Notes under the pieces: generated by a model | Database searches by the model: none | What the model was told of the DNA's origin: nothing | What the model saw: only the letters and a program-made list of their open reading frames with translations | Part shown: piece after piece, positions 1-64,000 of the stretch | Layout: each line of letters opens with the position of its first letter | How positions within the stretch are numbered: position 1 is the stretch's first letter | Virus record (IMG/VR): IMGVR_UViG_3300046003_006038 | Location: 1-64,000 of that record | Strand: one strand, 5' to 3' | Source of the DNA: a virus | Taxonomy: Duplodnaviria > Heunggongvirae > Uroviricota > Caudoviricetes | DNA length: 64,000 bases | Made by a program: the position numbers and the translations under genes

Positions 1-599
1 TACTCGTAATCTGCATCAGGAGTCCCTTCTGATCCAGTATTCTGTTTTGGTTGTGCTTGTGTTACTATTTTTGCTAGATCTGGGGATTGTTTACTACATT
101 CCTGTATTGCTAAGTCTATTGCGTTCAGTCTATTTTTTAAACTTGCTAGTGTTGTTGCTACAGAATCTACTATACCCAATATCCCCTTTCTATCTGCTTC
201 CAGTGTGTCCAGTAATTTATTTAACCTAATTAAAGCATCACTATACTTTGTTAATATTTTTATTGGAATACCCAAACCTCCCGACATTGGCGGTATGATT
301 GCGGTAGGAATTGGTATATTCGTAATAATCCTAATAATTGTCCTTACAGTACGTATAGTCGAATCAAGCCTCTTTGCTGTCGCTTTCAGTGAATTTATCC
401 TTTTTTCAAAAGAGTTTATGACTTTAAGTAGGTTGTTTCTCTGCTTTATAATACTCTCTAAATCCTTTCCCGAAGGGCATTGGTTTGTAAATTTTGATAG
501 TATTTCTAATACCCTGCCCTGTACTTGTGCTGATATTTTACCCTGTATAGCACCTACCTGTCTTGCTATTATTCCTGATATTTGCGGTACTATTGCCAT
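1..599 (-). CDS. hypothetical virion-associated protein, partial (N-terminal ~199 aa; C-terminus lies beyond window start)
   Basis: Hand translation of minus strand from ATG ~599 (MAIVPQISGIIARQVGAIQGK...) is open to position 1. TAATG stop/start overlap with the upstream gene. Plus ORFs 47..229 and 205..609 are its shadows. Confidence 0.55.
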   Translation of the reverse strand, partial: MAIVPQISGIIARQVGAIQGKISAQVQGRVLEILSKFTNQCPSGKDLESIIKQRNNLLKVINSFEKRINSLKATAKRLDSTIRTVRTIIRIITNIPIPTAIIPPMSGGLGIPIKILTKYSDALIRLNKLLDTLEADRKGILGIVDSVATTLASLKNRLNAIDLAIQECSKQSPDLAKIVTQAQPKQNTGSEGTPDADYE

Positions 600-1753
600 T
601 ATTCTGTAAATACTTTTTTAGATTGAAATATCTTAAATTGAGCTTTTAGCGACTGTACTGTTGCTTTTAGTGCCGGCCCTGTTGCGTTTAACTGGGTTAC
701 TGGCCCTGCTCCAACTGCAGAAGCTGTTGACATTGCATCTGCTACTGATGATAAGGTATCTAATAGTGCACCTAACCAATTCTCTAGCTGTTTACCTAAA
801 ACTACCGGTTGCTGTACACTTGGTGAAGCAGTCCTTGCTTTTTCTCCTAGTAGTATCTTTTTTGCATCTACACAGAAGTAATCTGTTGCGTCTAGGTTTA
901 ATGTCTTAGCATTCAATCCTACCGACTCTTTAGCTGATAGTAATATACTTTCCTCTTTTGCATTGAAGTACAGTCTTCCTCCATTAACTATTACTTGATT
1001 GCCTTTATATTGATCTGCTGTTTTAGGTTCGGTATTATAAGATTTCCTTTTTGTATTAGCAGACGTTAACGGTACTTTATGGTCTGACATCATGTAAATT
1101 GAGTTTACATCTCTATCTATATCTTCTACAATCGAATCTATACCATTTTTTGTCTTTATCTGACCGTTTCTTATTATTGTAAGGGGTTTTCCGTTATTCG
1201 ATGCTTCTGTCCACGGATTCTTTTCAGTCTTATAACCTCCCATTCGGATAGACTGCCCTTGCCTACCCTGTATTATCACATCTCCAGGAAACGGATAAAG
1301 AGGGTTAATATCTTTTAACTCTGGAATGTTCTTACCTATAGGGGATTGGAAGTCTACGCCTTGTGTTGGAAGTGCATTGTGATGTGTACTCCCCCATATA
1401 TTCACTACACTTGAGTAGTAATTTAGAACTTCACTACTATTTTCCTGGAAGTCTGGTGTTGGACCAACTACTATTACTACGATTTCATTAACAAAAGGAA
1501 AATGCTTCACTGCACTACTAAGTGGGTATGCATGTGGCAGTATTGCTTCCTTATCTACAGGTGTATTGATGTCCTGGTAGATTATTGAACCGATTGGTAG
1601 TTTATTCCCTTGAGCATCGTATAGTGTAGTAGTTTCGTCTAGTACTATATTTACAACTCTACCAAATACCGGTGTAGGTTGAGAATTACCTCCTCCACCT
1701 ACTCCTCTTCCGGCACTACTTATTGTATTCCCAAGAAAATAATTACCTGCCAT
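599..1753 (-). CDS. hypothetical protein, probable structural (tail/baseplate-like) protein, 384 aa
   Basis: Long ORF with ATG start; co-oriented and translationally coupled (ATGA overlap at 1753) with neighbours. No recognisable motif. Confidence 0.6.
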   Translation of the reverse strand: MAGNYFLGNTISSAGRGVGGGGNSQPTPVFGRVVNIVLDETTTLYDAQGNKLPIGSIIYQDINTPVDKEAILPHAYPLSSAVKHFPFVNEIVVIVVGPTPDFQENSSEVLNYYSSVVNIWGSTHHNALPTQGVDFQSPIGKNIPELKDINPLYPFPGDVIIQGRQGQSIRMGGYKTEKNPWTEASNNGKPLTIIRNGQIKTKNGIDSIVEDIDRDVNSIYMMSDHKVPLTSANTKRKSYNTEPKTADQYKGNQVIVNGGRLYFNAKEESILLSAKESVGLNAKTLNLDATDYFCVDAKKILLGEKARTASPSVQQPVVLGKQLENWLGALLDTLSSVADAMSTASAVGAGPVTQLNATGPALKATVQSLKAQFKIFQSKKVFTE

Positions 1754-2100
1754 TACTCTTCTTCTTTTTTAATATCTTTCCCGATTTCCTGACTTTGTTC
1801 CATTAGTTTAGCAAGCTCTTCTGGGTCAAAGAAATCTGCTTCAGATCCTTTTCCTCCAGATTCTAACCTCTGTACTAAAGCTACCATCTTAATAAGGTGT
1901 TCATCATTCTTTACTCCAACTTCTAAGTACTCTTTTATCATAGGAACAACTAAAGTTGCGTCTCCTATGTTTTCTACAAGAGGCTTTAACTCTCCAATGA
2001 GAGCATTAATCTGTTTTTCCTTATTTTTTGAATTATCGTAAATTTCTTTTAGAACATCAGAGACGGTCTTTTTCCCGAATATTGTAGTATCTAATCCCAT
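1753..2100 (-). CDS. hypothetical protein, acidic C-terminus
   Basis: ORF in track; start overlaps stop of downstream gene. Confidence 0.55.
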   Translation of the reverse strand: MGLDTTIFGKKTVSDVLKEIYDNSKNKEKQINALIGELKPLVENIGDATLVVPMIKEYLEVGVKNDEHLIKMVALVQRLESGGKGSEADFFDPEELAKLMEQSQEIGKDIKKEEE

Positions 2101-2133
2101 GCTGTATTTATTTTATAAATATCTTCGAATACA

Positions 2134-2856
2134 TTATTGAATTTCATACCCTGCTTCCTGATATACCTTATATGTCTTATAAAATTTTTCTTTAAGTCTG
2201 GAGATTACTCTAGTAAGAGTGGGTGTTTCGCAGTCTGTCATCTCCCGTATGTAAATGTATAAAGCTTTCTTCTTAAAAATATCTAAATCATGTCTAGTTT
2301 TAAATAACGTTAAAATTGCATCAGCGACAACCTGTTCTGTTTGTTTTTGAAAATCCTCCTCTAAAGTGTTGTAACAATTCTCAACAAACATATCTACTAC
2401 TTTAGCTAGTTTTATTTCCCTAGAGTATTCCTCAATATTACCTGTTTCATACGAATCTTCCATTTCTTCAAAAGATCCTACTTGTTTCAACTTCTTGTAG
2501 TTCTTATTACTGTAATTAATAAGCCACCTCTTCACTATTGTTTGAAAATAGGAAAACGCCTTAGCTCCGTTACTGGGGTCAAATCTGTGTAGTTTCTCCT
2601 CTACAAGCATACTTACTATATCTAACTTTAAATCCTCAATGCTATCTACATCTAGGTAGTAGAACTTAAAAGTATGTATAATGTTTTCTGCTAATTTGTA
2701 GAGCGGTAAATAAATCTCTTTTTTAAATACCTCATCCCTGTACATAGGGTCAGAGGATGCATTGTATCTTACTATTGCATCCTCTGTTCCTTGTGTAAAG
2801 TAGTAATTGTCTTTATTCTGTGGTTTTGCCATAATCATCTGGTAGACGGTAGGCAT
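2134..2856 (-). CDS. T4 gp55-like late-transcription sigma factor (putative)
   Basis: Segment LHRFDPSNGAKAFSYFQTIVKRWLINY resembles the gp55/sigma region-2-like block (LHNFDE...[21 protein letters not shown]). The true start may be a downstream Met (MAKPQNK). Confidence 0.45.
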   Translation of the reverse strand: MPTVYQMIMAKPQNKDNYYFTQGTEDAIVRYNASSDPMYRDEVFKKEIYLPLYKLAENIIHTFKFYYLDVDSIEDLKLDIVSMLVEEKLHRFDPSNGAKAFSYFQTIVKRWLINYSNKNYKKLKQVGSFEEMEDSYETGNIEEYSREIKLAKVVDMFVENCYNTLEEDFQKQTEQVVADAILTLFKTRHDLDIFKKKALYIYIREMTDCETPTLTRVISRLKEKFYKTYKVYQEAGYEIQ

Positions 2857-3106
2857 TTATAGTATCTTGTATTTCTTTCATAAAGTTAAAGAAAACTCCG
2901 ACTTCATCGTCAGACCTAAAAGTGCCTTTCTCATCTAATTGTTCAACATAAATTTTTGATTCACTAATAAGATACGCAACCTTTCTTAAATAACCTACTT
3001 GGTATTCTATAATATCTTCTTGCTTTGTCACCTTACGGTGTAAGTTCCAAGTAGTATATCCGAATACTAAAACCAATATTACTAAAATAACTGTTAATAT
3101 TATCAT
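2813..3106 (-). CDS. small membrane-anchored protein (N-terminal TM helix)
   Basis: Hydrophobic N-terminus IILTVILVILVLVFGY; ORF in track. Confidence 0.5.
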   Translation of the reverse strand: MIILTVILVILVLVFGYTTWNLHRKVTKQEDIIEYQVGYLRKVAYLISESKIYVEQLDEKGTFRSDDEVGVFFNFMKEIQDTINAYRLPDDYGKTTE

Positions 3107-3107
3107 A

Positions 3108-3845
3108 TTAAATTTCTTTTACTAATCCCATTAATCCCTGAGATCCGTTTACTTTCTTACCTGTTGAAGAGGTTGTTTTCTGCACCTTAGGTGTGGAAAT
3201 TCCTCCTGAAGATTTCCATGTATCGTATTCTACTTTAGAAGCTAGAAAGTCTGCTTGATGTAAAATATATACTAGATTTGTTCTGAATTTAGAATCTGGA
3301 TTAAAGGATAGGTAGTAGGGTTTATTTACATCGTCATATAATCCATCATGTAACTTTATAGCTAAATACTCTTTCTCATTCATAGCTATTCCATTTTGTT
3401 GAAGTATGAAAAGAGAACGGTCTTGAATAAGCATAAAAGACAAGTCTTTATTATGAACATACTCCTCACCTAACTTATCCTTCCTCCAGACATCTGTTTG
3501 AGGGAGGTAATTAGGCTGTCCTCTAAACCCTATTTTTCCTAAATCATGATTAAGAGCTGCAAATACTAATTCCTCATCTGTAAAATCAATAGTAGCTCCC
3601 ATAGCCTCCCATAACTCTTTTGACTTAAAAGCACAATGAACAACACGGTTTACGTGGTCAATATACCCTCCGGGAAAAGCATTATGAAAGGAAGGTTTAC
3701 CGGAAGCAGGAGCAAGTATCATTTCCTCCGCCAAAGACTCATAAAGAGATTTTAACTTCTCTTTACGATCTCCGGTGATAAAAGTATCTAATATTCTTAG
3801 ATGCTTATCCCAATTACTTTGTATCTGTTCTGCCGAAAGATTCAT
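3108..3845 (-). CDS. HD-domain metal-dependent phosphohydrolase
   Basis: H...HD...H...D pattern (DHVNRVVH, ALNHDLGK, IKLHDG, LHQADF). Confidence 0.6.
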   Translation of the reverse strand: MNLSAEQIQSNWDKHLRILDTFITGDRKEKLKSLYESLAEEMILAPASGKPSFHNAFPGGYIDHVNRVVHCAFKSKELWEAMGATIDFTDEELVFAALNHDLGKIGFRGQPNYLPQTDVWRKDKLGEEYVHNKDLSFMLIQDRSLFILQQNGIAMNEKEYLAIKLHDGLYDDVNKPYYLSFNPDSKFRTNLVYILHQADFLASKVEYDTWKSSGGISTPKVQKTTSSTGKKVNGSQGLMGLVKEI

Positions 3846-4018
3846 TAGTCTTGGTGCTCTGTGTTTAGTAATGTTTGAATATCACTTACCATTCCTAAAA
3901 GCTCCTCTACTTTTGTATAAGCGATAGCTTGTTCGTTCCTATGGATATGATATCCCATTTTTTTAATCTCTGCTTCTAATCGTTCCAACTTTTGTTGAAA
4001 TAAGTCTTTATTTCTCAT
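3845..4018 (-). CDS. small coiled-coil protein (57 aa)
   Basis: Hand-translated MRNKDLFQQKLERLEAEIKKMGYHIHRNEQAIAYTKVEELLGMVSDIQTLLNTEHQD. TAATG overlap with the HD gene; promoter-like motif upstream (4040-4110). Confidence 0.45.
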   Translation of the reverse strand: MRNKDLFQQKLERLEAEIKKMGYHIHRNEQAIAYTKVEELLGMVSDIQTLLNTEHQD

Positions 4019-4114
4019 CTTTTCTTTTTTTATTAATATTAGTTATTTTTATTTATTATATTATTAATTATCTAATAATGGCTAAGTTATGAACTTTTTT
4101 TTTAAGAAGCAACT

Positions 4115-4768
4115 TTACTGCTCAAACACTACTTTTAACTCTTTAACTACTGTCTGCTTATTCTCTCCGAAAGTGACATTAATATATATAGTTGCTGACT
4201 CCCCTATAAAATCTTCAAAAAACGCCATTGATTGCTGAGGGGTGTAGGTGTATCTGGAATTAGTGCAGAAGTAGGACTGTACTACCGACTGATTGGCATA
4301 GTAATCTGTATGGGGTTGAATTGTGTAACCTACTAAATTCATTATGGTAGTCTGTCCTGAAAGTTGCGGAAATGTGTAGGTTTGTGTACCTACTGCGATA
4401 GGTGTATCCATCTGATTACTTGACCACAACCCTTGGTAGGAATATACAGGGTATGTCCAGGTTACATTTCCCGGCAAGTAGAAGAAATTAGAATCAAAAG
4501 ATGTAATAACTAACGGGACATTGTTAATTACATACCGAGAATCTAAAGGAGATAATTGCCCTTTCACTGTAAAATAGTTTAATCCAGCATGTTTTATATG
4601 CCAAACCCCTTGCCCATCTTGGTAAGTTCCAGGATGCCCTTGAGTATCTACCCAGAAAGTGCCGTAACAATCCCCGGATAAGCACACACTAGGCTCTATT
4701 TCAGGAGTGGAACAACTAAGTACGAATAAAGAAAGTAATAAAAGGAATAAAGTTTTTAACTGTTTCAT
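4115..4768 (-). CDS. secreted lipoprotein (signal peptide + lipobox VLSC)
   Basis: MKQLKTLFLLLLSLFVLSCSTPE signal/lipobox. The track start 4822 lies inside the upstream promoter element, so the ATG at 4768 was chosen. Confidence 0.6.
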   Translation of the reverse strand: MKQLKTLFLLLLSLFVLSCSTPEIEPSVCLSGDCYGTFWVDTQGHPGTYQDGQGVWHIKHAGLNYFTVKGQLSPLDSRYVINNVPLVITSFDSNFFYLPGNVTWTYPVYSYQGLWSSNQMDTPIAVGTQTYTFPQLSGQTTIMNLVGYTIQPHTDYYANQSVVQSYFCTNSRYTYTPQQSMAFFEDFIGESATIYINVTFGENKQTVVKELKVVFEQ

Positions 4769-4787
4769 AACATTTTTATTTTGATTG

Positions 4788-4824
4788 TACCTAAATATAT
4801 GAAGAAAGACGGAGAGGAGCAACT
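4788..4824 (-). promoter_or_regulatory. phage-family promoter element (TTG / TATATTTAGG type)
   Basis: tacctaaatatatgaag...gcaact copy of the conserved intergenic element. Confidence 0.5.
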
Positions 4825-4895
4825 ATTTTATAAGTTATTTTCAAAGAATCGCCGCGCAATTATTTTATATATCCTACCCGGATACCTATTAAGTT

Positions 4896-5528
4896 TTAGT
4901 AAATTATGCATTCCCCAACGGTAAACAATGCACCTACCTCTCGAATCTTATCAAAAGCCTCAAAAGGAGTAACCTTAAAAAATTCTCTTTTACCTCCTCT
5001 ATCGGAAGAAACCCTTACAGAACTAAAATGCTTGTGAACGGCCTTCTCCACTTTTAAAGCCGAACCTTTTTTCAAAGGAAGAGCAAATTTTGGAACCCAC
5101 TCTTCAACCGTAGCTGTAGCGTTTATTGCCGTGACTCTCCTAGGAACGTCATGAATGGTCATTCCTATCTTAACGAGTGAAGTATACCCGGGATTAACCA
5201 GAACGTAAACATACTCTATATCATCGGTAGATTTCTCTTTTATCTTAGAATTCTCTATACCGTGGAAATACCTCCAGGAATATGTATTGGTATCTTGATC
5301 TACCTGTCCTTCGGATACCTCTATAAGGTATCTTGCCGAAAGAAAATCAAGGAGTTTACCTGGGGATATATGTCTGTGTTTGGATTGAAGGGTAGTAAAT
5401 GCTTCTTTCCATTTTTTTCCTACCTTGGGGTAGGCTAGAACAGACTCTGGTGAAGAATCAACAATTGTAATCTCTCCTACTAATTCAAGAGACATGGCCT
5501 CTGTCATACTTATCTTATCTCTAAACAT
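4896..5528 (-). CDS. T5orf172 (GIY-YIG-like) domain protein
   Basis: YVYVLVNPGYTSLVKIGMT ... REFFKVTPFEAFDKI motifs typical of T5orf172/DUF4041. Start moved to the internal Met to avoid overlap. Confidence 0.55.
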   Translation of the reverse strand: MFRDKISMTEAMSLELVGEITIVDSSPESVLAYPKVGKKWKEAFTTLQSKHRHISPGKLLDFLSARYLIEVSEGQVDQDTNTYSWRYFHGIENSKIKEKSTDDIEYVYVLVNPGYTSLVKIGMTIHDVPRRVTAINATATVEEWVPKFALPLKKGSALKVEKAVHKHFSSVRVSSDRGGKREFFKVTPFEAFDKIREVGALFTVGECIIY

Positions 5529-5542
5529 AATTGTTTTGAATT

Positions 5543-5740
5543 TTAGTTGAAAAAATCCCTTACCGCTAAGTTGATAACACTCCCTGCAATTATAGGCCAT
5601 ACGACAATTGTCACTAGTATTTCGCCAAAAGTCATTGTAGTACTAGAACGAGTAGCCCATATAATGGCATCCCCTATTGCTGCACAAATAAATCCTACAA
5701 TAAAGTAATCTAATAAGATATCTAAAATTAAACTTTCCAT
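5543..5740 (-). CDS. small two-TM membrane protein
   Basis: 65 aa ORF with two hydrophobic helices. Confidence 0.5.
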   Translation of the reverse strand: MESLILDILLDYFIVGFICAAIGDAIIWATRSSTTMTFGEILVTIVVWPIIAGSVINLAVRDFFN

Positions 5741-5784
5741 AACCTTTTTGTTTTTAAATTATACATAAAGATAAGTGTTTATTC

Positions 5785-6210
5785 TCACTCTACCAACTGA
5801 TTTAGTAAAAAAAGTTGTTGAAATTTAGATAAAATAATACATTTTTCATAATACTCTTCTTCTATAAATAGATCAAGTATTTCCTGTAGGGCGTAGTTAA
5901 TGGATTGTAATCCAAATTCATCCTGTAGTGATACAATAGTAACTTCCGGTATCTCTTCAATTCTCTCAAGGTATCTCATAAGTCCTATAAAGTACTTTAG
6001 TTTAATAGAATCCCTTACGCAGTCATATTGCTGGCCGTATCTTTTTTCATATAACTGATCTATTATGTAATAATTCTCCACCCCCTTCACCACCGTCCCA
6101 AATAAAACAAAAGTGTTATCCAACACATTCTCGGATTGGTGTTCTCTATACACTTCTTCATCTCCTATCTGGAATATGTTGAAGAGTTGATTTGTATCTA
6201 ATTTTTTCAT
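5785..6210 (-). CDS. hypothetical protein
   Basis: ORF in track, ATG start. Confidence 0.55.
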   Translation of the reverse strand: MKKLDTNQLFNIFQIGDEEVYREHQSENVLDNTFVLFGTVVKGVENYYIIDQLYEKRYGQQYDCVRDSIKLKYFIGLMRYLERIEEIPEVTIVSLQDEFGLQSINYALQEILDLFIEEEYYEKCIILSKFQQLFLLNQLVE

Positions 6211-6270
6211 ATTATCTTTTATATAAATATATAATGTTGATGTAATGAAAAATTTTCCGGAAAAATTCCT

Positions 6271-6537
6271 ATGAATTTCTGGAAATTATACGGAAAAGGT
6301 GATTTGGAATTATTTATTAGTATGGAAGTATATAAAAACTTTAGCGGGAAATCATCTGTATATGCATATATTATAGGAGCAGATTACATATCCATACAGT
6401 TTAAGAATTTAAAAGTTTACAACTACACATACTCTAGGGCAGGGGCAGGTAATGTAGAGAGAATGAAAACTTTAGCCAAACAGGGGTTGGGGTTGAATAC
6501 TTTTATTAAGAGGTATGTCAATAGTAATTATAGTTAA
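6271..6537 (+). CDS. KTSC-domain protein (only plus-strand protein gene accepted)
   Basis: YISIQFKNLKVYNYTYSRAGAGNVERMKTLAKQGLGLNTFIKRY matches the KTSC pattern (..V.FKNG.VY.Y..V.......SKG...N..I...Y). The start could be the internal Met at ~6322. Confidence 0.5.
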   Translation: MNFWKLYGKGDLELFISMEVYKNFSGKSSVYAYIIGADYISIQFKNLKVYNYTYSRAGAGNVERMKTLAKQGLGLNTFIKRYVNSNYS

Positions 6538-6695
6538 ACTTATATAAATATATATTACCATAGTCTAAAAATCATCAGAAATATCTCTCTCAACTAAACC
6601 CGAGAGACCCGACTGTGATACCCGTTAGGGAAACATACTAGCAGTTTTCTCTCAACTTGACATCACCGTGACGTCACCTTGACCATCCACAAAAA

Positions 6696-6716
6696 AAAAA
6701 GAGGCCTAAGCCTCTT
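6696..6716 (-). terminator. rho-independent terminator (bidirectional hairpin GAGGC-CTAA-GCCTC with A10 / T-run flanks)
   Basis: aaaaaaaaaagaggcctaagcctcttgttt; on the minus strand the hairpin is followed by T10. Confidence 0.7.
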
Positions 6717-6981
6717 GTTTAAATTCTACCAAACTTTCAAATCGATATGTTACTACAACCTTCTTACCCATCACAAAGGTAAATCCAGTAAAACTAACTC
6801 TACCTACCCTATCTACATTACATTCGTAATCATTTAATACTATTCTACCATCTAAGGAAGATCTTACTTGTCTTGTAATACATTTACCTGCATCCTCTTT
6901 ATAGGAGTAAGTTGAATCTCCTTTGTAAGTTGATTGTCCGATTGTAAAAGGTGTTCCGTTTAAAAATTGTTCTCTTGTCAT
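6706..6981 (-). CDS. hypothetical protein
   Basis: ORF in track; promoter element upstream (6994-7045). Confidence 0.55.
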   Translation of the reverse strand: MTREQFLNGTPFTIGQSTYKGDSTYSYKEDAGKCITRQVRSSLDGRIVLNDYECNVDRVGRVSFTGFTFVMGKKVVVTYRFESLVEFKQEA

Positions 6982-6993
6982 AATGTTATCTTG

Positions 6994-7045
6994 TTTTAAT
7001 TATTGATACCTAAATATAAGAACTATTCTAATCAAAGGCAACTAT
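6994..7045 (-). promoter_or_regulatory. phage-family promoter element
   Basis: ttttaattattgatacctaaatataagaac...gcaact. Confidence 0.6.
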
Positions 7046-7261
7046 TTTTAAACTATTTTTATCTACTGAGGTTAATTTATTTTCTACTGTCCTTAAGACT
7101 GCTTCATCATTCTGATCAAACATCTCTAATAAGACTCCTATAACTCTCTTTCCAAAGAACTTATCTGTGCCTTCATAAACCATTCCAATCATTGGAGAGG
7201 AAGTCTTAGCGACTTTCCTCCCTTTGACCTTCCATGTTCCTCTTAAATCTCCATCACTCAT
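7028..7261 (-). CDS. hypothetical early protein
   Basis: ORF in track. Confidence 0.55.
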   Translation of the reverse strand: MSDGDLRGTWKVKGRKVAKTSSPMIGMVYEGTDKFFGKRVIGVLLEMFDQNDEAVLRTVENKLTSVDKNSLKIVAFD

Positions 7262-7458
7262 TAGGATGCCTTTGCTAACTCTTCTTGAACATTCTCTAAT
7301 GCGATCTTATAACCAAAGTTGATTGCCATCTGCATTAATAAAATATCCATTGAACCATTATTGGCTTTAGCAAATGCTTCAAGATCTTCTCTTGTGTTAG
7401 GAGTTGCTACAATACCTCTTGATAACATTTTGAACTGCTCTTCGAAAAACTTTTCCAT
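7261..7458 (-). CDS. hypothetical early protein
   Basis: ORF in track; ATGA overlap with downstream gene. Confidence 0.55.
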   Translation of the reverse strand: MEKFFEEQFKMLSRGIVATPNTREDLEAFAKANNGSMDILLMQMAINFGYKIALENVQEELAKAS

Positions 7459-7466
7459 AACTTATT

Positions 7467-7518
7467 TGTTTTAATTATTGATACCTAAATATAAGAAATA
7501 TAATTGTAACTAGCAACT
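7467..7518 (-). promoter_or_regulatory. phage-family promoter element
   Basis: Conserved motif copy. Confidence 0.6.
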
Positions 7519-7519
7519 T

Positions 7520-7879
7520 TTATTCATCATCTCTTTCTTCATCATTTGCTCTTTCTAGCTCAACTAAATCATCTGCTTCTCCAAAGTCCATAAAGGTATT
7601 CTCTAAAGCTTCTCTAACATAATCTAAATTCAATCCAATACTTTCTACTTCCAATCTATTACCATAACTGATATTAAATTCAACTGAAGTATAATCTACA
7701 ATCTCTTCTGTATTCCTTTCAAAGCTACCGATAACTTTATCAATTGCTCTTTCAATATCATCTACTGAGATTACTCTTCCTCCTCCTTCAATTGAATTGA
7801 TAAGATTGATAACATCTTCTTTTGAAAAGATTGAAGATGCTGAATTCTGAACTGACTGTAATACTAATTCTTTTTTCAT
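7520..7879 (-). CDS. hypothetical acidic protein
   Basis: ORF in track. Confidence 0.55.
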   Translation of the reverse strand: MKKELVLQSVQNSASSIFSKEDVINLINSIEGGGRVISVDDIERAIDKVIGSFERNTEEIVDYTSVEFNISYGNRLEVESIGLNLDYVREALENTFMDFGEADDLVELERANDEERDDE

Positions 7880-7889
7880 AATGTTATAT

Positions 7890-7940
7890 GTTTTAATTAT
7901 TGATACCTAAATATAAGAACTTTATCTTTATGAGGCAACT
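7890..7940 (-). promoter_or_regulatory. phage-family promoter element
   Basis: Conserved motif copy. Confidence 0.6.
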
Positions 7941-7948
7941 TTATTTTA

Positions 7949-8218
7949 CTAAGCTTTTTTTATTTCTTTTAAAAATTCCTCTAACATATCTTCATCTGAA
8001 TTATGATACCCTAACTGACTGAAGAAGTTAGTTTCTAATTTTGAAATCAAATCTGTAAAAGATTCTATTGAATCAATTTCAAATAACATTTCCCCAAGAT
8101 TTGAATAATGATTTCTAAATTCTTCTTTCTCTAAAGGAAGATCATCTGCAAAGATGTTGTACATTTCAATTGCAGATTCTTTCAATACTTGTTTTGCTGT
8201 ATATAATAAATTTGACAT
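7949..8218 (-). CDS. hypothetical protein
   Basis: ORF in track. Confidence 0.55.
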   Translation of the reverse strand: MSNLLYTAKQVLKESAIEMYNIFADDLPLEKEEFRNHYSNLGEMLFEIDSIESFTDLISKLETNFFSQLGYHNSDEDMLEEFLKEIKKA

Positions 8219-8227
8219 AATATATTG

Positions 8228-8277
8228 TTTTAATTATTGATACCTAAATGTATGAACTTTAATTCAATTGAGCAACT
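8228..8277 (-). promoter_or_regulatory. phage-family promoter element
   Basis: Conserved motif copy (variant ..aaatgtatgaac..). Confidence 0.55.
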
Positions 8278-8280
8278 TTT

Positions 8281-8538
8281 TTAAACTAAACATTTAAAAG
8301 AAGTTTCAAAATAAACACTACTTTTTACAGCTTGTCTAACAGCATAGATAGCATCCAATAATTCTTCATACTCAAAGACATACATAGGAAGTTTTGTTTG
8401 CATATTGCTGATTGAGAAACTTGTCCTGTTGTGGTTAATTAGAGTGTAATCTAAAGTTTCTCCATTTGAGCGTACTTCAAGATTTTTTTTATTACCCATG
8501 TAATCACTAACTCCGATAACTGCTACTAATTTTGACAT
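8281..8538 (-). CDS. hypothetical protein
   Basis: ORF in track. Confidence 0.55.
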   Translation of the reverse strand: MSKLVAVIGVSDYMGNKKNLEVRSNGETLDYTLINHNRTSFSISNMQTKLPMYVFEYEELLDAIYAVRQAVKSSVYFETSFKCLV

Positions 8539-8549
8539 AATATATACTG

Positions 8550-8600
8550 TTTTAATTATTGATACCTAAATATACGAAATAGATTAGTAACTAGCAACTA
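8550..8600 (-). promoter_or_regulatory. phage-family promoter element
   Basis: Conserved motif copy. Confidence 0.6.
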
Positions 8601-8611
8601 TTTCACAAACT

Positions 8612-8642
8612 ATTTTAACCCAAAAAGGCCCCTAATAGGAGC
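8612..8642 (-). terminator. rho-independent terminator
   Basis: Minus strand: GGGCUCCUAUUAGGGGCC hairpin followed by UUUUUGGG. Confidence 0.5.
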
Positions 8643-8667
8643 CCTTTCTTCGATCAATAATTAAAAA

Positions 8668-9456
8668 CTATTCAGCTAAAGTGTGCTGAACAATATTTTC
8701 TCGTAGTCCATAAACTTGATCAATTATAGAACTAACGTTTACATTTTCTTCACTTGATGTACTACCTCCATGAGCAAAAGTAAGTACTGCAGTACCTTTC
8801 TTACCTGACTTAGAAACATCAATCAACTTAATATTAATTACAGTTGGAGTGTAGTTGTACTTCAATTGAATACCTTTTCCTTTGACAAACTCAACTCCAC
8901 CATTCTTTAAATCGAATTCAATTTTTTCTCTTTCTATAACTCTAATTAACTCTTGAACTTCTCTAACCTCTCTTCCTACTTGTTCCATTTCTTTATACAC
9001 TGCACTATATTCTTCTCTGAAAGAAAGCACAGCTTCATTTGCAGCATCAATTATTTTATCTTGATCATTCAAAACAATCTCTGCTAAATCTCCTAACATT
9101 CTTAATCTTTTTAATTCGAAAGAGTCAACTCCTTTTGTAGAAGTAGTATAGTAAGATAAATCAATTCCACTATAACACTTGTTACTTTTCACTCCATCAA
9201 AATTCCAATTCTCTCTTAAATTTAAACTAAATAATTCTTTCTTGTAAGAGTAATCTGGATGATCTGCTTTGAAGTAAACAGACCCTCTAGTTACTTCAAT
9301 GTAAGCATAAGGACTAAATCCTGAGAAGAAAGGAAGTAAAGCATCTGAAATTGCTTGTTGCTCTCTTACGTAAATGTCCCCTCTTTTGTTTTCTATTAAT
9401 TCTTTTTGAGCTGTAAGGATTGCTCTTTGATCCTCTAATAAACTTAATCTTGTCAT
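8668..9456 (-). CDS. hypothetical protein (262 aa)
   Basis: ORF in track. Confidence 0.6.
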   Translation of the reverse strand: MTRLSLLEDQRAILTAQKELIENKRGDIYVREQQAISDALLPFFSGFSPYAYIEVTRGSVYFKADHPDYSYKKELFSLNLRENWNFDGVKSNKCYSGIDLSYYTTSTKGVDSFELKRLRMLGDLAEIVLNDQDKIIDAANEAVLSFREEYSAVYKEMEQVGREVREVQELIRVIEREKIEFDLKNGGVEFVKGKGIQLKYNYTPTVINIKLIDVSKSGKKGTAVLTFAHGGSTSSEENVNVSSIIDQVYGLRENIVQHTLAE

Positions 9457-9464
9457 GATGTTAT

Positions 9465-9515
9465 ATGTTTTAATTATTGATACCTAAATATATGAACATT
9501 GATCCTAATAAGCAA
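9465..9515 (-). promoter_or_regulatory. phage-family promoter element
   Basis: Conserved motif copy; the ~80 bp region is duplicated at 10021-10100. Confidence 0.6.
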
Positions 9516-9548
9516 CTATTTTAACAACTTTTTTTAAACTTTTTTTAG

Positions 9549-9635
9549 TAGTCAGGACAGGATTTGAACCTGTATCTTTATGTTGCCTAGTATTTTTACC
9601 GTACAACTTGCGTCTACCAATTCCGCCACCTGACT
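9549..9635 (-). tRNA. tRNA-like gene, type II (tRNA-Leu-like D-arm), non-canonical anticodon region; possible pseudo-tRNA
   Basis: Minus strand AGTCAGG-TG-GCGGAATTGGTAGACGC...ACAGG-TTCAAAT-CCTGT-CCTGACT-A. It has a perfect 7-bp acceptor, a Leu-type D-arm and a canonical T-arm. No 5-bp/7-nt anticodon stem-loop can be drawn in the 36-nt middle segment. No encoded CCA. Confidence 0.5.
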
Positions 9636-9649
9636 GTTTTAAAAACCTA

Positions 9650-10012
9650 CTACGATAATTTTCGTAGTAAGTACTTGTAAATATCCTCTGAAGTAATGTC
9701 TAACTTCATATCAGTACAGAATGCTTTAATAACATCAAACTGATCTTCAGGATCTGAAACTAAATCAATGCCGTCTACATTTATCAAACATTGATTACCT
9801 TGAGCATCTTGAACTGCATACAAAGTGTCATTAGGCCAGTTTAGATGATTCTCTACTGCAAATACAGTACCTTGCATACCTACTAAAAATGCCTCATTGT
9901 GCTCAGTATTCTTAAAACCTAACAATCTGAACATGTCATCGTAAGTTGTATAAGTTCTTCCTGGATTAGTAATTACTACTTTGCTTCCTACTTTAATTTT
10001 TGAATTTGCCAT
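9650..10012 (-). CDS. hypothetical protein
   Basis: ORF in track. Confidence 0.55.
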   Translation of the reverse strand: MANSKIKVGSKVVITNPGRTYTTYDDMFRLLGFKNTEHNEAFLVGMQGTVFAVENHLNWPNDTLYAVQDAQGNQCLINVDGIDLVSDPEDQFDVIKAFCTDMKLDITSEDIYKYLLRKLS

Positions 10013-10024
10013 GATTTTTATTGT

Positions 10025-10075
10025 TTTAATTATTGATACCTAAATATATGAACATTGATTCTAATAAGCAACTAT
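10025..10075 (-). promoter_or_regulatory. phage-family promoter element
   Basis: Conserved motif copy. Confidence 0.6.
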
Positions 10076-10108
10076 TTTAACAACTTTTTTTAATTTATTT
10101 TTAAACCC

Positions 10109-10408
10109 TTATTTCAGGGCTTTTAATATTTCTCTCTCAGCATCATTTGAAACTGATTTACTTTTTGATCCGATATGCCATGTTACATACTGATCCCTTT
10201 CTAACGGACGACCTTCCTTCCAGTCGTAAATACAAAATACTTCCCCTTCGTTTGTTTCCATTTCCCATTCGAAATTCGTTTTGTCCTCTCCCGTATTATA
10301 TTCCATGGTCGGCTCTCCGAATGCTGAAATTAATTGATCAACTGTTGCTCGAATTACAACTCCGTGAAATGATGTCCCGTCAGTGTTTTGATAAGTCTTT
10401 TTTGCCAT
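10109..10408 (-). CDS. hypothetical protein
   Basis: ORF in track. Confidence 0.55.
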   Translation of the reverse strand: MAKKTYQNTDGTSFHGVVIRATVDQLISAFGEPTMEYNTGEDKTNFEWEMETNEGEVFCIYDWKEGRPLERDQYVTWHIGSKSKSVSNDAEREILKALK

Positions 10409-10414
10409 GATTTT

Positions 10415-10475
10415 ATATGTTTTAATTATTGATACCTAAAGATAAGAAAAAGGCCCCGAAGGGCCAACCCTTTTG
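10415..10475 (-). promoter_or_regulatory. terminator-promoter unit (GGCCC-UUCG-GGGCC hairpin + U-run, then family promoter)
   Basis: aaaaaggccccgaagggccaaccctttt on the plus strand. On the minus strand the hairpin is followed by UUUUUCUU and TATCTTTAGGTATC. Confidence 0.6.
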
Positions 10476-10479
10476 TCAA

Positions 10480-10737
10480 TTATTTTTTAAAAGTTTTTCT
10501 ATTGGCTGTAAATGAGATAACCTCGTTTAAGTTAACAAATCTGAAGTCTCTTTTCTGCATATCGTATACAGTTAGTAAATTCTTTTCGGAAGGACTGAAA
10601 GAATGTCCAACTCCTTTAACTCCTTTTCTAACCCCTCTCATGGCATTCATTTTTCTAAGACTCCCATCTTTTTTAACAAAAGTTACAGAGAAGATTTTCT
10701 TGTTAGCAGTTTCTTGTAATAGATTTTCTACGATCAT
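10480..10737 (-). CDS. hypothetical basic protein
   Basis: ORF in track. Confidence 0.55.
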   Translation of the reverse strand: MIVENLLQETANKKIFSVTFVKKDGSLRKMNAMRGVRKGVKGVGHSFSPSEKNLLTVYDMQKRDFRFVNLNEVISFTANRKTFKK

Positions 10738-10744
10738 GATTTTA

Positions 10745-10800
10745 TATGTTTTAATTATTGATACCTAAATATAAGAAGAAGCCTCCGAAGAGGCAACTTT
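10745..10800 (-). promoter_or_regulatory. terminator-promoter unit (GCCUC-UUCG-GAGGC hairpin overlapping the -33 TTG)
   Basis: gcctccgaagaggcaacttttttt; same arrangement at 23843 and 61985. Confidence 0.6.
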
Positions 10801-10802
10801 TT

Positions 10803-11099
10803 TTAGATATTTTTTATAACTAATTTCAAATAGATTGGACGAATCTTACCACACTTTAATCTAGAAGCCCACCCCTCTTCTTCCAAAGCTGACTGTATAT
10901 CCTTTACAGATAATCCTTCTCTATGGAGAGCTACGATTCTAATTTTCATAGAATCCTCTTTTGGTTTCTTTTCTACAGTAGCTCCTTTGATATTTTTTTC
11001 AACAAGTGCTTGAAGATCTTCAGTCTTCATCATGTGAGCTGGTTTAGCAGTTTGAACATTTAAACTTTTTACTTGTGCAATTAATTCTGATCTTGTCAT
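10803..11099 (-). CDS. hypothetical protein
   Basis: ORF in track. Confidence 0.55.
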   Translation of the reverse strand: MTRSELIAQVKSLNVQTAKPAHMMKTEDLQALVEKNIKGATVEKKPKEDSMKIRIVALHREGLSVKDIQSALEEEGWASRLKCGKIRPIYLKLVIKNI

Positions 11100-11104
11100 G
11101 ATTT

Positions 11105-11160
11105 TATATGTTTTAATTATTGATACCTAAATATATGAACTTTAATAATGTGATGCAACT
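11105..11160 (-). promoter_or_regulatory. phage-family promoter element
   Basis: Conserved motif copy. Confidence 0.6.
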
Positions 11161-11345
11161 TTTTTTACAACTTTTTTTGAAAAATAAATTTGATAGTCAC
11201 AAATTAATTCAATAGCCTCATCTTCATCTAACTCTCCAAACTCTTCTTCATAGTTGTAAAGTATATCAGATAAGTAATCAAAATCTTCCACTTCTTTCTG
11301 AGTTAGGTTGTGAGCATCTAACCATTTGAAAACTTGTACTTTCAT
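11142..11345 (-). CDS. hypothetical acidic protein
   Basis: ORF in track. Confidence 0.5.
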   Translation of the reverse strand: MKVQVFKWLDAHNLTQKEVEDFDYLSDILYNYEEEFGELDEDEAIELICDYQIYFSKKVVKKVASHY

Positions 11346-11349
11346 AATA

Positions 11350-11405
11350 TATTGTTTTAATTATTGATACCTAAAGATAGTAAATTATATAACGTGAGAC
11401 AACTT
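11350..11405 (-). promoter_or_regulatory. phage-family promoter element
   Basis: Conserved motif copy. Confidence 0.55.
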
Positions 11406-11562
11406 TTTTTCAATTAATTTAATCCCATCCCTTGCTGGGCCATTAATACTACTAGATCTTGAGGATCAAAAGACATGTGAGTGATTCCTCTTAATGTGAC
11501 TGAATAATATACCAATCCTCCTAATGCTACTGTTTTTTCCATAACCTTTTATTTTTTTAGAA

Positions 11563-11784
11563 TTAATCTTCTTGAACTGTGAAAATATAAGTACCTACCT
11601 GAACCCTCTTACCTATCAAATCTTCTATATAGTAACTTCCTTCATCTGTCATGAATAATTGGTCATCAGTCCAATCCTCAGGAGTAGTAAGTAATTTAAA
11701 CAAGTCAACATCTTTGTACTGCTCTGTATTACCCCAATTGTCTACTACCTCTTCACATTTATTGATTTTAATTAAATCTTCCAT
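11563..11784 (-). CDS. hypothetical protein
   Basis: ORF in track. Confidence 0.55.
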   Translation of the reverse strand: MEDLIKINKCEEVVDNWGNTEQYKDVDLFKLLTTPEDWTDDQLFMTDEGSYYIEDLIGKRVQVGTYIFTVQED

Positions 11785-11789
11785 AATCT

Positions 11790-11845
11790 ATATTGTTTTA
11801 ATTATTGATACCTAAATATAAGGAGAAATATTATTACTAGCAACT
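11790..11845 (-). promoter_or_regulatory. phage-family promoter element
   Basis: Conserved motif copy. Confidence 0.6.
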
Positions 11846-12232
11846 TTTTTCTAAGTTATTTTCATTAATAACAAATACTTTATCAGCCCATGTCTTAGCA
11901 TTGACAGATCTATACTGTGCCTGGTCCATTAGATTTGTATTATAGAATAAACCATTAACTGTCCCTACAGTAAGATCCTCAGCTATCTTTTCATCTAATA
12001 TAATTACTTTAGTTCCTTTCTTAGCAAATACTGTCATCCAATGATTAGTTCCTTCAGCTTTGAATTGAATAGTCTGAAGAGCTCCTTTCTTCCATCTAGT
12101 AAGGCTAGGTAATTCAGAACCTATCTCAGATGCTATCATAAAGCCTGCTTGTACCTTTACTATGGCCTGAAATCTACCTTTTCTTTCTCCAATGAAATTT
12201 ACTAACTGTAATCCTTTGATGTTGTTTACCAT
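11837..12232 (-). CDS. hypothetical protein
   Basis: ORF in track. Confidence 0.55.
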   Translation of the reverse strand: MVNNIKGLQLVNFIGERKGRFQAIVKVQAGFMIASEIGSELPSLTRWKKGALQTIQFKAEGTNHWMTVFAKKGTKVIILDEKIAEDLTVGTVNGLFYNTNLMDQAQYRSVNAKTWADKVFVINENNLEKSC

Positions 12233-12237
12233 GATAT

Positions 12238-12290
12238 ATGTCGTTTTAATTATTGATACCTAAAGATAAGGAATTGTATAATATGAACCA
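12238..12290 (-). promoter_or_regulatory. phage-family promoter element
   Basis: Conserved motif copy. Confidence 0.55.
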
Positions 12291-12365
12291 ACTATTTACT
12301 ATAATATTTTCCTATTAAAAGTATACCTGCCATAAATAAAATATATTAAAAAAACTTTGTGAATT

Positions 12366-12400
12366 AGTTGCTGGATAGAATCATTCTTCATATCTTTAGG
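12366..12400 (+). promoter_or_regulatory. plus-strand copy of the family promoter (AGTTGC-N20-TATCTTTAGGTAT)
   Basis: Same -33/-7 spacing as the ~25 minus-strand copies, but oriented rightwards. Confidence 0.55.
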
Positions 12401-12404
12401 TATG

Positions 12405-12548
12405 TTAGAAGGGAATACAGGGGCCTGGCTTTGAGAGATAGTCGGAAGAGTGGACGGTCCGGTACGCCTGTTTCTGTAGTCGGTAATACCTAGTACCTGG
12501 TGATAAAAAAAGAAGGACCCTGATTGGAGTCCTTTTTCTTGTGCTTGT
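12405..12548 (+). ncRNA. candidate small non-coding RNA (~145 nt) bounded by a promoter and an intrinsic terminator
   Basis: Promoter at 12366-12400; GC-rich transcript body with no ORF longer than 10 aa; terminator AGGACCCUGAUUGGAGUCCUUUUUCUU at 12517-12548. Confidence 0.45.
12517..12548. terminator. bidirectional rho-independent terminator
   Basis: aaaaaaagaaggaccctgattggagtcctttttctt; the hairpin has a T-run after it on both strands. Confidence 0.6.
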
Positions 12549-12632
12549 CCTTCCTGGTGTAGGATTTCTTTGACTTGTGTACTAGGTGCTTGGAAGCAGC
12601 CCACCTCTCCTGGAGGGTAACTTGAATTGTTT

Positions 12633-12854
12633 TCATGGTGTATTATTAATAAAGAATATAGAGTAGACATAAGGAGTATTTAGTTTAAAGGTTTTACCTA
12701 CCTTAGCCTGTACCCTGTTAGATATAAATATTGAAGGAGGAGTTACCTCTACAGTACTCCATATAGGCCCTACCTCAACTAACTTCACTCTTCTAGAAGG
12801 TGATTCAGGACACCAGCAATCCCTCCCTATAACCGTATTTAATTCTTTTATCAT
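12633..12854 (-). CDS. hypothetical small protein (73 aa)
   Basis: ATG follows the promoter element at 12860-12905. The track start 12944 lies upstream of that promoter, so it was trimmed. Confidence 0.4.
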   Translation of the reverse strand: MIKELNTVIGRDCWCPESPSRRVKLVEVGPIWSTVEVTPPSIFISNRVQAKVGKTFKLNTPYVYSIFFINNTP

Positions 12855-12859
12855 AACCC

Positions 12860-12905
12860 TTACTGTTTTTAGATACCTAAAGATAAGAACAATAAGCCTT
12901 ATAAG
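12860..12905 (-). promoter_or_regulatory. phage-family promoter element (variant)
   Basis: agatacctaaagataagaac...gcaact. Confidence 0.5.
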
Positions 12906-12944
12906 CAACTTTTTATTAATCTTTTTTTTAACCCCCTCCTGCAA

Positions 12945-13540
12945 GGGGGGAAGAGATGGGGAGAGGTAACGGGTAGCTAGAACGGGTCTCTATCGGGTCT
13001 CTAGACGGGTAACAAAACGGGTTACTAGCCCGGGTTACCAAACGGGTAGCTAGAACGGGTATCTCCTTACACTCTCTCCCTGTCCCCTATAGGTACCGGT
13101 ACCAAACGGGTATCATAACCGGGTATCTCCTTACACTATAAGACAGTATATTACCTCTTATATAGAAAAAAACTATTAGGGAGGCACATACCCCTCATTT
13201 TCCTTATACTTATTTTACCTAGCCTTTTACCTTCTTCTACACATCGTATATACTATACAGTACCTTTTCATACCTACTACCATATGTCTTTATACTCTTT
13301 ACTAGGTTTTACTACTCTTTATGTTTAATCAGAGTCCTTAACCTTTTATTATGTATCTCAGCAGTTCTCCCTATGTCTCTCCTTATATCTCTCCAGCTCT
13401 ATATGTATGTATATTCGGGTAATGGGCCGGGACAGAAACGGGTAATTGAATGGGTATCGGACCGGGTCGCAGACCAAGGAGCCTGCTTAGGCTTCGCCGT
13501 TGGTAGACGGGTCTCTTAACGGGTTTCTCTATAGGATTGT
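12945..13540. repeat. iteron region: at least 15 copies of (A)ACGGGT-type heptamer in two clusters flanking a pyrimidine/AT-rich 280-bp core; candidate replication origin or pac region
   Basis: aacgggtagctagaacgggt occurs twice; gggtatctccttacact occurs twice. More ACGGGT/CCGGGT copies at 13437-13530. No credible ORF. Confidence 0.55.
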
Positions 13541-13627
13541 CCATTGTCCTTATAACGTCTTCTTTATTATCCTATATAGTATTCTTATTTATTATATTGC
13601 TGGAGATATTATTTCTTTCTATAGTAT

Positions 13628-13846
13628 TTACCCCTCTACGGATATTTTCTTTATTCTTATTTGCCAAACTTCTTTTACTTTTATGTATCCATTCTCGTCT
13701 GGCTTTCCTACATACTTTAGTAAGGTCATATGACTATTCTTTTTTATTAGATTGAATGTCTTTGGATCATAATAGTCTCTAAGGGTAATAATATAACCTA
13801 TCCTTCTACATATTCTCCAATAAAGATTTCCTATTAGCTTTTTCAT
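13628..13846 (-). CDS. hypothetical basic protein
   Basis: ORF in track. Confidence 0.45.
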   Translation of the reverse strand: MKKLIGNLYWRICRRIGYIITLRDYYDPKTFNLIKKNSHMTLLKYVGKPDENGYIKVKEVWQIRIKKISVEG

Positions 13847-13847
13847 A

Positions 13848-14036
13848 TTATTCGTCCATTGACATAAAGAATGATACTATAAGAGCCATTACCATATACA
13901 ACCTAACATAGGCCCATTCAATATTTGGTTCAAGAATACTCCATGTTATAAAACATCCTATTGCATACAATACTATACAAAGTGCTAACGGTAATGCTAT
14001 AAAAAATCCTAAATAAATTTCTAAAAACTTTTTCAT
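13848..14036 (-). CDS. small membrane protein
   Basis: ORF in track, trimmed to the MKKFLEIYLG start; two TM helices. Confidence 0.5.
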   Translation of the reverse strand: MKKFLEIYLGFFIALPLALCIVLYAIGCFITWSILEPNIEWAYVRLYMVMALIVSFFMSMDE

Positions 14037-14230
14037 ATCTCTTCCAATGTTAATATTGATATACAATGTGGAAAGTTATCATAGTCTCTTAGGATGATTA
14101 ATCCACCTGCTTCCTTTACCACCTGTACAGCTATTCCTTCTATAACCTTTCCTGCTCCTTTTCTAGAGTTAAAGGTTACTTTATTACCTCTATACTTCTT
14201 ATGATATAATACTACGTCTTCAATTTTCAT
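14033..14230 (-). CDS. hypothetical protein
   Basis: The track start is TTG; the ATG (MKIEDVV) was chosen. Confidence 0.5.
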   Translation of the reverse strand: MKIEDVVLYHKKYRGNKVTFNSRKGAGKVIEGIAVQVVKEAGGLIILRDYDNFPHCISILTLEEI

Positions 14231-14384
14231 CTTGTACAACTAAATAAGGTTTATCATTCTCTGTCTTTTTTATTGTACCCCTTTGTATTAATTCCTGAGT
14301 ACCTTGAGGATCTTTCTGAGACATTATTAGGATTGTCTCCTCCATGTAAATTACTTTCATACTACTTTTATTTAGCTTTTTAAC

Positions 14385-14460
14385 CTCCTACAACTCGGAG
14401 GGTTGGGAGAATTTGCGCGTGACACCTTCGGTAAGGAGAGAGAAGCGCCCCTCCTTCCCT
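14385..14460. repeat. GC-rich structured element, copy 1 (core 14409-14454, shared with 49972-50017)
   Basis: gaatttgcgcgtgacaccttcggtaaggagagagaagcgcccctcc is ~88% identical to the second copy. It has an internal dyad CACCTTCGGTG flanked by C-rich and G-rich tracts. Confidence 0.6.
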
Positions 14461-14466
14461 AAGTCT

Positions 14467-14565
14467 CTAGATTGAATCAATCTGTTCCTGTGTTAAACTA
14501 TCTCTCCATTCTTGTACATACTTCTCATCTTCGTCAAGTAATGCCTGTAATTCTTCTTCTGTCAT
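14467..14565 (-). CDS. acidic micro-ORF (32 aa)
   Basis: Hand translation MTEEELQALLDEDEKYVQEWRDSLTQEQIDSI; lies between the mini-HTH gene and element copy 1. Confidence 0.3.
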   Translation of the reverse strand: MTEEELQALLDEDEKYVQEWRDSLTQEQIDSI

Positions 14566-14580
14566 AACCTTTATTTTTTA

Positions 14581-14703
14581 TTAAGAATTAATAACCCTAC
14601 AAACCCATGCTTGAGAAACATTAAGTCTTTGTGCAATAATAGAAGTTGTTAAATTTTCATTAAAGAATAAATCCTTTGCCATTTGTGTTTTTGTAATTTT
14701 CAT
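14581..14703 (-). CDS. mini helix-turn-helix DNA-binding protein (40 aa)
   Basis: Hand translation MKITKTQMAKDLFFNENLTTSIIAQRLNVSQAWVCRVINS; classic HTH (TTSIIAQRLNVSQAWVCRVI). Family promoter immediately upstream. Confidence 0.5.
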   Translation of the reverse strand: MKITKTQMAKDLFFNENLTTSIIAQRLNVSQAWVCRVINS

Positions 14704-14705
14704 AA

Positions 14706-14760
14706 CCTTTATTGTTTTTAATTATATCTAAATATACGAAAAAAGAGCTGCGCTAGCAAC
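14706..14760 (-). promoter_or_regulatory. terminator-promoter unit (GAGUUGC-UAGC-GCAGCUC hairpin + U-run, family promoter)
   Basis: aaaaaagagctgcgctagcaactcttttatt; near-identical copy at 15485-15515. Confidence 0.55.
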
Positions 14761-14771
14761 TCTTTTATTAA

Positions 14772-15452
14772 TTATTTACTAAATGTTTCGCTGTAGTATT
14801 GTTCTGCTGTTTCAAAATGTTTTCTACTCTTTTCGGGCAATCCGTAGATATTACATTGTAGCCAACCCTCATTAAACGAATCAATAATCTGTTTCTTTTC
14901 CATTTCTTTGGCTTGGTAAAAATCAACTGGTGTTAATTTACCATTAGAGTTGTATTGATTCTCTAAAAATTCTACTGCTGTTTGTTTAGTTCCTACTGGT
15001 TGTAATAATGCAGTGTAATCTTTTTCTTGTTTAGGTTCTTCTTGTGGAATTATAATTTCGTATCTATAATAAGCAAACCTTTTCATGTGGTCAGATATAC
15101 CTTTCTTTTTAACCTCAACCTCCTCACAACTTGGATTATTAACGAACCATTCTAAAAACTCATCATCAATACCTTGTACACCATCTTTGATTAAGTCTTG
15201 GTCTGTTGTAAGTATGATTTTTTTACCATTTTTATCAGCATCAACCCACATAGAATCTATTTTACCTTTATCTCTATGAATTATTTCATTTTTGTAAATA
15301 AACCAATCACCTTCTTTAATTTCTTCATCATTAGTGATGGAGATGTGTTGGGTATTCTTTCTCCATTGAAGTCTATGTAATTCTAATACACCATCTTTGT
15401 TGTAAGATAACCTACTTGAATTTTCCGTTGGTAATACGTGAATATTTTTCAT
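14772..15452 (-). CDS. hypothetical protein (226 aa)
   Basis: ORF in track. Confidence 0.6.
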   Translation of the reverse strand: MKNIHVLPTENSSRLSYNKDGVLELHRLQWRKNTQHISITNDEEIKEGDWFIYKNEIIHRDKGKIDSMWVDADKNGKKIILTTDQDLIKDGVQGIDDEFLEWFVNNPSCEEVEVKKKGISDHMKRFAYYRYEIIIPQEEPKQEKDYTALLQPVGTKQTAVEFLENQYNSNGKLTPVDFYQAKEMEKKQIIDSFNEGWLQCNIYGLPEKSRKHFETAEQYYSETFSK

Positions 15453-15454
15453 AA

Positions 15455-15520
15455 TCTTTTTATTTAATTACTATATCTAAATATACGAAAAAAGAGCTGC
15501 GTAAGCAACTCTTTTACTAA
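15455..15520 (-). promoter_or_regulatory. terminator-promoter unit
   Basis: Conserved motif copy with gagctgcgtaagcaactc hairpin. Confidence 0.55.
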
Positions 15521-15539
15521 TTATTTTTAAAATATTTTA

Positions 15540-16376
15540 CTATTTTATATTCATCATGAAGTTACCTCCACCACTTGTGATGTATTGTGGTACCTTAGAT
15601 CCACCTCTTCTCCATGCTTCAATCCATTGTTGTTGTAATAGCATCGGTGTTAATGTTCTTTGCTTCAAAGTATTTGCTTCAGCTTCAGCTCTTGCTCTTG
15701 TAAGTGTTGATTGAGCATCTCCTTCTGCTTCTGCTACTTTAATCTTTGCTTCAGCTTCGGCTTGCTTAACTCTATTCTCAGCCATTAAAGCTTTCTGTAC
15801 TGCATTGTTTTTGGCATTAATAGCATTCTTAAATGATTTTGGATATTCTAAATTAGTTGTAAATTGATCCAATACAAATCCTTCTGGCTCTAATTGTTTT
15901 CTTAGTGTAGCTTTTACTTTATTATCAAATGCCTCTCTACTTGAGATTAATTGATCAGCAGTATAACTATTTGTAACAATTCTGAATGCTTCTGTTACCG
16001 CTGTCTTTAAGAATCCATTTTCAATACCATCTAAGTCTTTTCTATATTTTGCAAAGATCTGTGTGGCTTTGTCTGGATTAATTCTATAGTTTACAATTGG
16101 GCTAACATGAAACTCTGATCCATCCTTACTATTCACTACAAATGAACCCTCGTCTGTATATTCTTTATGACGAATATTGATTGGAAATTCATAAATTGTA
16201 GTTGTGATTGGATTATAAAACACTGTACCTGTACATTCTGTTACTCCACTCACCCCTCGTCCTGTACCAAACTTGTTTACTTTGATACCAATGTTACCTG
16301 AGTCAATATTTTCACATGACATTGTAACTGCAAAAATTGTTAGGATTAATCCTACTGCTACTAAAATTCTGTTCAT
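15540..16376 (-). CDS. SPFH/band-7 (prohibitin/HflKC-like) domain lipoprotein
   Basis: Signal peptide plus VTMSC lipobox. Ala/Glu-rich coiled segment AKNNAVQKALMAENRVKQAEAEAKIKVAEAEGDAQSTLTRARAEAEA typical of band-7 proteins. Confidence 0.6.
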   Translation of the reverse strand: MNRILVAVGLILTIFAVTMSCENIDSGNIGIKVNKFGTGRGVSGVTECTGTVFYNPITTTIYEFPINIRHKEYTDEGSFVVNSKDGSEFHVSPIVNYRINPDKATQIFAKYRKDLDGIENGFLKTAVTEAFRIVTNSYTADQLISSREAFDNKVKATLRKQLEPEGFVLDQFTTNLEYPKSFKNAINAKNNAVQKALMAENRVKQAEAEAKIKVAEAEGDAQSTLTRARAEAEANTLKQRTLTPMLLQQQWIEAWRRGGSKVPQYITSGGGNFMMNIK

Positions 16377-16411
16377 AACTTGTTGTTTAAATTTGATTTA
16401 TAATTAATTGT

Positions 16412-16891
16412 TTATTTTTTAATTTTAATTGATTCTACACTAACACCAAACTTCTCTGCTATTTGTTCTAATGTAAGTTCTATGTCTTTAGGTCCTTCTA
16501 TTTCTTTGGCGTATTTCCAATCACAAGTACTGAAAACTTCTTCAACATGTTGATTTATTTCAGATCCATTCCAAGCTATAAATTTACCATTCTTTTTCAT
16601 AAACACTTTCCTTCTCTTCCATGTTTCTTCATTATCTGAAACCATCATCCATCGTTCTTGAAACCCTATGTTCTCAAAAGGGTTTCTAATAAAAGCTGAT
16701 GGGTATTTATCATAATGTTGGTATTTACCATCTAATGTATAAGTTGTATAAGTGACTTTACCTGTCCTAATGGGAAAGAAGTCCTCTAGTTTTACATTAG
16801 TAACTTCTATTTCACCATCAGATATAGTCCAAATAGTATCTCCCACTTTTACACCACTAAGGTCTGCTAATTTTAAAATTTCTTCGTTCAT
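16412..16891 (-). CDS. hypothetical protein
   Basis: ORF in track. Confidence 0.55.
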   Translation of the reverse strand: MNEEILKLADLSGVKVGDTIWTISDGEIEVTNVKLEDFFPIRTGKVTYTTYTLDGKYQHYDKYPSAFIRNPFENIGFQERWMMVSDNEETWKRRKVFMKKNGKFIAWNGSEINQHVEEVFSTCDWKYAKEIEGPKDIELTLEQIAEKFGVSVESIKIKK

Positions 16892-16894
16892 ATT

Positions 16895-17386
16895 TTATTT
16901 TTCTAAAATTACTTTTGCGAATGTAGAATCTACTTTCATCTTCTCCATCAACTCTTTAGCTGACATATTCTTAGCTTCGTCTAAGATCTTTTGTTTTTGA
17001 TCTTTGATATTCAAATCTACTTTAGCTTCTGATGCCATGTTCTTTAACTCTGTTACTACAAAGTTGGATAACTCATGTGGGATTTGTTTAGCAGTTGAAT
17101 CTGTTGTTAAGAAATTCATTGTTTGACCTCCTGCTACAATTAGTAATGCATCTTTCTTACTTGGAGTAAAGATAAATAAACTCCAGAATAAAAATGCAAA
17201 TGGATAGGACCACCACATCCACTTTCTAGCTTGTACAGCTGAATCATCTTCACCATTACCTCGGCAAATAAAATTAACTACTGTTGAAATAACTACTACA
17301 GCTGTAAAAATAAATAATCCTACTTTAAACATGTCCCTTGCATTGTCTGCAACTGTTAACCAATAAAATAATTCTGTGTAATTCAT
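16895..17386 (-). CDS. membrane protein (2 TM)
   Basis: ORF in track; hydrophobic helices. Confidence 0.55.
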   Translation of the reverse strand: MNYTELFYWLTVADNARDMFKVGLFIFTAVVVISTVVNFICRGNGEDDSAVQARKWMWWSYPFAFLFWSLFIFTPSKKDALLIVAGGQTMNFLTTDSTAKQIPHELSNFVVTELKNMASEAKVDLNIKDQKQKILDEAKNMSAKELMEKMKVDSTFAKVILEK

Positions 17387-17389
17387 AAC

Positions 17390-17450
17390 TTATTTGTTTT
17401 TATTATTATAACTAAATATACGAAATATATTCTTAGGAGGCAACTATTTT
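17390..17450 (-). promoter_or_regulatory. phage-family promoter element (variant)
   Basis: ataactaaatatacgaaat...ggcaact. Confidence 0.5.
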
Positions 17451-17794
17451 AGCCCTAATTTTTTTCTTTTCCAATTTTCTTTTGAAGCGGTTGCAAACAT
17501 ATCATCAATTCTTTTCTTATTTTTGCTCCATATAGGAATAACACCTACATATTCTATATAGTAAGGAAACAGCCAATGAATTCTCCAAGATTTTTCTATA
17601 TCCTTCTTTAAGTATTTTGGTTCTATTTTATAACAATACTCTGATTGATATACCTCGTACTCATCTGATATCTTATTTAGATATTCTTCTAAAAGATTGT
17701 CATTAAGTATACCTTTGTTTTCAAGAATGAAAAAACTTGACAATATAACTGTTAATATAACTGCTAGAATTGTTAAAATTAATAAAAATACCAT
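17444..17794 (-). CDS. membrane-anchored protein
   Basis: N-terminal TM helix; ORF in track. Confidence 0.55.
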   Translation of the reverse strand: MVFLLILTILAVILTVILSSFFILENKGILNDNLLEEYLNKISDEYEVYQSEYCYKIEPKYLKKDIEKSWRIHWLFPYYIEYVGVIPIWSKNKKRIDDMFATASKENWKRKKLGLK

Positions 17795-17796
17795 AA

Positions 17797-18030
17797 CTAC
17801 TCCTGTTTTTCTTGTTTTACTTCTTCTGTTGATTCTTCCTCCGGCTTGAGTACTTTCAACAAATACAATCCTAAGAATGCAAACGCTACACCTACTATTG
17901 CAAGTACCACTATTCCTAAGTTGAATAAATAACTATCTGGTCTATTCATTAAGTATAATCCTAAGTCCATTAATTGCACTAACCCAAAGGCTAGTATCAA
18001 TCCTGCTAAAATTTTAATAACTGTTTTCAT
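17797..18030 (-). CDS. small two-TM membrane protein
   Basis: ORF in track. Confidence 0.55.
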   Translation of the reverse strand: MKTVIKILAGLILAFGLVQLMDLGLYLMNRPDSYLFNLGIVVLAIVGVAFAFLGLYLLKVLKPEEESTEEVKQEKQE

Positions 18031-18133
18031 ATCAACTATCGTTTATCGTTTATTAGTTCATACAGTACTATGCAAAATCCAATAGTAGCTGCTATTAATA
18101 TAATATTAAGGCAAATTTCAAATACACTTTCCA

Positions 18134-18334
18134 TTACTTACTTGAATTATTGTTTCTAAATAAAATTCCACATAGGATATTAATTCCTAATGCTTGCCAA
18201 AAGCCGATTGGATTGAATCCATCTGCTGCCCCTACTAAAGTATTGTTCCAAAGCCATTGTGTTGGCCATGCTAATACAATTGCTACTACAACTAGCATTC
18301 CTAATGCTGCTAATACTATTCCTAATTTTTCCAT
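18134..18334 (-). CDS. small two-TM membrane protein
   Basis: ORF in track. Confidence 0.5.
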   Translation of the reverse strand: MEKLGIVLAALGMLVVVAIVLAWPTQWLWNNTLVGAADGFNPIGFWQALGINILCGILFRNNNSSK

Positions 18335-18336
18335 AA

Positions 18337-18549
18337 TTACAATTCGTTTTCTTTTGTCCCTGAAAGTGCATCTACGTCTGCATACTTAGCATTTACTTGC
18401 TCAGCTAATACCTCTCTCAGCATTTTAATATTTTCTGATCCTACTTCCCGTAAAGCTCTCAAAGGTGATTTGTAGAGCTTAGGATGTATTTTTCCATTTT
18501 TCAGCACTACCTGAAAATAGTTTTTTGACTTCTCTGCTGCTTTTGTCAT
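18337..18549 (-). CDS. hypothetical basic protein
   Basis: ORF in track. Confidence 0.5.
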   Translation of the reverse strand: MTKAAEKSKNYFQVVLKNGKIHPKLYKSPLRALREVGSENIKMLREVLAEQVNAKYADVDALSGTKENEL

Positions 18550-18555
18550 TGTATT

Positions 18556-18792
18556 CTAGTCTATGTATATTAATTTTCCTTGTTCATCTTCTATTTTTGT
18601 TACTTGCATTTTCTTATCCAAATTCTCCAGCACTACTCGTCCGTTCATTTGGAAGTACATATTGAAGGCTTGTGCAAATGTTTGAAAGTCATGTGTCAAG
18701 TAGGCTCCCTTGTGCTGAAGGTAGTATTCGTAAAACCAAGCCAGATCATACTGGCCTGATTTTCTCATCTGTATGTATTTTTCCCTATCCAT
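18556..18792 (-). CDS. hypothetical protein
   Basis: ORF in track. Confidence 0.5.
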   Translation of the reverse strand: MDREKYIQMRKSGQYDLAWFYEYYLQHKGAYLTHDFQTFAQAFNMYFQMNGRVVLENLDKKMQVTKIEDEQGKLIYID

Positions 18793-19616
18793 TAGTTAAT
18801 GAATGCTGTTGCTAATTTAAAAAGCTTTTGATTAACTTCTAAATCTTTTTCGAATGACTTAATCTTTCTAACCTTTCTTACTTTAGCACCATTTAATGCT
18901 GCTGAATATCCTCCTTGAGTAATCTTCTCCTGGATTACATTAAATACTTTCCAAAGGTCATTTCCTTTATCTTCCTCTCTTGTAGGAGTTAAAACGTCTT
19001 GAATAGTTTCTTCATCCCATACAGCATCGATTCTATTAGTTCTCAACTGCATTGCATCGATAGCTAATTGTCTCTGCTCTACAGGGGTTAATTCTCTTAA
19101 CTGCATTTTGTTAAGAATCTGTACCTTATTAGGAAGATCAGCTACTGCTTGAGATACTACACCTCTTAATTCTTCGAAGGTATACCCTTTGTGACGGATT
19201 TTAAATGCTGAGAATTCCTCATCAGCTACTACAAGTCCATTTGAGCATACTAATCTGTAGATACCAACTCTAAATTGAAATGAATTAAATCCATCATGAG
19301 AGTTAGTTAAAATGATTCTCGGAAAAGCATCATCACCATTCTTACCTTTAATCATAAGATCTGGATTCTGAAATGATATCATGTGCTTGGAGAAGATTGT
19401 AGTCTTATCAGACTTTCTAGCCTTTCTTTGAGAGGCTGTTACTGGTAACCATCCTAACTTTTCTAAGTCATCGATGATAGTTTCAGTATTAACATGTAAG
19501 TATTTATCACTTACTTTGTTGCTTGTCGGCTCTGTAGCAAATGCTACTGGTGCTAAAGCTTTTACTTGATCTTTTGAAAGGTAAGAATCTAAACCTGTGT
19601 TGAATTTTGATAACAT
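18792..19616 (-). CDS. DUF932 (phage/plasmid-like) family protein
   Basis: LTNSHDGFNSF matches the conserved NSHDGS motif of DUF932. Confidence 0.55.
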   Translation of the reverse strand: MLSKFNTGLDSYLSKDQVKALAPVAFATEPTSNKVSDKYLHVNTETIIDDLEKLGWLPVTASQRKARKSDKTTIFSKHMISFQNPDLMIKGKNGDDAFPRIILTNSHDGFNSFQFRVGIYRLVCSNGLVVADEEFSAFKIRHKGYTFEELRGVVSQAVADLPNKVQILNKMQLRELTPVEQRQLAIDAMQLRTNRIDAVWDEETIQDVLTPTREEDKGNDLWKVFNVIQEKITQGGYSAALNGAKVRKVRKIKSFEKDLEVNQKLFKLATAFIN

Positions 19617-19619
19617 AAC

Positions 19620-19690
19620 TTTTTGTTTTTAATTGATTTCTATACCTAAATATACGAACAAAGATTCGTTCTAGCAACTAACTCACAAAC
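19620..19690 (-). promoter_or_regulatory. phage-family promoter element (variant)
   Basis: tatacctaaatatacgaac...agcaact. Confidence 0.5.
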
Positions 19691-19706
19691 TTTTTTTAAT
19701 TTATTT

Positions 19707-20042
19707 TTACAGAACTTCAGTTAATATCCTCCAACTCTTTAACATATTACCATCAAGAGTTACCTCAACCGGTTTTCCTTTTAATCTATCCACGGAGTCC
19801 ACCTTAGCTTCCTTTAATAACTTTGAAACATATCTCATGATTTCAGCATACCATCCATCTCTATCCTCTTCTGACCATTTTGTATGTTCTGACCATTTTA
19901 TTTGCTCTGCATCCCAATTAGCTTTTGAATCGCCAACTCCCCAGCTTCCAGCACTTAATGTAACATGAAGTCCTAACATTGCTCCTTGATAACCGCCAAG
20001 GCCAAAACTTACTGATTCAATTTTTCCTAACTTCTTTTCCAT
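19707..20042 (-). CDS. hypothetical protein
   Basis: ORF in track. Confidence 0.55.
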   Translation of the reverse strand: MEKKLGKIESVSFGLGGYQGAMLGLHVTLSAGSWGVGDSKANWDAEQIKWSEHTKWSEEDRDGWYAEIMRYVSKLLKEAKVDSVDRLKGKPVEVTLDGNMLKSWRILTEVL

Positions 20043-20052
20043 AACTTTTAAT

Positions 20053-20304
20053 TTAATCTACAAGACCTAACGTCTTGGCCCTATAGTAACTTACTTCTTT
20101 ACCTGTTTTAGGATTTAAGAACATTTGTTTTGTTTTAGGAAGATTGGCCTTAATCTTTTCCTTTTTAGCAAATTCTTCTAAATAACCTTTAGGGTATTCG
20201 AACTCTGCCTTCTCTATACCAGATGTAATACTATGTGTCCTATATGTATAAGTTGTAATAATTCCAGTATGCTCACAAGTGAAGATTGATACTAATTTTT
20301 TCAT
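20053..20304 (-). CDS. hypothetical protein
   Basis: ORF in track; ATGA-coupled operon 20929-20053. Confidence 0.55.
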   Translation of the reverse strand: MKKLVSIFTCEHTGIITTYTYRTHSITSGIEKAEFEYPKGYLEEFAKKEKIKANLPKTKQMFLNPKTGKEVSYYRAKTLGLVD

Positions 20305-20603
20305 AAACTTTTATCTTTTAGTTCCTTAATCAGCAGGAATGTATCAATAGCTTCATCTGACATCTCCCACTCTTCGTAATGCTTCAGGCAATTCTCTAGA
20401 GCTATTATCCACTCTTTTGATGTAAGTGAGATTTCAAAAGATGTATCTATTCCCTCCATCTCTATTTCAAATAAGAGAGCTGTCTTCTTACCGCTCTTCA
20501 TAGCTTCCTCAATGCCCTCTCGAATATTGTTTGTCATATCGACTGACTTTTCTCTGAAGATTTGTTCTAACTCCTGTAGGTCTTCTATCTCTAATTTCCT
20601 CAT
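20301..20603 (-). CDS. hypothetical protein
   Basis: ORF in track. Confidence 0.55.
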   Translation of the reverse strand: MRKLEIEDLQELEQIFREKSVDMTNNIREGIEEAMKSGKKTALLFEIEMEGIDTSFEISLTSKEWIIALENCLKHYEEWEMSDEAIDTFLLIKELKDKSL

Positions 20604-20929
20604 ATACGATTGCTATTTGATAATGATTTTTGATTGACTGGCATCTCTGGATTTGTTACGATTGTTTCTGTATCCATTCTGATTACTTCTACATTTGATT
20701 GTACAATATAGACTGGACCATTATACTCGTATGTATGCATTGGTACATTGAACATACTATCTCCTAAGCCTGGCTGTTTGATAGGCTCAGTTATTCTTCT
20801 CTTTCCGTCAAATGATCTGAATTCTCTAGCTGTAGTACGGTACCAATTACCTTTTATACAAACCTCACATACTCCTGAGGTATTAAAGTCGTATATTAAT
20901 TTTGCGGTATTCCCTGTCTTCTCTGCCAT
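20600..20929 (-). CDS. hypothetical protein
   Basis: ORF in track. Confidence 0.55.
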   Translation of the reverse strand: MAEKTGNTAKLIYDFNTSGVCEVCIKGNWYRTTAREFRSFDGKRRITEPIKQPGLGDSMFNVPMHTYEYNGPVYIVQSNVEVIRMDTETIVTNPEMPVNQKSLSNSNRI

Positions 20930-20931
20930 AA

Positions 20932-20985
20932 CCTTTATTTTTTTATTTACCTAAATATATGAATAAAATCTCTACTAGGCAACTT
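20932..20985 (-). promoter_or_regulatory. phage-family promoter element (variant)
   Basis: tttacctaaatatatgaat...ggcaact. Confidence 0.5.
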
Positions 20986-20986
20986 T

Positions 20987-21361
20987 TTATTGAAGAAGTT
21001 TTATTCTTGTATACCCGTCAATATGTATTTGATTTTCACCTTCACCAGATGCTCCTTTAATAGGAATAAATAAATGCTCATGCTCTATTCTTAGCCTACG
21101 TACAATATTCTCAAACAAATACTTTTGTACATGTCTGTTATCTACAGGAAAATCGTATGCAAAAATATCATCATTACAATACCCTCTCATAGTCTCTATT
21201 GTAGGTACTTTAAAGATCAGTACTTTATTTTTAAAGAGCTTCTGAATGTAATAGTCAATTGCTCTTGTAGTATTTCCATACCTTCTAATACTACAATACC
21301 CTACCTCCTTAGCTCTTCTGTTAATGAAGTCTTCTACGTCTGCATTTATTAAATATTCCAT
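20987..21361 (-). CDS. hypothetical protein
   Basis: ORF in track. Confidence 0.55.
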   Translation of the reverse strand: MEYLINADVEDFINRRAKEVGYCSIRRYGNTTRAIDYYIQKLFKNKVLIFKVPTIETMRGYCNDDIFAYDFPVDNRHVQKYLFENIVRRLRIEHEHLFIPIKGASGEGENQIHIDGYTRIKLLQ

Positions 21362-21398
21362 AACCTTTATCTTTTTATTTATACCTAAATATATGAAC

Positions 21399-21947
21399 TT
21401 AATTTCTATTCTGCAACAGATTTAATAATTTATTTACATCACCTATCATTATTTTTTTGTGAAGCTCTCCTTGTATCTCTCTTGTGTAGTGGTATCCATC
21501 AGGATCAAGGGACTCTACAGGCTTCCCTAAGATATCGCTAACCAGTGTGTTGGGTATTGGTACTCCACCTTTTTTAAGCATTATATGTTCCATTGCACCT
21601 GAGAATTCTCCCCAAGCTCTGTTCATCTTAATATCCTCTTGGCTCATCTTTATTAGCCCTTCCTTTCCTTGTATACTTCCGTCTGTTCCTGCGGCAATAG
21701 ATTTTCTCCCCAGTTCGTCCTTGTAGATCTTTACTGTTACAATCCTACCATCCCTTCTAACAAGTTTTGCTAATCCTGTCTTGTTAATTAAATCTTCTTT
21801 AGATTTTGCAGATTTGAATCCTCCTATAGATGCATAACTTTTCTGTAACATGTCCCATATTTCATCTATGTATGGAGCTAGTTGCTGGCTTGTATGTAAA
21901 TTTACATATCTCTCAAACAGTATATTTGCTATTGTTAATTGCTGCAT
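21399..21947 (-). CDS. hypothetical protein
   Basis: ORF in track. Confidence 0.55.
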   Translation of the reverse strand: MQQLTIANILFERYVNLHTSQQLAPYIDEIWDMLQKSYASIGGFKSAKSKEDLINKTGLAKLVRRDGRIVTVKIYKDELGRKSIAAGTDGSIQGKEGLIKMSQEDIKMNRAWGEFSGAMEHIMLKKGGVPIPNTLVSDILGKPVESLDPDGYHYTREIQGELHKKIMIGDVNKLLNLLQNRN

Positions 21948-21968
21948 GTATGTTTTTTTATATAAATA

Positions 21969-22571
21969 CTACCCTATCATGTTTTCCTTAATTGCTCGTA
22001 CAACATCTGATATGTCTTGAAATCTATGATCTTGTTGTGAGTATGATAACCTGTAGGGTACTTCAAAACTTCTAATAAACATTATTACTTCTTTAAAATC
22101 TAATAACTCATCTTGTGTTGATAAGAAAAAGGAACTACTGTTAATACTCTGTGCAGTGTAGTTTTGAATCATTGCTTGGTATATTGTTCGTAGTTCATTC
22201 AGAAACTCGTAAGTAACTTTAAACTGCTCCTGAGTCTTATAGTTTGTAACAGTCTCTCCATTGTGTCGAGTAAGAGTAAGATGAGGTGTGAACGAAGGAT
22301 TTATTATATAAAAATAGTAAGACATCTGATCACAATATATAGTGCTCAGGTACATTGCATAGAACCCACCTAGAGACGTTCCTACTATATGTACTTCATG
22401 TCCCTTGTACAGATCTAAAATTGTACGCAAATGCTCAATAGCCTTCTCAGGCTGGTATGATAGTTGAGGTGCATGTATGAGTACGCTGTCAGGAAACTGT
22501 ATCGATAACTCTACAGCTTTTTGCCCTGGTCCTGAATTGAATCCATGAATATTTATGATAACCTTTTTCAT
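21969..22571 (-). CDS. alpha/beta-hydrolase fold esterase (YqiA-like)
   Basis: IHGFNSGPG ... GTSLGGFYA (GxSxG nucleophile elbow); ~200 aa. Confidence 0.5.
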   Translation of the reverse strand: MKKVIINIHGFNSGPGQKAVELSIQFPDSVLIHAPQLSYQPEKAIEHLRTILDLYKGHEVHIVGTSLGGFYAMYLSTIYCDQMSYYFYIINPSFTPHLTLTRHNGETVTNYKTQEQFKVTYEFLNELRTIYQAMIQNYTAQSINSSSFFLSTQDELLDFKEVIMFIRSFEVPYRLSYSQQDHRFQDISDVVRAIKENMIG

Positions 22572-22574
22572 TGT

Positions 22575-22625
22575 AATTTTTCTATACCTAAATATATGAA
22601 TATGTATTTATATAAGCAACTACTT
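22575..22625 (-). promoter_or_regulatory. phage-family promoter element (variant)
   Basis: ctatacctaaatatatgaat...agcaact. Confidence 0.5.
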
Positions 22626-22731
22626 TTTAAACAATTTAAAAAAATCTGTACTTATATTTTTCTCTCTTAATTTTTCATTCAACTCATGCTGTTTGACTAA
22701 TTGATTGGCAACTATTCTTTCTCTGGAAGGT

Positions 22732-23397
22732 TTAGTCTTCTTCTTCTTTCCCATAGTTATTATAATTTTCTGAGATATAGTTTCTAGGGTCGGTAGGGTT
22801 GATTTCTTCTTTCCAGAGTCCTAATGATTTTAAATGCTCTTTCATTGTATCATCCACCTCCCAGTCAAAACTACCAACCTGTCTATCAACAGAATCTTCC
22901 ATTGCAAGGACTTGCCTGTCAGTAATGGGAGATACCGAGTATAGAAAAGAACAGTTATAGCACATAAGTTCTATATTAGAAAGCTCGTAATTTGTTTTGT
23001 TTTTATCTTTGAACTGAAGTATCAAAGGTATTTTATGATCTGTTAACCTCTCTTCGTGAAAGCCGCATTTACAGCATTCCTCCTTTAAGTACCCTTCAAA
23101 GATTAACCTCTGTTTAATTTTAGCCGGTTCAAAGCTATTAACCGGAATCTTTCCTTCTATTAGTTCTTTGAGAGGAGCTTGTTTACCCTTGTTAGGTAAG
23201 TATTTAGGTATACCAATACCTGATTGATTTTTATGAGCCTCCCATAAAGTTACCCCTTCCTCATTTACATATGTTCTAGCAAACTTCTTATAATGTACAA
23301 AGCTACATCTAAGGAAGCGAGCAGCTCCTCTATTACTTTTAGAGTTCTGCATCGCTCTTAGACAATCATCTTTTGTTATAAATTTAGCTTTTGGCAT
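22732..23397 (-). CDS. HNH-like zinc-binding nuclease-domain protein (putative homing endonuclease)
   Basis: ECCKCGFHEERLTDHKIPL...NYELSNIELMCYNCSF (Cys/His/Asn pattern of HNH). Confidence 0.4.
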   Translation of the reverse strand: MPKAKFITKDDCLRAMQNSKSNRGAARFLRCSFVHYKKFARTYVNEEGVTLWEAHKNQSGIGIPKYLPNKGKQAPLKELIEGKIPVNSFEPAKIKQRLIFEGYLKEECCKCGFHEERLTDHKIPLILQFKDKNKTNYELSNIELMCYNCSFLYSVSPITDRQVLAMEDSVDRQVGSFDWEVDDTMKEHLKSLGLWKEEINPTDPRNYISENYNNYGKEEED

Positions 23398-23802
23398 CTA
23401 TTCGTCGTCTTCTTCTAATTCTAATTCTTCAATACCTTCCAGATCTTCTTCTTCCTCTTCGATGATCTCTTCCTCTAGGTCATCATCCAAGGCTTTACCT
23501 ACAACTGCTACAAGTGCTTTAGCATCATCAGCTAATTCATCTTCATCATAGTTTAACACCTCTAAAGTAACATTTCGTACTCCTCTGGAGGTATTTTCTA
23601 GCTCTTGAAGTTTTCTAGCAACATCTTGATCTAGTACGTCTAATTCTGTTACTGTGTGGTCTCCTTCTCCTATTACTCTAATACGTCCTACCTTTGGCTT
23701 AACATCTGAGCAGTTAACGCAAAAGTCATATCCGAATTTATCTAATCGGAGTTTTGGCATATCATTGCCACATCTTGTACAAGGAATCATTTCTAAATTC
23801 AT
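23398..23802 (-). CDS. DksA/TraR-type C4 zinc-finger protein with polyacidic C-terminal tail
   Basis: CTRCGNDMPKLRLDKFGYDFCVNC fits CxxCG..(I/M)P..RL....P.....CxxC of TraR/DksA. The C-terminal 35 residues are almost entirely D/E. Confidence 0.55.
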   Translation of the reverse strand: MNLEMIPCTRCGNDMPKLRLDKFGYDFCVNCSDVKPKVGRIRVIGEGDHTVTELDVLDQDVARKLQELENTSRGVRNVTLEVLNYDEDELADDAKALVAVVGKALDDDLEEEIIEEEEEDLEGIEELELEEDDE

Positions 23803-23805
23803 AAC

Positions 23806-23870
23806 CGTTTTTATTTATTAATTATATCTAAAGATATGAAATTGCCTCCGAAGAGGCAACTTTTATCTAC
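23806..23870 (-). promoter_or_regulatory. terminator-promoter unit (GCCUC-UUCG-GAGGC)
   Basis: atctaaagatatgaaattgcctccgaagaggcaact. Confidence 0.55.
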
Positions 23871-24271
23871 TATTTTTTTAAACTAGTTATAACATTCCAT
23901 ACCTGCTCAGGTGTTTCAAAGTCTACTGTAATCATATCCTTTCCATCTGAGAGATCTATCTTACCGTCCCAGTTATCTAGGGTAGGTACTTGGTAAATGT
24001 AGTACTGTATTAAAGCGAACTGTTCTTTACTAAAATGTATTTTAAATAGATTCTCTATAATCTGCAGGAACTTCTCTTCATAGACTGACATATCTAATCC
24101 AAGTTCTTCCTCCATAAAGTCTCTCCTGTCCTCTATTTCTCTTAAAAGGATAATATTTTCTATAAAAAGCTTCTTTTCCACTACCTCCCTAGCCATATCC
24201 TTTTCTTTTATCTGAACACTACCCTTTAAGTAGTTGTTTAGTGTTTTCCTTAATTCCTTCTTGAGCACCAT
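23870..24271 (-). CDS. hypothetical protein
   Basis: ORF in track; the start may be a later Met because of the 50-nt overlap with the upstream ORF. Confidence 0.5.
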   Translation of the reverse strand: MVLKKELRKTLNNYLKGSVQIKEKDMAREVVEKKLFIENIILLREIEDRRDFMEEELGLDMSVYEEKFLQIIENLFKIHFSKEQFALIQYYIYQVPTLDNWDGKIDLSDGKDMITVDFETPEQVWNVITSLKK

Positions 24272-24431
24272 ATGTGTAGTTTTTTACTTCAAAAATTATT
24301 AAAAAATCATTCACCGGCAGCATTTTACTTAGTGAGAAGAATTTAACTGCTTCTTCTTTGCTCAATGCCTCTACCACCCCTACTGGTTCTTGTGTTGGGT
24401 CGTTCTTACTGTAAAAACAAAACTTACTCAT
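24219..24431 (-). CDS. hypothetical protein
   Basis: ORF in track. Confidence 0.45.
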   Translation of the reverse strand: MSKFCFYSKNDPTQEPVGVVEALSKEEAVKFFSLSKMLPVNDFLIIFEVKNYTYGAQEGIKENTKQLLKG

Positions 24432-24449
24432 GTTATAATTTATTTATGG

Positions 24450-24791
24450 TTATCCTTTAGCTGCTTGACTTAAAGCATTTATTATTATTTTATTAAGATA
24501 TTCAATGTATATAAAGAAGCCTATAACTGTCTTATCCTTTAGTTCTCTGTCTCTCTCAACAGATAACCCCAGTGAGGATAGTCCTTGATTTAACTTCTGT
24601 TGTAGTTCCATAGCGATGTCATCCTGTTGCTGTCTTGACATGCCTGTAAATGTAGTTGGAAGGAATTGTACCTTCACTCCTTTTTTATTCGGATCTTCAT
24701 TAACATCAATCTTAAGTACAAACTTATGTCCTTTGAAGTTTACTTTTGTTACTTCTGAAAGTATTTGTTTTATTTCGTTTAGTAAAGTCAT
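24450..24791 (-). CDS. hypothetical protein
   Basis: ORF in track. Confidence 0.55.
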   Translation of the reverse strand: MTLLNEIKQILSEVTKVNFKGHKFVLKIDVNEDPNKKGVKVQFLPTTFTGMSRQQQDDIAMELQQKLNQGLSSLGLSVERDRELKDKTVIGFFIYIEYLNKIIINALSQAAKG

Positions 24792-24813
24792 ATTGGTTTT
24801 TTATATAAATAGT

Positions 24814-26040
24814 TTAGTTCTTACATACTATTAGATTATTCTGATATTCTTCTAAAGAGTTAATAGTTAACTTAAATATATCTAGTTCAAACTCTCCTAC
24901 CTCTCCACTCTCTTTTATTATTTCCGGCAATTGTTGAATAATATTAAAGGATTGTTGAGTGAATTGTTTTGCATCAAACTCTAATACAATATCATTTTCT
25001 AACTTAGGATCGTTATACTCTATAGTATATATTCTCTTTGATAAGTCAAATTTAGTATTTAACTGCTCCTTGTCAATATAATGTGAGGTAATAACCTGCA
25101 TAGTATCGTCTATGTATATTCTATCGCACCAAGGTTCTAATACTTCTAGTACCTGTAAATTAGAGTTTTTAATTACATAGGCTATGTTATATTTCGGCGG
25201 AACTTTTGGCATCATAAGTTCATCATGTAGTACATTACTTCCCCATTTTCTCCACCACTCTCTGAATTTAATTGCTCTTAATGCTTTGTATTCTTCAGAG
25301 TCTTTTGGCTTATACCAAATTGTCCCATCTGGTAAAGGAATCTCAGCCTCTATCTCTAATCCATCTTTAAACCTACTTCCTCTACAAGTCATATGGTATG
25401 TCAAAGAATCTCTTGATTGTATTAAATCATATCCGGCTAAGTACATTCTATTGAAGATATCCGAGTCTTCTAATTCCATTGGAGCAAATAACTTGTCATG
25501 TCCTCCTATGGCTTGAAAGTCTTCTTTATTCATACACCATGGAGCAAAGATTCCATTTGTTGTTTGATCTTTGTATACAGTTTGACTCTCTTTTACAAAT
25601 TGTAAGAAGTCTTCTTTCTTAAACTCTTCCGGCTCTGTTCCAAACAGTCTTACAAACTTCTCAGGCCCTGGAGGATGTAGAGGCGGTTCAACTCTAGTAG
25701 CTGCTACAACTGTTTTATCTTTTAAATGCTTAAGTAAGTTCTCTACATATCCTGGAGCTACAACCATATCGGCGTGAAGTATGCTGAATACTTCTGTCTT
25801 AGATATCTCAACTCCTTTGTCATATAGAATGGTATGTCCTTGTCTTTCTGGACCTTCGTTTCTGTATTTAATTATGTTATCTCCTTTTAAGGATTGAATC
25901 CAATCCCAAGTACCATCTGTTGATGCATCGTCTAATAAAACAATATCATGCTGAGTTCCGTAATGCTCTTGTATAGAACCAACTGCTTGTTTTAAGTATT
26001 TTAAATTATTCCTGGAAGGAATTATAAAACTTATTCTCAT
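24814..26040 (-). CDS. glycosyltransferase family 2 (GT-A) with C-terminal extension
   Basis: RISFIIPSRNNLKYL...LLDDASTDGT (GT2 N-terminal signature, DxD-type). Confidence 0.65.
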   Translation of the reverse strand: MRISFIIPSRNNLKYLKQAVGSIQEHYGTQHDIVLLDDASTDGTWDWIQSLKGDNIIKYRNEGPERQGHTILYDKGVEISKTEVFSILHADMVVAPGYVENLLKHLKDKTVVAATRVEPPLHPPGPEKFVRLFGTEPEEFKKEDFLQFVKESQTVYKDQTTNGIFAPWCMNKEDFQAIGGHDKLFAPMELEDSDIFNRMYLAGYDLIQSRDSLTYHMTCRGSRFKDGLEIEAEIPLPDGTIWYKPKDSEEYKALRAIKFREWWRKWGSNVLHDELMMPKVPPKYNIAYVIKNSNLQVLEVLEPWCDRIYIDDTMQVITSHYIDKEQLNTKFDLSKRIYTIEYNDPKLENDIVLEFDAKQFTQQSFNIIQQLPEIIKESGEVGEFELDIFKLTINSLEEYQNNLIVCKN

Positions 26041-26807
26041 TTTAATTTATTATATACATTTTCAATTCCTTGCTCTAATCCGATAAAAGCTATTGGAAGC
26101 TCGGTAAAGGTCCCTATATAATTCTCTCCTGGTAGAGGATCTTCTATGTTAATTGGTACTTTATTTATTGATAAATGGTTATTTATGTAATTAGCTATTT
26201 TGCTTAATGATACTGTATCTTCATATATGCAGTCTACTTCTTTTAAAAGATCTTTACCCTCCATGTAATATACTATTGTAGAGATTAGATCAGGCATGTA
26301 TATAAAGTCCATTAACCTATCTTGGTATACTACCATAGGTTCGTTGTTAAGAACCTTTCTAATACTGGATTTAATAAATCGAGTATCGTTTTCATTTTCA
26401 TCAAACACTGCAAATACTCTTAAGGTATAGAAATCATCATACTTGTGAACTAGTTTATTGATAATATTTTTGCTATGACCATATGGAGTGTCCGGCAAAT
26501 ACCTTTCTGCTCCCGAACCTATATTGATTAGCTTCTTAAAGTGATCTTTTTTTGATAGTAAGTTATAGAACATAACTAAATTCCAGAACGATATAGTCTC
26601 ATCAGGATCTCTAGTATTAGCTACTCCTTTTATAGCAGTATGTATAACAACATCGAACTGCTTATTCTCAAAAAATTTATCTACAGAAGATTTATCAGTT
26701 AAGTCTAATTCATCTTTCCCAGGAGCTATTATATGGTACCTACTCCATAAAGTATTAGTAATACTTTTAGCAATATACCCTTTTCCTCCTGTAACTAATA
26801 TTCTCAT
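26037..26807 (-). CDS. NAD-dependent epimerase/dehydratase (SDR) family protein
   Basis: MRILVTGGKGYIAKS Rossmann GxxGxxG; start trimmed to MRILVTGG. Confidence 0.55.
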   Translation of the reverse strand: MRILVTGGKGYIAKSITNTLWSRYHIIAPGKDELDLTDKSSVDKFFENKQFDVVIHTAIKGVANTRDPDETISFWNLVMFYNLLSKKDHFKKLINIGSGAERYLPDTPYGHSKNIINKLVHKYDDFYTLRVFAVFDENENDTRFIKSSIRKVLNNEPMVVYQDRLMDFIYMPDLISTIVYYMEGKDLLKEVDCIYEDTVSLSKIANYINNHLSINKVPINIEDPLPGENYIGTFTELPIAFIGLEQGIENVYNKLK

Positions 26808-26808
26808 A

Positions 26809-27345
26809 TTACTTCTCTTTACTAAAATCCCCAAATTCAACTAAGATAGTATTTATGCCATCTACTCTATTTAGAGCTTTTTTATAAGCAGGTACAATAT
26901 CTTCAGGTTCAAATAACTCTACAACTTCTATATTACGATTCATCTGCCTGAAAGCCTCCGAGAAGTTTCCTTTGTGTTGACATTGAGGGTCAACTGGTCT
27001 TTCGCTACCTACTGCTACTCGTATAATAACTTTAGGATCTAACTTACCATTAGACATTTCAATAAACTTATCCAGGTGATTAACTATTTGATCAACTCCC
27101 ATAAGTAGGAAATTCCATCTAGGATATGTTGATACAGGTATCATGCCTTCAATTGCCATTCCATTTGCTAGTCCTGTTTGAAAATATTCGGCCACTGGAA
27201 GTTCTAATTTCTTTTCAGCTGGTAGGTGAGACATGGTATCAAATAGTCCAGTTCCTTCGTACTCTACTGCTTGACCTATAAAGAACGTCTTAGGATGTTC
27301 TGCTAACAAGCTCATTGCTTTCTGTAACTCTTCAAAGTATTTCAT
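26809..27345 (-). CDS. TPP-dependent enzyme, beta (pyrimidine-binding, transketolase/E1-beta-like) subunit
   Basis: FFIGQAVEYEGTGLFDTMSHL...AEYFQTGLANGMAIEGMIPV matches the transketolase Pyr-domain pattern. Confidence 0.55.
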   Translation of the reverse strand: MKYFEELQKAMSLLAEHPKTFFIGQAVEYEGTGLFDTMSHLPAEKKLELPVAEYFQTGLANGMAIEGMIPVSTYPRWNFLLMGVDQIVNHLDKFIEMSNGKLDPKVIIRVAVGSERPVDPQCQHKGNFSEAFRQMNRNIEVVELFEPEDIVPAYKKALNRVDGINTILVEFGDFSKEK

Positions 27346-27354
27346 ATCTCTATA

Positions 27355-27981
27355 TTAAAATTGAACTCTCATTCCTGCTCCGGCGTGAGGGTATTTATTA
27401 TTAGTATACTGATAGTATATTAAATTCTTCTGTCTTAACAGCCCTCCTGTATACTCTGATTCAAGATAATACGGTCTTTCTCTCTTCCAGATATCCGGTG
27501 TAGGAGTGCACACTGATTTTTTATTATCCTCTACAACAAAAGTTATTGGTAGGTCATGATTCAAACTGTACTTATAAGCTTCGTGAAATGCTCCTGTTTC
27601 GGCTGACATATCTCCTACCCAGCACCAAACTCTATTTGATTTTCCTTGAAGTTTAATTGCTAATGCAATACCTGCTGCTATGGAAGGAATACCTCCTACA
27701 ATAGAGCTGCATACAAATTTATACTCTGGAAGATTAACCACCATAGATTTCCCTTCTAGAATATTCTTTTTCATTACTTCAGCTGGAATTCCTTTTAATA
27801 ATCCTTGGTAATGGTTTCTCCAGGTACAGCACACCCAGTCATTTTCTACATCGACATCTTTAAACAATTCTATCATTAAATCCTCATTACCCGAATAGAG
27901 GTGTATAGGTGCTTTAATTTCACCCCTATTGAATGAATCCCCAATTTCTGTTTCAAATTGGATTAATTGTTCTCTTACCAT
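27355..27981 (-). CDS. TPP-dependent enzyme, alpha (PP-domain, transketolase/E1-alpha-like) subunit
   Basis: GDMSAETGAFHEAYKYSLNHDLPITFVVEDN is a TPP-binding GDG-X(25-30)-N motif. Confidence 0.6.
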   Translation of the reverse strand: MVREQLIQFETEIGDSFNRGEIKAPIHLYSGNEDLMIELFKDVDVENDWVCCTWRNHYQGLLKGIPAEVMKKNILEGKSMVVNLPEYKFVCSSIVGGIPSIAAGIALAIKLQGKSNRVWCWVGDMSAETGAFHEAYKYSLNHDLPITFVVEDNKKSVCTPTPDIWKRERPYYLESEYTGGLLRQKNLIYYQYTNNKYPHAGAGMRVQF

Positions 27982-28931
27982 ATAAATTTTTCTCTATAAT
28001 ATTCTACAATATACTTTAATTCAGTATCAAAATTAATTTGAGGCTTCCATCCTAATGCTCTCAACTTATCATCATTTAAAGCATATCGAACATCCTGCCC
28101 TTGTCTATCGTATGAGAAGTCTACAAAGTCTTCTAACATATAATCTTGATCTTTATTGTACAATATAAGAACTTTTTTGATAGTATCCAAATTACTTTGC
28201 TCAAATCCTCCACAGATATTAAAGATTTCATTCTGCACTCCTGATTCGATTATCTTCACAACAGCATTGGCTGTATCCTGAGCATGAAGCCAAGTTCTGA
28301 TTGGAGTACCGTTATTGTGTAAAGGAATCTTTTTGCCTAGCTTTAAATGCTTCAATGTTTTTGGAATTAGTTTTTCAGTATACTGCCCAATTCCGTAGTT
28401 GTTAGTTGGACGAACAATTACATATGGAAGGTTGTAAGTCCTACCCCATGCTGTTACAAGCATATCTGCTGCAGCTTTTGTAGCTGAATATGGATTGGAA
28501 GGTTTAAGTAAATCTGTTTCAACATGCTCTCCTTCTTCAATATCGCCATATACTTCATCTGTGCTAAAGTGGAGTAGTGTAGGTTTTGTTGAATGTTCTC
28601 CTCTATGATTCTTAATTAACTCTAATAGGTTATGAACTCCATTTACATTCGAAGATACAAACTCATCTGAATTAGCAATTGAATTACCTACGTGAGTCTC
28701 AGCTGCTGTATTGATTATATAATCACAATCATATAGAAACTTCAAATCGTTAATATCACAATCAACAAAAGAGAAGTTACTGTATTCTTTAAATTCTTTT
28801 AATAGAGTTTTATTGGCTGCATATGTTCCTTTATCAACTCCTTTAACATACCATCCTCTATCAAGGCATACTCTTGTTACATAGGATCCTATAAACCCTA
28901 GACAACCTGTTACGTAAACTACTTTCGTCAT
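27975..28931 (-). CDS. NDP-sugar 4,6-dehydratase (RfbB/dTDP-glucose 4,6-dehydratase-like SDR)
   Basis: VVYVTGCLGFIGS Rossmann; YSATKAAADMLVTAWGRTYNL (YxxxK); ~318 aa. Confidence 0.65.
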   Translation of the reverse strand: MTKVVYVTGCLGFIGSYVTRVCLDRGWYVKGVDKGTYAANKTLLKEFKEYSNFSFVDCDINDLKFLYDCDYIINTAAETHVGNSIANSDEFVSSNVNGVHNLLELIKNHRGEHSTKPTLLHFSTDEVYGDIEEGEHVETDLLKPSNPYSATKAAADMLVTAWGRTYNLPYVIVRPTNNYGIGQYTEKLIPKTLKHLKLGKKIPLHNNGTPIRTWLHAQDTANAVVKIIESGVQNEIFNICGGFEQSNLDTIKKVLILYNKDQDYMLEDFVDFSYDRQGQDVRYALNDDKLRALGWKPQINFDTELKYIVEYYREKFIW

Positions 28932-28932
28932 T

Positions 28933-29604
28933 TTATTCTTTATATAAGTGTTGTGAAAAATCTACTGCATCTACATAGTCCTGATACAGATTAAATACAC
29001 TCTTGTACTTTGAATCTATACCTGTGCCGATCCAAAATTCACATTGATGGCGTTCATCAAATATTAACGGCATCTCTTTTGGATGTTGTAATTTATTAAT
29101 GTGGCTTGCTCTTGTCCACCAAAAGTTCTGTGAGAAATGACGTACTGGGTTATATATCAGTTCAGCACCTACTACATCGTATTCTTTTAAGAACTCTAAA
29201 CTCTCCCTGTACCTAGTTACATTCCAGTGTAGTTGATATTTTCTGACATCTTCAATCCATTTATATTCTGGAACTTGTGTTGAATTGCTAGATCCTTTTG
29301 TATGTAGGTACAATATATTATCTGTTGGATTATACTTACAGTGTTTAATTATTTTATCTAGTGTTGGAAATTCCCAAGCATGTACATTTGTTCCGTTGTA
29401 ATTTATTTTACCCTTAGGTACATTAAACCTAATATTTGGATCCCCTAATAGTTCTAAATTAATTTCATCGACATCTGTATATATTTTTGAATCTAATATA
29501 TGTTGAGCTATTTCATCAACTATTGCTTGACATCTTCCATGGTTATTGTATCCATTCTTGTCTATCAGTAGGTTTGCTGCATGAATAAATATAATGTTTC
29601 TCAT
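28933..29604 (-). CDS. hypothetical protein in glycan locus
   Basis: ORF in track, translationally coupled. Confidence 0.55.
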   Translation of the reverse strand: MRNIIFIHAANLLIDKNGYNNHGRCQAIVDEIAQHILDSKIYTDVDEINLELLGDPNIRFNVPKGKINYNGTNVHAWEFPTLDKIIKHCKYNPTDNILYLHTKGSSNSTQVPEYKWIEDVRKYQLHWNVTRYRESLEFLKEYDVVGAELIYNPVRHFSQNFWWTRASHINKLQHPKEMPLIFDERHQCEFWIGTGIDSKYKSVFNLYQDYVDAVDFSQHLYKE

Positions 29605-30413
29605 ATTGCAGTCCAGGTATTTGGATAGTAATTTTTATTTATAAATTGACTTTCTTTGTCAGAAGGTCCAATATAGTCTTCCGGGCAAACAACTATTTTA
29701 TTTGGATTGTTGTTTAAATAAGCACCCCACCAACTAAAGCTAGAATTTGCAATTATGTTATGATCACATAAAGACATCATACACATATCTACATAATTTG
29801 AATTACCTTCACTAAAGTGTATATTATCCCCTACTAGTACTTCTTTACACCATTCTATATCGTCTGAGAATACTAATAGTTTAAAGTATGTAAATTTTTC
29901 TAAGAATATATTTATAGCTTCATTATAGTAATCTAGTGTAAGATTTAGTGAAGAAACTTCTAAATAATCTCCTCTTCTAAAATGTACAGAAACTATAGGG
30001 TAGTTCTCACCTTCTTTTACCTCTTCTACCTTACTAATAGCTTCAGCTAATATACTCTCCTTAAATTTAAAAGCATCCTTAATAAGATTTTCATACTTAT
30101 CCCAGTAGTGGTATAGGTGGAACCATCCCTGTATATCCCAATTAGTATTTGGATCTAGATTAAAAACTTCTTTATCACATATTTTCTCTTTAAGAGTGTA
30201 TATAGAGTGAGTTCCTTCTGAAATACTTTTGATTGGATGTTTCAAATCAAACGCTTCAAATAACCTTACTCCTCTAAACAGTTCCATATATTCTTTGAAG
30301 AATACAATATCACTACCTAAGTGTTTTGAGAGTGCCAGCAAGCCAGCGTACTGGCTCATCTGCGAACCAAACTGAGGCCCTATTGAGAGGTTTGTTTTTG
30401 TTATATAGTTCAT
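29601..30413 (-). CDS. GT11-family alpha-1,2-fucosyl/colitosyltransferase
   Basis: IVSVHFRRGDY and SSFSWWGAYL motifs are diagnostic of GT11 (FutC/WbsJ/WbgN). Start trimmed to MNYITK after the internal promoter at 30424-30462. Confidence 0.7.
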   Translation of the reverse strand: MNYITKTNLSIGPQFGSQMSQYAGLLALSKHLGSDIVFFKEYMELFRGVRLFEAFDLKHPIKSISEGTHSIYTLKEKICDKEVFNLDPNTNWDIQGWFHLYHYWDKYENLIKDAFKFKESILAEAISKVEEVKEGENYPIVSVHFRRGDYLEVSSLNLTLDYYNEAINIFLEKFTYFKLLVFSDDIEWCKEVLVGDNIHFSEGNSNYVDMCMMSLCDHNIIANSSFSWWGAYLNNNPNKIVVCPEDYIGPSDKESQFINKNYYPNTWTAI

Positions 30414-30423
30414 TATTATTTTA

Positions 30424-30462
30424 TCTTTTATTAATATACGAAATACTCTTCTACTATACAAC
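30424..30462 (-). promoter_or_regulatory. internal family-type promoter within glycan locus
   Basis: aatatacgaaatactcttctactatacaact (TTG-N20-TATATTAA on the minus strand). Confidence 0.4.
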
Positions 30463-31299
30463 TTTATAGTGATCGATAAGTTTTTGCACAATTTCATCAA
30501 TACTATATTCACAGTTGTATCCAAAATTTCTTAACTTTGTTGTATCCAAGTATGAATTTTTTACCTGTACGATATTGTGAAAATGTGTAGGTTCTATATT
30601 AATAATCTGAGAGTTTGAATTAGCTTTTTTAATTGCTTTTTTAATAATGTTTAAGAATAAGTAAGGTTTTCCGCTTCCTATATTTATAATCTCGTCTACA
30701 GGTGCATTCTCTATACAGTGGTGTATTGCTTTACATACATCATCTACGTAAATATAATCTCTAAGTACATTTCCTCCGTAATATAATTCTACGTCTCTAC
30801 CTTCAACAATTTCTTTAATTAAGAACTGTAGTGCATTTTTCTTTTTAGAAATTTTTTGATCTCCTTCTCCTAGTACATTTGCTAGTCTAAATATTCTGTA
30901 CTTTACATTATACGTATTACAAAAACTTATAATTAACTGTTCTGCACATCTCTTTGTAATAGAGTAAAAGCCTGTAGGATTACAGCTTAGGTCATCTTCT
31001 TTAAAAGGAGTCTTATCATTTTGTCCGTATACAAACCAGGAGCTAATAAAATTAAAAGTTGTATCTGGATTATCTTTTATATGCTCTAGAACATTTAATA
31101 AAACTTTTAAGTTTGTATCTACATCTACGTGTAGGTCTTTGTGTATATTATAATTGTCAATCGTACTAATAAAATACAATACTTCTTTTGATTGTGGCTT
31201 ATAGTCTAATCTTTCATTTATAATAACTTCATCTGAATATAATGAACAGTACCTGCTTCCTATGAATCCTGTTCCTCCAAAAATATTTACTTTTTCCAT
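30454..31299 (-). CDS. NAD-dependent epimerase/dehydratase (SDR) family protein
   Basis: VNIFGGTGFIGS; YSITKRCAE (YxxxK). Confidence 0.6.
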   Translation of the reverse strand: MEKVNIFGGTGFIGSRYCSLYSDEVIINERLDYKPQSKEVLYFISTIDNYNIHKDLHVDVDTNLKVLLNVLEHIKDNPDTTFNFISSWFVYGQNDKTPFKEDDLSCNPTGFYSITKRCAEQLIISFCNTYNVKYRIFRLANVLGEGDQKISKKKNALQFLIKEIVEGRDVELYYGGNVLRDYIYVDDVCKAIHHCIENAPVDEIINIGSGKPYLFLNIIKKAIKKANSNSQIINIEPTHFHNIVQVKNSYLDTTKLRNFGYNCEYSIDEIVQKLIDHYKVV

Positions 31300-31371
31300 A
31301 TAACTATTGTATTAAGTTTGCTTTACTAACATGTTGTAGAGGTTACCTCTATGTCTGGTAATTCTATTTTA

Positions 31372-32016
31372 CTATTCATATTGTTCTAATTTTGATATTT
31401 CGGTGCGTGCTGCTTCGTATAACTTTCCATGAAAGCCAAAAGTATTTTTTAAATTATATTCACATTCAGGTATTGCATGTTCTAGTGAAAATCTAGCTGC
31501 TACTTCAACCGGTGCATACTTACATCCATTCTGTTTAAAGTAGCCGTAATACGTGTTTGTTACTAGTACGTCGTTATGTGCTTCTGTATAAGGAATACTT
31601 TCTTCTAAGTTTAAAAATTTTTTACTCTTTAGTACAAATCCTCCATTACCTACTCTGTTCCTTTTACACCATTCTAATCCATCAGGCCAAGGTGCTCCTA
31701 TATAGTCGTATTTGAGAAAATCATCATCCCAGTTATGTGGATTAATAATAAATCCATCATCATGAATAGATAACATATACTCGTTATCAATATACTTAGG
31801 AAGAGTGTTTAAATGAAACCAATTCATTGTATTATGAGATTGCTTCTCTATTTCTATATACTCTATATGATCTGGAAGATTGGAAGGCCTGTAATGTGCA
31901 AGTAATTTTATAGAACCAAACTTTATCTGTTTTGAGCTATACAAAAGAGCTTTTACAGACTCCTCTGGGTTAACACAATTTACTGATATTAGATCTATTT
32001 TTGAAAGGTCTTTCAT
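31372..32016 (-). CDS. hypothetical protein in glycan locus (possible novel glycosyltransferase)
   Basis: ORF in track. Confidence 0.5.
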   Translation of the reverse strand: MKDLSKIDLISVNCVNPEESVKALLYSSKQIKFGSIKLLAHYRPSNLPDHIEYIEIEKQSHNTMNWFHLNTLPKYIDNEYMLSIHDDGFIINPHNWDDDFLKYDYIGAPWPDGLEWCKRNRVGNGGFVLKSKKFLNLEESIPYTEAHNDVLVTNTYYGYFKQNGCKYAPVEVAARFSLEHAIPECEYNLKNTFGFHGKLYEAARTEISKLEQYE

Positions 32017-32990
32017 TATATTGTCTTAAATAAGTTTTCTATATAATAATTCTCTATTTCCTTCTGTTTAACTGTACATCCATATGCCATATGAATTCCG
32101 TAACAGTTTCTTACGTATACTGGAGATCTATCAGTAATGTTTGCGTACATTGTTAACTGTCCTTCATCCCAATTATCAAAGAAAACTTTCTGTGCTTCTA
32201 AATAAAATTCTGTTTTTGCTATAAATAAATTATTACAGAAGTAAGGTGTTAGGTATTTTTCTAAAAAAAGTTCTGAGTTATTCAGTACAAGTTCTTTCTT
32301 CTCTGCTGCATGTCTAGCAATGTACATGTTGTAGTCGTAAGAGAATCTGGCAGGATGTACCCCTTTAACTATGCTGTAGAACCATGGTAGCCCTTCCCTT
32401 CCTTTTACAGGATTAATCCTATCTACTAACTTCCAATAGTCTTCTCCATTCCATGCACTTAATCCCTCTATGTACCTAAACACTTCAGAATAATTACATC
32501 CAAAAATATTCGGATCTATATTATCTTTCAGAAAAATTTTATATACATCCTCTTTTTCTTGTTCTGTTAAAAAATCTTGTAGAAATAACTCTACAGAAGG
32601 CATTCCATTTGATAATGTAGGAGCTAACACTGACACGGTAGGGTCATTTAGTATACCTCTATTTTCAATCATATAGTCCCAGACATGTCGATTTACAAAA
32701 ACATCATCATCCCATTTACAGAAATATTCTGTTGTTGTTTGTTGAGCTACTTGCATCTTATGTTCGTAGGCATCTGTTGGCATACTAGCTAGAGTAGCCT
32801 CTATGCCTGCTTCTACTACTGGGTATAATATTTCTTCCCAAAGTCTGTTATCATTTTCATGACAGTACACGTAAAGCTGTATTTCTTTCTTGTTACCTTC
32901 TTTAATGTTTACAAGTTCTTTTAAAGCTGCTTTTACTAAAGGTAGTCTGTATTTATTCTGTGAACTGTTAAATAAGTTAATCTGTATCAT
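32016..32990 (-). CDS. hypothetical protein in glycan locus
   Basis: ORF in track; ATGA overlap. Confidence 0.55.
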   Translation of the reverse strand: MIQINLFNSSQNKYRLPLVKAALKELVNIKEGNKKEIQLYVYCHENDNRLWEEILYPVVEAGIEATLASMPTDAYEHKMQVAQQTTTEYFCKWDDDVFVNRHVWDYMIENRGILNDPTVSVLAPTLSNGMPSVELFLQDFLTEQEKEDVYKIFLKDNIDPNIFGCNYSEVFRYIEGLSAWNGEDYWKLVDRINPVKGREGLPWFYSIVKGVHPARFSYDYNMYIARHAAEKKELVLNNSELFLEKYLTPYFCNNLFIAKTEFYLEAQKVFFDNWDEGQLTMYANITDRSPVYVRNCYGIHMAYGCTVKQKEIENYYIENLFKTI

Positions 32991-33777
32991 CTGGTAGTAA
33001 TTTGTACTGTAAATCTGTATTTAGAACTCTAGCAAAATAGTTTACATTAGAGTTAGTGCAACATAGTAACATGTTAGCTTTGGATAGTAAGTATGCTTCT
33101 ACAATTACATCTTCGCCTACATAGTACTTACTACATTTATAGTCATTAGCATAATGTAACGGGATATCATTATTGCTTCTAAAAGTTGCAGGATACTCCA
33201 CTACTTTATCGCCAAAAGCTTTCTTTATTGCATCTACTCTATTCTGCTCATCAGATGCTATGAAAAGCACATCGTACTCATCTATGTACTTTTTAATACG
33301 TTGAATATAGAAATCCATAGAAAGTTTATCTGGATGATCTGTACCTCTACAATGTACTCCTAATACTCTTTTTCCTTTAAAGTGAGTATTGTAAAAACTG
33401 TTAATTTTAGACTCTACATGAGGAAGAAGTTTTACGTACTTTTTTACTATTTCTCCATACTCTTTACGTTTAACTTTATAGTCTTCCGGGGTGGTGTATA
33501 TGTCCCTAAATTCACTAAACTCATCATGAAGTAATCCTACCTCTGATAAAATTTCAGAAGAAGTAGGCTTAGTGTCTGTGTGAGGTTGTTCAAAGTAGTA
33601 TTCCCAAACGTTCTCTATTTCTTGTTGACGGTACATTTCTTCATCGAAGTAGCAAGATTCTCTACCAAAATGTATGTAGTACTTATCGTTAGGGTAGTGG
33701 TACATTCCTCTTATTGTTTGCCAAATAAAAGCAAACATCCCTGAGTTGTGTTGTGTGGGGTGTAAATATCTGTACAT
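32977..33777 (-). CDS. putative fucosyltransferase-like glycosyltransferase (GT23/NodZ-like motif)
   Basis: GVHCRGTDH resembles the H(V/I)RRGD motif of GT-B fucosyltransferases; weak. Confidence 0.35.
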   Translation of the reverse strand: MYRYLHPTQHNSGMFAFIWQTIRGMYHYPNDKYYIHFGRESCYFDEEMYRQQEIENVWEYYFEQPHTDTKPTSSEILSEVGLLHDEFSEFRDIYTTPEDYKVKRKEYGEIVKKYVKLLPHVESKINSFYNTHFKGKRVLGVHCRGTDHPDKLSMDFYIQRIKKYIDEYDVLFIASDEQNRVDAIKKAFGDKVVEYPATFRSNNDIPLHYANDYKCSKYYVGEDVIVEAYLLSKANMLLCCTNSNVNYFARVLNTDLQYKLLPDDTD

Positions 33778-35432
33778 TAATTAATTAATTTTTTAAAATA
33801 CTTATTAAATAACTGATCATTGTCGTAAGCGTACTGTTTAGCTTTTTCAAAATTCTCTTTAATATATTCCTCTCTGGAGAGGTAATCCTGTTCTGTTAGG
33901 TTGTTAATTATTTCAAGAAGCTCTTCCTCTGTATTAAATATAAGAAAACCTTTTGTATTAAAAAACTCACTAATATTTTTACAACCTCTGTAAATTGGAA
34001 TAACCCCTGTTAGAAAACAGTCTAATATTTTTTCTGTAAAATAATTATCATGTACTCCATTTTCAATTGCTATAGAAAATTTATAATCTCTTAGCCCTTC
34101 AATTTTACCTTGAACTTCTCTTATGCCCACTCCGTATAGATCTACATTAGGTATTTTAAGGTCAATAATCTTTTGAGCACATCCTACCCTAAACCTATGC
34201 CCCTCTGTCATTCCTTTGTTAGAAGTAATAAAAGAGATATGTTTCGGTTTATCTCTGTATATCTGAATTAAGGTACTATCCTGAAGAAGTGGATGTTCTG
34301 CTCTGTGTACATTTTTATTTAAAACAGCTTCGTAACCTCCATTTCTAAACACGGCATTCGGTAACTTAAGTAACTCTTTATCGAAAGTTAGTATTAGGTC
34401 AAACATTTGGCTATTCTCTTGCACAGCAGTATATACTTCGTTCTGGGAGAGTAGGTGTGGAGCTTCATGTACATCTGCTACAATCAGTCCCCTATTTATT
34501 TTTATCTCACCTTTTACAAATCTTAGTATTTCTGTATCTTCAATAAGAGTTATGTCAAATTCCCCATCTTGTAAATTATACGTATAAGAAAATGTCTGAG
34601 GTATACTATTCTTTTCTCTAAAGCTACCTACTATGTTTATTTGAGGTAATTTTTCACCTGACAGGTTCTCCTTATACTTCTTTCTATTTCTAATTTCTAT
34701 TTCGTACTTACTGTTATCAATACTTTCTCTTTCGTGAGTACGTACTTGATTAGCCTTACTGTGGTTGTACACACAGTCGTAAAAATCTACTACTTGAATC
34801 TTCTCTTTAGGGCACATCTCCATACACGGATATTGGAAAGCTAAATCTGCTGCATGCCAATAATACTCCCCATCTTGTAAAGACCTTAAATCCTCTAGCT
34901 TAACTGCTTGCAATAGAAATGCCCTATAGGTCCTTAAGTGAGAAGCTCTCCAGTGATCTTGACGGTACATTTTATATTTATGTACAAAATCTGAATGCTC
35001 TGTTGATTGAGGATATGGTAGTGTTGATTCTGCTTCTGGTCCATTCCATACAATGAATCCTCCATATGTCATCCAGCAGTCTTTTTCATTATAAAAAGCA
35101 TTAAGCTTTTCTAAAACTGTTTCATCATATAACCAGTCATCCCCATCTAAGTGAATTACTATCTCTTCAGGATCCTCTATATAATCGTTTAGGTTATGGA
35201 AGTAGTTATACATAGCTCCTTTATTTTGAGAATTTTTTATAACATTCCAATTAGGAAGCTCTCCTACAACTTCTTTTACTTTTTCATAAGTATTATCTGT
35301 AGAAGCATCATCTATATAGGTAACTTTGTAGTTTGTATATGTTTGGTTTAGAATACTTGCAAGATTGTATTCAATCCACTCTTCATTGTTATAGGAGGGT
35401 GTTATTATTCTAAACTTATTTTGCTTTTCCAT
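33777..35432 (-). CDS. two-domain glycosyltransferase: N-terminal GT2 + C-terminal GT10-like (alpha-1,3-fucosyltransferase motif)
   Basis: N-terminus IITPSYNNEEWIEYNLASILNQTY...IDDASTDNT (GT2). C-terminus YKFSIAIENGVHDNYFTEK matches GT10 (YKFxLAFENS..DYVTEK). Confidence 0.6.
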   Translation of the reverse strand: MEKQNKFRIITPSYNNEEWIEYNLASILNQTYTNYKVTYIDDASTDNTYEKVKEVVGELPNWNVIKNSQNKGAMYNYFHNLNDYIEDPEEIVIHLDGDDWLYDETVLEKLNAFYNEKDCWMTYGGFIVWNGPEAESTLPYPQSTEHSDFVHKYKMYRQDHWRASHLRTYRAFLLQAVKLEDLRSLQDGEYYWHAADLAFQYPCMEMCPKEKIQVVDFYDCVYNHSKANQVRTHERESIDNSKYEIEIRNRKKYKENLSGEKLPQINIVGSFREKNSIPQTFSYTYNLQDGEFDITLIEDTEILRFVKGEIKINRGLIVADVHEAPHLLSQNEVYTAVQENSQMFDLILTFDKELLKLPNAVFRNGGYEAVLNKNVHRAEHPLLQDSTLIQIYRDKPKHISFITSNKGMTEGHRFRVGCAQKIIDLKIPNVDLYGVGIREVQGKIEGLRDYKFSIAIENGVHDNYFTEKILDCFLTGVIPIYRGCKNISEFFNTKGFLIFNTEEELLEIINNLTEQDYLSREEYIKENFEKAKQYAYDNDQLFNKYFKKLIN

Positions 35433-36376
35433 TTATCTATACTGTAATATTTCTTGTAATTTTCCTTAGACGTTGTACTACATTTCTGATAAAACTCTTT
35501 ATCATCTCTTAACCTTTCAGCCAGCATTACTGCTTTCTCTACATCCTCTACATCTACTGCTAGGTCTGGATGACAAAGTCTTTGTGTGTCTACTTTCTCA
35601 TTTCCTATACAAGGTATACCGAAGTAAGCACAATTCAAACTAAATGTACCAGCTGCAACGGTTGGCATAAGGTGTACAGCGTATTTGAATGAACTTAACT
35701 GTTCCATCCAATCTGTCCACATAACTCTTGGTAAATGATTTATCAACTGATCCTCTCCCTCTCTCATTGCATGAGAAGTCTGTCCCCATATTGGAACATC
35801 AAACCTCTGTGCTACTGTAAAGCTTTCCATACCTCCATACCATCTAGCAAAATTACCTCCTATAATAACTTTTTCTTCTCTAATAGGTTGAATATCTTCT
35901 ACTATAGAATCAATCATTAGAGTAGGAATAACGTGCACAGGTACGTTAGTAAACATTCCTTTATAGTATTTTACATCGTGTTGGTTATGTGCAAAGATAC
36001 CGTCTGAGGAGATGAGCATATTATAGAATAATACTTGATCGATCATTTTATAATCATTCCACCACCAGTGAGGTCCTTCCTGAACTATATACACTTTTTT
36101 ATTGGTAAGCTTTAATCTCTCTACTGGCTCTTTTATTAAAAGTTCACTTACTGGATTCTGATCATCTGCAAGTTGACTTCCTTCTGCACTTAAGTATAAC
36201 TTTCCTTTAGGAAAAATAATAAAGACATGATCATATCCCTCTACTTCTTGAAAGTGATGTATGTACCTATGATCGGCATTTAAAGCATGCATCCAAGCAA
36301 ACTCTGTTCGCATATTAGAGTGGTTAGAGGGAATCTTTCCCTCAAAACCCATCTCTGTTAGGAATGCTATCTTCAT
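35405..36376 (-). CDS. hypothetical protein in glycan locus
   Basis: ORF in track. Confidence 0.55.
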   Translation of the reverse strand: MKIAFLTEMGFEGKIPSNHSNMRTEFAWMHALNADHRYIHHFQEVEGYDHVFIIFPKGKLYLSAEGSQLADDQNPVSELLIKEPVERLKLTNKKVYIVQEGPHWWWNDYKMIDQVLFYNMLISSDGIFAHNQHDVKYYKGMFTNVPVHVIPTLMIDSIVEDIQPIREEKVIIGGNFARWYGGMESFTVAQRFDVPIWGQTSHAMREGEDQLINHLPRVMWTDWMEQLSSFKYAVHLMPTVAAGTFSLNCAYFGIPCIGNEKVDTQRLCHPDLAVDVEDVEKAVMLAERLRDDKEFYQKCSTTSKENYKKYYSIDKWKSKISLE

Positions 36377-36377
36377 A

Positions 36378-37688
36378 TTATTTATTGAAGAACTTATCTA
36401 CGATTGTTTCTATATATTCAATTTGCTCTAAAGTAATAACTGGAGAGCATCCTAAGAAGAAAGTATCTGTTGTTACTTTTCTTGATACTGGATATTTTTC
36501 AATTACTTCTTTAGGGTCAATTAAATGAGAGTATCCTGGCTGAAGCATAATGTTACCTGCAAAGTAAGGTCTTGTTTGAATCTTATTTGCTTCTAAGTAT
36601 TGACAGAACTCAGCTCTTGTAAAGTCCATTCCATCTTTAACTGTTAATGCAACTGCAAACCAATCTGGATCTGATTTATCAGTAGCTTTAGGAAGGATAA
36701 ACTTATCTTCATACTTTTTAAAGATGTCAACAATTGCTTTATGATTTCTTCTTCTTATTACTCCAATCTCTTCTAACTTACCTAACTGAACATTACCCAT
36801 TGCAGCTTGTAATTCAGTTGGTTTTAAATTGTAACCAATTTCTTCATAAGTATATTTATGGTCAAATATTTCATTAGGCAAACTTGGTAACCAATTGCTG
36901 AATCTTATTCCGCATGAACCGCACTCTAAAGCATTTGCCTTACCTTGACAGTAACATCCTCTACCCCAGTCTCTAAAACTTCTTAAGATTTTTTCTAGCT
37001 GTGGATCACTACATGCTACAAATCCTCCTTCACCCATCGTAATGTGATGTGCTGGATAGAATGAACATGAGGACATTTTACCGAATGATCCTAACATCTT
37101 ACCATTATAAGTTGTTCCTAAAGCATCACAGCAATCTTCTAATAAGATTAAATCGTATTTGTTTACAATTTCCATCAATCGATCCATGTTAGGTGGATTA
37201 CCTAATACGTGAGCAAATGTAACCACTTTAGCATCTGGATGATCAATACATGCTTGCTCTACTTGATCTAAATCTAAGTTTAAAGATTCTAATTCAATAT
37301 CAACAAAGATTGGTGTAAAGCCTGCTTGAATGGTAGGACTTAAAGTAGCTGGGAATCCAGCAATTGGAGTAATTACTTTCGTACCTTTTGGTAAGTTCAT
37401 TCCTCTTTTAGATGTTAAAGCTAACATCATTAGTAGATTAGCACTAGAACCGCTATTAACAATAACTCCGGTCTTGTGTCCTAGTTTTTTAGGAAACTTT
37501 CTTTCGAACATTGCTCCTTCTTTTCCTAAAACCAACCAACCTTCTAGCATAGTCTTAACTACAGCTTGATATTCTTTTTCGTCAAAATAAGGTCCGGCAT
37601 ACTGAACTAAGTCCTCTCCTGCTACCCACTTTTTTTCACTGTTCTTTTTTGTAATGTGCTCTTGTACTAAGCTTAAAATTTGATCCAT
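36378..37688 (-). CDS. NDP-4-keto-6-deoxyhexose 3-dehydratase (ColD/E1 family, DegT/DnrJ/EryC1 fold)
   Basis: SFYPAHHITMGEGG has His where aminotransferases of this fold have the PLP-Lys. CC...57 aa...CYC-X8-C-X2-C cysteine pattern as in E1-type [2Fe-2S] dehydrases. Start trimmed to MDQILSL after the promoter at 37698-37745. Confidence 0.6.
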   Translation of the reverse strand: MDQILSLVQEHITKKNSEKKWVAGEDLVQYAGPYFDEKEYQAVVKTMLEGWLVLGKEGAMFERKFPKKLGHKTGVIVNSGSSANLLMMLALTSKRGMNLPKGTKVITPIAGFPATLSPTIQAGFTPIFVDIELESLNLDLDQVEQACIDHPDAKVVTFAHVLGNPPNMDRLMEIVNKYDLILLEDCCDALGTTYNGKMLGSFGKMSSCSFYPAHHITMGEGGFVACSDPQLEKILRSFRDWGRGCYCQGKANALECGSCGIRFSNWLPSLPNEIFDHKYTYEEIGYNLKPTELQAAMGNVQLGKLEEIGVIRRRNHKAIVDIFKKYEDKFILPKATDKSDPDWFAVALTVKDGMDFTRAEFCQYLEANKIQTRPYFAGNIMLQPGYSHLIDPKEVIEKYPVSRKVTTDTFFLGCSPVITLEQIEYIETIVDKFFNK

Positions 37689-37697
37689 ATAACTGAT

Positions 37698-37745
37698 TTT
37701 ATTTGTTTTATTAATATATGAAATTATCTTATTGCTGGCAACTAT
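37698..37745 (-). promoter_or_regulatory. internal family promoter
   Basis: aatatatgaaattatcttattgctggcaact. Confidence 0.5.
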
Positions 37746-38721
37746 TTTTATAATAATTCTCCCAGTATTCAATCATTTCATCCAACATACTTTCAAAAGT
37801 ATATTCATGCTTCCATCCTGTTGTTTCAACTAACTTAGAGCAATCTCCTTTCAAGTCATGTAATTCTTCTGGACGTAAGAATTTTTCATCCTGCTTAACA
37901 TATTCCTTCCAATCTAATCCTAGCTTACTAAATACATATTCACATAACTCTTGTACCGAATGTGATACTCCTGTTGAGCAGATAAAATCATCTGGCTTGT
38001 CTTGTTGAAGTATTAACCACATTGCATAAACATAGTCCTTAGCATGACCCCAGTCTCTTGTGGCATCTAAGTTCCCTAGCTTTAATTCATTCGATAGACC
38101 TAATTTAATCTTAACTGCTTCTTTACATACTTTATTTGTAACAAAGTTTGTACCTCTGCGAGGTGATTCATGATTAAATAGGATACCGTTTGATACAAAC
38201 ATACCATAAGAGTTACGGTAATTTCTACTAATGTTATATGCAAATACCTTAGCACATCCGTAAGGTGATACTGGATTGAGTGGTGTAGTTTCTCTTTGAA
38301 ATCTATCCTCATCAATACTATTTCCAAACATTTCTGAAGATGATGCTTGGTATATTTTTGTTTTAGGGGATACAAGCCTTACTGCTTCAAGGATATTTAA
38401 TGTACCTATTCCTGTTGTATTGGCTGTATATAGGGGTTGGTCGAAGGATATTCTAACATGCGATTGTGCTGCTAAATTATATAATTCATCTGGCTGTACC
38501 TTTGCAACAACCCTTACCAGTGATGCTAGGTCTGTAAGGTCAGCGTACTCTAGCTTGATACTACTGTATACTGCATCTAATCTTGCTGTTTGATTTTCAG
38601 CTACAGAATTCCTCTTTACTGTTCCCCATACTTCATATCCCTTTTCTAGGAGTAATTCAGCTAAGTATGATCCGTCTTGTCCGTTTATTCCTGTTATAAG
38701 TGCTACTTTATTTTCTCGCAT
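37729..38721 (-). CDS. gmd: GDP-mannose 4,6-dehydratase
   Basis: KVALITGINGQDGSYLAELLLEKGYEVWG and NGILFNHESPRRG; near-collinear with E. coli Gmd. Confidence 0.85.
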   Translation of the reverse strand: MRENKVALITGINGQDGSYLAELLLEKGYEVWGTVKRNSVAENQTARLDAVYSSIKLEYADLTDLASLVRVVAKVQPDELYNLAAQSHVRISFDQPLYTANTTGIGTLNILEAVRLVSPKTKIYQASSSEMFGNSIDEDRFQRETTPLNPVSPYGCAKVFAYNISRNYRNSYGMFVSNGILFNHESPRRGTNFVTNKVCKEAVKIKLGLSNELKLGNLDATRDWGHAKDYVYAMWLILQQDKPDDFICSTGVSHSVQELCEYVFSKLGLDWKEYVKQDEKFLRPEELHDLKGDCSKLVETTGWKHEYTFESMLDEMIEYWENYYKNSCQQ

Positions 38722-39616
38722 TATCGTAATTTTCTATAAACCATTTAACTGTTTCTTTTATCCCTTGTTCAATTGAAGTGTACTTAAAGTCTGGAAGATA
38801 TCTTTTTACCTTTTCATTTGAAGAAGGTTTTCTAAATTGTCCATCTGGCTTATCTGTTTCAAAAATAATATTTCCTTTATAATTAAACTCCTCAGCTATT
38901 AGCCCTACCAAGTTTTTAATACTTATTTCCTCTGAGGTTGTAAATATGATTGGTTCTTCTTCGTCGTAATTCTCAACAGCCCATTTAGCTAATTCAGCTA
39001 CATCTTTAGAGTAGATAAATTCTCTTAAAGGCTTCCCCGTACCCCATACTTTGAAGTCTGTTTTATTTTGTATTGCTAAATACATTTTATGTAGAAGCAT
39101 CGGAACTACATGTCCATGTTCTAAAGAGAAGTTATCATTTGGTCCGTATATGTTTGTTGGAATTACAGAAGTATATTTCAATCCATACTGCTCTCTATAG
39201 GCTCTAATTTGTATATCTGCTAGACGTTTAGCATAGGCATAAGGATAGTTTGAACTGTGAGGAAATCCATTATGTACTTGGTCTTCTGTTAGAGGATAGT
39301 TTACTTTGTCTGGAAATACGCAGGTAGATAAAAATGATACTAGATTTGTAACTCCAGCCAATCTAGCTGATTCAATAACATTTGTATTGATCATTACATT
39401 ATCATATAAGTACTCTCCTTTGTACTTCATATTTCCTCCAAGACCTCCTACCTTTCCTGCACAGTGAATAACGTGAGTTGGTTTATGCCATTCAAACGCC
39501 TTTAGAGTTTCTTCTGGGTTGGTTAAATTATACTCTCTTCCTAATTTTACATCAGCATCAATAGCCGATCCTACCAATCCTTTTCCTCCTGTTACTAATA
39601 GTTTAGAGTGTGTCAT
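38708..39616 (-). CDS. GDP-L-fucose synthase-like 3,5-epimerase/4-reductase (Fcl/ColC family)
   Basis: LLVTGGKGLVGSAI; SNYPYAYAKRLADIQIRAY; IPTNIYGPNDNF; VWGTGKPLREF - collinear with E. coli Fcl. Confidence 0.8.
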   Translation of the reverse strand: MTHSKLLVTGGKGLVGSAIDADVKLGREYNLTNPEETLKAFEWHKPTHVIHCAGKVGGLGGNMKYKGEYLYDNVMINTNVIESARLAGVTNLVSFLSTCVFPDKVNYPLTEDQVHNGFPHSSNYPYAYAKRLADIQIRAYREQYGLKYTSVIPTNIYGPNDNFSLEHGHVVPMLLHKMYLAIQNKTDFKVWGTGKPLREFIYSKDVAELAKWAVENYDEEEPIIFTTSEEISIKNLVGLIAEEFNYKGNIIFETDKPDGQFRKPSSNEKVKRYLPDFKYTSIEQGIKETVKWFIENYDNARK

Positions 39617-40217
39617 AGTAATTATTTTGTTTTTCTTGTCTGTCGATTGTCTTTGGATGGTATAAGGCCCATTCCTCTTCTACCGGAAGCATACCATGTA
39701 TCTTAAATCCTTCTAATACTTCGTGTACTTTATTTTTCCATCTTATATGAGGAGCATTCTTATAGATTCTCATTTGCCAATCAGCCCAGTTGACCCATCC
39801 TTTTTCATTCACATGCCATCCCCACTTCTGAATATGTTCTTGAGTTAAACCCTCTACAGTATTTACTCTAGGGATTCTAAGCATATCGACATCATTAGTC
39901 TTCAGCATTTCAGGAAGATTTTGTATCAAATTGATATGAGGAATTTCATCAGCATCTATATTGAAGATATAATCTCCTGTACAGTATGATGTTAGTAAGT
40001 TTTTCCAATTAGCAAAATGATTTTCAAAATCATGAACTGCTACTGTAGTTTGGTGTGCTATTGAGGTTAGGTAGTCTTTTACTATCTGTGTTCCGTTCTT
40101 CTCATCAAATAGGATTACTATCTCATCTTCTGTACGTTTGTTGGAAAGGAGGAAAGAAACTAAACGTTTAATTTCCTCCAATTCATTACAAACTGTTATT
40201 GCATAACTAATTTTCAT
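39603..40217 (-). CDS. glycosyltransferase family 2 (small)
   Basis: ISYAITVCNELEEI...DADE (GT2-like, DxD). Confidence 0.55.
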   Translation of the reverse strand: MKISYAITVCNELEEIKRLVSFLLSNKRTEDEIVILFDEKNGTQIVKDYLTSIAHQTTVAVHDFENHFANWKNLLTSYCTGDYIFNIDADEIPHINLIQNLPEMLKTNDVDMLRIPRVNTVEGLTQEHIQKWGWHVNEKGWVNWADWQMRIYKNAPHIRWKNKVHEVLEGFKIHGMLPVEEEWALYHPKTIDRQEKQNNYYDTL

Positions 40218-40258
40218 ACTTAAATATATGAAATTTATTCTTTATCTGCAACTTCTAC
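40218..40258 (-). promoter_or_regulatory. family promoter heading the glycan locus
   Basis: cttaaatatatgaaatttattctttatctgcaact. Confidence 0.5.
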
Positions 40259-40693
40259 ATCAAAAAATCCTATTACTTCTAAGGCATCCATAAAATCTCT
40301 TTGACCAAATATTTGAAGGTTTCCCATATCCATCTTATGTGTTTGCCCTTTAGGGAAGTTTGCTTTTTCTTCCTCTACAATTTCGATAGCTTTTACTGCA
40401 GACCACATCCAATTATCTTTTGATGTACCGTCTAAGAATACCATTCCTTTACCTGGGATAGTGATTGTGGCTGGAAGCCATACCTTACCTGAATCATCTG
40501 TGTATAAGAGATCTTTGTATAGTTCCGGTGATGCTTCTAAGGTTTTGTTTACCAAATCTCCTCCCTCAACCATTAAGGTTGAAGTTGAATATCCGCAACC
40601 AAAGCAAAAGCTTGTTGTTACTTCTTCTGTTACTGCTTGTTCATAGCAAGCATTTCCTCCACAGTGTGGACAGTCTACCATTTTTTCTTCCAT
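40235..40693 (-). CDS. zinc-ribbon protein
   Basis: CPHCGG...C..FCFGCG cysteine pairs. Confidence 0.5.
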   Translation of the reverse strand: MEEKMVDCPHCGGNACYEQAVTEEVTTSFCFGCGYSTSTLMVEGGDLVNKTLEASPELYKDLLYTDDSGKVWLPATITIPGKGMVFLDGTSKDNWMWSAVKAIEIVEEEKANFPKGQTHKMDMGNLQIFGQRDFMDALEVIGFFDVEVADKE

Positions 40694-41235
40694 TATACTT
40701 TTTTAGTTATATACCAGGTATCATCATCTTCAGAGTACCCTTTATTAAATTCAAACTCACTACTATTTAATTTTCTAAACATGTTTTGAAAATAACTTAA
40801 TCTATCATCTTCAAGACCATCTCCATCATAAGGTTCAAATTTTATACCCTCACTATCAGTATTATTTAAAAAAGGAATGATTTCACTATTCATTACTTTT
40901 TGTAAAAATATTGCTTTAGGTAATCGATTTGGATCATTATCATCCCACTTAAACTGCTCTTCAGGAGTAGGTGCATTTAGATTTCCAAATTTCAATTCCC
41001 AAAAATTATCACTTGGATCATATACTAACCTAACTTCAAAAGGAGAACTATCATTAGTTCCTCTAAATTCTTTTGGTTTGAATATTATAATATTACCTTG
41101 GTTTAATTTTCTTACCCCCCATTGAGATATTTCAGTAAGGATGTATTGTTTTGTAGCTTCTTTCTTTTCTGTTAAGTTTGTATACTTACCTAATGACTGA
41201 TAAACTTCAGTTGCTAGTATTGTTAAAGCTCTCAT
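40693..41235 (-). CDS. hypothetical protein
   Basis: ORF in track. Confidence 0.55.
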   Translation of the reverse strand: MRALTILATEVYQSLGKYTNLTEKKEATKQYILTEISQWGVRKLNQGNIIIFKPKEFRGTNDSSPFEVRLVYDPSDNFWELKFGNLNAPTPEEQFKWDDNDPNRLPKAIFLQKVMNSEIIPFLNNTDSEGIKFEPYDGDGLEDDRLSYFQNMFRKLNSSEFEFNKGYSEDDDTWYITKKV

Positions 41236-42531
41236 TTATTGTATTTTCTTTAATTTTGGTAATTCTATTTTCTTAAGCTGTGGTAGCTTTAATTGAACTT
41301 GTTTTGGGAACTCAGGTACATACTGTGTTAGAAAAGAATCTAACGTCTCTCTCATCTTTTCGTATGAGAACTGTGTTCTACTCTTATGTCCTTGTCTCTT
41401 AGCAAGAGGTTTCCACTTTTCATAGTTGTCGTAGATGTCCTTAAATGCCTGACCTACCTGCACTGGATCTGCTGAGAACCATTGACTGTCGGTTAATATC
41501 ATATTAGGAACTGCCGCTGAAGGATGTACATTTGTAAGATTACCTCCTATGTATTTTACAAATTCTTTATCAAGAAAATCTACATGACCTGACCAAGCTG
41601 ATGCTATAATTGGTTTGTTTACTAGACTAAACTCTAATAGAGGTCTTCCAAACCCTTCTCCTTTTGTTAGAGAAACCATTGCTTTTACTTTACCGTAGTT
41701 GTATAGTTCGTTAATCTCTGTATCAGTCATGTCACCATGGAGTAGGTATACGTTAGGTAAATCACCTTTAACTGTCTTTCTTATTGCATCTATCCTGTCT
41801 AGCAGTTCTTCCCTATCCATAATAGATGTTCCTGATCCTGCTTGTACTTTCAGTAGTAGTGCCGGCCTTTTTCCTTTAGGTTTATTTTTAAATGTCTCCA
41901 GGAAAGTCTTAATGGTATACCCTATATTCTTCCTATCCTCTCCCATGATTCCAGGTAACCAATGTCCTACTGCTAAGAAGCAAAACATTTCATCTATCTC
42001 ATCAAATTTTAACTCTACAGGAAATGCAAGTGGGGAGTATTTTGTAATATCAGCTCCTTCAAACAACACCTCTACTTTTGACTTTAATACAAGTTCTCCC
42101 GTTACTTGACCTGTATTACTGTCCTGCATATTAAATTTTGAATCTTCAAATACTTTTTTTGCATGCTCAGAAGATACTAATACCAAGTCCATGTTATTAC
42201 ATCCCTGTATCCAGGTAGGATCACATACTGTAGTCTCAATTCCGGCTGTTACTCCTATATTATATTTACCTACTTTTTGAAATTCATTCGGTACTGTGAT
42301 CTGAATCCATATATCAGGCTGTTGTGTTAGTTGTGGTATGATTCTAGAGACTAAGGATTCGTTATTATGGTCTTTTAAGTATCCGAATCTAGTTCCTCCC
42401 CATCTCTGTGATAATATTTTTACATCATACTTATCTGTATCGATAATTGATTGTACAAAGTCTCTTGCTCTTGCTCCATATCCTGAGTAAGTATCAACTG
42501 GACAGCTTACTACTAATGTAGGTTTACTCAT
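41236..42531 (-). CDS. glycosyltransferase family 4 (GT-B, GT1-like)
   Basis: EGFGRPLLEFSLVNKPIIAS (E-X7-E region of GT4). Confidence 0.65.
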   Translation of the reverse strand: MSKPTLVVSCPVDTYSGYGARARDFVQSIIDTDKYDVKILSQRWGGTRFGYLKDHNNESLVSRIIPQLTQQPDIWIQITVPNEFQKVGKYNIGVTAGIETTVCDPTWIQGCNNMDLVLVSSEHAKKVFEDSKFNMQDSNTGQVTGELVLKSKVEVLFEGADITKYSPLAFPVELKFDEIDEMFCFLAVGHWLPGIMGEDRKNIGYTIKTFLETFKNKPKGKRPALLLKVQAGSGTSIMDREELLDRIDAIRKTVKGDLPNVYLLHGDMTDTEINELYNYGKVKAMVSLTKGEGFGRPLLEFSLVNKPIIASAWSGHVDFLDKEFVKYIGGNLTNVHPSAAVPNMILTDSQWFSADPVQVGQAFKDIYDNYEKWKPLAKRQGHKSRTQFSYEKMRETLDSFLTQYVPEFPKQVQLKLPQLKKIELPKLKKIQ

Positions 42532-42533
42532 AA

Positions 42534-43976
42534 CTAGTATATTAATTTATGTGTTATACGTTTTTTAGGTCTGTCTGTAATTTTATGTAATTCGAATCTT
42601 TCTCTTGGAACAAACTTCTCAAATGATTCATCCATTGCATCAATTACATTCTCACACATCTGTCTTGCTGACATTCCTGATTCATCAGATATTACCCATT
42701 CTCTTGCTTTCAATCCTTTAGCATCTCTTTCTTCTTTTGACATCTCATATGCCTTTAAAATAGCTTTTGCTACATCTTCTGGTGCACATCTATCGTCAAA
42801 AATATAAGGAGTTGGAACTGAACCTACCAGTGAAATGTTTGAAGGGAATACCGGGATGGCCCATTCACCACACTCCCTATATGTTCCTCTATGGTTAGAA
42901 GGAAAGTCTGAACTGAAGTCAATCCACTTACCATTCTCATCCGTAAATCTCATTTGATCCTGCATACCTCCAGTTACATTTGCAATGATCATTCTACCTG
43001 CCATCATAGTTTCAGTTAGAGATAGTCCCCATCCTTCGTTTGAAGTAATAAGTAATCCTACATCTGCTACATTGTAAAGTAAGTTCATTTGTGGAGTATC
43101 CAGTTTATCCTGAGAGAAGAATACATTTACATTTTCATCACATAGAGCTTCTCTTACCGCATAAAGATCTGTTCCATTTTCATCTACAGCTTGAGTATGC
43201 ATTACAAGTGCACATCTCTTTGCTCTCTCTTCTCCGATTAAATCACAGAATAATTTGTATGAAAGGATGACATCTCCTGGAGATTTTCTTCTAATGTTTC
43301 TTGAATTAAAGAGAACTACAAAGTCGATTTGTTTTTCTCCAAACATATTGTTCTTAAACTCTTGTAATAGTTCAAAATTTTCATGACCTTCTCTAATAGG
43401 AAAGAAGTGTTTATCATTTATTCCATGAGGAACGTACTTGATAATTTTACCCTTAGTAGACTCTCCTAAAACTATTTCATTAATATTTTTAGTTTGTTTT
43501 GAGATTGCCATTAATAAGTCACATGATTCGTAGTATGCTTTATTGTATAACGGTGCTGGAAGATCATCCCAAATGTTTAGGTACATTAGTGGGATTTCAT
43601 TTCTAATTTCTCTCTCTATCTCAAACAACCAAGTCCAATATCTTGGATCTGTGAATATAAAAATTGCATCAGGCTTTTCCTGCTGCATAAGTGAACGTAT
43701 AAGCATTGCATCTCCATATCCATTGCTAGGCAATACTCTTACCCAAGCATCTTCAATATCTGCAAACTTATTTACCTCCGAGGATATATCAAGTCCTTTT
43801 CCTGCATCAGGATGATTAATGGCTGCTCCTACATTAAGCCAATTGAAATGGTGGGCTGTTCCTACAACAATCTCTCTTGCCATAGTTGCGATACCGGAAT
43901 GCATCCTAATATCATCGCATAACAGAAGAATCTTCTTTCGATCTTCTCTCTTTACATAACGAAATTTTTCTTTCAT
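42534..43976 (-). CDS. glycosyltransferase family 4 (GT-B)
   Basis: EGWGLSLTETMMAGRMIIA. Confidence 0.65.
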   Translation of the reverse strand: MKEKFRYVKREDRKKILLLCDDIRMHSGIATMAREIVVGTAHHFNWLNVGAAINHPDAGKGLDISSEVNKFADIEDAWVRVLPSNGYGDAMLIRSLMQQEKPDAIFIFTDPRYWTWLFEIEREIRNEIPLMYLNIWDDLPAPLYNKAYYESCDLLMAISKQTKNINEIVLGESTKGKIIKYVPHGINDKHFFPIREGHENFELLQEFKNNMFGEKQIDFVVLFNSRNIRRKSPGDVILSYKLFCDLIGEERAKRCALVMHTQAVDENGTDLYAVREALCDENVNVFFSQDKLDTPQMNLLYNVADVGLLITSNEGWGLSLTETMMAGRMIIANVTGGMQDQMRFTDENGKWIDFSSDFPSNHRGTYRECGEWAIPVFPSNISLVGSVPTPYIFDDRCAPEDVAKAILKAYEMSKEERDAKGLKAREWVISDESGMSARQMCENVIDAMDESFEKFVPRERFELHKITDRPKKRITHKLIY

Positions 43977-43980
43977 GTAA

Positions 43981-44163
43981 CTACTTTAATTTTAAATTTG
44001 TTTGGTTGTGTAACTTTTGCTTAAAGCTCTCCTCTGTAAGGTATAAGTAAATTGCTCTATCTACAAGTTTCTGTAAGGAAAATTTATACCTCACACATTC
44101 TTCTTTAAATTCTTGAAACAATTCTTGTTCTACCTTTACGCTGGTTAATTTTTTTGTGTCCAT
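43981..44163 (-). CDS. hypothetical small protein
   Basis: ORF in track. Confidence 0.4.
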   Translation of the reverse strand: MDTKKLTSVKVEQELFQEFKEECVRYKFSLQKLVDRAIYLYLTEESFKQKLHNQTNLKLK

Positions 44164-44208
44164 TGTAAGTGTGTTTTTACTGTTATTATATATAAATATA
44201 TACAGTTT

Positions 44209-45144
44209 TTAAAAAGTCGATCCACAATGCTCTGTTCCTCTGTATTCACAGAACATACAATTTGACTTGGAAGGTTTCTTTTCATACTCCTTGTCAATAT
44301 ACTGTCCTTGCTCATCAAAAGCATCGTCAATAAATTTTGCAAGAGCTGTTGTTGCTTGCCCTCTTTTTATCTTTCCTGAAGGTGGTATAAATTCTTGAAC
44401 TCTTCTTCCCATTGCTGGGTATTCTGGATTGGTAGGGACTTTTCTCTTTACAATAAAATACTTTACATCTACCTTGTCAACATCGATATTAAACTGTCTT
44501 GCAAGGAATTCCTTATACAGTAGTAATTGTGCCAGCTTTTTATCATCCTTCTTTGCATAATCATTCCACCCTGAGGTTGATGTTTTAATGTCTAAAATAA
44601 TATACTTGTCATCTTGCTCATCGTATAAAACGATATCGATATACCCTTTAAAAAATACATTATCGGCTATCTTATGTACTAAGGGAATTTCTACTCCTAC
44701 CAACTTATAGTACTTGGTACCAAAGTAATTAGCACGTTTCTTACGGACGTAATTTAATATTTCAACACCATCATTATGAAACTCAGATAACTCCTCAGAA
44801 CTAGAAAAATGTTTTCCATACTTTTCTTTCTCTTCAGTGTAAATACTGAATAGTTTTTGTTCAAGCATTGCACCAAGATCCATTTCATTGGACTTCTTTA
44901 CTGTTCCGTCATAAAGTTCTGTTAACCATTCCTGCATTACCTCATGTACTGCTGTACCAAATACTGTGTGAATGGAAGGTCTATACTCCTGTAGCCCTTT
45001 TACGTACTTCAATGCCCATTGGTGTGGACATGTATTGTATGCTAAAGTTTGACTGTATGAAATTGATTTTTGAGTAGTATAATCTAGTTCAGGTTTACAA
45101 AAGTCTCTAATTAGGCTTACTTGTTTAAGAATCTTCTTTGCCAT
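44209..45144 (-). CDS. Cas4-like PD-(D/E)XK nuclease with Fe-S cysteine cluster
   Basis: N-terminal CPHQW...Y plus C-terminal CMFCEYRGTEHC (the 1+3 Cys arrangement of Cas4/AddB nuclease domains); ILDIKTS (D..K catalytic). Confidence 0.65.
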   Translation of the reverse strand: MAKKILKQVSLIRDFCKPELDYTTQKSISYSQTLAYNTCPHQWALKYVKGLQEYRPSIHTVFGTAVHEVMQEWLTELYDGTVKKSNEMDLGAMLEQKLFSIYTEEKEKYGKHFSSSEELSEFHNDGVEILNYVRKKRANYFGTKYYKLVGVEIPLVHKIADNVFFKGYIDIVLYDEQDDKYIILDIKTSTSGWNDYAKKDDKKLAQLLLYKEFLARQFNIDVDKVDVKYFIVKRKVPTNPEYPAMGRRVQEFIPPSGKIKRGQATTALAKFIDDAFDEQGQYIDKEYEKKPSKSNCMFCEYRGTEHCGSTF

Positions 45145-45394
45145 CTTTTAATTTTCTAAGTTCTCTTTTCAAGTACCACAATGCTTTTTCAAGCTCCTGA
45201 ATTGTGTCGTCTTTCTTACCTGCTCTGGAAATATATTTTATAGTATTTCCTAAGCAGAATCCTAAGTTCCATGCTTCTATAACTTTAATTGCTTCGTAAG
45301 GATTGTCCTTTCCTCCATAGTGTTGAGGGTGGTTAACTAATTCCTTTTTCCTCTTTTGTTTGTCAACAGTATACTTTACCTCTCTTGGATTCAT
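45125..45394 (-). CDS. DUF3310 family protein
   Basis: HYGGKDNPYEAIKVIEAWNLGFCLGNTIKYISRAGKK pattern; start trimmed to MNPREV. Confidence 0.55.
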   Translation of the reverse strand: MNPREVKYTVDKQKRKKELVNHPQHYGGKDNPYEAIKVIEAWNLGFCLGNTIKYISRAGKKDDTIQELEKALWYLKRELRKLKDGKEDS

Positions 45395-45420
45395 ATTATA
45401 ACATTTATATAAGTATAATA

Positions 45421-45455
45421 TAAGAAAAAAGGCTTGCAAAAGCAAGCCTGGTTTT
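45421..45455 (-). terminator. rho-independent terminator
   Basis: ggcttgcaaaagcaagcc hairpin, followed by a T-run on the minus strand. Confidence 0.65.
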
Positions 45456-45856
45456 TATTTTATTAGAAGGTATATACTGAGAAATGTTGCTATACCTGTT
45501 GTTACTTTATAAAATACACTAGCAGTTTTAGCTGATCTTACTTCTTTATGAAGATCATCTGTTAGATGTTCATATTGTCCTATTTGTAATTCTTGTTGAC
45601 GAATGATGAATTTGTTATTCTCATCCTTATCATTTAGTAATTTTATAATCGTATCTTTGTGTGCTTCCCTTTCCTGAAGTTTTGATATCTTTTCTTTAGT
45701 AAGTTCTAATTCAAATTTACATCCATCGTATCTAATAAGATCTGCTACTATAAGTCTAGCAGTCTTAGTTGGAATTATTACTTTGGTTGTATCTGTTTGA
45801 GAAAAACTGCTCAAGCTCAGCATTAGAAAACTTATTAGTACTACTAACTTTTTCAT
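45455..45856 (-). CDS. secreted coiled-coil protein (spanin-like candidate)
   Basis: Signal peptide MKKLVVLISFLMLSLSSFSQ; coiled coil; hydrophobic C-terminus. Confidence 0.45.
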   Translation of the reverse strand: MKKLVVLISFLMLSLSSFSQTDTTKVIIPTKTARLIVADLIRYDGCKFELELTKEKISKLQEREAHKDTIIKLLNDKDENNKFIIRQQELQIGQYEHLTDDLHKEVRSAKTASVFYKVTTGIATFLSIYLLIK

Positions 45857-46145
45857 CTGTTTGTTTTTTTATTATGTTTATATTTTTATCAATATAGTGA
45901 ATTTCTTTTGAAATTCCAAATACTCTTTGTTGGACTGAGTCAATTTTTACTGTTATAGTCTTGTCTATAGTTTTTGCAGAATCAACTTTGGTTTCTATTA
46001 GTTCTATCTGCTTTTTATATTGTTTAATATCAGTAGAAATTCCTTTAGTATTGATAAGGTTCCATATTAATAGTCCTGCAACTAATGCTAGTACTATGTT
46101 TTGCTTGTTAATTGCTGTTATCTCTTTCACCTTTATGTTTATCAA
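45765..46145 (-). CDS. type-II membrane coiled-coil protein (i-spanin-like candidate)
   Basis: N-terminal TM helix IVLALVAGLLIWNL then coiled coil. Confidence 0.45.
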   Translation of the reverse strand: MINIKVKEITAINKQNIVLALVAGLLIWNLINTKGISTDIKQYKKQIELIETKVDSAKTIDKTITVKIDSVQQRVFGISKEIHYIDKNINIIKKQTDEKVSSTNKFSNAELEQFFSNRYNQSNNSN

Positions 46146-46533
46146 GTTTATCTAAAATTTGTATAAGTAACTCATTCTTTACTATACCTACCATTGAAGC
46201 ATTTTTAAAAATAGAAATTAATTGAAATACTAGAAATGGAGCTATAATAGTTTCACTTAACCATGATGTTCCAGTAAACCCTTTCTCTATAGTTAGTATA
46301 GCAGATAGCATTACCACCCAGAATCCAAAGGTTCTTAGTACTTTTAATGCTTTACAAGTTTGGAAACCTTTTGCTTTTGTACCTGCCCATACACCAAAAA
46401 AACCATCAGCAAATACTACAAATGCTACTGAAAGGTATTGTTCGATGTTATCTGCTGTAAGTTCCATAAAGTAGGAACCTATAAATGCACAAGCTGTTGT
46501 CAATGTTAATAGGATTATAAGTGATGTTTTCAT
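46108..46533 (-). CDS. holin candidate (multi-TM membrane protein)
   Basis: 3-4 hydrophobic helices; immediately downstream of the endolysin. Confidence 0.5.
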   Translation of the reverse strand: MKTSLIILLTLTTACAFIGSYFMELTADNIEQYLSVAFVVFADGFFGVWAGTKAKGFQTCKALKVLRTFGFWVVMLSAILTIEKGFTGTSWLSETIIAPFLVFQLISIFKNASMVGIVKNELLIQILDKLDKHKGERDNSN

Positions 46534-46544
46534 GCTATATGTAA

Positions 46545-47156
46545 CTATTTTACAAATTCGTAATACTTTTTAGTTTTTTGATTTCTGTCTTCTAATCCGT
46601 GAGTACCACCGTTAATTCTTTTCGTAAGAGCTAATATGGCTGCATCGTTAATTCCTTTATCGCATATCTCCCACAATTTATTTTTGTCAAAGAAGAACAT
46701 TGCTGATTCGAAAGAATAAGTCGTTGCTACTAGATCTGGATTGGTCATAATTTCTGGCTTGTTTAAGTACTTAGCAAATGCTGCGTAGTTGTCTTTACCA
46801 GTTAATTGAAGAGCTCCTCTTCCTCTAAATTTAAAACCGTCTCCTGATTTTTCATCTCCGTTACCCATTCTTGATGCGTAAACTCTATTAGCAATCTTTT
46901 CAGGATTTCTAGCATATGATTCTTCTAAATTACCTGGGAAGTATTTTCCAAAGATACCTTGAAGTCCTTGTGCTGAATAGTTTAAGTTTTCAGAAAATGC
47001 TTTAAATCCTCCTGTTTCATGAGATGTTTGCGCAAAGAAATGTGCTGCTCTAACTGGAGTTAATTTGTAAAACTCCATTGCTTTTTTCATTGTTCCTGGA
47101 CCAAAAGCACCATCGGCTGTTACTCCGATCTTAGTTTGTAATGCTGCTAAGCTCAT
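46545..47156 (-). CDS. endolysin, glycoside hydrolase family 19 with N-terminal peptidoglycan-binding motif
   Basis: FFAQTSHETGG and RGRGALQLT (GH19 catalytic signature); N-terminal GVTADGAFGPGT PG-binding-like. Confidence 0.8.
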   Translation of the reverse strand: MSLAALQTKIGVTADGAFGPGTMKKAMEFYKLTPVRAAHFFAQTSHETGGFKAFSENLNYSAQGLQGIFGKYFPGNLEESYARNPEKIANRVYASRMGNGDEKSGDGFKFRGRGALQLTGKDNYAAFAKYLNKPEIMTNPDLVATTYSFESAMFFFDKNKLWEICDKGINDAAILALTKRINGGTHGLEDRNQKTKKYYEFVK

Positions 47157-47187
47157 ACTGTACTGTTTTTATTTATAATAAATAGTA

Positions 47188-47628
47188 CTAGAAATCCTTA
47201 TTTAATCCTATACAGAAAGCTTGTGTAGTTGCCCCAAAAGCACTTTGAGTGTTATACGTTACGATAAGTGATAGATTGTCTTTAAGAGGAAAAGCATAAT
47301 TGATGTCATACTCCATTGTAATTTCTTTTTGAAAATAGAACCATCCTATTCCTGCAGATACTGTAATTGGTATTTCTTTACTAATGGGTACAGTTATAAT
47401 TGCCTCTGAGTAAAGTGAATTGCTTTGCAAAGAGAATAATCCTGTGCTTATTCCTATTGCACTATCTCCCACATACTTCCCTACTTCTACAGTACATCCC
47501 AATAAGTTATTAGGATCTCTAACTGTGGAATTAAAAGCCACATTTGGTGCAACACATATGTAATACTTAGCTTGAGAATAACTCATCATAGACACAAGTA
47601 ATATAAGGGATATCAATAGTTTTTTCAT
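47188..47628 (-). CDS. secreted protein (signal peptide)
   Basis: MKKLLISLILLVSMMSYSQA. Confidence 0.5.
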   Translation of the reverse strand: MKKLLISLILLVSMMSYSQAKYYICVAPNVAFNSTVRDPNNLLGCTVEVGKYVGDSAIGISTGLFSLQSNSLYSEAIITVPISKEIPITVSAGIGWFYFQKEITMEYDINYAFPLKDNLSLIVTYNTQSAFGATTQAFCIGLNKDF

Positions 47629-48443
47629 TACTTCTTAACTGTTCTTCTAGTTGTTGTAGGTTTTTTTGCTGCAGGCTTTCTAGCTGCAGGTTTCTTTGCA
47701 GGAGCCTTTCTTCTTGTCTTTGGTTGTTCTTTTGGTTTTTTTATCATTGGATACACAATAGAACCTAGCAATACAACCGCTAGAGCTAAGGCACCTACCA
47801 TAAAATTTGAGAAGTTTTTAAGTAGGCCAATCATCTTTACAGTTTCTTGCCTACCTACTTCAGTTTGTAAATCCATTAAAGCATTTGTGTCATCAAGTAC
47901 AGGAGTAATCTTTTCATTTAGTATTCCTGTTTTTAAAATACTGTCAACAGCTTTCCTATCGGTAACTGCCTTTTCAAGTAACATACTAACCATAGCATCT
48001 ACCTCATCCATTCCTTCTTGGGCATGGTCTACAAGTTTTGCTTCCTCTGGAGTCAGATATGTTGTTTTATAGCTTTCCCACCCCTTTTCAGTTTCTTTTT
48101 TAACTCTCTCTATTTCTCCTCTATTAGCTAGTAGTTGTTCATAGTTAACTACATTACTTGAAAAATTATCCTGAATGGTAGTTCCGTAGTAATCAAATCT
48201 ATGAGAGATAAGAGGTACTGGTTTTAATCTGTCTTCTAATATTGTTGTAGCAGAAGCTTTTATACTTTTCTCTACATAAATTCCATAACCCGCAATAAGT
48301 AAAACTATTGAGGTTAAAACTAACATAAATGTTTTTTGATTATTCATATGACTATTTTCTTTTAACTGGCTTTTTAACAGCTCTAGTAGCTCGTTTAGGT
48401 GGAGTTTGTACCTTTCCTGATTTGATATTTGATAGGAATTCAC
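47628..48443 (-). CDS. membrane protein with basic K/R/P-rich C-terminal tail
   Basis: TM helices; C-terminus KPKEQPKTRRKAPAKKPAARKPAAKKP. Confidence 0.55.
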   Translation of the reverse strand: MNSYQISNQERYKLHLNELLELLKSQLKENSHMNNQKTFMLVLTSIVLLIAGYGIYVEKSIKASATTILEDRLKPVPLISHRFDYYGTTIQDNFSSNVVNYEQLLANRGEIERVKKETEKGWESYKTTYLTPEEAKLVDHAQEGMDEVDAMVSMLLEKAVTDRKAVDSILKTGILNEKITPVLDDTNALMDLQTEVGRQETVKMIGLLKNFSNFMVGALALAVVLLGSIVYPMIKKPKEQPKTRRKAPAKKPAARKPAAKKPTTTRRTVKK

Positions 48444-48747
48444 CAGGATTATTTGAGAAGGATGTGGATATTTTTAAGATACCGCTTAGTATTTCAGGTG
48501 AATTTAAACCTCCCAGGCCATATATCAATGCTTTGTATATAGAATCAATTTCAAATTGTTCTAATATAAACCAAGCCAATAGCGAAGTAATCATAGCTGC
48601 CATAATATTCTTAACAATACTACTAACACTAGTCTCCTCTGGGGAGGTCGAGGTAACCAACCGAGCAATCATTCCTGCTGCACCGATTAACAATACCACC
48701 CAACCCCCATTTATAAATGCAGGTATAAATTCATTTAAGTTCTTCAA
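48352..48747 (-). CDS. membrane protein with basic C-terminus
   Basis: ORF in track; overlaps the downstream gene start, so the true start may be later. Confidence 0.45.
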   Translation of the reverse strand: MKNLNEFIPAFINGGWVVLLIGAAGMIARLVTSTSPEETSVSSIVKNIMAAMITSLLAWFILEQFEIDSIYKALIYGLGGLNSPEILSGILKISTSFSNNPGEFLSNIKSGKVQTPPKRATRAVKKPVKRK

Positions 48748-48758
48748 CGGCTTCAGTT

Positions 48759-49001
48759 TTATTCCGGTTTATTACCCCCTCTGAAGTTGGCGAACTTTTC
48801 GATTACGTCTGGAAGAAAGCTACCTAAGGTTATGTACATGAATGCATCGAAAATGTATTCGTTTAGCTCAAGAGCCTTACCCATATAACCTGTAACAAGG
48901 TCTACTACAATGGCAATTACCATTACCATAAATGACATGAATCCAATTACAACTTTTTCGTTATAATCATTTGACTTTTTAAAAATGCTGAAAAATCCCA
49001 T
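48759..49001 (-). CDS. small membrane protein
   Basis: ORF in track. Confidence 0.5.
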   Translation of the reverse strand: MGFFSIFKKSNDYNEKVVIGFMSFMVMVIAIVVDLVTGYMGKALELNEYIFDAFMYITLGSFLPDVIEKFANFRGGNKPE

Positions 49002-49089
49002 AAAATATTTTTTAAGTTAGTTAGGGTATAACTAATTAGTAATAACAAAATTTTATAGTAACTTATTCAATTTATAATAAATAGGCATA

Positions 49090-49125
49090 AAAAAAAGAGG
49101 CACAAGGCCTCTTTGGTGTTTAAGT
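49090..49125 (-). terminator. rho-independent terminator
   Basis: aaaaaaaagaggcacaaggcctctttggtgttt; the hairpin is followed by U8 on the minus strand. Confidence 0.65.
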
Positions 49126-49135
49126 AAAGTCTGTT

Positions 49136-49393
49136 TTACTCTCCTATGTTCATATGTTTTAATTCCTTTGGTAGGAACTCAGTATTGACATGGCCGCAGG
49201 CCTTGCACGCGAATACCGGAATAGGCATGTAAGTGGTTTGGCCGGTACCTGTTAAAAGTCCCGATGCCTTTCTAATGTGAAGAGCTTCTTCAAAAAATGT
49301 ATGATTACATTTCTCGCATTCTACCGGAAGTGTTTGATCAATCGATAGGTTTAATCTTGGTTGTTCCATTGTTTTTGTTTTTGTGGTGTACAT
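49136..49393 (-). CDS. zinc-ribbon protein
   Basis: CEKCNH...CKACGH. Confidence 0.5.
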   Translation of the reverse strand: MYTTKTKTMEQPRLNLSIDQTLPVECEKCNHTFFEEALHIRKASGLLTGTGQTTYMPIPVFACKACGHVNTEFLPKELKHMNIGE

Positions 49394-49626
49394 AGTTCAT
49401 CCACCTTAGCCTCAACACTGACAATGCTGAATACTGTTGCAGGTGACATTTCTGGGTTTTGTAACGAAAGTGATACTACCTTTTTCAACACTACGTCTAG
49501 ATTTTGTGCAACCATTGCTGCACGAACAATCTCCACTATTGTACCAATTGACTTTTGGTGTGGACTATTCTGCAATAGTCTACCTTCTTGTAATAATTCG
49601 TGATACTTTGCTACTGAATCTGACAT
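49351..49626 (-). CDS. hypothetical protein
   Basis: ORF in track. Confidence 0.5.
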   Translation of the reverse strand: MSDSVAKYHELLQEGRLLQNSPHQKSIGTIVEIVRAAMVAQNLDVVLKKVVSLSLQNPEMSPATVFSIVSVEAKVDELCTPQKQKQWNNQD

Positions 49627-49629
49627 GTG

Positions 49630-49929
49630 TTATTTCTTCTTAGGGTAGTACTTTCTCTTCTTCTTAGTAGGTGTTGTTACTATGTCTACAAGATCTTTTG
49701 CCAACTGCTGTGACTCTTCCTGTGTGGTAGGTGTATTTGTTACCTTGTCAATTTCTTTGATAAGTTCTTTTGCCGACTCTGTAAGACGGGCTTTTGTAGT
49801 ATCCGGGGTAGTTGGAGTATCCTCTTCCATACTCTTTAACGTAGGCTGGTCTTTTGTTAGATAGTACCCAACTCCTGCCGACATTAACACTATAGATACA
49901 ATTAGGATGATAATTTCAATTCCGTTCAT
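49630..49929 (-). CDS. membrane-anchored protein with Thr/Pro-rich and basic C-terminal tail
   Basis: N-terminal TM helix; TPTTQ repeats; KKKRKYYPKKK. Confidence 0.55.
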   Translation of the reverse strand: MNGIEIIILIVSIVLMSAGVGYYLTKDQPTLKSMEEDTPTTPDTTKARLTESAKELIKEIDKVTNTPTTQEESQQLAKDLVDIVTTPTKKKRKYYPKKK

Positions 49930-49940
49930 ATTGCTTTGTT

Positions 49941-50025
49941 TTGTCCCCCCTCCTTGGGTGGGGTGTTAGTAAAATTTGCGCGTGGCACCTTCGGTGAGGA
50001 GAGAAAGCCCCCTCCCCCCCTGCCG
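49941..50025. repeat. GC-rich structured element, copy 2 (core 49972-50017)
   Basis: aaatttgcgcgtggcaccttcggtgaggagagaaagccccctcccc; paired with the copy at 14409-14454. Confidence 0.6.
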
Positions 50026-50225
50026 GTCCTTACTTTGCTTTTGATTCTTCTGTTGAAGCTTTTCTATATTCTGTGATTAATTTCTTAACCTCTCCAATTG
50101 CTTTACGTGCATTGGCTTGTGACTTCTTAGTTGTTCCGTTGTGTTGTGCAACGAATTCTTCATACAACCCATCAATCTTTTCGAATAACTCTTGTTTGTT
50201 CATTTTGTTTGATTTTAAATTAGTA

Positions 50226-51860
50226 TTACATGAACATGCTAGGATCTACTCCTGCGTCTTGTCCATCTTTCTCTTTTATACTTGTGATAATACATTCTGT
50301 AATTAACATTGTTCCTGCTACTGATGCTGCATTCTCTAAAGCCAGTCTTGTTACTTTAGTTGGATCGATGATTCCTTCTGTGAGCATATTTACATACTCT
50401 CCAACTCTAGGATTAAACCCTTGCCAAATATCTCCGTCTACTAACCTTACCATTCTTTCGTTAATAGTGTCTTGAGTTTCACCTGCATTTAAAAGTATCT
50501 GTTCGAATGGCTTTGTAATTGCTCTCCTTACGATATCGAATCCTTTTTGTTGATCTGGATGAGAAGCTACTGATGGATTGTTGTATAGGTATGCTGCTGC
50601 ATTTAGTAAAGCGATACCACCACCTGGTAAGATTCCTTCTTGAAGTGCTGCTTTAGTTGCATGAAGAGCATCATCTACTCTATCTTTCTTCTCTTTCATT
50701 TCAACTTCCGTATGACCTCCGACATGAATCATAGCTACTCCTCCTATAAGTTTTGCCAATCTGTCCTGTAAGATTTCTTTCTCGTAAGGTGAAACTGTAT
50801 TATCGATTTGTTCTTTTAACTCTTCGATTCTTTTTGTAATAGCTTCTTCAGATCCTTTCCCATCTACAATGGTAGTATCATCTTTACCTACTGTTACTTT
50901 TCTAGACTTACCAAACCATTCTAAGTTGAATTTGTCTAGCTTCATTCCTTTCTCTTCTGATACAACTGTACCCCCTGTCAAAGCTGCAATGTCTTCTAGC
51001 ATAGCTTTCTTCTTGTCTCCAAATTCAGGAGCTTTAACTGCTACTACTCTCAAGATACCTCTCATCTTGTTTACAACAAGTGTTGATAAAGCCTCTCCAT
51101 CAATATCGTCTGCAATGATAAGCAAGTCTTTATTTTGTTGTGATACTGATTCTAATAATGGAAGCATCTCTTTTACATGTTGGATTCTTTTATCTGTGAT
51201 AAGAATTAAGGGATTGTTTAGCACTGAAGTCATGGTACTATTATCTGTAACAAAGTATGGAGATTTATATCCTCTATTGAATTGCATACCCTCTACAGTT
51301 TCAAGATAAGTCTCTCCTGTTTTAGATTCTTCAATAGTTACTAATCCATCTCTACCAACTTTATCCATTGCTGTTGCAATAAGATTTCCTACCTCTGGAT
51401 CGTTGTTACCTGAGATTGTTGCTACTTGTTTGATTTGCTCTTCATCTGTGATGTCCTTCGAGTATTGATCTCTCAAGTAGTTGACTACTGCTTTAGTTGC
51501 AATGTCGATACCTCGCTTTACTTCTACTGCATTTGAGTTATCCAACTCGGCTAAACCTTGTTTGTAAATCTCTCTTGCAAGTAATGTTGCTGTTGTAGTT
51601 CCATCCCCAGCCAATCTTGCTGATTCGATTGCAACTTGTTTTACAGCTTGTGCTCCAGTATTTTCGATTGGATCTTCCAATACTACTTCTTTTGCTACTG
51701 TTACACCATCCTTTGTTGATGTTGGATTACCTCCCTGTTGTTGAATGAATACATTCCTACCTGAAGGCCCTAATGTACATACAACTGCGTCCGCTAACTG
51801 GTCTACTCCTGAAAGTAGCTTCTCTCTGGCTTCTTTTGAAAAACTAATTTGTTTACTCAT
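50226..51860 (-). CDS. groEL: chaperonin GroEL (Cpn60)
   Basis: TLGPSGRNV, AGDGTTTATLLA, C-terminal ...GGMFM-like tail; collinear with bacterial GroEL. Confidence 0.9.
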   Translation of the reverse strand: MSKQISFSKEAREKLLSGVDQLADAVVCTLGPSGRNVFIQQQGGNPTSTKDGVTVAKEVVLEDPIENTGAQAVKQVAIESARLAGDGTTTATLLAREIYKQGLAELDNSNAVEVKRGIDIATKAVVNYLRDQYSKDITDEEQIKQVATISGNNDPEVGNLIATAMDKVGRDGLVTIEESKTGETYLETVEGMQFNRGYKSPYFVTDNSTMTSVLNNPLILITDKRIQHVKEMLPLLESVSQQNKDLLIIADDIDGEALSTLVVNKMRGILRVVAVKAPEFGDKKKAMLEDIAALTGGTVVSEEKGMKLDKFNLEWFGKSRKVTVGKDDTTIVDGKGSEEAITKRIEELKEQIDNTVSPYEKEILQDRLAKLIGGVAMIHVGGHTEVEMKEKKDRVDDALHATKAALQEGILPGGGIALLNAAAYLYNNPSVASHPDQQKGFDIVRRAITKPFEQILLNAGETQDTINERMVRLVDGDIWQGFNPRVGEYVNMLTEGIIDPTKVTRLALENAASVAGTMLITECIITSIKEKDGQDAGVDPSMFM

Positions 51861-51862
51861 AA

Positions 51863-52168
51863 CTACTCTTGTGATTCTTTAATTGTTGCTAAGATCTCTC
51901 TGTCTGGTGTAATAAAGTATTCCTCTCCTTCAAAATCAATTCGTAACGAACCGATCTTAGGTACTAGTATTACATCTCCTACTTTAGCTTTGACTTCTAT
52001 CCATGTACCGAACTCTGATTGTCGACCTGGACCTACTGCGATAACTTCTCCCATTTCTGGTTTTTCTTTTCCCATGTCCGGAATAATAATCGTTCCGTAC
52101 ATCTCTTCTCCTGTCTGTACAGGTTTGATAAGAACTCTATCGTTCTGTGGTAATAACTTTTTTGGCAT
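51863..52168 (-). CDS. groES: co-chaperonin GroES (Cpn10)
   Basis: RVLIKPVQ...GEVIAVGPGR...KVGDVILV; ~100 aa; immediately upstream of groEL. Confidence 0.85.
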   Translation of the reverse strand: MPKKLLPQNDRVLIKPVQTGEEMYGTIIIPDMGKEKPEMGEVIAVGPGRQSEFGTWIEVKAKVGDVILVPKIGSLRIDFEGEEYFITPDREILATIKESQE

Positions 52169-52238
52169 AAACTAATTTTAATTTTATAACTTATTTCTAT
52201 TAATATAAACTATTTTTTTCTAATATGCAACTATACTG

Positions 52239-52508
52239 CTAAAACTTATTGTCTAGATACGGTACACCCATAAAACCATGTATCCCTTCGTTTTCTAATT
52301 GTATCTCATACTGCTGCCAGTCTTCAGGTGATTGTGTTAAATCTCGCCAAGCAACATCGACACTGTATTTATCTGAGATTATAAAACCCTCTTCGTCCTG
52401 TATAATATGCCCTATTTCTACTATACTATGTAAATGGTACCCCAACTGTTGTATCTTTTGTTGAGCTTGTTGTTGTGTATCAAATTCGTATTTTGCAATT
52501 CTTATCAT
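52239..52508 (-). CDS. hypothetical protein
   Basis: ORF in track. Confidence 0.55.
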   Translation of the reverse strand: MIRIAKYEFDTQQQAQQKIQQLGYHLHSIVEIGHIIQDEEGFIISDKYSVDVAWRDLTQSPEDWQQYEIQLENEGIHGFMGVPYLDNKF

Positions 52509-53869
52509 GATGTTATTTCTGCTAATTGTGAGTCTGTTAGTCTAGTTTTCCATAGTGCTGCGTAGTCAATACTAGCATCACCTTGTTGCCCTGAGTACCA
52601 GCTTCCTATGTCAATTCTACTAAGCGAATTCCCAAAAGTCAACGTGCTCGTATTTGTTGCTACTTGTGCTCCATTTATATATAATTTAGAGTTACTTGAG
52701 CTGTATGCTACAGCTACTCTAACACTGCCAGAGTATGATAGTGGACTTGTAAGTATTACTGTATCTCCTGTAGGTGTTGAACCTGATACGTGCACTGCTA
52801 TTTGTGAATTTTCTTCTCTACTAACATATAGAAAAGGACCTACACCACCTGCCGGTATTGGGTATGACAGCCCTAGAATAATCGAATTTGATGCCGATAT
52901 TGGAGCTGTAGGTAGATTTGCTTGAACGTAAATGGTACCCTCCTGCTGTCCTATTAAATTACTTGACGATGTTCTGAACAGTAAGTCGGCTGCTCTTGTT
53001 ACTGATTCACTGTTAGGTGTTTCGATATAACTTGTAGAGCCAAAGCCTCGTTCAAGTTGCAGGTACGCTATGTCGTGGTAAAAACTTGCACTCTGGTATC
53101 TTCGGGTATTTAGTGTACCTGACCCTGTGGTCGGTACCATTCGTATAAAACGTGCTGTACCACTGCCACTATGGTTAAACGTTATATCTAGTTTGTAACT
53201 TCCTGTATTATCGAGTTGCCTATAAGATGCTGTATAGTAGTCATCACTTATTGAGCTTGTAAATATTCTACTTTCAAAATCAAATGCTATTTGCGGGTTT
53301 GATAGACCTGTTGTAGCAGATCCTGTGGCCCATACAAAACTGCTAAGATACATCCACAAATTACGTACATTACCTTGTCTGACTACTGTGGAAAGTGTGT
53401 AGTACCCCGATCCTGATAGTGGCCCTAATCGGTAGGCGAGGCTTCCTGTTACATCACTTCCCCCTGTTCCCGCTGTTCCCGCTCTACTTCCTGTGTAGGT
53501 AAATCTTGTTGCAGGCAACCCTGCTATAGGTGTAATACTTTGTGTCTGCAGTAAGTAGTCTATACCGTCTCTCCATGCTTTGTTTGCAGACGAAGCAGTC
53601 ACATACGGTGTTCCTGACAGCCCTATTTCGTTCAAGCTCTGTCTTTCTATCAATGTAGATGGGTAGGTACTTCCGGAATTATATGTCAACCTAGGTACAT
53701 CTAGTGATCGTGTCACAAATTGGCTCTGACTTGTAAATACATACCCTGAGGAGTTTCTTACAAATTGAAAATCCCCAGAGGTTGTGTTGTTAGGTATAGC
53801 TGTATAGATGTCTCCTACTTTAAACCCTGTAGGAGTTATTAATAAACTTGCACTCTGTATTAATGTCAT
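52505..53869 (-). CDS. Ser/Thr/Gly-rich hypothetical protein (possible fiber/adhesin-like structural protein)
   Basis: 454 aa; low-complexity S/T/G-rich, beta-rich composition; no motif recognised. Confidence 0.5.
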   Translation of the reverse strand: MTLIQSASLLITPTGFKVGDIYTAIPNNTTSGDFQFVRNSSGYVFTSQSQFVTRSLDVPRLTYNSGSTYPSTLIERQSLNEIGLSGTPYVTASSANKAWRDGIDYLLQTQSITPIAGLPATRFTYTGSRAGTAGTGGSDVTGSLAYRLGPLSGSGYYTLSTVVRQGNVRNLWMYLSSFVWATGSATTGLSNPQIAFDFESRIFTSSISDDYYTASYRQLDNTGSYKLDITFNHSGSGTARFIRMVPTTGSGTLNTRRYQSASFYHDIAYLQLERGFGSTSYIETPNSESVTRAADLLFRTSSSNLIGQQEGTIYVQANLPTAPISASNSIILGLSYPIPAGGVGPFLYVSREENSQIAVHVSGSTPTGDTVILTSPLSYSGSVRVAVAYSSSNSKLYINGAQVATNTSTLTFGNSLSRIDIGSWYSGQQGDASIDYAALWKTRLTDSQLAEITS

Positions 53870-53909
53870 ATAATTTCGTATATATTATAAATAGTACATA
53901 GTATGGCTT

Positions 53910-56243
53910 TTAATGACCCTCGGCGAAGTTGTTTGCTATCTGCGGTGGTGCTTTTAAGGTTACTCCTGGAAGTTGTGTTGTGTTTTCCATTAATTCTTGG
54001 ACATAAGGCATGAACATTTCTGCTTGATCTTCTCTTACGTTTATAATTAACTGGTCATGAATCTGAGCTTGTACTCTGGCATCTACTCCTAGTTCTTTTG
54101 CTTTCCTGTTAATTTGAATTGCTGCTCTGTTTACAACCGCTGCTGCAAGTGATTGTAGTTGGAAATTTAAACAGTTGTTGATTCCATTTCGATAATCCAT
54201 ATACATTCTGTTCACAGGATCTTTTCCGTATTTGGTTTCTAGATCTTTTCTAAATCTCCAATCTAATACTTGGTCTCCAAACTTTTCAAAGATCTGTTTT
54301 ACTTTTGGTAAGTGACGAATACGTCCTACTTTATTTGTAACAAACCCATGAGTCTTTGCTTGATTGCGTGAAGCAATCATCCACTCTCTTAATTGTGGAA
54401 ACCCACTTAAATATCCTTCAACTAATTTGTCTCCTTCCTTAGCAGGTATTCCCAATGTCATTGCTAATGCATATCCTGACATTCCGTATGCTACTCCTAG
54501 TGAATACGACTTTGCTTGTTGTCTCTTAACTGGATCTAGTTTCTTTAGGAATATTGGTGACTTGGTGTCTGGTGATACTCCGTTTGGATATTTCACAGTA
54601 TCTTGGTCCAACTTTTCTGTCTTGATGGCAATAGTGGAGTAAAAATCCCATCCATTGTTAAAAATGTCTTGTAATCCCTTATCTCCCGATACTGATGCAA
54701 AGCAGTGAGGTTCTAGAGAAGTGTAGTCATTATCAATTAATTTTCTTCCTTGTCCTGCAATTAGGAACTCTCTTACTACGTTTGTGTAATGTACTAGTAG
54801 TGGAGATTCTTCTCCTTCTTCTTTTGGTTTAGGAAGTTGTTGAGCATCTGAACCATACCTTCCTGATACCGTACCATTTTGTTTGTAGTAGAAGTAGTAT
54901 CGTCCATCCTCTTGTCCATCTAAGAATCTATCGATGTATGTTGATTTAATCTTAACTAATTTGTTATATGTTCTAAGATTATTTGCCCACTCGTATGTTT
55001 TAGAAAGCTCCTCCAACATATCCATATCAAATTGATCCTGCCCTTTCTTAGTTTGTGTAAGAGGTTTGATTCCCATATACTTGAAAGCAATCTCACCTAA
55101 GTGTTTCTTAGATTGAATGTTCAAATAGTCACCATCATTCTCATCCTTCCACATCGACATAGAAATTCTAACAACTTCCATTTCATCCAATAGAGAAATA
55201 TCTCCTGTCTGTAAAAATTGTTTAACATTACTATCTTCTAAGTTGTCAATATCTTTTTTACCTAAAGAATACTTTCCAGTCTTTTCACTTCTTGGTAATG
55301 GTAGTGAATGCATGATTGCTAAATTCTGAGCCCAGTTACCTCTGTGTGATGGTGGATAGTTGTGTAATGCTGTATCCACTACCCATTCCTTTGCTTCTGG
55401 AATGCTTAGGATGCTGTCTATTACAATCTTCTTGTTTGCTTGTAGATCTCTTATGATATCTTGTTTTGTTTTTTCTAATAGTGGAAGATCTAAAGCTACT
55501 CCAAACTCCTCCATTGGAACAGTTACTTCTCTGTAGAGAGGCATCACTTCTTCCTCAAAGAAGAACTTTTCTAGTTCTTCCTCTTTTAGTACTTTTATAA
55601 AGTGATTACAAACTCTTAAAGTTAAGTCCGTATCAGCAGCAGCATACTTGGAAAGGATTGCCATATCTGCTTTAAAGATTTCGTAAAGATCTTTTGTAGT
55701 CGATCCACCATTCTTCTTTATCGATTCCTTCAACTCCAACTGCTCTTGGTTGGCTGCTTTTTCAACATCTAACCCTATGTGCTGCTGGATGGAGATTGCT
55801 AAAGGCTTTAGTCCAAACACACCCATACCGGCACCCTCTTCCTGTACTGTATGCACAAGGAGCGCTGTATCTACCCAAAGATCTTCCAGTAATGATACTC
55901 CATAGAAGTTCTTAGTAATACGGCAGTCAAAAGAAGCATTGTGCATTACTAGCCTCTTACCCTTTAACATCGGTAGTAGCTTTTTAGTAATACCATGTGC
56001 TCCTTTTCCGCCAATGGTACATTCCTCCAATTGATTTGTTTCTGTATTCCATTTCTGAGTTGGAAGGTAAAATCCTATTCCTTCCTCGCCTGATACAGAC
56101 CATCCTACAACTTGATCTTTTCTTACGTTCAATCCTGTTGTTTCAGTATCGTAAGCAAGAACTTCTGATTGATTAATATGTTCGATAAGGAGGTTGACAG
56201 TCTCAATACTGTCGACGTGGTAGTACCTCTTTTCTATTTGCAT
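53910..56243 (-). CDS. DNA polymerase I family A with 3'-5' proofreading exonuclease domain
   Basis: Exo I LAYDTETTGL; motif A DNDYTSLEPH; motif B RQQAKSYSLGVAYGMSGYALA; motif C IHDQL. The track start is TTG inside the upstream terminator, so the ATG (MQIEK) was chosen. Confidence 0.85.
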   Translation of the reverse strand: MQIEKRYYHVDSIETVNLLIEHINQSEVLAYDTETTGLNVRKDQVVGWSVSGEEGIGFYLPTQKWNTETNQLEECTIGGKGAHGITKKLLPMLKGKRLVMHNASFDCRITKNFYGVSLLEDLWVDTALLVHTVQEEGAGMGVFGLKPLAISIQQHIGLDVEKAANQEQLELKESIKKNGGSTTKDLYEIFKADMAILSKYAAADTDLTLRVCNHFIKVLKEEELEKFFFEEEVMPLYREVTVPMEEFGVALDLPLLEKTKQDIIRDLQANKKIVIDSILSIPEAKEWVVDTALHNYPPSHRGNWAQNLAIMHSLPLPRSEKTGKYSLGKKDIDNLEDSNVKQFLQTGDISLLDEMEVVRISMSMWKDENDGDYLNIQSKKHLGEIAFKYMGIKPLTQTKKGQDQFDMDMLEELSKTYEWANNLRTYNKLVKIKSTYIDRFLDGQEDGRYYFYYKQNGTVSGRYGSDAQQLPKPKEEGEESPLLVHYTNVVREFLIAGQGRKLIDNDYTSLEPHCFASVSGDKGLQDIFNNGWDFYSTIAIKTEKLDQDTVKYPNGVSPDTKSPIFLKKLDPVKRQQAKSYSLGVAYGMSGYALAMTLGIPAKEGDKLVEGYLSGFPQLREWMIASRNQAKTHGFVTNKVGRIRHLPKVKQIFEKFGDQVLDWRFRKDLETKYGKDPVNRMYMDYRNGINNCLNFQLQSLAAAVVNRAAIQINRKAKELGVDARVQAQIHDQLIINVREDQAEMFMPYVQELMENTTQLPGVTLKAPPQIANNFAEGH

Positions 56244-56285
56244 AACTGATTTTATTATTGTGTAAAGGTAATAAAAGAGCTGCAA

Positions 56286-56768
56286 TTAAGCAACTCTTTC
56301 TTCAAACTTTTTTATAATTACATTTGTTTCTACAGGTAACCATACCCCAATTGCTCCGTTCCTCAGGTATGACATCTTTATATTACTCTTTGATACTCTG
56401 TCATTAATGTAATTTCTCATCTGATTTACATTATAGTAGTATACTTTTTCGGTAACTAAGCTGTAACATATAATCCAATCCGACTTAGTTGTGTGAAACC
56501 ATCCTAATACCCCTTCTTTCTTATATAGTTCTAAAAAAGTTAGACCTGTTTCTGAGATATTTGTTTTAATATCCGCCCTATCCCAGGCATTAGTTTCTGT
56601 GTTTAAAAACTCTATATCTAAGCCTTTTTGTTGGTAGGCTTTGTTTTCGGTATAGTCTGTTAAATCCCGTACCTGTAACTTTTTGGATAAAATCTCAATA
56701 ACGGCTTGTTCACCAAGACCTCCCTTTTTTAGATTCTCCAGGAAGGTCTGTTGTGTACCTGCCTCCAT
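56286..56768 (-). CDS. hypothetical protein
   Basis: ORF in track. Confidence 0.55.
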   Translation of the reverse strand: MEAGTQQTFLENLKKGGLGEQAVIEILSKKLQVRDLTDYTENKAYQQKGLDIEFLNTETNAWDRADIKTNISETGLTFLELYKKEGVLGWFHTTKSDWIICYSLVTEKVYYYNVNQMRNYINDRVSKSNIKMSYLRNGAIGVWLPVETNVIIKKFEERVA

Positions 56769-57694
56769 TATTGTCGTAATGTTTTTGACATTCTACATTT
56801 AATGTCTGTAAAGAAGCTTGGAATTAATTCTTTATGTGAAGCTCTAATTGGATTAATATCTAATCCTCCTCTACGAGTATAAAGACAAGCTACCATTAAT
56901 TCTTCTGGACTGTAAGCTTCTTTTAAGTGCATATAAATCATCTCACAAATTTCTTCATGGAAGTGACTTACTTGTCTATGACTTACAATATACTTTGCTA
57001 ATGATTGTAGGTTAGGAACAACTCCTGCTTTTGGCTTAATGTGAATAAATACATCACCCCAGTCTGGTTGATTTGTTACTCTACAATTCGATCTTAGTAA
57101 ATTTGATTGTATTTTTATTTCATTTAATTGGAAGTCTTCGTCTACTTCTTCTGTCTCTAATTGAGAGGCATCTGAATGATAGGAAGTAAATTCAATAGCA
57201 TCTAAGTCTACTAATGCTCCTAATTCAGCATACCCTTTAAATGAGTATGTTGGAGTAAAGTCTGAGGTAAACATTACCACCTTTACGTCTGTTTGTAGTA
57301 ATTCTGATAAATCTTTTGATACTTTTTTCTCCAACAATTCAATACATTCTTGAGCTGTATCTCCTAATTGAGTCATATTGAATGAATTCAAATACAATTT
57401 GATAGATTTAGACTCTACGTGTAATTTTGAATCCGCTGAATACCAAATCTTCAACATTCCAACCACTGGAAGCCCTTTTGTGGTAATTGCAGATACTTCG
57501 TACGCATTCCACACATCTCCTCCTACGAAGGGTAGGTTATCTTCTTTGATTCCGTACGCTTCTCTATTCAAGTAACGTGGAATTTCTACCAATAGGCTTG
57601 GATCATAAGTATCGCTATAGCCTGCTCCACCTATTTGTCCTAGATGCTTTCCTGCAATCTTTACAACTTCTGCTTGATTTAATTCTTGTGTCAT
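56768..57694 (-). CDS. queF: QueF-like NADPH-dependent 7-cyano-7-deazaguanine (preQ0) reductase
   Basis: ESKSIKLYLNSF matches the QueF motif E(S/L)K(S/A)hK(L/Y)(Y/F/W). C-terminal YTRRGGLDINP. Length ~300 aa (YqcD type). Confidence 0.65.
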   Translation of the reverse strand: MTQELNQAEVVKIAGKHLGQIGGAGYSDTYDPSLLVEIPRYLNREAYGIKEDNLPFVGGDVWNAYEVSAITTKGLPVVGMLKIWYSADSKLHVESKSIKLYLNSFNMTQLGDTAQECIELLEKKVSKDLSELLQTDVKVVMFTSDFTPTYSFKGYAELGALVDLDAIEFTSYHSDASQLETEEVDEDFQLNEIKIQSNLLRSNCRVTNQPDWGDVFIHIKPKAGVVPNLQSLAKYIVSHRQVSHFHEEICEMIYMHLKEAYSPEELMVACLYTRRGGLDINPIRASHKELIPSFFTDIKCRMSKTLRQ

Positions 57695-57696
57695 GT

Positions 57697-58224
57697 TTAT
57701 TTTATATAGTTTAATATTTGTTCAACTCTTTGTTTAGGACTTCCTGTTACTGTTAGGTAATCTTTCCCTTGTACTTTCTTTATACTTGTTAAAGCTGATC
57801 TAAATTGATTATCGATTTTAGTTCTCCACTCTTCGTCTACACTTCTTACTCCATCATCTACTGATGGGAATTCTATTGGAAAGTAAATAAAATGTGTATA
57901 CTGATTCATAACTCTCATCCAAGTATCTAAGATACAGTTATATGCACTATTTGACATCTTATCCATATAAGTAGAATATACTACAAGATCTAAATAACAT
58001 CTATCAAGTATTACATCTTTCGGACATAGTAGAGCTTCTAAATGGAAAGAAGAGATAGCAAGCTGTGTTTCAGAAGTACCTGCCTTATTGATGGGAAATC
58101 CGTATTTACCAACCGTTCTTGTTGATTCATTTATAAATTCATACTCTGGAATGTATTGTTTTAGTAATTCATATACAGTAGTCTTTCCTACTGATGATGC
58201 TCCTACAAGTGCTATTCTTTTCAT
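57697..58224 (-). CDS. P-loop NTPase (putative nucleoside/nucleotide kinase)
   Basis: Walker A IALVGASSVGKTT; start trimmed to MKRIALVG. Confidence 0.5.
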   Translation of the reverse strand: MKRIALVGASSVGKTTVYELLKQYIPEYEFINESTRTVGKYGFPINKAGTSETQLAISSFHLEALLCPKDVILDRCYLDLVVYSTYMDKMSNSAYNCILDTWMRVMNQYTHFIYFPIEFPSVDDGVRSVDEEWRTKIDNQFRSALTSIKKVQGKDYLTVTGSPKQRVEQILNYIK

Positions 58225-58226
58225 AA

Positions 58227-58769
58227 CTAATTTTTTAAGAAGTCTACCCAAAGACTTACTGATATACTATGTAATATATGGAATAATTCCCCAATTTCCA
58301 ACCCCGTTATTGATACCTTTCTACTACGAAGTATCTCTCCTTCATCAACTCCTTCTGTTACTCTATGAATAACACATCCTGAAGATTCTAATCCTAAATC
58401 AAAAGCTTTTTGCTGAGGATCTTTTCCTTTTAGTTCTGGATATTCAGTTATAAGTCCTGGATGTCCGTTGTAGATCTCAAATCGATTACAGATATCTGGA
58501 GGCATAATTCTCAACCATCCATGTAGAGTTACAACTGGATTGATATAAGAACCTAAAGCTAAACCTATTTCTTCTTCTGAAGGTTTATTATCTAGAAAAA
58601 TTAAATGCTTATTCTCCAAAGCCGGGTGAATCTTTCTAAGATGCTCTGGTCTTTCGTTTGTAACTATCATATCAGGCCATCTTCCTAAAAGCTTTGACAC
58701 TTCTACGATCTCTGATCCTGTTTGTGAAAAAAAAAAAACTATCCAAGGTCTTTTTGGAATATTACTCAT
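58227..58769 (-). CDS. PurN-like formyltransferase domain protein
   Basis: YNGHPGLIT ... GCVIHRVTEGVDEGEIL aligns with PurN NIHPSLLP ... HFVTDELDGGPVI (catalytic His/Asp). Confidence 0.6.
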   Translation of the reverse strand: MSNIPKRPWIVFFFSQTGSEIVEVSKLLGRWPDMIVTNERPEHLRKIHPALENKHLIFLDNKPSEEEIGLALGSYINPVVTLHGWLRIMPPDICNRFEIYNGHPGLITEYPELKGKDPQQKAFDLGLESSGCVIHRVTEGVDEGEILRSRKVSITGLEIGELFHILHSISVSLWVDFLKN

Positions 58770-59541
58770 TTTTATTTTTTCTTTTTAAATTATTATACGT
58801 TGTCCAATCTGATTTACTTCGTTTTATATTTAGTTCTTCTATTACTTTTAATATAGGACTTTCGCTTTTAAATCCCAACTCTTTAGCAATCTGTTTACAT
58901 CCTATCCACTCTTTTAAGTACCTATTCTTAATATATTCTTTCTGTTCTTGAGAAAAATTTGGATTTCTTGAACCTAGTAAGATTCCTGCTTCACGTAGGG
59001 CTTTTTGTGATTCGTGCCTATCTTTAACATCCTCTCCTGCTCTTAAAAGTACTCTTTTACAAAGGTATTTAGATAGGCCTGATTGATTAGAGACTTCTTT
59101 TAAAGTCTTTATTTTAAGACTTTTCCAAATACTTAGTAGAACTTCTTGCTGCTCTACAGATACTTTTTTATAATTTGGACTAGCTTCTCCTTTAGGAGGG
59201 GAATATTGTTCAGACCTCTTCTTAAAAATCTCTTCTTTGTTAGGGTGAGTAGATATTGTATCCCCTCCTTCTCCTCCTTTTGCAATATTAAATACCCCTT
59301 GTTCTGCTATATACATTACCTCTTTTCGATTTAACTCCTGTAAGCAGTCTATATGTTCTTCTATAATCCGAAAGGATATCCTTTTTGCATCTTTATTAAA
59401 AATATTTTGCAGATATGGATTGTGATGCCTATTATGTAGGAGTAACGTTAAGTGCTCCTTTACTCTTTGTCTAAAAGGTCTTTCTGTTTTTCCAATATAC
59501 CCTTTTCCTGTTTCATTATCAACTATCTTATAAATTATCAT
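58762..59541 (-). CDS. GIY-YIG homing endonuclease (I-TevI-like) with C-terminal DNA-binding region
   Basis: IIYKIVDNETGKGYIGKT...RVKEH GIY-YIG motif. Confidence 0.75.
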   Translation of the reverse strand: MIIYKIVDNETGKGYIGKTERPFRQRVKEHLTLLLHNRHHNPYLQNIFNKDAKRISFRIIEEHIDCLQELNRKEVMYIAEQGVFNIAKGGEGGDTISTHPNKEEIFKKRSEQYSPPKGEASPNYKKVSVEQQEVLLSIWKSLKIKTLKEVSNQSGLSKYLCKRVLLRAGEDVKDRHESQKALREAGILLGSRNPNFSQEQKEYIKNRYLKEWIGCKQIAKELGFKSESPILKVIEELNIKRSKSDWTTYNNLKRKNKNE

Positions 59542-59589
59542 ACTAATCTTTATTATAAATAGTCATTTTTCTCCTAAACAGGATGTGAG

Positions 59590-59793
59590 TTATATATCTG
59601 GCTTTTCTAATATACCTATTTCGTACTGTATTATGTCATCTTCATCTACAAAGAAGAATCGTTTACCAACTCTTAGGCTGTATGCTGATTTTCTCCCTAA
59701 ATCTAAATTAATGTATGCAAATACTTCTGCATCTACTATTTCATTATCAGAATTTAAAAGCACTTTTTCTCCTATCTTATACTTTCTTTCCAT
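59590..59793 (-). CDS. hypothetical small protein
   Basis: ORF in track. Confidence 0.45.
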   Translation of the reverse strand: MERKYKIGEKVLLNSDNEIVDAEVFAYINLDLGRKSAYSLRVGKRFFFVDEDDIIQYEIGILEKPDI

Positions 59794-60580
59794 TTACAAG
59801 CCAATTGAACTTATGTATATTCCCCTGAACTTTGTTTAAATCTACCTGGTCTGCAGGGTAGTTTATAAGTTCGAATAGTTTTTGAGAGTCTTTATGCCAT
59901 AGTCCCATTTCTCCGTAAGATGTCCCTTTTATAGCTGCTACTACCGGATTTGATGTATCAATAGAGTATATCCATTTGTAATCCGAATAGAAAGAGAATT
60001 CCAAGGCAATCGAACATCCTAATAAATGGTGTTTCTTCTCCTCGTTTATAACACCGTCTCTCAATAGATCTCCCAGTAGCTTAACCCTTCCCATAGCCCA
60101 GCTTACCAGTTTATTAGGATGTGGAAAAGTCTGCGTATAGTACGAATAGTCAAATGAAATTGCAATCATATCTACATTTGCAATCTTATCCATATACTCA
60201 TAACAGATTTTAATCTGCTCGTAAGTCTTTCCTTGAACAACTCCTATTTTCTTTCCTGGAAGATTTTTATACTTGTTATTCCATTCTGTCATTTGCTGTA
60301 CAGTCTTCTTTGCATCTTCTAAAGCATCTGGAACTATATACCAGTCTGGTTTTAGTTCCAATACCCATCCTGCAAACTTCTCTGCATCGAAAGCTTCCTC
60401 TAATTCAAAAATAGAATTATCTAAGATAATTTCTCTACCTGCTTCTTTAGCATCTTGAAATTGCTTTAAGTACTCTGGATCTTCTTCCAGCAAATGTACC
60501 AAACAGTAATCATAGTCTGTAAGAGATTGTACTGTTTTAAAAATTGATTTTGGAGCCTCATGGGCTATACGTATCGCCAT
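59777..60580 (-). CDS. putative DpdA-like 7-deazaguanine DNA transglycosylase (TGT-fold); tentative
   Basis: ILDNSIFEL and SIDTSNPV resemble the two catalytic-Asp segments of TGT (LTDSGGFQ / MFDCVLPTR). Context: queF, folE and formyltransferase neighbours. Confidence 0.35.
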   Translation of the reverse strand: MAIRIAHEAPKSIFKTVQSLTDYDYCLVHLLEEDPEYLKQFQDAKEAGREIILDNSIFELEEAFDAEKFAGWVLELKPDWYIVPDALEDAKKTVQQMTEWNNKYKNLPGKKIGVVQGKTYEQIKICYEYMDKIANVDMIAISFDYSYYTQTFPHPNKLVSWAMGRVKLLGDLLRDGVINEEKKHHLLGCSIALEFSFYSDYKWIYSIDTSNPVVAAIKGTSYGEMGLWHKDSQKLFELINYPADQVDLNKVQGNIHKFNWLVNGKKV

Positions 60581-61181
60581 AGATTTTTTTAATTTTATTA
60601 ACCCAGTGTTGAAGGGCTGCGTTGGTTATGTTTTTTAGTACACAAATTTCTTTCCTACTATATAACTTTAATAGTTCTTTGTATTCTTCAAGTTGACAGT
60701 TAGCTTCATGCCACCTTACGTTAAGGTCTCTTGCGGTCATTTCCCCGCACCTGCTGCACTGCACTTTAGTTTTTTCCCATTTTTTTCCAGAATTCCAATT
60801 TGGCTTACCTGTTCTTGCATTATTCTTTACTATTTTATCAATAGTTTCTTGTCGTAACTTTTTTCCTTTTTGACCAAAAGCTGCTGCTTCTCTAGCTTCT
60901 TGAAAACCTCTTGAAGAAGTTACCCTTTTTTGACCTCTTCCTACCCGTAACATAGCGTTAAATGCTAAGGCAGTTTGCCTGTCTCTATACATTCTCCATA
61001 AAAGCCAGTGAGCTAGAAAATGCTCTCTTGCTGTCAAGATTATTAGATTTTCTTTATCACCAGTTCCTCCTTTGCATCTAGGTATTATATGATGTATTTC
61101 ATAATAGTTACTGTCTTGCTTTGATCTAGATAGTAATTTTCTTGTTTCGATTAACCTATCGTAATGCCATTTATAATCCAT
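60558..61181 (-). CDS. HNH homing endonuclease
   Basis: YYEIHHIIPRCKGGTGDKENLIILTAREHFLAH (HNH motif). Confidence 0.75.
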   Translation of the reverse strand: MDYKWHYDRLIETRKLLSRSKQDSNYYEIHHIIPRCKGGTGDKENLIILTAREHFLAHWLLWRMYRDRQTALAFNAMLRVGRGQKRVTSSRGFQEAREAAAFGQKGKKLRQETIDKIVKNNARTGKPNWNSGKKWEKTKVQCSRCGEMTARDLNVRWHEANCQLEEYKELLKLYSRKEICVLKNITNAALQHWVNKIKKIYGDTYSP

Positions 61182-61227
61182 CTCTTTTTATTATAAATAG
61201 TTTACTTTAACCTATACATGAGCTATC

Positions 61228-61428
61228 TTAATCATTTTCTTGGTTTAAATTACTTATATCCTGAAATATACCTTCTATTTGTGAAGAAATACTCTCTACA
61301 CTGTCTTCTAGTTGTTTGTTTACAGACATTTCTAAAGCCTTATACGCTACTGTCAACGGTACTACCTCTGTCTGCAAAGTGTCGAAGTATATTTTATTCT
61401 TTTCTAAAAGATCAACTGCTTCTTGCAT
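61228..61428 (-). CDS. hypothetical small protein
   Basis: ORF in track. Confidence 0.45.
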   Translation of the reverse strand: MQEAVDLLEKNKIYFDTLQTEVVPLTVAYKALEMSVNKQLEDSVESISSQIEGIFQDISNLNQEND

Positions 61429-61429
61429 A

Positions 61430-61954
61430 CTACTCTCCTGTTATTTGTTTTAAATAAGACTTCTGAAGTTCTTTATCTGTGAATAATTGTCTTAAGTCAG
61501 GTTTGAAATAATTAACATTCTTCATTACTTTTCTATCTCTTGTTCTATAAACGACGTAATAGTCCCCAACTTTTTCGTAATGACACTCCTCACCTTGCTC
61601 ACTCGATCTTTGAATGACAGTTGCTTTAGCGTCTTCTTCAGTTTGGCAAGCTTTCGATAAATTTGATGCTTGAACTTCTTGATATGCTGGCCATATCTTA
61701 TCCTTAAGGCCATGTAACATAGTACCGTTCCCAGTGGCAACATAAGTAATATCGCACAAAGCATCCAGAACCTCAACGATGTCTCCTCTTTCGCAAGCTT
61801 CTCTATATTCTTCAAGTTCTTCAAGGATGAAATCGTATACGAACTCCCACTCTTTTCTCTCTGGTACTGTTGGTTCATAGTTATTAGGTTTGCCCATTAC
61901 GGCATTAAATTCTTCTACCTCGTCAATAAAGGGTACTTTTGGATCTGTTATCAT
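61430..61954 (-). CDS. MazG-like all-alpha NTP pyrophosphohydrolase (putative)
   Basis: ILEELEEYREACERGDIVEVLDALCDITYV resembles the EExxE...E..D metal-binding helices. Confidence 0.4.
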   Translation of the reverse strand: MITDPKVPFIDEVEEFNAVMGKPNNYEPTVPERKEWEFVYDFILEELEEYREACERGDIVEVLDALCDITYVATGNGTMLHGLKDKIWPAYQEVQASNLSKACQTEEDAKATVIQRSSEQGEECHYEKVGDYYVVYRTRDRKVMKNVNYFKPDLRQLFTDKELQKSYLKQITGE

Positions 61955-61959
61955 AACTT

Positions 61960-62010
61960 TACTTTTTATTTAATATAGGAAATTGCCTCCGAAGAGGCAA
62001 CTTTTTTTAT
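61960..62010 (-). promoter_or_regulatory. terminator-promoter unit (GCCUC-UUCG-GAGGC)
   Basis: taggaaattgcctccgaagaggcaacttttttt. Confidence 0.5.
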
Positions 62011-62207
62011 TCTTCAATTACTTTTAGAATTTTAGATTGATTAACTCCTACTACTGAAAAGTTAGACTCTCCGTCGAATTCTTTATAGATTTTTGCTTCT
62101 GCTTCTGTAGCTGAAACTGCATCTACTAGATATAATTCTTTTACTCTTTGGATACGACCTCTGTCGTTTTCGTGCTCCAATTGCACGGTTACTTGCCAAT
62201 AATTCAT
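62007..62207 (-). CDS. hypothetical small protein
   Basis: ORF in track. Confidence 0.5.
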   Translation of the reverse strand: MNYWQVTVQLEHENDRGRIQRVKELYLVDAVSATEAEAKIYKEFDGESNFSVVGVNQSKILKVIEE

Positions 62208-62218
62208 AGTGTTTAATT

Positions 62219-62926
62219 TTAGTTTTTATAACCTTTTGTGAACTGATAGAACTCTGCTCTTGCTGAATCTTCATCTAAGAAACATCCAGTTAACTTTGCA
62301 GTCTTCATTGAAGCTCCTTCATGCTTTACTCCTCTACAGCTTACACAATTGTGACCTGCTTCAATCATAACTGCTACTCCTAGATTACCTTCACAGATCT
62401 TATCTACTGCATTATGAATTGCAACTGTTAATTGTTCTTGGATTGCTCCTCTACGGGCAAACTGCTCTACAATTCTATTTAGTTTTGAAAGCCCTACTAC
62501 CTTTCCATCTGGTGAAGGAACATATCCAATGTGAACTTTTCCTGTAATAGTCTGGTGGTGGTGAGAGCACATTGAGGTAAGAGGAATATTTCCTTCGAAT
62601 ACAATTCCATCATAACCATCTGAAGGGAATGCTGTAACTCTTGTTAATGGTTCAAATCGTCCGGCCCATAAATCGTTTACATAAGCCTTTGCAACTCTTT
62701 TAGGAGTATCAGAAGAGTTCGGATCATTACTCCAATCGCATCCTAAAGCTGAAAGGAATTCACCAAATGCTACTGCTGCTTTGTCGATAATATCCTGCTT
62801 TTCTTCTTGAGTTAACCTTGCTTCTGGTCCTTCTATTAATTGCTTTTTAGCCAATTGAGAGGAGATACCATTTGCGAATCCGGCTTGTACTAGTTCTGTA
62901 CCGTCGATAAATTTTTTACTTGACAT
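62219..62926 (-). CDS. folE: GTP cyclohydrolase I (FolE)
   Basis: DTPKRVAKAY, MCSHHH, QEQLT, HNCVSCRGV - collinear with E. coli FolE signature blocks. Confidence 0.85.
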   Translation of the reverse strand: MSSKKFIDGTELVQAGFANGISSQLAKKQLIEGPEARLTQEEKQDIIDKAAVAFGEFLSALGCDWSNDPNSSDTPKRVAKAYVNDLWAGRFEPLTRVTAFPSDGYDGIVFEGNIPLTSMCSHHHQTITGKVHIGYVPSPDGKVVGLSKLNRIVEQFARRGAIQEQLTVAIHNAVDKICEGNLGVAVMIEAGHNCVSCRGVKHEGASMKTAKLTGCFLDEDSARAEFYQFTKGYKN

Positions 62927-62997
62927 ATAAGATTGTTTTTATGGAGGTTCTACGACTCCGTTTCTATTAATATAACACTTTTTATTTTACTATACAA

Positions 62998-63393
62998 CTA
63001 CTTTTTTAAATAATCCTGTATACTTTCACTATCACTTCTCTCCCAAGGATAAACAATCCACTCTGTTCCTGTTTCCTTTGCATAAAAGTCAGGAGTAAAT
63101 GATGCTGTAGGTTTGTAGTGAAGTGTTGCTGTAAATCCTCCTACTGCTCTTTTTAGTGTTTCTCCTGTGTCGCAAATGTCATCCACTACCAAAGTATCCT
63201 TATTTGTTTTACTTACGTAAGGTATGTTTAATTTATGTGAGATCATTACTGCTGGTATCAGTCCTCCTCTTTGTATTCCTGTAATAGATTTGATCTGTGC
63301 GCCTGATTGCTTTATTGTATTGCATAGGTCTTCAACTAAAATGTTAATATCATCCCAGCTTAAATAAACCTTGTTTCCTACTTTTAGTGCCAT
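62998..63393 (-). CDS. type I phosphoribosyltransferase (small Gpt/Hpt-like PRTase)
   Basis: PRPP-binding motif LVVDDICDTGETL; 131 aa. Confidence 0.65.
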   Translation of the reverse strand: MALKVGNKVYLSWDDINILVEDLCNTIKQSGAQIKSITGIQRGGLIPAVMISHKLNIPYVSKTNKDTLVVDDICDTGETLKRAVGGFTATLHYKPTASFTPDFYAKETGTEWIVYPWERSDSESIQDYLKK

Positions 63394-63674
63394 TATATTC
63401 TCGCTACTGTTATACCTTCTGCTCCTACAATTTTCATCTGCGAAATCATATCATCTGTTGGTTGTTGTGGATCTGTTTCCTCCAACACGTAGTTGATAAG
63501 TTCATCTATTGATACCTTGTCTTTGAATCCTGTCTTACCTGAGTCGCTTACTATTAATTCTAAATCTCCCTCTTTGGTTAATTTATAGTCCCAAATATAA
63601 AGCCCATCTGCTTTTGGGTAACTTTTTGAAAGCTCTCTGTCTCCTGCTAAATCTATTAAATCTTTTAATGTCAT
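63393..63674 (-). CDS. hypothetical protein
   Basis: ORF in track; ATGA overlap. Confidence 0.55.
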   Translation of the reverse strand: MTLKDLIDLAGDRELSKSYPKADGLYIWDYKLTKEGDLELIVSDSGKTGFKDKVSIDELINYVLEETDPQQPTDDMISQMKIVGAEGITVARI

Positions 63675-63689
63675 AACTGTGTTTTTTAT

Positions 63690-63881
63690 TTACTTAATTG
63701 AATACTTGGTTTTACCGTCTGGTGATTGTGCTGCTATTTCTCCGTTTGCTAGAACTGTCAGTTGTAGGAAGTAGGTTGTTAGTAGTAGGTGCTTTACTTG
63801 TGCTGCTTCTATCTGTCCTTTCTTCCATAATGTATGAAGTACTGTCAATGTTTCAAACTGTGTTGCGTTTCTTACTGCCAT
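63690..63881 (-). CDS. hypothetical small protein
   Basis: ORF in track. Confidence 0.45.
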   Translation of the reverse strand: MAVRNATQFETLTVLHTLWKKGQIEAAQVKHLLLTTYFLQLTVLANGEIAAQSPDGKTKYSIK

Positions 63882-63888
63882 TTTACTT

Positions 63889-64000
63889 TTACTTTACTAC
63901 CATTCTAACCATACATGCTCTACTTGCCTCAGGCATATATTCATCTGGGGTTGATAAGACTTTCTCAAGTTTATCACGAAGAGATTGTTTCATCATTTCG
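63889..64000 (-). CDS. hypothetical protein, partial (C-terminal 37 aa; start beyond window end)
   Basis: Minus strand open from the window end to TAA ~63889 (...EMMKQSLRDKLEKVLSTPDEYMPEASRACMVRMVVK). Confidence 0.4.
   Translation of the reverse strand, partial: EMMKQSLRDKLEKVLSTPDEYMPEASRACMVRMVVK

What the first reader, a model, noticed from the sequence alone, without database searches (positions are those of the whole stretch)
6994..12905. One promoter design reused at least 28 times; it reveals a Bacteroidetes-type host and terminator-promoter fusions
Almost every early gene is preceded by AGTTGC-N19/20-TATATTTAGGTATCAATAATTAAAAC-N~10-ATG. Copies lie at 6994, 7467, 7890, 8228, 8550, 9465, 10025, 10415, 10745, 11105, 11350, 11790, 12238, 12860, 14706, 15455, 17390, 19620, 20932, 21364, 22575, 23806, 30424, 37698, 40218 and 61960, plus 4040 and 4788. 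The -33 TTG and -7 TATATTTA(GG) with ~20-nt spacing match the sigma-A consensus of Bacteroidetes (TTTG / TAnnTTTG), not the E. coli -35/-10. This indicates a Flavobacteriia-type host. In many copies a UUCG-looped hairpin (GCCUC-UUCG-GAGGC, GGCCC-UUCG-GGGCC, GAGUUGC-UAGC-GCAGCUC) of the upstream gene's terminator overlaps the -33 TTG, so a terminator and the next promoter share nucleotides.
Basis: partly seen in the sequence, partly recalled or inferred. Interest (0 to 1): 0.55.

Follow-up and report, generated by a model that had tools for sequence, protein, structure and literature searches.

The report
Repeated promoter cassettes of Flavobacterium phage
A T4-like phage of Flavobacterium puts the same ~75-base expression cassette (a Bacteroidetes-type promoter, sometimes with a terminator hairpin built into it, plus a leader without a Shine-Dalgarno sequence) in front of about 30 mostly small genes. 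This is the Bacteroidetes counterpart of the promoter-terminator cassettes already known from T4-like coliphages, so it is real and useful but not a new kind of thing.

Summary
All copies lie on the minus (coding) strand. A weight matrix finds 29 copies there (about 0.2 expected) and one on the plus strand.

The design is: A-tract, AGTTGC, exactly 20 nt after GTTG, TAT(A/C)TTTAGGTAT, an A-rich leader without Shine-Dalgarno sequence, then ATG 15-30 nt after the box. One copy, at 40252, has its ATG only 3 nt after the box.

The nearest relative is Flavobacterium phage immuto (81-87% nt identity). It has the same cassettes, as do about 50 uncultured viral contigs (about 500 distinct copies; spacing N20 in 554 of 599).

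Seven of the 29 copies carry a strong hairpin inside or over the promoter. In the wider family, 107 of 500 do, against 5 of 500 in shuffled controls.

I read these as host sigma-A-type early promoters packaged as portable cassettes. They are equivalent to the PeSL promoter-terminator cassettes of T4-like phages, and gene modules differ between relatives at cassette boundaries.

Two caveats apply. The box always ends in A where the host consensus has G. The exact extended design is at chance level in bacterial genomes. No transcript data exist.

In passing: the plus-strand copy drives a conserved, unclassified small RNA.

The parts
61952..62007 (-). Cassette. GTTG at 62001, -7 variant TATATTAA, ATG at 61954. 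Hairpin AAGUUGCCUC-UUCG-GAGGCAAUUU includes the -33 element.
   Evidence: PWM 23.8 bits; hairpin dG -13.6, z -4.5
56241..56300 (-). Cassette, weak -7 box (TACCTTTA). GTTG at 56294, ATG at 56243. Hairpin AAAGAGUUGC-UUAAUU-GCAGCUCUUU. The upstream stop codon lies in the loop.
   Evidence: PWM 14.5 bits; dG -15.5, z -6.3
40215..40258 (-). Cassette. GTTG at 40252. The ATG is only 3 nt after the box, so the mRNA would be leaderless, or the copy is not used for this gene. The -33 lies in the upstream coding sequence. Conserved in immuto at 52371.
   Evidence: PWM 27.7 bits
37686..37748 (-). Cassette of the TATATTAA subclass. GTTG at 37742, ATG at 37688.
   Evidence: PWM 19.6 bits
30411..30468 (-). 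Cassette of the TATATTAA subclass, weak. GTTG at 30462, ATG at 30413.
   Evidence: PWM 11.4 bits
23800..23866 (-). Cassette. GTTG at 23860, ATG at 23802. Hairpin AAGUUGCCUC-UUCG-GAGGCAAUUU includes the -33 element. It drives the ortholog of immuto gp165, annotated as DksA-like.
   Evidence: PWM 40.1 bits; dG -16.2; terminator scan
22569..22626 (-). Cassette. GTTG at 22620, ATG at 22571.
   Evidence: PWM 35.8 bits
21359..21423 (-). Cassette. GTTG at 21417, ATG at 21361.
   Evidence: PWM 34.0 bits
20927..20989 (-). Cassette. GTTG at 20983, ATG at 20929.
   Evidence: PWM 37.4 bits
19614..19684 (-). Cassette. GTTG at 19678, ATG at 19616.
   Evidence: PWM 39.9 bits
17384..17450 (-). Cassette. GTTG at 17444, ATG at 17386.
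   Evidence: PWM 43.7 bits
15450..15515 (-). Cassette. GTTG at 15509, ATG at 15452. Hairpin AAAAGAGUUGC-UUAC-GCAGCUCUUUU, with the -33 in the 5' arm.
   Evidence: PWM 38.0 bits; dG -13.7
14701..14766 (-). Cassette. GTTG at 14760, ATG at 14703. Hairpin AAAAGAGUUGC-UAGC-GCAGCUCUUUU, with the -33 in the 5' arm. Its spacer is nearly identical to that of the neighbouring cassette at 15509.
   Evidence: PWM 39.3 bits; dG -13.7
12852..12915 (-). Cassette. GTTG at 12909, ATG at 12854.
   Evidence: PWM 42.6 bits
12230..12298 (-). Cassette with the common 26-nt leader. GTTG at 12292, ATG at 12232.
   Evidence: PWM 38.4 bits
11782..11850 (-). Cassette with the common leader. GTTG at 11844, ATG at 11784.
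   Evidence: PWM 43.4 bits
11343..11409 (-). Cassette with the common leader. GTTG at 11403, ATG at 11345.
   Evidence: PWM 36.8 bits
11097..11165 (-). Cassette with the common leader. GTTG at 11159, ATG at 11099. The upstream stop codon lies inside the spacer.
   Evidence: PWM 41.2 bits
10735..10803 (-). Cassette with the common leader. GTTG at 10797, ATG at 10737. Hairpin GCCUC-UUCG-GAGGC starts at the G of TTG and is followed by UUCUUCUU. It drives a protein with a WYL_2 domain.
   Evidence: PWM 47.1 bits; dG -11.3; terminator scan; Pfam
10406..10474 (-). Cassette with the common leader. GTTG at 10468, ATG at 10408. Hairpin GGCCC-UUCG-GGGCC is followed by UUUUUCUU.
   Evidence: PWM 41.2 bits; dG -12.4; terminator scan
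10010..10078 (-). Cassette with the common leader. GTTG at 10072, ATG at 10012. Near-duplicate of the cassette at 9516, spacer included.
   Evidence: PWM 44.0 bits; alignment
9454..9522 (-). Cassette with the common leader. GTTG at 9516, ATG at 9456.
   Evidence: PWM 44.7 bits
8536..8604 (-). Cassette with the common leader. GTTG at 8598, ATG at 8538.
   Evidence: PWM 45.6 bits
8216..8282 (-). Cassette with the common leader. GTTG at 8276, ATG at 8218.
   Evidence: PWM 36.9 bits
7877..7945 (-). Cassette with the common leader. GTTG at 7939, ATG at 7879.
   Evidence: PWM 42.7 bits
7456..7523 (-). Cassette with the common leader. GTTG at 7517, ATG at 7458.
   Evidence: PWM 44.9 bits
6979..7048 (-). 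Cassette with the common leader. GTTG at 7042, ATG at 6981.
   Evidence: PWM 39.0 bits
5738..5803 (-). Cassette, weaker (GTTGG; TATCTTTATG). GTTG at 5797, ATG at 5740.
   Evidence: PWM 22.7 bits
4766..4829 (-). Cassette. GTTG at 4823, ATG at 4768.
   Evidence: PWM 37.8 bits
12361..12403 (+). The only plus-strand copy of the promoter. GTTGC at 12367, box TATCTTTA at 12391-12398, then GGTAT. It faces against all the genes.
   Evidence: PWM 38.7 bits; same arrangement in immuto and about 28 related loci
12402..12548 (+). Candidate small non-coding RNA driven by the plus-strand copy. It ends at the bidirectional terminator at 12513-12534.
   Evidence: Conserved core with a covarying hairpin; covariance model gives 33 hits in 29 sources (28 related loci plus the window), on the opposite strand wherever orientation was determined; no Rfam family; terminator

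Best explanation
Each copy is a self-contained expression cassette for a phage gene that is probably expressed early. Its parts, in order:
- an A-rich upstream tract;
- a -33 element, AGTTGC;
- a spacer free in sequence but fixed in length (20 nt after GTTG);
- an extended -7 element, TAT(A/C)TTTAGGTAT;
- a predicted start site inside GGTATC;
- a leader of about 20-25 nt without a Shine-Dalgarno sequence, with A at -12/-13 and a purine at -3;
- the ATG.

The unmodified host RNA polymerase with the Bacteroidetes primary sigma factor most likely recognises it right after infection. In about a quarter of the copies, the free spacer or the -33 element itself forms a GC-rich hairpin followed by a T-rich run that extends into the -7 box. 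This hairpin would stop transcripts coming from the upstream gene, but it is absent from transcripts that start at the cassette's own promoter.

The roughly 75-nt cassettes are repeated in one orientation between small genes of unknown function. They therefore also offer homology for recombination, which inserts, deletes and moves gene modules, as proposed for the PeSL cassettes of T4-like phages.

Shown here: the sequence anatomy, the fixed spacing, strand and position specificity, conservation across a phage family, excess hairpins, and mosaic gene order with breakpoints at cassettes.

Inferred: recognition by sigma-A, early timing, the start site, termination, and recombination as the cause of the mosaic.
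For: Real, strand-specific and upstream of genes.

Bipartite with a fixed spacer. N20 is found in 26 of 26 window copies, 34 of 38 immuto copies and 554 of 599 copies in viral contigs, although 17-23 nt was allowed. The spacer sequence is unconstrained.

Columns not forced by the search pattern are also conserved:
- A before GTTG, 84%;
- C after GTTG, 68%;
- T at box position 3, 100%;
- A or C at box position 4, 99%;
- GG after the box, 84-87%;
- TAT after that, 84-93%.

Match to host rules.
- F. johnsoniae: box TAHHTTTG at -12 to -5, start site 4-5 nt later, and A at -3, -6, -12 and -13 favouring translation (PMC6847099).
- F. psychrophilum: median 5'UTR of 24 nt (PMC9723704). The predicted phage leaders have a median of 22 nt and a mode of 24 nt.
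- A mapped host tRNA-Cys promoter reads TTGC-N18-TATATTTG with TTTCT before the box.
- TAAAA, a putative Flavobacterium ribosome-binding motif, is present in the leader (PMC2483708).

Other support.
- Shine-Dalgarno tetramers are depleted: 2 of 107 genes against 17.8% background.
- Sigma-70-type sites are not enriched.
- The relative infects Flavobacterium.
- A different motif, (A/C)TATTTATAATAA, precedes structural genes in immuto, which suggests separate temporal classes.

Hairpins. Seven of 29 copies have dG of -11 or lower. In the family, 107 of 500 have dG of -9 or lower, against 5 of 500 after shuffling the spacer. Different stems keep their pairing, for example GGAGA/UCUCC, GGGAA/UUCCC and GCAGA/UCUGC. 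Terminator-like sites number 19 against 7.6 expected.

Modules.
- 9 of 10 cassette-led proteins tested have no Pfam family.
- 16 of 24 homology-block ends against immuto lie within 30 nt of a cassette. Random positions would give 31%, and 47% of gene starts have a cassette.
- Adjacent cassettes share near-identical spacers in 7.1% of pairs, against 2.3% for non-adjacent pairs and 1.2% between loci.
- Unrelated modules sit between duplicated cassettes at the same site in the window and in immuto.
- 29 of 31 gene clusters have at least 2 different downstream neighbours, and one module sits at a different place in the two genomes.
Against: No transcript, start-site or timing data exist for this phage or for immuto.

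The box ends in A in every copy, whereas G at -5 is described as nearly invariant in F. johnsoniae. In the stored part of the F. psychrophilum start-site table, TAT[AC]TTTG outnumbers TAT[AC]TTTA by 147 to 49.

The invariant AGTTGC and GGTAT are not part of the host consensus, and the -33 element is weak in host promoters.

The exact extended design occurs only 17 times in one genome each of 185,579 bacterial species. That is about chance level, and includes one Flavobacterium and one Tenacibaculum hit. The design is therefore a phage-specific refinement and could depend on a phage factor.

In immuto every G in virion DNA is replaced by a bulky 7-deazaguanine derivative. How the host polymerase reads the G-containing elements is unknown.

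Only about a quarter of the copies have a hairpin. Breakpoints at cassettes are partly expected, simply because cassettes sit at gene boundaries. The contigs used for family statistics were fetched with the leader sequence and are partly redundant.
Confidence: 0.72

Rival explanations
1. The cassettes are a phage-specific promoter class that needs a phage-encoded factor. This could be a sigma factor, a sigma-appropriating activator such as T4 MotA/AsiA reading the AGTTGC box, or a polymerase modification. They would then be middle rather than immediate-early promoters.
For: Positions outside the host consensus are invariant (AGTTGC, GGTAT), and A replaces the host's G at -5. The exact design is at chance level in bacterial genomes. 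The -33 element is weak in host promoters. One cassette drives a DksA-like polymerase-binding protein, so the phage does appear to act on the host polymerase.
Against: The cassettes precede the densest cluster of small genes of unknown function, which is the usual content of immediate-early regions. Some promoter must work on naked incoming DNA, and no other repeated promoter-like motif was seen in that region. The box matches the host rule at 7 of 8 positions, with the right distance to the ATG. A-ending boxes do occur in mapped host sigma-A promoters. No sigma factor or polymerase is annotated in immuto, apart from a doubtful 100-aa RpoN/RPB10 label.
Confidence: 0.15
2. The repeat is mainly a mobile or recombination element, for example a miniature transposon or a site for a recombinase or homing enzyme. 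The promoter-like look would then be incidental.
For: Module order is mosaic and neighbouring cassettes are duplicated.
Against: There are no terminal inverted repeats or target duplications. Orientation is strict, and the distance to the following ATG is tightly constrained (15-30 nt in 28 of 29 copies). The two conserved blocks are separated by a spacer of free sequence but fixed length, which is the signature of polymerase contact rather than of a recombination site. The plus-strand copy sits in front of a non-coding RNA with its own terminator, as a promoter would.
Confidence: 0.04
3. The hairpins are not terminators. They could be RNA 3'-end stabilisers or processing sites for upstream messages, or DNA-level sites that tune the promoter they sit in.
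For: Several are followed by mixed T/C runs rather than clean T-tracts, such as TTCTTCTT or AATTTCATATC. Three quarters of the cassettes do without a hairpin.
Against: Stems are GC-rich with UUCG or similar loops. They lie within 30 nt after, or over, the upstream stop codon and are followed by T-rich sequence. Three pass a generic terminator scan. Stems covary, which points to an RNA-level function. PeSL stem-loops in the same positions terminate transcription in reporter assays (PMC2839356).
Confidence: 0.2
4. The identical 26-nt box-plus-leader shared by 13 copies is kept because a post-transcriptional regulator binds it. This could be a translational repressor or a nuclease, like T4 RegA or RegB, which would switch off the whole early gene set together.
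For: The leader is conserved far beyond what A-richness requires, both within the window and across the family (80-90% at many positions).
Against: No candidate regulator was identified. The conserved A positions coincide with those that favour translation in F. johnsoniae. Recombination between cassettes would also homogenise leaders. This reading is compatible with the main explanation rather than opposed to it.
Confidence: 0.2

Closest known systems
PeSL (promoter-early stem-loop) cassettes of T4-like phages RB49/phi1, T4/PST and KVP40/nt-1 (Arbiol 2010, PMC2839356; Comeau 2014, PMC4122927)
   Same: Both are roughly 100-bp composite elements repeated between small genes of unknown function in a variable region of a T4-like myovirus. 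Both have an AT-rich upstream tract, a host-type early promoter, a stem-loop that can lie between or over the promoter boxes, then translation signals and the ATG. Both are associated with insertions, deletions and replacements between related genomes (for PeSLs; here).
   Different: Here the promoter is of the Bacteroidetes -33/-7 type with a 20-nt spacer, not -35/N17/-10. The leader has no Shine-Dalgarno sequence. Only about a quarter of the copies have a stem-loop. Promoter, terminator and mini-circle activities were measured for PeSLs and are untested here.
Bacteroidetes primary sigma factor promoters (-33 TTTG / -7 TAnnTTTG; refined to TAHHTTTG in F. johnsoniae)
   Same: TTG about 20 nt upstream of a TA-nn-TTT box. 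No G at box positions 3-4. The box-to-ATG distance fits a start site 4-5 nt after the box and a leader of about 24 nt.
   Different: The last box position is always A instead of G. AGTTGC and GGTAT are invariant extras. The base before TTG is G, not T. The -33 element is much stronger than in host promoters. The spacer is 20 nt, against 19 nt in the one host example I could read.
T4 early promoters
   Same: Many near-identical, better-than-consensus host-type promoters with A-rich upstream tracts, each in front of one or a few small early genes, and read on hypermodified phage DNA. The T4 features are from my own knowledge and the review PMC2988021, which was listed but not read.
   Different: A different sigma family and motif, and a different DNA modification: glucosyl-hydroxymethylcytosine in T4 against a 7-deazaguanine derivative in immuto.
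Morons of lambdoid phages
   Same: A single gene carrying its own promoter and terminator, inserted between other genes (as discussed in PMC2839356).
   Different: Morons do not share a conserved flanking cassette and are often in the opposite orientation. Here all cassettes share one design and one orientation.

Membership tests
Bacteroidetes sigma-A (sigma-ABfr) -33/-7 promoter | -7 box with T, A at positions 1-2, TTT at positions 5-7 and no G at positions 3-4 (TAHHTTT-) | tested here: met
   26 strict window copies and 500 distinct family copies. Box position 3 is T in 100% and position 4 is A or C in 99%, although the search left both free. The rule is from PMC6847099.
Bacteroidetes sigma-A (sigma-ABfr) -33/-7 promoter | G at the last box position (-5), described as nearly invariant in F. 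johnsoniae | tested here: not met
   A at this position in 24 of the 29 minus-strand copies (the 5 TATATTAA/TACCTTTA-type copies read A or T in the scan register). Only 2 TTG-N17-21-TAnnTTTG matches occur on the coding strand. A-ending boxes do occur in mapped F. psychrophilum sigma-A promoters, but as a minority (49 against 147 for the two commonest octamer pairs). The copies therefore sit at the edge of the family's variation, not at its consensus.
Bacteroidetes sigma-A (sigma-ABfr) -33/-7 promoter | TTG (TTTG) around -33, about 19-21 nt upstream of the box | tested here: met
   GTTG followed by exactly 20 nt in 26 of 26 copies. The published spacing range is from my memory of Bayley 2000 and Chen 2007, which were not available. 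One host example shows 19 nt.
Bacteroidetes sigma-A (sigma-ABfr) -33/-7 promoter | Transcription starts 4-5 nt after the box and depends on host RNA polymerase with the primary sigma factor | not testable with these tools
   Needs 5'-end mapping or in vitro transcription. Only the box-to-ATG distance is consistent.
PeSL composite promoter-terminator cassettes of T4-like phages | Repeated host-type early promoter with an AT-rich upstream tract, in intergenic spaces of a variable region rich in genes of unknown function | tested here: met
   24 of the 29 copies lie between 4.7 and 24 kb. There is an A-tract before the -33 element. 9 of 10 proteins tested have no Pfam family, and 65 of 131 module clusters are singletons.
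PeSL composite promoter-terminator cassettes of T4-like phages | A stable stem-loop within, overlapping or next to the promoter | tested here: inconclusive
   Present in 7 of 29 window copies and 107 of 500 family copies, far above the control (5 of 500), but absent from most copies.
PeSL composite promoter-terminator cassettes of T4-like phages | Insertions, deletions and replacements between related genomes occur at the cassettes | tested here: met
   16 of 24 block ends lie at cassettes. Different modules sit between duplicated cassettes at the same site. One module sits at a different place in the window and in immuto. Causation is not shown.
PeSL composite promoter-terminator cassettes of T4-like phages | Recombination between neighbouring cassettes yields mini-circles; promoter and terminator activity measured | not testable with these tools
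   Needs inverse PCR on infected cells and reporter assays.
PeSL composite promoter-terminator cassettes of T4-like phages | Sigma-70-type -35/N17/-10 promoter and a Shine-Dalgarno sequence before the ATG | tested here: not met
   Sigma-70-type sites are not enriched. Shine-Dalgarno tetramers occur before 2 of 107 genes. This reflects the host's different signals. It works like a PeSL but is not the same sequence family.
Intrinsic (Rho-independent) terminators | GC-rich stem-loop followed by a T-rich run, placed after a stop codon | tested here: met
   This holds for the 7 hairpin-bearing copies. Stems have 5-11 pairs, T-rich tails follow, and the upstream stop codon is within 30 nt or in the loop. 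Three pass the generic scan. Termination itself was not tested.

The most novel reading that the evidence does not exclude
The cassette may not be a plain host promoter. It could be a promoter class shaped by the phage's own biology. In the relative immuto, every G of the infecting DNA carries a bulky 7-deazaguanine modification. The systematic replacement of the host's near-invariant G at -5 by A, together with the invariant AGTTGC and GGTAT blocks, could reflect one of two things: adaptation of promoter recognition to hypermodified DNA, or recognition with the help of a phage protein. In that case the roughly 500 natural variants would be a ready-made data set on how the little-studied Bacteroidetes sigma factor reads modified DNA. 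The cassettes would also serve as the vehicle that moves genes of unknown function between phages.
Probability: 0.15. Interest if true: 0.7.

Novelty: new member of a known kind. Interest (0 to 1): 0.38.

Why it matters
- It gives a direct, sequence-level host call (a Flavobacterium-type Bacteroidetes host) for this phage and for about 50 uncultured viral contigs.
- It provides roughly 500 natural variants of a strong Bacteroidetes-type promoter with an unusually clear -33 element and a strict 20-nt spacer. The -33 element is poorly defined in host genomes. This is useful for defining how the phylum's atypical primary sigma factor reads promoters, and for building expression tools for Flavobacteria.
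- It extends the PeSL idea of portable promoter-terminator cassettes that shuffle small genes. The idea moves from T4-like phages of Proteobacteria to a T4-like lineage on a host with different transcription and translation signals. This suggests the architecture is a general solution rather than a peculiarity of coliphages.
- The templates are probably fully G-modified, which makes the effect of 7-deazaguanine modification on promoter recognition testable.

Tried and rejected
- **Rfam.** At curated thresholds over the whole window it found only a tRNA. A permissive search of 12300-13700 gave only chance-level hits, so neither the cassette nor the small RNA belongs to a described family.
- **Sigma-70-type promoters.** The scan showed no enrichment, so an E. 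coli-like reading is rejected.
- **Bacterial genomes.** I scanned one genome per species for the exact extended design, to see whether hosts use it. There were 17 hits, about chance level, in mixed taxa. This rejects the idea that the cassette copies a standard host housekeeping promoter word for word.
- **Isolated phages.** A search with one cassette found only the immuto phages.
- **Literature.** The mutational studies of Flavobacterium promoters (Chen 2007, Chen 2010) are not in the library, so the published optimum spacing could not be checked. The paper on Baltic Flavobacterium phages does not mention promoters. A text search for the small RNA's conserved 12-mer found nothing relevant.
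It scores 3.7 bits, so I do not count it.
- **Transposon or miniature mobile element.** Rejected: there are no terminal repeats, and orientation and distance to the ATG are strictly constrained.
- **Coding explanation for the small RNA core.** Rejected: indels are not multiples of three, the stem covaries, and a 13-nt block is 100% conserved amid divergent flanks.
- **Global fold of the small RNA.** It is no more stable than shuffled sequence (z = -0.64), so only the covarying hairpin and the terminator are supported.
- **Replication origin near 12-14 kb.** Cumulative GC skew shows no turning point, so skew gives no support.

Full report
**Observation.** The 26-mer TATATTTAGGTATCAATAATTAAAAC occurs 13 times with at most one mismatch between 6993 and 12268, and none is expected. 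The pattern GTTG-N(18-21)-TAnnTTTA has 26 minus-strand matches, all with a spacer of exactly 20 nt, against 3 on the plus strand. A weight matrix built from related contigs gives 29 minus-strand hits of at least 8 bits and one plus-strand hit, with about 0.2 per strand expected. In 28 of the 29 hits, an ATG that opens an ORF follows 15-30 nt after the box; the copy at 40252 has its ATG only 3 nt after the box. None is deep inside a gene, although about 92% of the window is coding. Without any prior, the commonest 10-mers and 12-mers in the window all come from this element. The copy at 4040 scores 3.7 bits. Copies at 56294 and 5797 and the plus-strand copy at 12367 were missed.

**Anatomy.** I aligned the window copies and 500 distinct copies from relatives. 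Reading in the direction of the genes, the cassette runs as follows:
- a weakly conserved A-n-T-T about one helical turn upstream;
- an A-tract;
- A-GTTG-C;
- about 15 nt of unconstrained sequence;
- T-t-C-n;
- TAT(A/C)TTTA;
- GGTAT;
- an A/T-rich leader, which reads CAATAATTAAAAC in the 13 near-identical copies;
- about 10 more nt, then the ATG.

Columns the search did not force are still conserved. Box position 3 is T in 100% of copies and position 4 is A or C in 99%. GG after the box is at 84-87% and TAT at 84-93%. A subclass of about five copies in the 30-63 kb part has TATATTAAT(A/G) instead of TATATTTAGG.

**Source and host.**
[quoted passage not shown] That phage has a 160-kb genome, was isolated on Flavobacterium sp. 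LMO8 and carries T4-like gp20 and gp23. Shared blocks are 81-87% identical.
- Immuto has 34 copies with the same 20-nt spacing, clustered at 60.9-76.2 kb, with the same leader.
- The 21-mer TTTAGGTATCAATAATTAAAA occurs in 69 stretches from about 50 uncultured viral contigs. In these, spacing is N20 in 554 of 599 matches when 17-23 nt is allowed.
- Among 50,697 isolated phage records, only the immuto phages carry the cassette.
- Shine-Dalgarno tetramers precede 2 of 107 genes, against 17.8% in random 17-mers, as expected for a Bacteroidetes host.

**Comparison with host rules.**
- In F. johnsoniae the -7 box is TAHHTTTG at -12 to -5. T, A, TTT and G are nearly invariant, the start site lies 4-5 nt further on, and the -33 element is weak (PMC6847099).
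- The phage box fits at seven of eight positions, including the absence of G at positions 3-4. It ends in A in 24 of the 29 copies and never in the host's G.
- In the stored part of the F. psychrophilum start-site table, TAT[AC]TTTG outnumbers TAT[AC]TTTA by 147 to 49. Individual sigma-A promoters with A-ending boxes exist. The phage design is thus within host variation but not at its centre.
- A strongly used host tRNA-Cys promoter reads TTGC-N18-TATATTTG with TTTCT before the box, which is close to the phage design but one nt shorter.
- By the host rule, the start site falls inside GGTATC. This gives leaders with a median of 22 nt and a mode of 24 nt; the host median is 24 nt.
- Sigma-70-type sites are not enriched.
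- The exact extended design (AGTTGC-N19-TATNTTTAGGTAT) has only 17 matches in one genome each of 185,579 bacterial species. That is about chance level and includes one Flavobacterium and one Tenacibaculum hit. At least one other hit (L085, which also carries the small RNA) looks like a phage contig binned into a genome, and the 2-kb contig L077 in an Aquiluna bin may be another. The cassette is therefore a phage-specific refinement, not a copy of a standard host promoter.

**Leader.** A is found at -12 in 93% and at -13 in 90% of cassette genes. A purine is at -3 in 97% and T at -2 in 90%. A at -3, -6, -12 and -13 favours translation in F. johnsoniae. TAAAA, a putative Flavobacterium ribosome-binding motif, is part of the conserved leader. 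I infer that the conserved leader is an optimised translation start region for a host that does not use Shine-Dalgarno pairing.

**Hairpins.**
- Seven window copies have strong hairpins (dG -11 to -16 kcal/mol, z -3 to -6): those at 62001, 56294, 23860, 15509, 14760, 10797 and 10468. The other 22 have none.
- In five of the seven, the -33 GTTGC lies in the 5' arm. In the other two, the stem begins at or just after the G of TTG.
- The T-rich run after the stem continues into the -7 box.
- Each hairpin lies within 30 nt of the upstream stop codon. In one copy the stop codon is in the loop.
- In the family, 107 of 500 copies have dG of -9 or lower, against 5 of 500 after shuffling the spacer. A further arrangement places GTTG in the loop. 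Stems differ while keeping their pairing.
- The generic scan finds 19 terminator-like sites in 4-24 kb against 7.6 expected.

**Modular shuffling.**
- Of ten cassette-led proteins, nine have no Pfam family; one has a WYL_2 domain.
- Against immuto, the early region is a mosaic. 16 of 24 ends of homologous blocks lie in or within 30 nt of a cassette in one of the genomes. Random positions would give 31%, and 47% of gene starts have a cassette.
- Adjacent cassettes share near-identical spacers (at least 14 of 16 variable nt) in 7.1% of pairs. The figure is 2.3% for non-adjacent pairs and 1.2% between loci.
- A clear case: at one site the window has a 120-aa gene plus a tRNA-like gene, and immuto has an unrelated 73-aa gene. 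In each genome the two flanking cassettes have the same spacer, but the spacers differ between genomes. The outer flanks are orthologous.
- Across 69 loci, 525 cassette-led ORFs form 131 clusters, of which 65 are singletons. 29 of 31 clusters with at least four members have at least two different downstream neighbours. One module lies at different places in the window and in immuto.
- These patterns are what recombination between cassettes would produce. They do not prove it, because whole-gene changes must break in intergenic DNA in any case, and the contigs are partly redundant.

**Mechanism.** The most likely reading (about 0.7) is as follows. The cassettes are strong early promoters read by the host polymerase with its primary sigma factor. 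They are fused to an optimised leader and, in a quarter of cases, to a terminator placed in the sequence-free spacer or over the -33 element. Such a hairpin acts only on transcripts arriving from upstream, because transcripts from the cassette's own promoter start downstream of it. Genes behind hairpin-free cassettes would receive both read-through and their own initiation. A different motif, (A/C)TATTTATAATAA, precedes several genes outside the early cluster and the structural genes of immuto. It resembles T4 late promoters and supports separate temporal classes.

The main rival (about 0.15) is that a phage factor is needed, given the A at -5, the invariant extras and the chance-level occurrence in bacteria. 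Immuto virion DNA has every G replaced by a formylaminomethyl-7-deazaguanine (PMC10516641). The window carries the syntenic FolE, DpdA, DpdN and QueF region. The early promoters are therefore probably read on fully G-modified DNA. Whether this relates to the missing G at -5 is speculation.

**What is known.** Composite promoter-terminator cassettes (PeSLs) were described in T4-like coliphages and vibriophages. They have an AT-rich tract, a host-type early promoter, a stem-loop that can lie between or over the boxes, a ribosome-binding site and the ATG. They are concentrated among genes of unknown function and sit at the indels between related phages. Promoter and terminator activity and mini-circles were demonstrated for them (PMC2839356, PMC4122927). 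The present element works like a PeSL but is built from Bacteroidetes signals. I found no description of it for immuto-like or other Flavobacterium phages in the searchable literature. I file it as a new member of a known kind: useful, but not surprising to a specialist.

**In passing.** The single plus-strand copy (12367) sits in front of a conserved 85-nt core, GGGGCCUGG-hairpin-CGGAAGAGUAGAC, that ends at a bidirectional terminator.
- The arrangement is conserved in immuto and in about 28 related loci, on the strand opposite to the genes wherever orientation was determined.
- The hairpin covaries.
- No Rfam family matches.
- In many relatives the core is followed by arrays of short UUAAAG...CUUUAA hairpins.

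This candidate small RNA may be the most original thing in the region. Further items are listed separately.

Noticed in passing
window 12361-12548 (+); immuto about 67438-67556 (-); L005-L073, L085: This is the only promoter copy facing against the genes. It drives a candidate non-coding RNA of about 140 nt that ends at a bidirectional terminator (12513-12534). The 85-nt core (GGGGCCUGG, a covarying GNRA-type hairpin, then CGGAAGAGUAGAC) gives 33 covariance-model hits in 29 sources (28 related loci plus the window). The hits are on the strand opposite to the genes wherever orientation was determined, and are sometimes in tandem. There is no Rfam match and no ORF. The whole-molecule fold is not unusually stable (z -0.64).
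   Followed up: partly
relatives of the small RNA, e.g. immuto about 67330-67440 (-), L005, L012, L056, L071: In many relatives the small RNA core is followed by 3-8 short hairpins with the same stem (UUAAAG-N3-7-CUUUAA) about 18 nt apart. The window lacks this array. They could be a protein-binding array on the RNA, or binding sites on the DNA.
   Followed up: no
window 12960-13560: A GC-richer stretch without a convincing ORF, full of ACCCGT(T) repeats. It includes a 13-nt tandem array (AACGGGTAACTAG, 7.6 copies, 12968-13061). This looks like iterons, but cumulative GC skew shows no turning point there.
   Followed up: partly
window 9549-9635 (-): A tRNA-like gene. Rfam scores it as tRNA at 43.5 bits, but ARAGORN misses it with default settings. 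With introns allowed, ARAGORN calls it tRNA-Ser(ACU) with a 9-nt intron. It sits in a window-specific module flanked by duplicated cassettes.
   Followed up: partly
window 61199, 59561, 53893, 47184, 2121 (-); immuto 90661, 95182, 128572, 146993, 153828 (+): A second promoter-like motif, (A/C)TATTTATAATAA, lies 18-28 nt before the ATG. In immuto it stands in front of tail and other structural genes. It resembles the T4 late promoter TATAAATA and is probably a late class.
   Followed up: partly
window 62001, 37742, 30462, 62998, 52231 (-): A subclass of the cassette with the same AGTTG box and spacing but a -7 box reading TATATTAAT(A/G). It is found only outside the dense early cluster and may be a weaker or differently timed class.
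   Followed up: partly
window about 14390-14480 and about 49930-50030 (-): Two copies of a GC-rich element. They share a core of about 45 nt, CTTTCTCTCCT(T/C)ACCGAAGGTG(T/C)CACGCGCAAATT, flanked by G-rich and C-rich arms. Both lie in intergenic DNA. Possibly a structured RNA.
   Followed up: partly
window 56760-63885: This stretch is syntenic with the immuto FolE, DpdA, DpdN (formyltransferase) and QueF genes at 79-84% nt identity. In immuto all G in virion DNA is replaced by fdPreQ1, so this phage's DNA is probably fully G-modified too.
   Followed up: partly
window 26035-39609: About 13.5 kb here corresponds to only about 5.8 kb in immuto (53023-58806), within the glycosyltransferase and sugar-modification gene cluster. 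This is a large replacement unrelated to the cassettes.
   Followed up: no
whole window, gene starts: Shine-Dalgarno tetramers occur before only 2 of 107 genes. Cassette genes have the start context R-T-Y-ATG (often GGTTATG or AATCATG), with T at -2 in 90%.
   Followed up: partly
window 23398-23802 (-) and 10480-10737 (-): Two cassette-driven genes have recognisable products. One is the ortholog of immuto gp165, annotated as DnaK suppressor (DksA-like), a polymerase-binding protein type. The other is an 85-aa protein with a WYL_2 domain.
   Followed up: no
L085 (CAJBLF010000034.1, Baltic bin-782); L077 (CAZKLA010000166.1, Aquiluna MAG): L085, a 3.3-kb contig filed under a bacterial metagenome-assembled genome, carries three cassette matches and the small RNA and is probably a phage contig binned by mistake. 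L077, a 2-kb contig in an Aquiluna bin, has a single cassette match and may be another.
   Followed up: partly
about 10-13 nt upstream of the -33 element in many cassettes, e.g. window 10084, 9528, 8610: A second, weaker AGTT(T)G or A-n-T-T lies one helical turn upstream of the -33 GTTGC. It could be an upstream element or the remnant of a duplicated -33.
   Followed up: no

Follow-up and report, generated by a model that had tools for sequence, protein, structure and literature searches.

The OOP RNA of phage lambda is a short transcript that is made from its own promoter against the early genes, near a repeat-bearing origin, and that works purely by antisense overlap. The par locus of Enterococcus pAD1 is a type I toxin-antitoxin system (RNA I/fst and RNA II) whose small ORF and small RNA converge on one bidirectional terminator, an arrangement that is also found at the locus described here. 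6S RNA and CsrB/RsmZ are protein-sequestering RNAs and provide a possible mode of action, that of an abundant folded RNA which is recognized by its shape and its invariant bases and which sometimes has multiple copies or repeated hairpins. PreQ1-I, SAM-II and pistol RNAs are comparable to the present RNA in size and in the density of invariant unpaired nucleotides. The stable RNAs C and D of phage T4 are phage-encoded small RNAs without known function, to which the likeness is by description alone. Bacteroidota phages abound in lakes, seas and the gut, and Hfq and CsrA, the classic RNA chaperones, are largely missing from their hosts. To our knowledge, RNA-based regulation in these phages is almost unexplored. 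The transcriptome of Cellulophaga phage phi38:1 revealed six putative ncRNAs, which are detailed in the supplement of that article (PMC5335546). As far as the article itself describes them, these phage-encoded small RNAs of a marine Bacteroidetes phage resemble the present one by description alone.

The locus lies in a window of 64,000 nucleotides, the whole stretch of phage DNA that was analyzed. It shares with lambda OOP a promoter of its own, an opposed orientation, an intrinsic terminator that sits within the 3' end of a small convergent gene, and the proximity of repeats. Unlike in OOP, the conserved structured part is located outside the overlap and recurs in phages without the convergent gene, and the two RNAs show no sequence relation. 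As judged from its sequence, the stretch flagged in the preliminary description is a real stand-alone non-coding RNA gene, and its core is probably a new functional phage RNA that matches no catalogued family.

The TATCTTTAGGTAT motif occurs 19 times in the window at up to one mismatch, compared to a chance expectation of 0.38. Of these copies 18 are on the minus strand, and the only plus-strand copy, at 12391-12403, is an exact one, which would form the -7 box of a Bacteroidetes-type TAnnTTT[G/A] promoter. Its upstream element AGTTGC (12366-12371, -33 TTG) matches 20 minus-strand promoters in position and spacing. Promoter alignment showed that every mRNA promoter carries a CAATAATTAAAAC-N8-ATG leader. 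The plus-strand copy does not, and runs instead into GUUAGAAGGGAAUAC... with no ATG up to the terminator. A small RNA of ~135 nt (12404-12540, plus strand) is thereby predicted, its start being placed by the spacing from the -7 box and its end by the U-tract; the unit is kept in about 65 loci. The RNA would begin with a purine-rich leader, GUUAGAAGGGAAUACAGG (12404-12421). A divergent promoter, found by motif scan and promoter alignment at 12256-12268 on the minus strand, is predicted to serve the next early gene (11837-12232). Around 20 early promoters in the window (5700-23900, minus strand) share the AGTTGC-N-TATNTTTAGGTAT motif, and most of them also have the near-invariant 5' leader CAATAATTAAAAC, 8-10 nt before the ATG. 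The early region further encodes T5orf172 (GIY-YIG-like), SPFH/Band 7 and DUF932 domain proteins (4896-5600, 15540-16376 and 18792-19616, minus strand). A large phage-borne sugar/glycan biosynthesis cluster is located at 24800-44000 on the same strand, with several family 2, family 1 and family 10-like glycosyltransferases, GDP-mannose 4,6-dehydratase, epimerases and a DegT-type aminotransferase.

At the 3' end of the unit, a hairpin (12513-12534) is followed by UUUUUCUU, with a U-tract at 12533-12540 and an A-run at 12505-12511. Folding and a terminator scan identified this element (12513-12540) as an intrinsic terminator with a predicted energy of -13.1 kcal/mol on the plus strand and -11.5 kcal/mol on the minus strand. 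The scan also calls the minus-strand terminator, and the predicted terminator is bidirectional because the A-run sits upstream of the hairpin; by sequence, a GC-rich hairpin with a U-tract immediately after it is present on both strands. In the Flavobacterium phage immuto the stem shows a compensatory change from GGAC/GUCC to GGGC/GCCC (A-U to G-C), and in many relatives the U-tail of the shared hairpin is present for the minus strand alone.

The preliminary description of a promoter-to-terminator non-coding unit on the plus strand is borne out by the exact promoter, the hairpin with its U-tract and the conservation of the unit. Its rightward promoter copy is the exact and sole plus-strand one (12366-12403), and the strong terminator that it reported is found at 12513-12540, where it also serves as a minus-strand terminator. 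The statement that the unit opposes nearly all transcription agrees with the orientation of 18 of the 19 promoter motifs and with that of the large ORFs (51 of at least 150 amino acids, all but one on the minus strand). The reported richness in GC amounts to 0.47 for 12404-12540 and 0.60 for the core (12419-12466), compared to 0.34 for the whole window. The claim that no ORF exceeds 10 codons holds as far as ATG starts are concerned, but a 20-codon TTG frame exists at 12431; in most relatives this frame meets UAG two codons on (UUG AAA UAG).

The nearest isolate is Flavobacterium phage vB_FspM_immuto, with 78% identity over 12244-13300. Immuto keeps the promoter with its AGTTGC element, about 65 nt at the start of the RNA, the hairpin and the minus-strand sequence downstream, while the promoter spacer and the 3' half of the RNA have diverged, the latter with a 59-nt insertion. 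Pattern scans found the immuto-like unit in ~18 IMG/VR contigs, 47 metagenome contigs and one metagenome-assembled-genome contig, several of which carry a second core copy with its own promoter. Among these close relatives the core varies far less than the promoter spacer or the 3' part. In GenBank (MW353175) a 32-aa 'hypothetical protein', immuto26A_125, is annotated over the RNA core of immuto (L001 3104-3202, minus strand). This CDS is probably an annotation artefact.

A loosened pattern search of phage contigs with the ~45-nt core (12422-12465) yielded 223 loci with 181 distinct sequences, mostly from phages of Flavobacterium-like bacteria. The core stands behind at least three promoter types and in at least four contexts. 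Type i is the immuto-like context of the window, which also keeps AGTTGC, and type ii is found in a related group with a different leader. In type iii, a large group, the core abuts another recurring promoter-like motif and points the same way as the genes around it. In subfamily B it follows perfect Bacteroidetes TAnnTTTG boxes. Subfamily B includes the cultured Tenacibaculum phage Larrie, in which the RNA is opposite to the flanking genes and has its own terminator; the orientation of the core relative to the flanking genes thus differs among phage groups. A TAnnTTT[G/A] box was found upstream of the core in 87 of 164 cases, compared to 41 of 164 for a control stretch; elsewhere the core follows a different recurring promoter-like motif. 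At least two core copies, some of them in tandem, occur in 16 loci, and minimal members consist of promoter, core and U-run (L280). The purine-rich leader is restricted to type i relatives, where its length differs among loci, and it is missing in type iii, where the core adjoins the promoter. A pairing of the leader with 12467-12475, derived by hand, is possible and found no covariation support. Some type iii loci show no terminator before the next promoter, and there the core could act as a 5' leader. Type iii loci also carry a recurring ~45-nt terminator-like palindrome, GTGTGACGTTAGCC...GGCTAATGTCACAC (e.g. L098, L107, L093 and L140), and a promoter-like motif, TATAGCAYACAG-N-ACGG-N-TTGATAAT, upstream of both genes and the RNA core.

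Membership of the window RNA in this family was assessed with a covariance model, R1, that was built from type iii sequences only and contained no immuto-like sequence. R1 matched the window at 12421-12469 on the plus strand (41.5 bits, E = 1.5e-11) and recovered all tested type i, type ii and subfamily B loci as well as phage Larrie. The window RNA has the first hairpin (H1), AAGA linker and second hairpin that define the family, with a same-strand promoter directly upstream. Inside a 99-aa ORF, R1 gave a weak second match (49805-49848, minus strand; 15.7 bits, E about 0.003), which was taken for a chance hit. Clustering of 1860 ORFs from the loci, in search of a partner protein by neighbourhood, gave no family common to all types. 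Across these contexts the core is independent of the neighbouring genes, with a predicted promoter of its own in every one of them.

The first hairpin, H1 (12424-12445), comprises the pairs C12424-G12445, C12425-G12444, G12427-C12443, G12428-U12442, C12429-G12441 and U12430-A12440, with U12426 bulged and an apical loop (12431-12439) that includes the unpaired U12431 and U12439. Covariation was tested on 51 type iii sequences, with slid partners and 500 shuffles as controls. The H1 cells were paired in 88.8%, compared to 26-44% with slid partners, and changes on both sides were found in 54 cells, compared to 18.8 +/- 7.1 after shuffling; none of the 500 shuffles reached 54. The best three pairs alternate between C-G and U-A (42:9), between AU, GU, GC and CG (22:15:8:6) and between CG and UA (28:23), and are never broken. 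RNAalifold independently predicts the H1 helix, and a second alignment gave similar covariation. The frequent G-U pairs in H1 fix the strand as plus, since they would be A-C on the opposite strand. Covariation thus supports H1, formed on the plus strand only.

H1 is followed by the linker AAGA (12446-12449), which is invariant throughout the aligned family sequences, among them all 54 rows of alignment A4 and all 51 rows of A5, an invariance to be read with the limit that these bases belonged to the search patterns. The second hairpin pairs GUG(G) at 12450-12453 with (G)UAC at 12462-12465 around an 8-nt loop, ACGGUCCG. Pair counts for its family form, GU(R)(K)...(S)UAC, show mostly one-sided and wobble changes (U-A/U-G 104:32) and a few changes on both sides, the model alignment leaves its register uncertain by 2 nt, and this hairpin is supported more weakly than H1. 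The sequence of the core is invariant at about 20 positions, of which many are unpaired. A possible competing pairing of CGGA (12443-12446) with UCCG (12458-12461) clashes with the base of H1. Of this pseudoknot-type GGA/UCC pairing three pairs are constant and the fourth forms in only 77% of the sequences, with many C-A mismatches; it is unsupported, as there is no covariation. Conservation of structure across related phages, a check proposed in the preliminary description, was found as covariation of H1 across the wide family and not within the close relatives, which taken by themselves gave no significant covariation in the core. In these relatives neither the hand-derived helices P1 and P2 nor two alternative registers showed significant covariation, and a GGCC/GGCC pairing was dropped. 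The core is an independently promoted, strand-specific and structured RNA element under strong selection.

The 3' half of the RNA is a lineage-specific accessory part. An accessory hairpin, GUAGUCGGUAAUACCUAGUAC (12476-12496), with a GGUAAU loop, is found in a subset of type i loci and pairs poorly in the window itself; in subfamily B a GGUAAU-loop hairpin is located 5' of the core. Type i relatives have 0-6 tandem 18-19-nt hairpins (UUAAAG-loop-CUUUAA) between core and terminator, of which the window has none. These tandem hairpins (L001 3200-3330 and many type i loci) combine a constant stem with variable loops, and the array always opens with a 5' arm and closes with a 3' arm, a pattern suggestive of repetition at the RNA level. 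Type III antitoxin-like or decoy repeat RNAs (ToxI mimics) would show tandem repeats of ~34-47 nt; the window RNA is without repeats and the units of its relatives measure 18-19 nt.

The last ~50 nt of the RNA (12490-12540) are antisense to the 3' end of a conserved convergent gene for a strongly basic protein of 48 amino acids (MKTIQVTLQERWAASKHLVHKSKKSYTRKDKH..., 12490-12636, minus strand). Among 40 protein variants the variable columns are distributed over the codon positions as 14/10/30, and this concentration at third positions indicates that the ORF is a real gene. It occurs only beside type i cores and is kept in all type i loci. Its coding sequence crosses the bidirectional terminator hairpin and the stop codon lies beyond the T-run, so that terminated 48-aa transcripts would lack a stop codon. 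The protein is rich in lysine and arginine, has no hydrophobic stretch and gave no Pfam or PHROG match above threshold. In contrast to the par locus of pAD1, the protein is hydrophilic and not a membrane peptide, the RNA core is independent of the ORF, and 5' complementary repeats as in par were not found at this locus; the small hydrophobic toxin peptide of a type I toxin-antitoxin system is not what this gene encodes. A longer minus-strand ORF of 123 amino acids (12299-12670), in a different frame, is judged spurious, as had been proposed in the preliminary description: it matches no Pfam or PHROG family, its length is not conserved, and it is broken by the 59-nt indel in immuto, the longest open frame across the core in most relatives being ~43 aa. 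Passage through the terminator hairpin, noted in the preliminary description for the 123-aa ORF, is also a feature of the 48-aa gene, which is real.

Searches for known RNAs were negative. Rfam 15, at gathering and at permissive thresholds, gave no family for the window, immuto, a TARA contig and subfamily B loci, so the Rfam/Infernal scan that had been put forward as a check led to no match. In place of a family, only terminator-like chance hits appeared, e.g. ctRNA_p42d, whose 17.5 and 21.9 bits fall short of its threshold of 50. ARAGORN found no tRNA or tmRNA in the window; the only tRNA match of Rfam, at 9549-9635 on the minus strand (87 nt with a long insertion, 43.5 bits), was not reported by ARAGORN. 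Resemblances to the tmRNA 5' end, SRP helix 8, 5S loop E, Y RNA, the K-turn and boxB, to the 16S 530 loop and helix 45 and to the 23S GTPase centre were set aside as short-word coincidences without model support. Literature searches by sequence strings and by topic returned no description of this RNA.

Beyond the RNA, AACGGGTW-type repeats form two GC-rich clusters at 12950-13135 and 13420-13530 (also L001 3750-3900 and 4235-4345), which hold 7 of the 8 exact copies in the window, compared to a chance expectation of 1.2. Between the clusters lies an AT-rich non-coding stretch (13140-13400), itself conserved, and immuto has the clusters too. Such a layout resembles a replication origin or a set of sites for protein binding.

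Several explanations of the locus have to be weighed. It is scarcely credible that it is no RNA gene and acts as DNA bound by a protein or belongs to a coding frame. High sequence conservation and the CDS annotated over the core in immuto speak for such a view. Against it, the G-U pairs kept by covariation would read A-C on the opposite strand, conservation does not extend to the open frames (most relatives have the stop two codons after TTG), and a promoter is found directly upstream in three different promoter contexts. The direction of the RNA, toward the two conserved repeat clusters, led the preliminary description to consider an origin-linked RNA. Such an RNA, as a primer or activator for the ACGGGT repeat region, is very improbable: the predicted 3' end at 12540 leaves ~400 nt to the arrays, with the convergent gene and a minus-strand promoter (12873-12885) in between, the sole complementarity to the repeat region, 12455-12477 to 13432-13464, is not kept in immuto, and most family members reside in unrelated neighbourhoods without such arrays nearby. 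As predicted, the transcript would neither enter nor pair with an origin or DNA-unwinding region in the way of T4 ori or ColE1 RNA II transcripts. A role mainly as cis-antisense regulator of the 48-aa gene, by convergent transcription and in the manner of lambda OOP on cII or of RNA II on fst, has the ~50-nt overlap of 3' ends, the shared bidirectional terminator and the joint retention of RNA and gene in all type i loci in its favour. It is nevertheless quite doubtful, because the RNA varies most where it overlaps the gene, and this is not its conserved functional part. The conserved core is located 25-70 nt upstream of the overlap, it occurs in types ii and iii, in subfamily B and in Larrie without the 48-aa ORF, and tandem or extra copies face other genes. 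The antisense overlap with this small ORF is probably secondary.

Base-pairing is the mode of action of most known phage small RNAs, and the invariant purine-rich stretch of the core is partly unpaired in the model, so a trans-acting riboregulator whose invariant bases GRAAGAGURKAC pair with a conserved host or phage RNA deserves attention. It is considered unlikely, since ~20 invariant positions exceed the needs of a pairing seed, and the 64-kb window holds no complementary site above chance, neither as exact 10-mers nor at up to 3 mismatches. Duplex energies with the shared early-mRNA leaders equalled those of shuffled sequences (-18.0 vs -17.7), and among all minus-strand windows the best core matches were no outliers. 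The size of about 45-60 nt with invariant unpaired bases, the possible pseudoknot-like competing pairing and the stand-alone multi-copy genes with the core at the 5' end of the transcript are features that a small self-cleaving ribozyme or a ligand-binding aptamer, e.g. an RNA sponge, might show. This alternative is given little credence, as no Rfam ribozyme or riboswitch model matched at E values up to 10 and the proposed extra pairing found no covariation support; unlike for preQ1-I, SAM-II and pistol, no downstream gene would be controlled in most contexts of the core, and none of their Rfam models matches it.

Somewhat more than half of our confidence goes to a stand-alone small RNA gene of an uncatalogued family with a trans-acting folded core that would be recognized by a protein or ligand, a reading derived from sequence comparison. 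Host RNA polymerase would transcribe the RNA rightwards from the early-type promoter, and the transcript would end at the hairpin and U-tract. The functional part would be the 5'-proximal core (12422-12465) with its bulged-U hairpin, AAGA linker and second hairpin. The folded RNA may act in trans, because the invariant positions are many and partly unpaired, because orientation and neighbours vary between phage groups, because copies multiply within genomes and because the 64-kb window shows no complementary target above chance. Recognition of a folded RNA fits the ~20 invariant, often unpaired core bases better than a short pairing seed does. The exclusions made above and the pattern of conservation point to a conserved protein, possibly a small ligand, of host or phage as the recognizing partner, and the RNA may work as a decoy or regulator rather than by long antisense pairing. 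In this respect it would be comparable to 6S RNA and CsrB/RsmZ, but it is far smaller than 6S RNA, has no GGA-loop repeats and shows no Rfam match. Antisense overlap with the 48-aa gene and the shared terminator could add a secondary, OOP-like effect.

A more far-reaching suggestion, which is unlikely, is that the core represents a new class of self-contained functional RNA, either small ribozymes or high-affinity aptamers, that would sequester a host factor or a molecule of immune signalling. If true, hundreds of Bacteroidota phages would carry a ~45-60-nt core that is made early, from multiple copies, and acts by its fold. The present analysis corrects the annotation of small 'hypothetical proteins' that are now called over the RNA, and Flavobacterium phage immuto and Tenacibaculum phage Larrie offer cultured entry points for study of the family. 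The clear covariation, the ~20 invariant bases, the three unrelated promoter contexts and the presence of multiple copies indicate that this RNA has a strongly selected function in these phages.

Follow-up and report, generated by a model that had tools for sequence, protein, structure and literature searches.

The DNA between positions 12945 and 13540 of the phage sequence analysed here (a stretch of 64,000 nucleotides, called the window throughout) poses a simple question: what purpose is served by about 600 bp filled with short direct repeats and devoid of credible genes? The first-pass annotation of this region had reported at least 15 heptamer copies in two clusters, lying on either side of a pyrimidine-rich core, and had proposed either a replication origin or a packaging (pac) site. 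Both proposals imply that the repeats are recognised by a protein.

Exact copies of the pentamer CGGGT were found 15 times, all on the plus strand, within the 555 nt from 12970 to 13524, whereas the rest of the 64 kb held only 12, distributed over both strands. With a Poisson probability of 4.6e-32 for at least 15 copies, this clustering cannot be ascribed to chance, and the two clusters of repeats claimed for the region were recovered. The units, of the form RAACGGGTWWCTA, are arranged in two plus-strand arrays. The left array (12966-13137) contains 11 units, degenerate ones included, with a period of 11-13 nt: eight contiguous units at 12970-13060 are followed by a 35-nt spacer and by three further units, one of them degenerate. 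The right array (13413-13535) contains seven units, at 13416, 13428, 13439, 13451, 13463, 13508 and 13520, and is broken by a 30-nt hairpin insert (13476-13505) which is also present in the homologous sequence L016. The top-scoring array detected in the window by Tandem Repeats Finder spans 12968-13061, with a period of 13/25, and the two longer direct repeats listed in the first-pass annotation were both present (families D2 and D3). The elevated GC content was borne out as well: compared with 33.9% for the window, the value is 43.8% for the 12945-13540 region and rises to 52% and 55% in the two arrays. Likewise, no ORF of at least 30 aa was found in 13140-13357, and the short ORFs that overlap the arrays were not conserved in the relative described below; a coding role for the element was rejected, as no ORF in it is conserved.

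The only match in phage collections to the 2.5 kb around the element was Flavobacterium phage vB_FspM_immuto (immuto hereafter; MW353175; genus Immutovirus, source Baltic Sea, host Flavobacterium sp. LMO8), with a nucleotide identity of about 81%. The window, which belongs to an 83-kb JGI metagenome contig, has every sizeable ORF on its minus strand, and in the 160,410-bp immuto genome one strand carries nearly all of the ~240 genes. The head, tail and terminase genes of immuto are T4-like. Its large terminase has as best matches the gp17 proteins of T4 and RB49 (E 2.5e-38; Pfam 'T4likevirus-type'), and about 2,500 relatives of this terminase were found in sequenced phages, mainly T4-like phages of enterobacteria and cyanobacteria. 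The immuto replication set comprises DnaB, DnaG, a family A polymerase (PolA), SSB and RecA, with no annotated initiator. In immuto virion DNA, each G is replaced by 7-(formylamino)methyl-7-deazaguanine (PMC10516641). For the large T4-related aquatic Flavobacterium phages with such one-strand, fully 7-deazaguanine-substituted genomes, neither a replication origin nor a packaging site nor any further cis-acting control element is known to have been described, and our literature search found no paper mentioning the iteron element. No comparable periodic array was found in Microcystis phage Mel-JY01, which is, by its terminase (51% identity), the closest cultured phage outside the genus.

To recover homologues of the element, IMG/VR was scanned with exact patterns and the JGI metagenomes with a protein anchor, and contigs were also looked up by exact protein sequence. 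The element was present in at least 12 distinct related contigs (IMG/VR, JGI), and in all the recovered contigs both arrays had the same strand polarity. Among 10 homologues, 122 out of 122 units were co-oriented, and the start-to-start spacing was 11, 12 or 13 nt in 124 of about 150 successive pairs. The number of left-array units, counted in a relaxed manner, ranged from 8 to 13 among homologues, and their positions in the window were largely in register with those of immuto. The whole module, from the hairpin through the left array and the core to the right array, is retained from contig to contig while the genes next to it have been exchanged on either side, and homology with the relatives ends at the outer edge of the right array. 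Since the module is kept while the genes on both sides vary, the element, as judged from these alignments, is under stronger constraint than its coding neighbours.

The arrangement is also unique in the genome. Clustered units were found in the complete immuto genome only at the element, which occupies the largest ORF-free gap of that genome, and an unbiased scan of its 160 kb for any 5-mer repeated with a period of 10-14 nt returned the element as the sole match. Among 185,579 reference bacterial genomes, 93 matches were obtained; only one of them had flanking CGGGT units, and it corresponded to a 3.3-kb contig from a Baltic metagenome bin. A host or plasmid source of the element was rejected, the remaining reference-genome matches being at the number expected by chance. 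A generic search of viral contigs for ACGGGT at a 12-nt pitch mostly retrieved coding repeats of the Gly/Thr type and unrelated arrays, and was discarded. An apparent T7-like parallel, L058, was also discarded, as it proved to be an array in an unrelated contig of 40 kb, where it precedes an operon that contains Rad52.

Between the two arrays lies a single-copy, conserved and ORF-free non-coding core of 273 nt (13138-13412), which keeps invariant blocks of 8-14 nt across 13 sequences. None of its 10-mers recurs elsewhere in the immuto genome. The core had been described as strongly strand-asymmetric, AT-rich and easily melted, a description that did not withstand closer analysis: its GC content, 32.6%, is at background level, and its pyrimidine content, 64.8% compared with a window mean of 57.7% (SD 3.8%), is just 1.9 SD above the mean, an excess reached at about 30 other places in the window because all genes are on the minus strand. 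The argument from an easily melted core fails, since the composition of the core is ordinary for the window. The only AT tracts standing out are two short ones (~20 nt) at the core edges (13159-13182 and 13399-13415). At the left edge there is also a weak hairpin followed by a run of seven T residues (13178-13195), terminator-like on the sense (minus) strand; the T run is conserved in clade A and its stem is poorly conserved. A conserved GTATAAAGA within the core was considered as a late promoter and rejected, the T4-type late promoter TATAAATA not being enriched on the immuto coding strand (15 vs 30).

Read in the direction of transcription, from right to left, the locus consists of an upstream gene (13628-13846), the right array, the core, the left array, a GC stem-loop, an A-tract, a promoter and a series of small early genes. 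The GC stem-loop (12932-12950), formed by a C-run, a variable loop and a G-run, is not followed by a T-run on either strand and has about equal folding energy on both; its stem is kept with differing loops in 8 sequence variants, and it is missing in L129 and L130. The predicted promoter, TTGC-N20-TATCTTTA (12878-12908, minus strand; regex scan), is of the host type used for early genes and follows the Bacteroidetes consensus, -33 TTG and -7 TAnnTTTG. It is conserved in every homologue, clade B (see below) included. Matches to this promoter format numbered 21 on the minus strand, at 4.8-19.7 kb of the window, and in immuto they lie at 60.9-76.2 kb. The 12878-12908 promoter is the first in a dense run downstream of the element, and early-type promoters also extend for 5.5 kb upstream, so that the element lies roughly one third into the early-promoter zone and does not mark its boundary. 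No phage-consensus promoter was found by regex scan within the core or the arrays, and the sigma-70-style matches in the element were dismissed as being at chance level and irrelevant to a Bacteroidetes host. No intrinsic terminator was found in the window between the upstream gene and the right array; immuto has a strong one directly upstream of the right array.

Two further observations bear on what the units are for. The first is a natural switch in the unit. In the contigs of clade B, a more distant sister clade that includes the 102-kb contig IMGVR_UViG_3300032607_001425, every unit reads AAACCG(T/A)T (AAACCGNT) instead of AACCCGTT, and the rest of the layout is retained, namely the 12-nt pitch, the two arrays (5-7 units on the right, 10-16 on the left), a core whose homology is still recognisable and the downstream promoter; the neighbouring 65-aa protein is 49-66% identical. 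The second is a minor site at 6598-6624, 6.35 kb from the left array, where three units stand in inverted orientation (minus strand). Apart from the main arrays, units paired at 11-14 nt spacing occur nowhere else in the window, and in immuto only at the homologous place (74,210); the scan returned 12 unit pairs, compared with a mean of 0.22 in shuffled sequence. The minor site, with 2-3 units, is conserved in immuto, L016 and L047, and lies 5.8-7.6 kb from the core in the 4 sequences examined. It falls within a second conserved non-coding block (~6560-6690), which also bears three GGTGAnGTCA repeats, and is located just after a terminator and upstream of a -7-like TATATTTA box.

A concerted one-base change at ~18 sites, together with an inverted second site, would be expected of the binding sites of a sequence-specific double-stranded-DNA-binding protein, and the clade switch is the pattern expected if sites and binder had co-evolved. 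The inverted minor site built of the same unit, and the immuto terminator directly upstream of the right array, point to recognition at the DNA rather than the RNA level. Taken together, these features argue that the element is almost certainly a cis-acting docking platform for a sequence-specific phage DNA-binding protein. The original idea of protein-binding iterons is thereby supported by conservation, uniqueness, the second site and the unit switch. In the ten proteins encoded next to the element, Pfam and PHROGs revealed neither an initiator-like nor a DNA-binding domain. The conserved small neighbours F0 (65 aa) and F1 (48 aa) are basic proteins, and these two, together with a 141-aa protein downstream of the minor site (5785-6210), may be considered candidate binders by position only. 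The clade-specific switch could be exploited to identify the putative binding protein by swapping. Being unique in the genome, strongly constrained and endowed with a natural specificity switch, the element is the clearest handle on cis functions of this kind in these phages.

Which process would such a platform serve? We regard an origin of phage replication as the most likely answer, with rather less than even confidence. In the proposed sequence of events, a phage protein would bind the AACGGGT units, one per 12 bp and all in the same direction. Because 12 bp exceeds the 10.5-bp helical repeat, successive sites are rotated by ~50 degrees, and a cooperative filament with this pitch could impose a superhelical path on the DNA to either side of the core. 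This wrapping might then put the short AT tracts at the edges of the core under strain or melt them, after which a DnaB-type helicase, a DnaG-type primase and a family A polymerase could enter. The 2-3 inverted units 6.4 kb away might be an additional site at which the same protein exerts control or forms a loop; initiator systems typically include a secondary iteron site (P1, F and P4 ori/crr). An origin is consistent with the position of the element among early genes, inside the zone of host-type early promoters, and also with the gene content of the relative, which has DnaB, DnaG, PolA, SSB and RecA and no annotated initiator. Of the features of an iteron origin, multiple direct repeats are found here as ~18 periodic, conserved units of putative binding function; an adjacent AT-rich unwinding element was not found, the core having 32.6% GC compared with 33.9% for the window, and neither was an adjoining initiator gene among the ten flanking proteins. 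Further points count against an origin: a core more conserved than coding DNA exceeds the needs of a simple unwinding element, the units are all co-oriented, unlike those of SaPI origins (PMC9371898), and the concatemer junction of T7 matches the element at least as closely as any known origin. Cumulative GC skew, which the first-pass annotation had suggested as a check, rises almost without a break across immuto, and its slope in the window is unchanged at the element; as the skew is monotonic, with no turning point at the element or anywhere else, it is uninformative on the origin. We infer replication, rather than packaging or regulation, as the process served. Thus, of the initial suggestion of an origin or a pac site, the iterons stand and the melting argument does not, an origin is plausible and a pac site is weakened, the choice between the two not being established.

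The likeness to T7 leads to the first alternative, in which the element would be a packaging or terminus site, either a T7-type concatemer junction or a pac site. In the T7-type version the 273-bp core would represent a short direct terminal repeat, its two copies having been collapsed into one during assembly; in the pac version the small terminase subunit would bind both arrays and the large subunit would cut in the core. The correspondence with T7, the ends of which have been read directly, is close: five CCTAAAG-type units, a 160-bp terminal repeat, 12 units at 12-13 nt and early promoters, all units being co-oriented, to be compared with seven units, a 273-nt core, 11 units at 11-13 nt and an early promoter in the window. 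In both cases the promoter-facing array has more units. Co-oriented arrays of this period flanking a unique segment and followed by early promoters are, in other words, what was found at the element. The placement of nearly all immuto genes on one strand is also as in T7-like genomes with fixed ends, and it is after the element that early promoters and small variable genes are packed most densely. For the pac version, P1 and SPP1 offer precedents in which binding repeats flank the position where pac is cut. The pac and cos sites known so far, however, adjoin terminase genes, and in immuto the element (66.3-66.9 kb) is 53 kb from the large terminase gene (119.0-120.6 kb), not in or beside a small-terminase gene. 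The terminase type is not that of fixed-end, T7-like phages either: it resembles the gp17 of T4 and RB49, and T4 DNA is circularly permuted, without defined ends (PMC3016281). Other findings weigh in the same direction. Early-type promoters occur for 5.5 kb upstream of the element as well; the inverted second site has no counterpart in packaging systems; and none of the related contigs ends in the core, their ends being scattered and several short contigs running through it, an argument which is weak because assemblies collapse terminal repeats. On balance we consider a packaging or terminus site unlikely.

A regulatory or architectural array, judged to be similarly improbable, is the second alternative. 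A phage protein produced early or in the middle of infection would coat the arrays and the minor site, and so switch early transcription, by shutting it off or insulating it, or organise the DNA, much as ParR does on parC or protein p6 on phi29 DNA; it would take no direct part in initiating replication or packaging. About 60 nt separate the end of the left array from the -33 element of the promoter that opens the dense cluster, the minor site likewise precedes its -7-like TATATTTA box in a non-coding block just after a terminator, and the element occupies a central, not a marginal, position in the early-promoter zone, all of which would suit a regulator. Against this, the core and arrays contain no phage-consensus promoter, and no core motif was found elsewhere in the genome. 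It would be unusual for a regulator to need 18 sites around a conserved spacer of 273 bp at one locus and only 2-3 sites at a single further locus, and the units at the two loci face opposite ways relative to the downstream promoter. A centromere-like variant is not favoured either, since the annotation of the relative includes no partition ATPase or actin-like gene.

A third possibility, very unlikely in our opinion, is that the element reads the modification state of the DNA, its binding protein sensing modified GGG as distinct from the newly replicated, unmodified sequence. The arrays are the densest G patches (26-35% G) on a G-poor strand with a background of 14%, and parallels for gating by modification exist in Dam methylation at the P1 pac site and in SeqA at oriC. 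If this were true, a modification-sensing binder could restrict replication or packaging to DNA in the appropriate state, and the element would be the first cis-element known to be gated by 7-deazaguanine modification.

The last and least probable alternative, to which we give hardly any credence, is an RNA-level element, either a Rho-loading (rut) insulator or a non-coding RNA spanning the whole region. Classical rut sites have cytosines regularly spaced about every 12 nt, and the sense transcript of the arrays would read ACCCGUU every 12 nt, with 35% C and 20% G in the right array; in addition, the window lacks an intrinsic terminator between the upstream gene and the right array, and the promoter side of the element is closed by the GC hairpin. 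Several findings oppose it: the unit at the minor site is in the opposite orientation, the arrays of immuto are preceded by a strong terminator, and the sense strand of the left array, with 26.1% C and 25.5% G, is not poor in G. For a rut site a conserved heptamer would be unnecessary, and a concerted one-base switch in every copy would not be expected. A structured non-coding RNA in the core was rejected, as folding of both strands gave z-scores of -0.14 and +1.30, none of the 34 predicted pairs was compensatory, and Rfam returned no family over the element even at E<=1. No tRNA was found over the element either. More generally, a purely RNA-level or compositional role would be hard to reconcile with the unit switch and the inverted site.

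How does the element, which we tentatively regard as an origin, compare with known systems? Elements in which short protein-binding repeats are arrayed around a core are known from other systems. New here are the 12-bp pitch, the co-orientation on both sides, the long, conserved core of ordinary composition, the second, inverted site and the unit switch. Among replication origins, those of the SaPIs share with the element an arrangement of 6-12 short (5-6 nt) iterons in two sets around a centre, recognised in their case by a self-loading helicase initiator that loads on each side (PMC9371898). SaPI iterons are oppositely oriented on the two sides (PMC9371898), whereas the units of the element are all co-oriented. 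The SaPI centre is short and AT-rich, in contrast to the 273 bp of conserved sequence with background composition found here, and SaPI origins directly follow the rep gene, whereas no such gene was found beside the element. T4 oriE has, like the element, evenly spaced 12-nt repeats, the replication role of which was never established (PMC3016281). It lies within gene 5, and the only tandem repeat that we found nearby in the T4 record has a 24-nt period and is coding; unlike oriE, the arrays of the element are non-coding and flank a core.

Among packaging sites, the pac sequences of P1 and SPP1 are located in or next to the small-terminase gene and consist of 160-270 bp with 4-7 repeats, whereas the element covers ~600 bp, has ~18 repeats and is 53 kb from the terminase gene. 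Wrapped nucleoprotein complexes offer two more comparisons. The parC centromere of plasmid R1, with 5 + 5 direct 11-bp repeats around a promoter core that form a cooperatively wrapped complex, resembles the element in having direct repeats on both sides of a core; the core here has no promoter, and a partner of the ParM/ParA type is absent from the annotation of the relative. The p6 protein of phi29 contacts DNA every 12 bp and wraps the phi29 replication origins. The spacing is that of the element; p6 binding is not sequence-specific, whereas the units of the element are conserved and switch as a set between clades.

The closest overall likeness in layout, that with the T7 short-repeat arrays, involves unrelated sequences, CCTAAAG in T7 and ACCCGTT here, both of 7 nt, and very different phages: T7 is a 40-kb podovirus with its own type of terminase, and the phage studied here has a terminase and a head of the T4 type. 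Moreover, early promoters on both sides of the element and a second, inverted site are found here and not in T7. We know of no function assigned to the T7 arrays (SRR and SRL), and given their likeness to the arrays described here, solving the function of either element could explain the other.

A shift in base composition was found at the element, in the record of the sequenced relative Flavobacterium phage vB_FspM_immuto (L003, 66-76 kb) and at about 7-12 kb of the window. In the early-gene block lying downstream of the element, GC skew reaches its genome-wide maximum (0.30-0.36) and GC content its minimum (28-30%), and AT skew is lowered; upstream, GC skew, GC content and AT skew take ordinary values. 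Early promoters follow a phage-wide format, TTGC-N20-TA(t/c)(a/c)TTTA, for which 21 matches were obtained on the minus strand between 4792 and 19677. At two of these sites, 10796 and 10467 (minus strand), the spacer separating the two promoter boxes contains a terminator hairpin with a UUCG loop, so that terminator and next promoter overlap. A tRNA at 9549-9635 on the minus strand was called with an Rfam model (43.5 bits); ARAGORN did not call a tRNA at this location.

Besides the element, another non-coding block of the window (6560-6715) was conserved, being kept in immuto and in the related contigs L016 and L047. Read in the sense direction, this block begins with a strong terminator (6690-6715), followed by three GGTGAnGTCA repeats (6657-6690). 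Next come three iteron units in inverted orientation (6598-6624), along with a TATATTTA box. The next downstream gene conserved in the relative (5785-6210) encodes a 141-aa product with 59% identity to immuto26A_145. An 88-aa ORF was also observed on the plus strand at 6271-6537, within a stretch that immuto, L016 and L047 lack. Its product resembles a KTSC domain by eye, a Pfam search of this ORF gave no match, and it would be the sole plus-strand gene in that part of the window.

Small hairpin-containing inserts have been gained or lost inside the element among relatives. In immuto and contig L130, a 45-nt insert separates the core from the right array, and the window and L016 carry a 30-nt insert inside the right array (window 13476-13505). 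In the more distant sister clade, the elements (contigs L252, L260, L261, L267, L268, L270 and L271; for example, L268:1420-1900 and about 150-790 of L271, reverse strand) are built from the unit AAACCG(T/A)T, and one additional unit lies inside their core. The left array of L270 and L271 is split by an insert with the inverted repeat ATTCGCAAT...ATTGCGAAT. In L260, L261 and L271 the reading frame of a small upstream ORF enters the first units, the product in L261 terminating in ...ENRLENRLEN.

Finally, an unrelated 40-kb viral contig (L058) harbours at 13975-14130 an array of 10 CACGGGTGCTACT units with a 13-nt pitch, which adjoins a pyrimidine-rich tract and is located upstream of a leftward operon with a Rad52-family recombinase; this array may represent an analogous element in another phage group.
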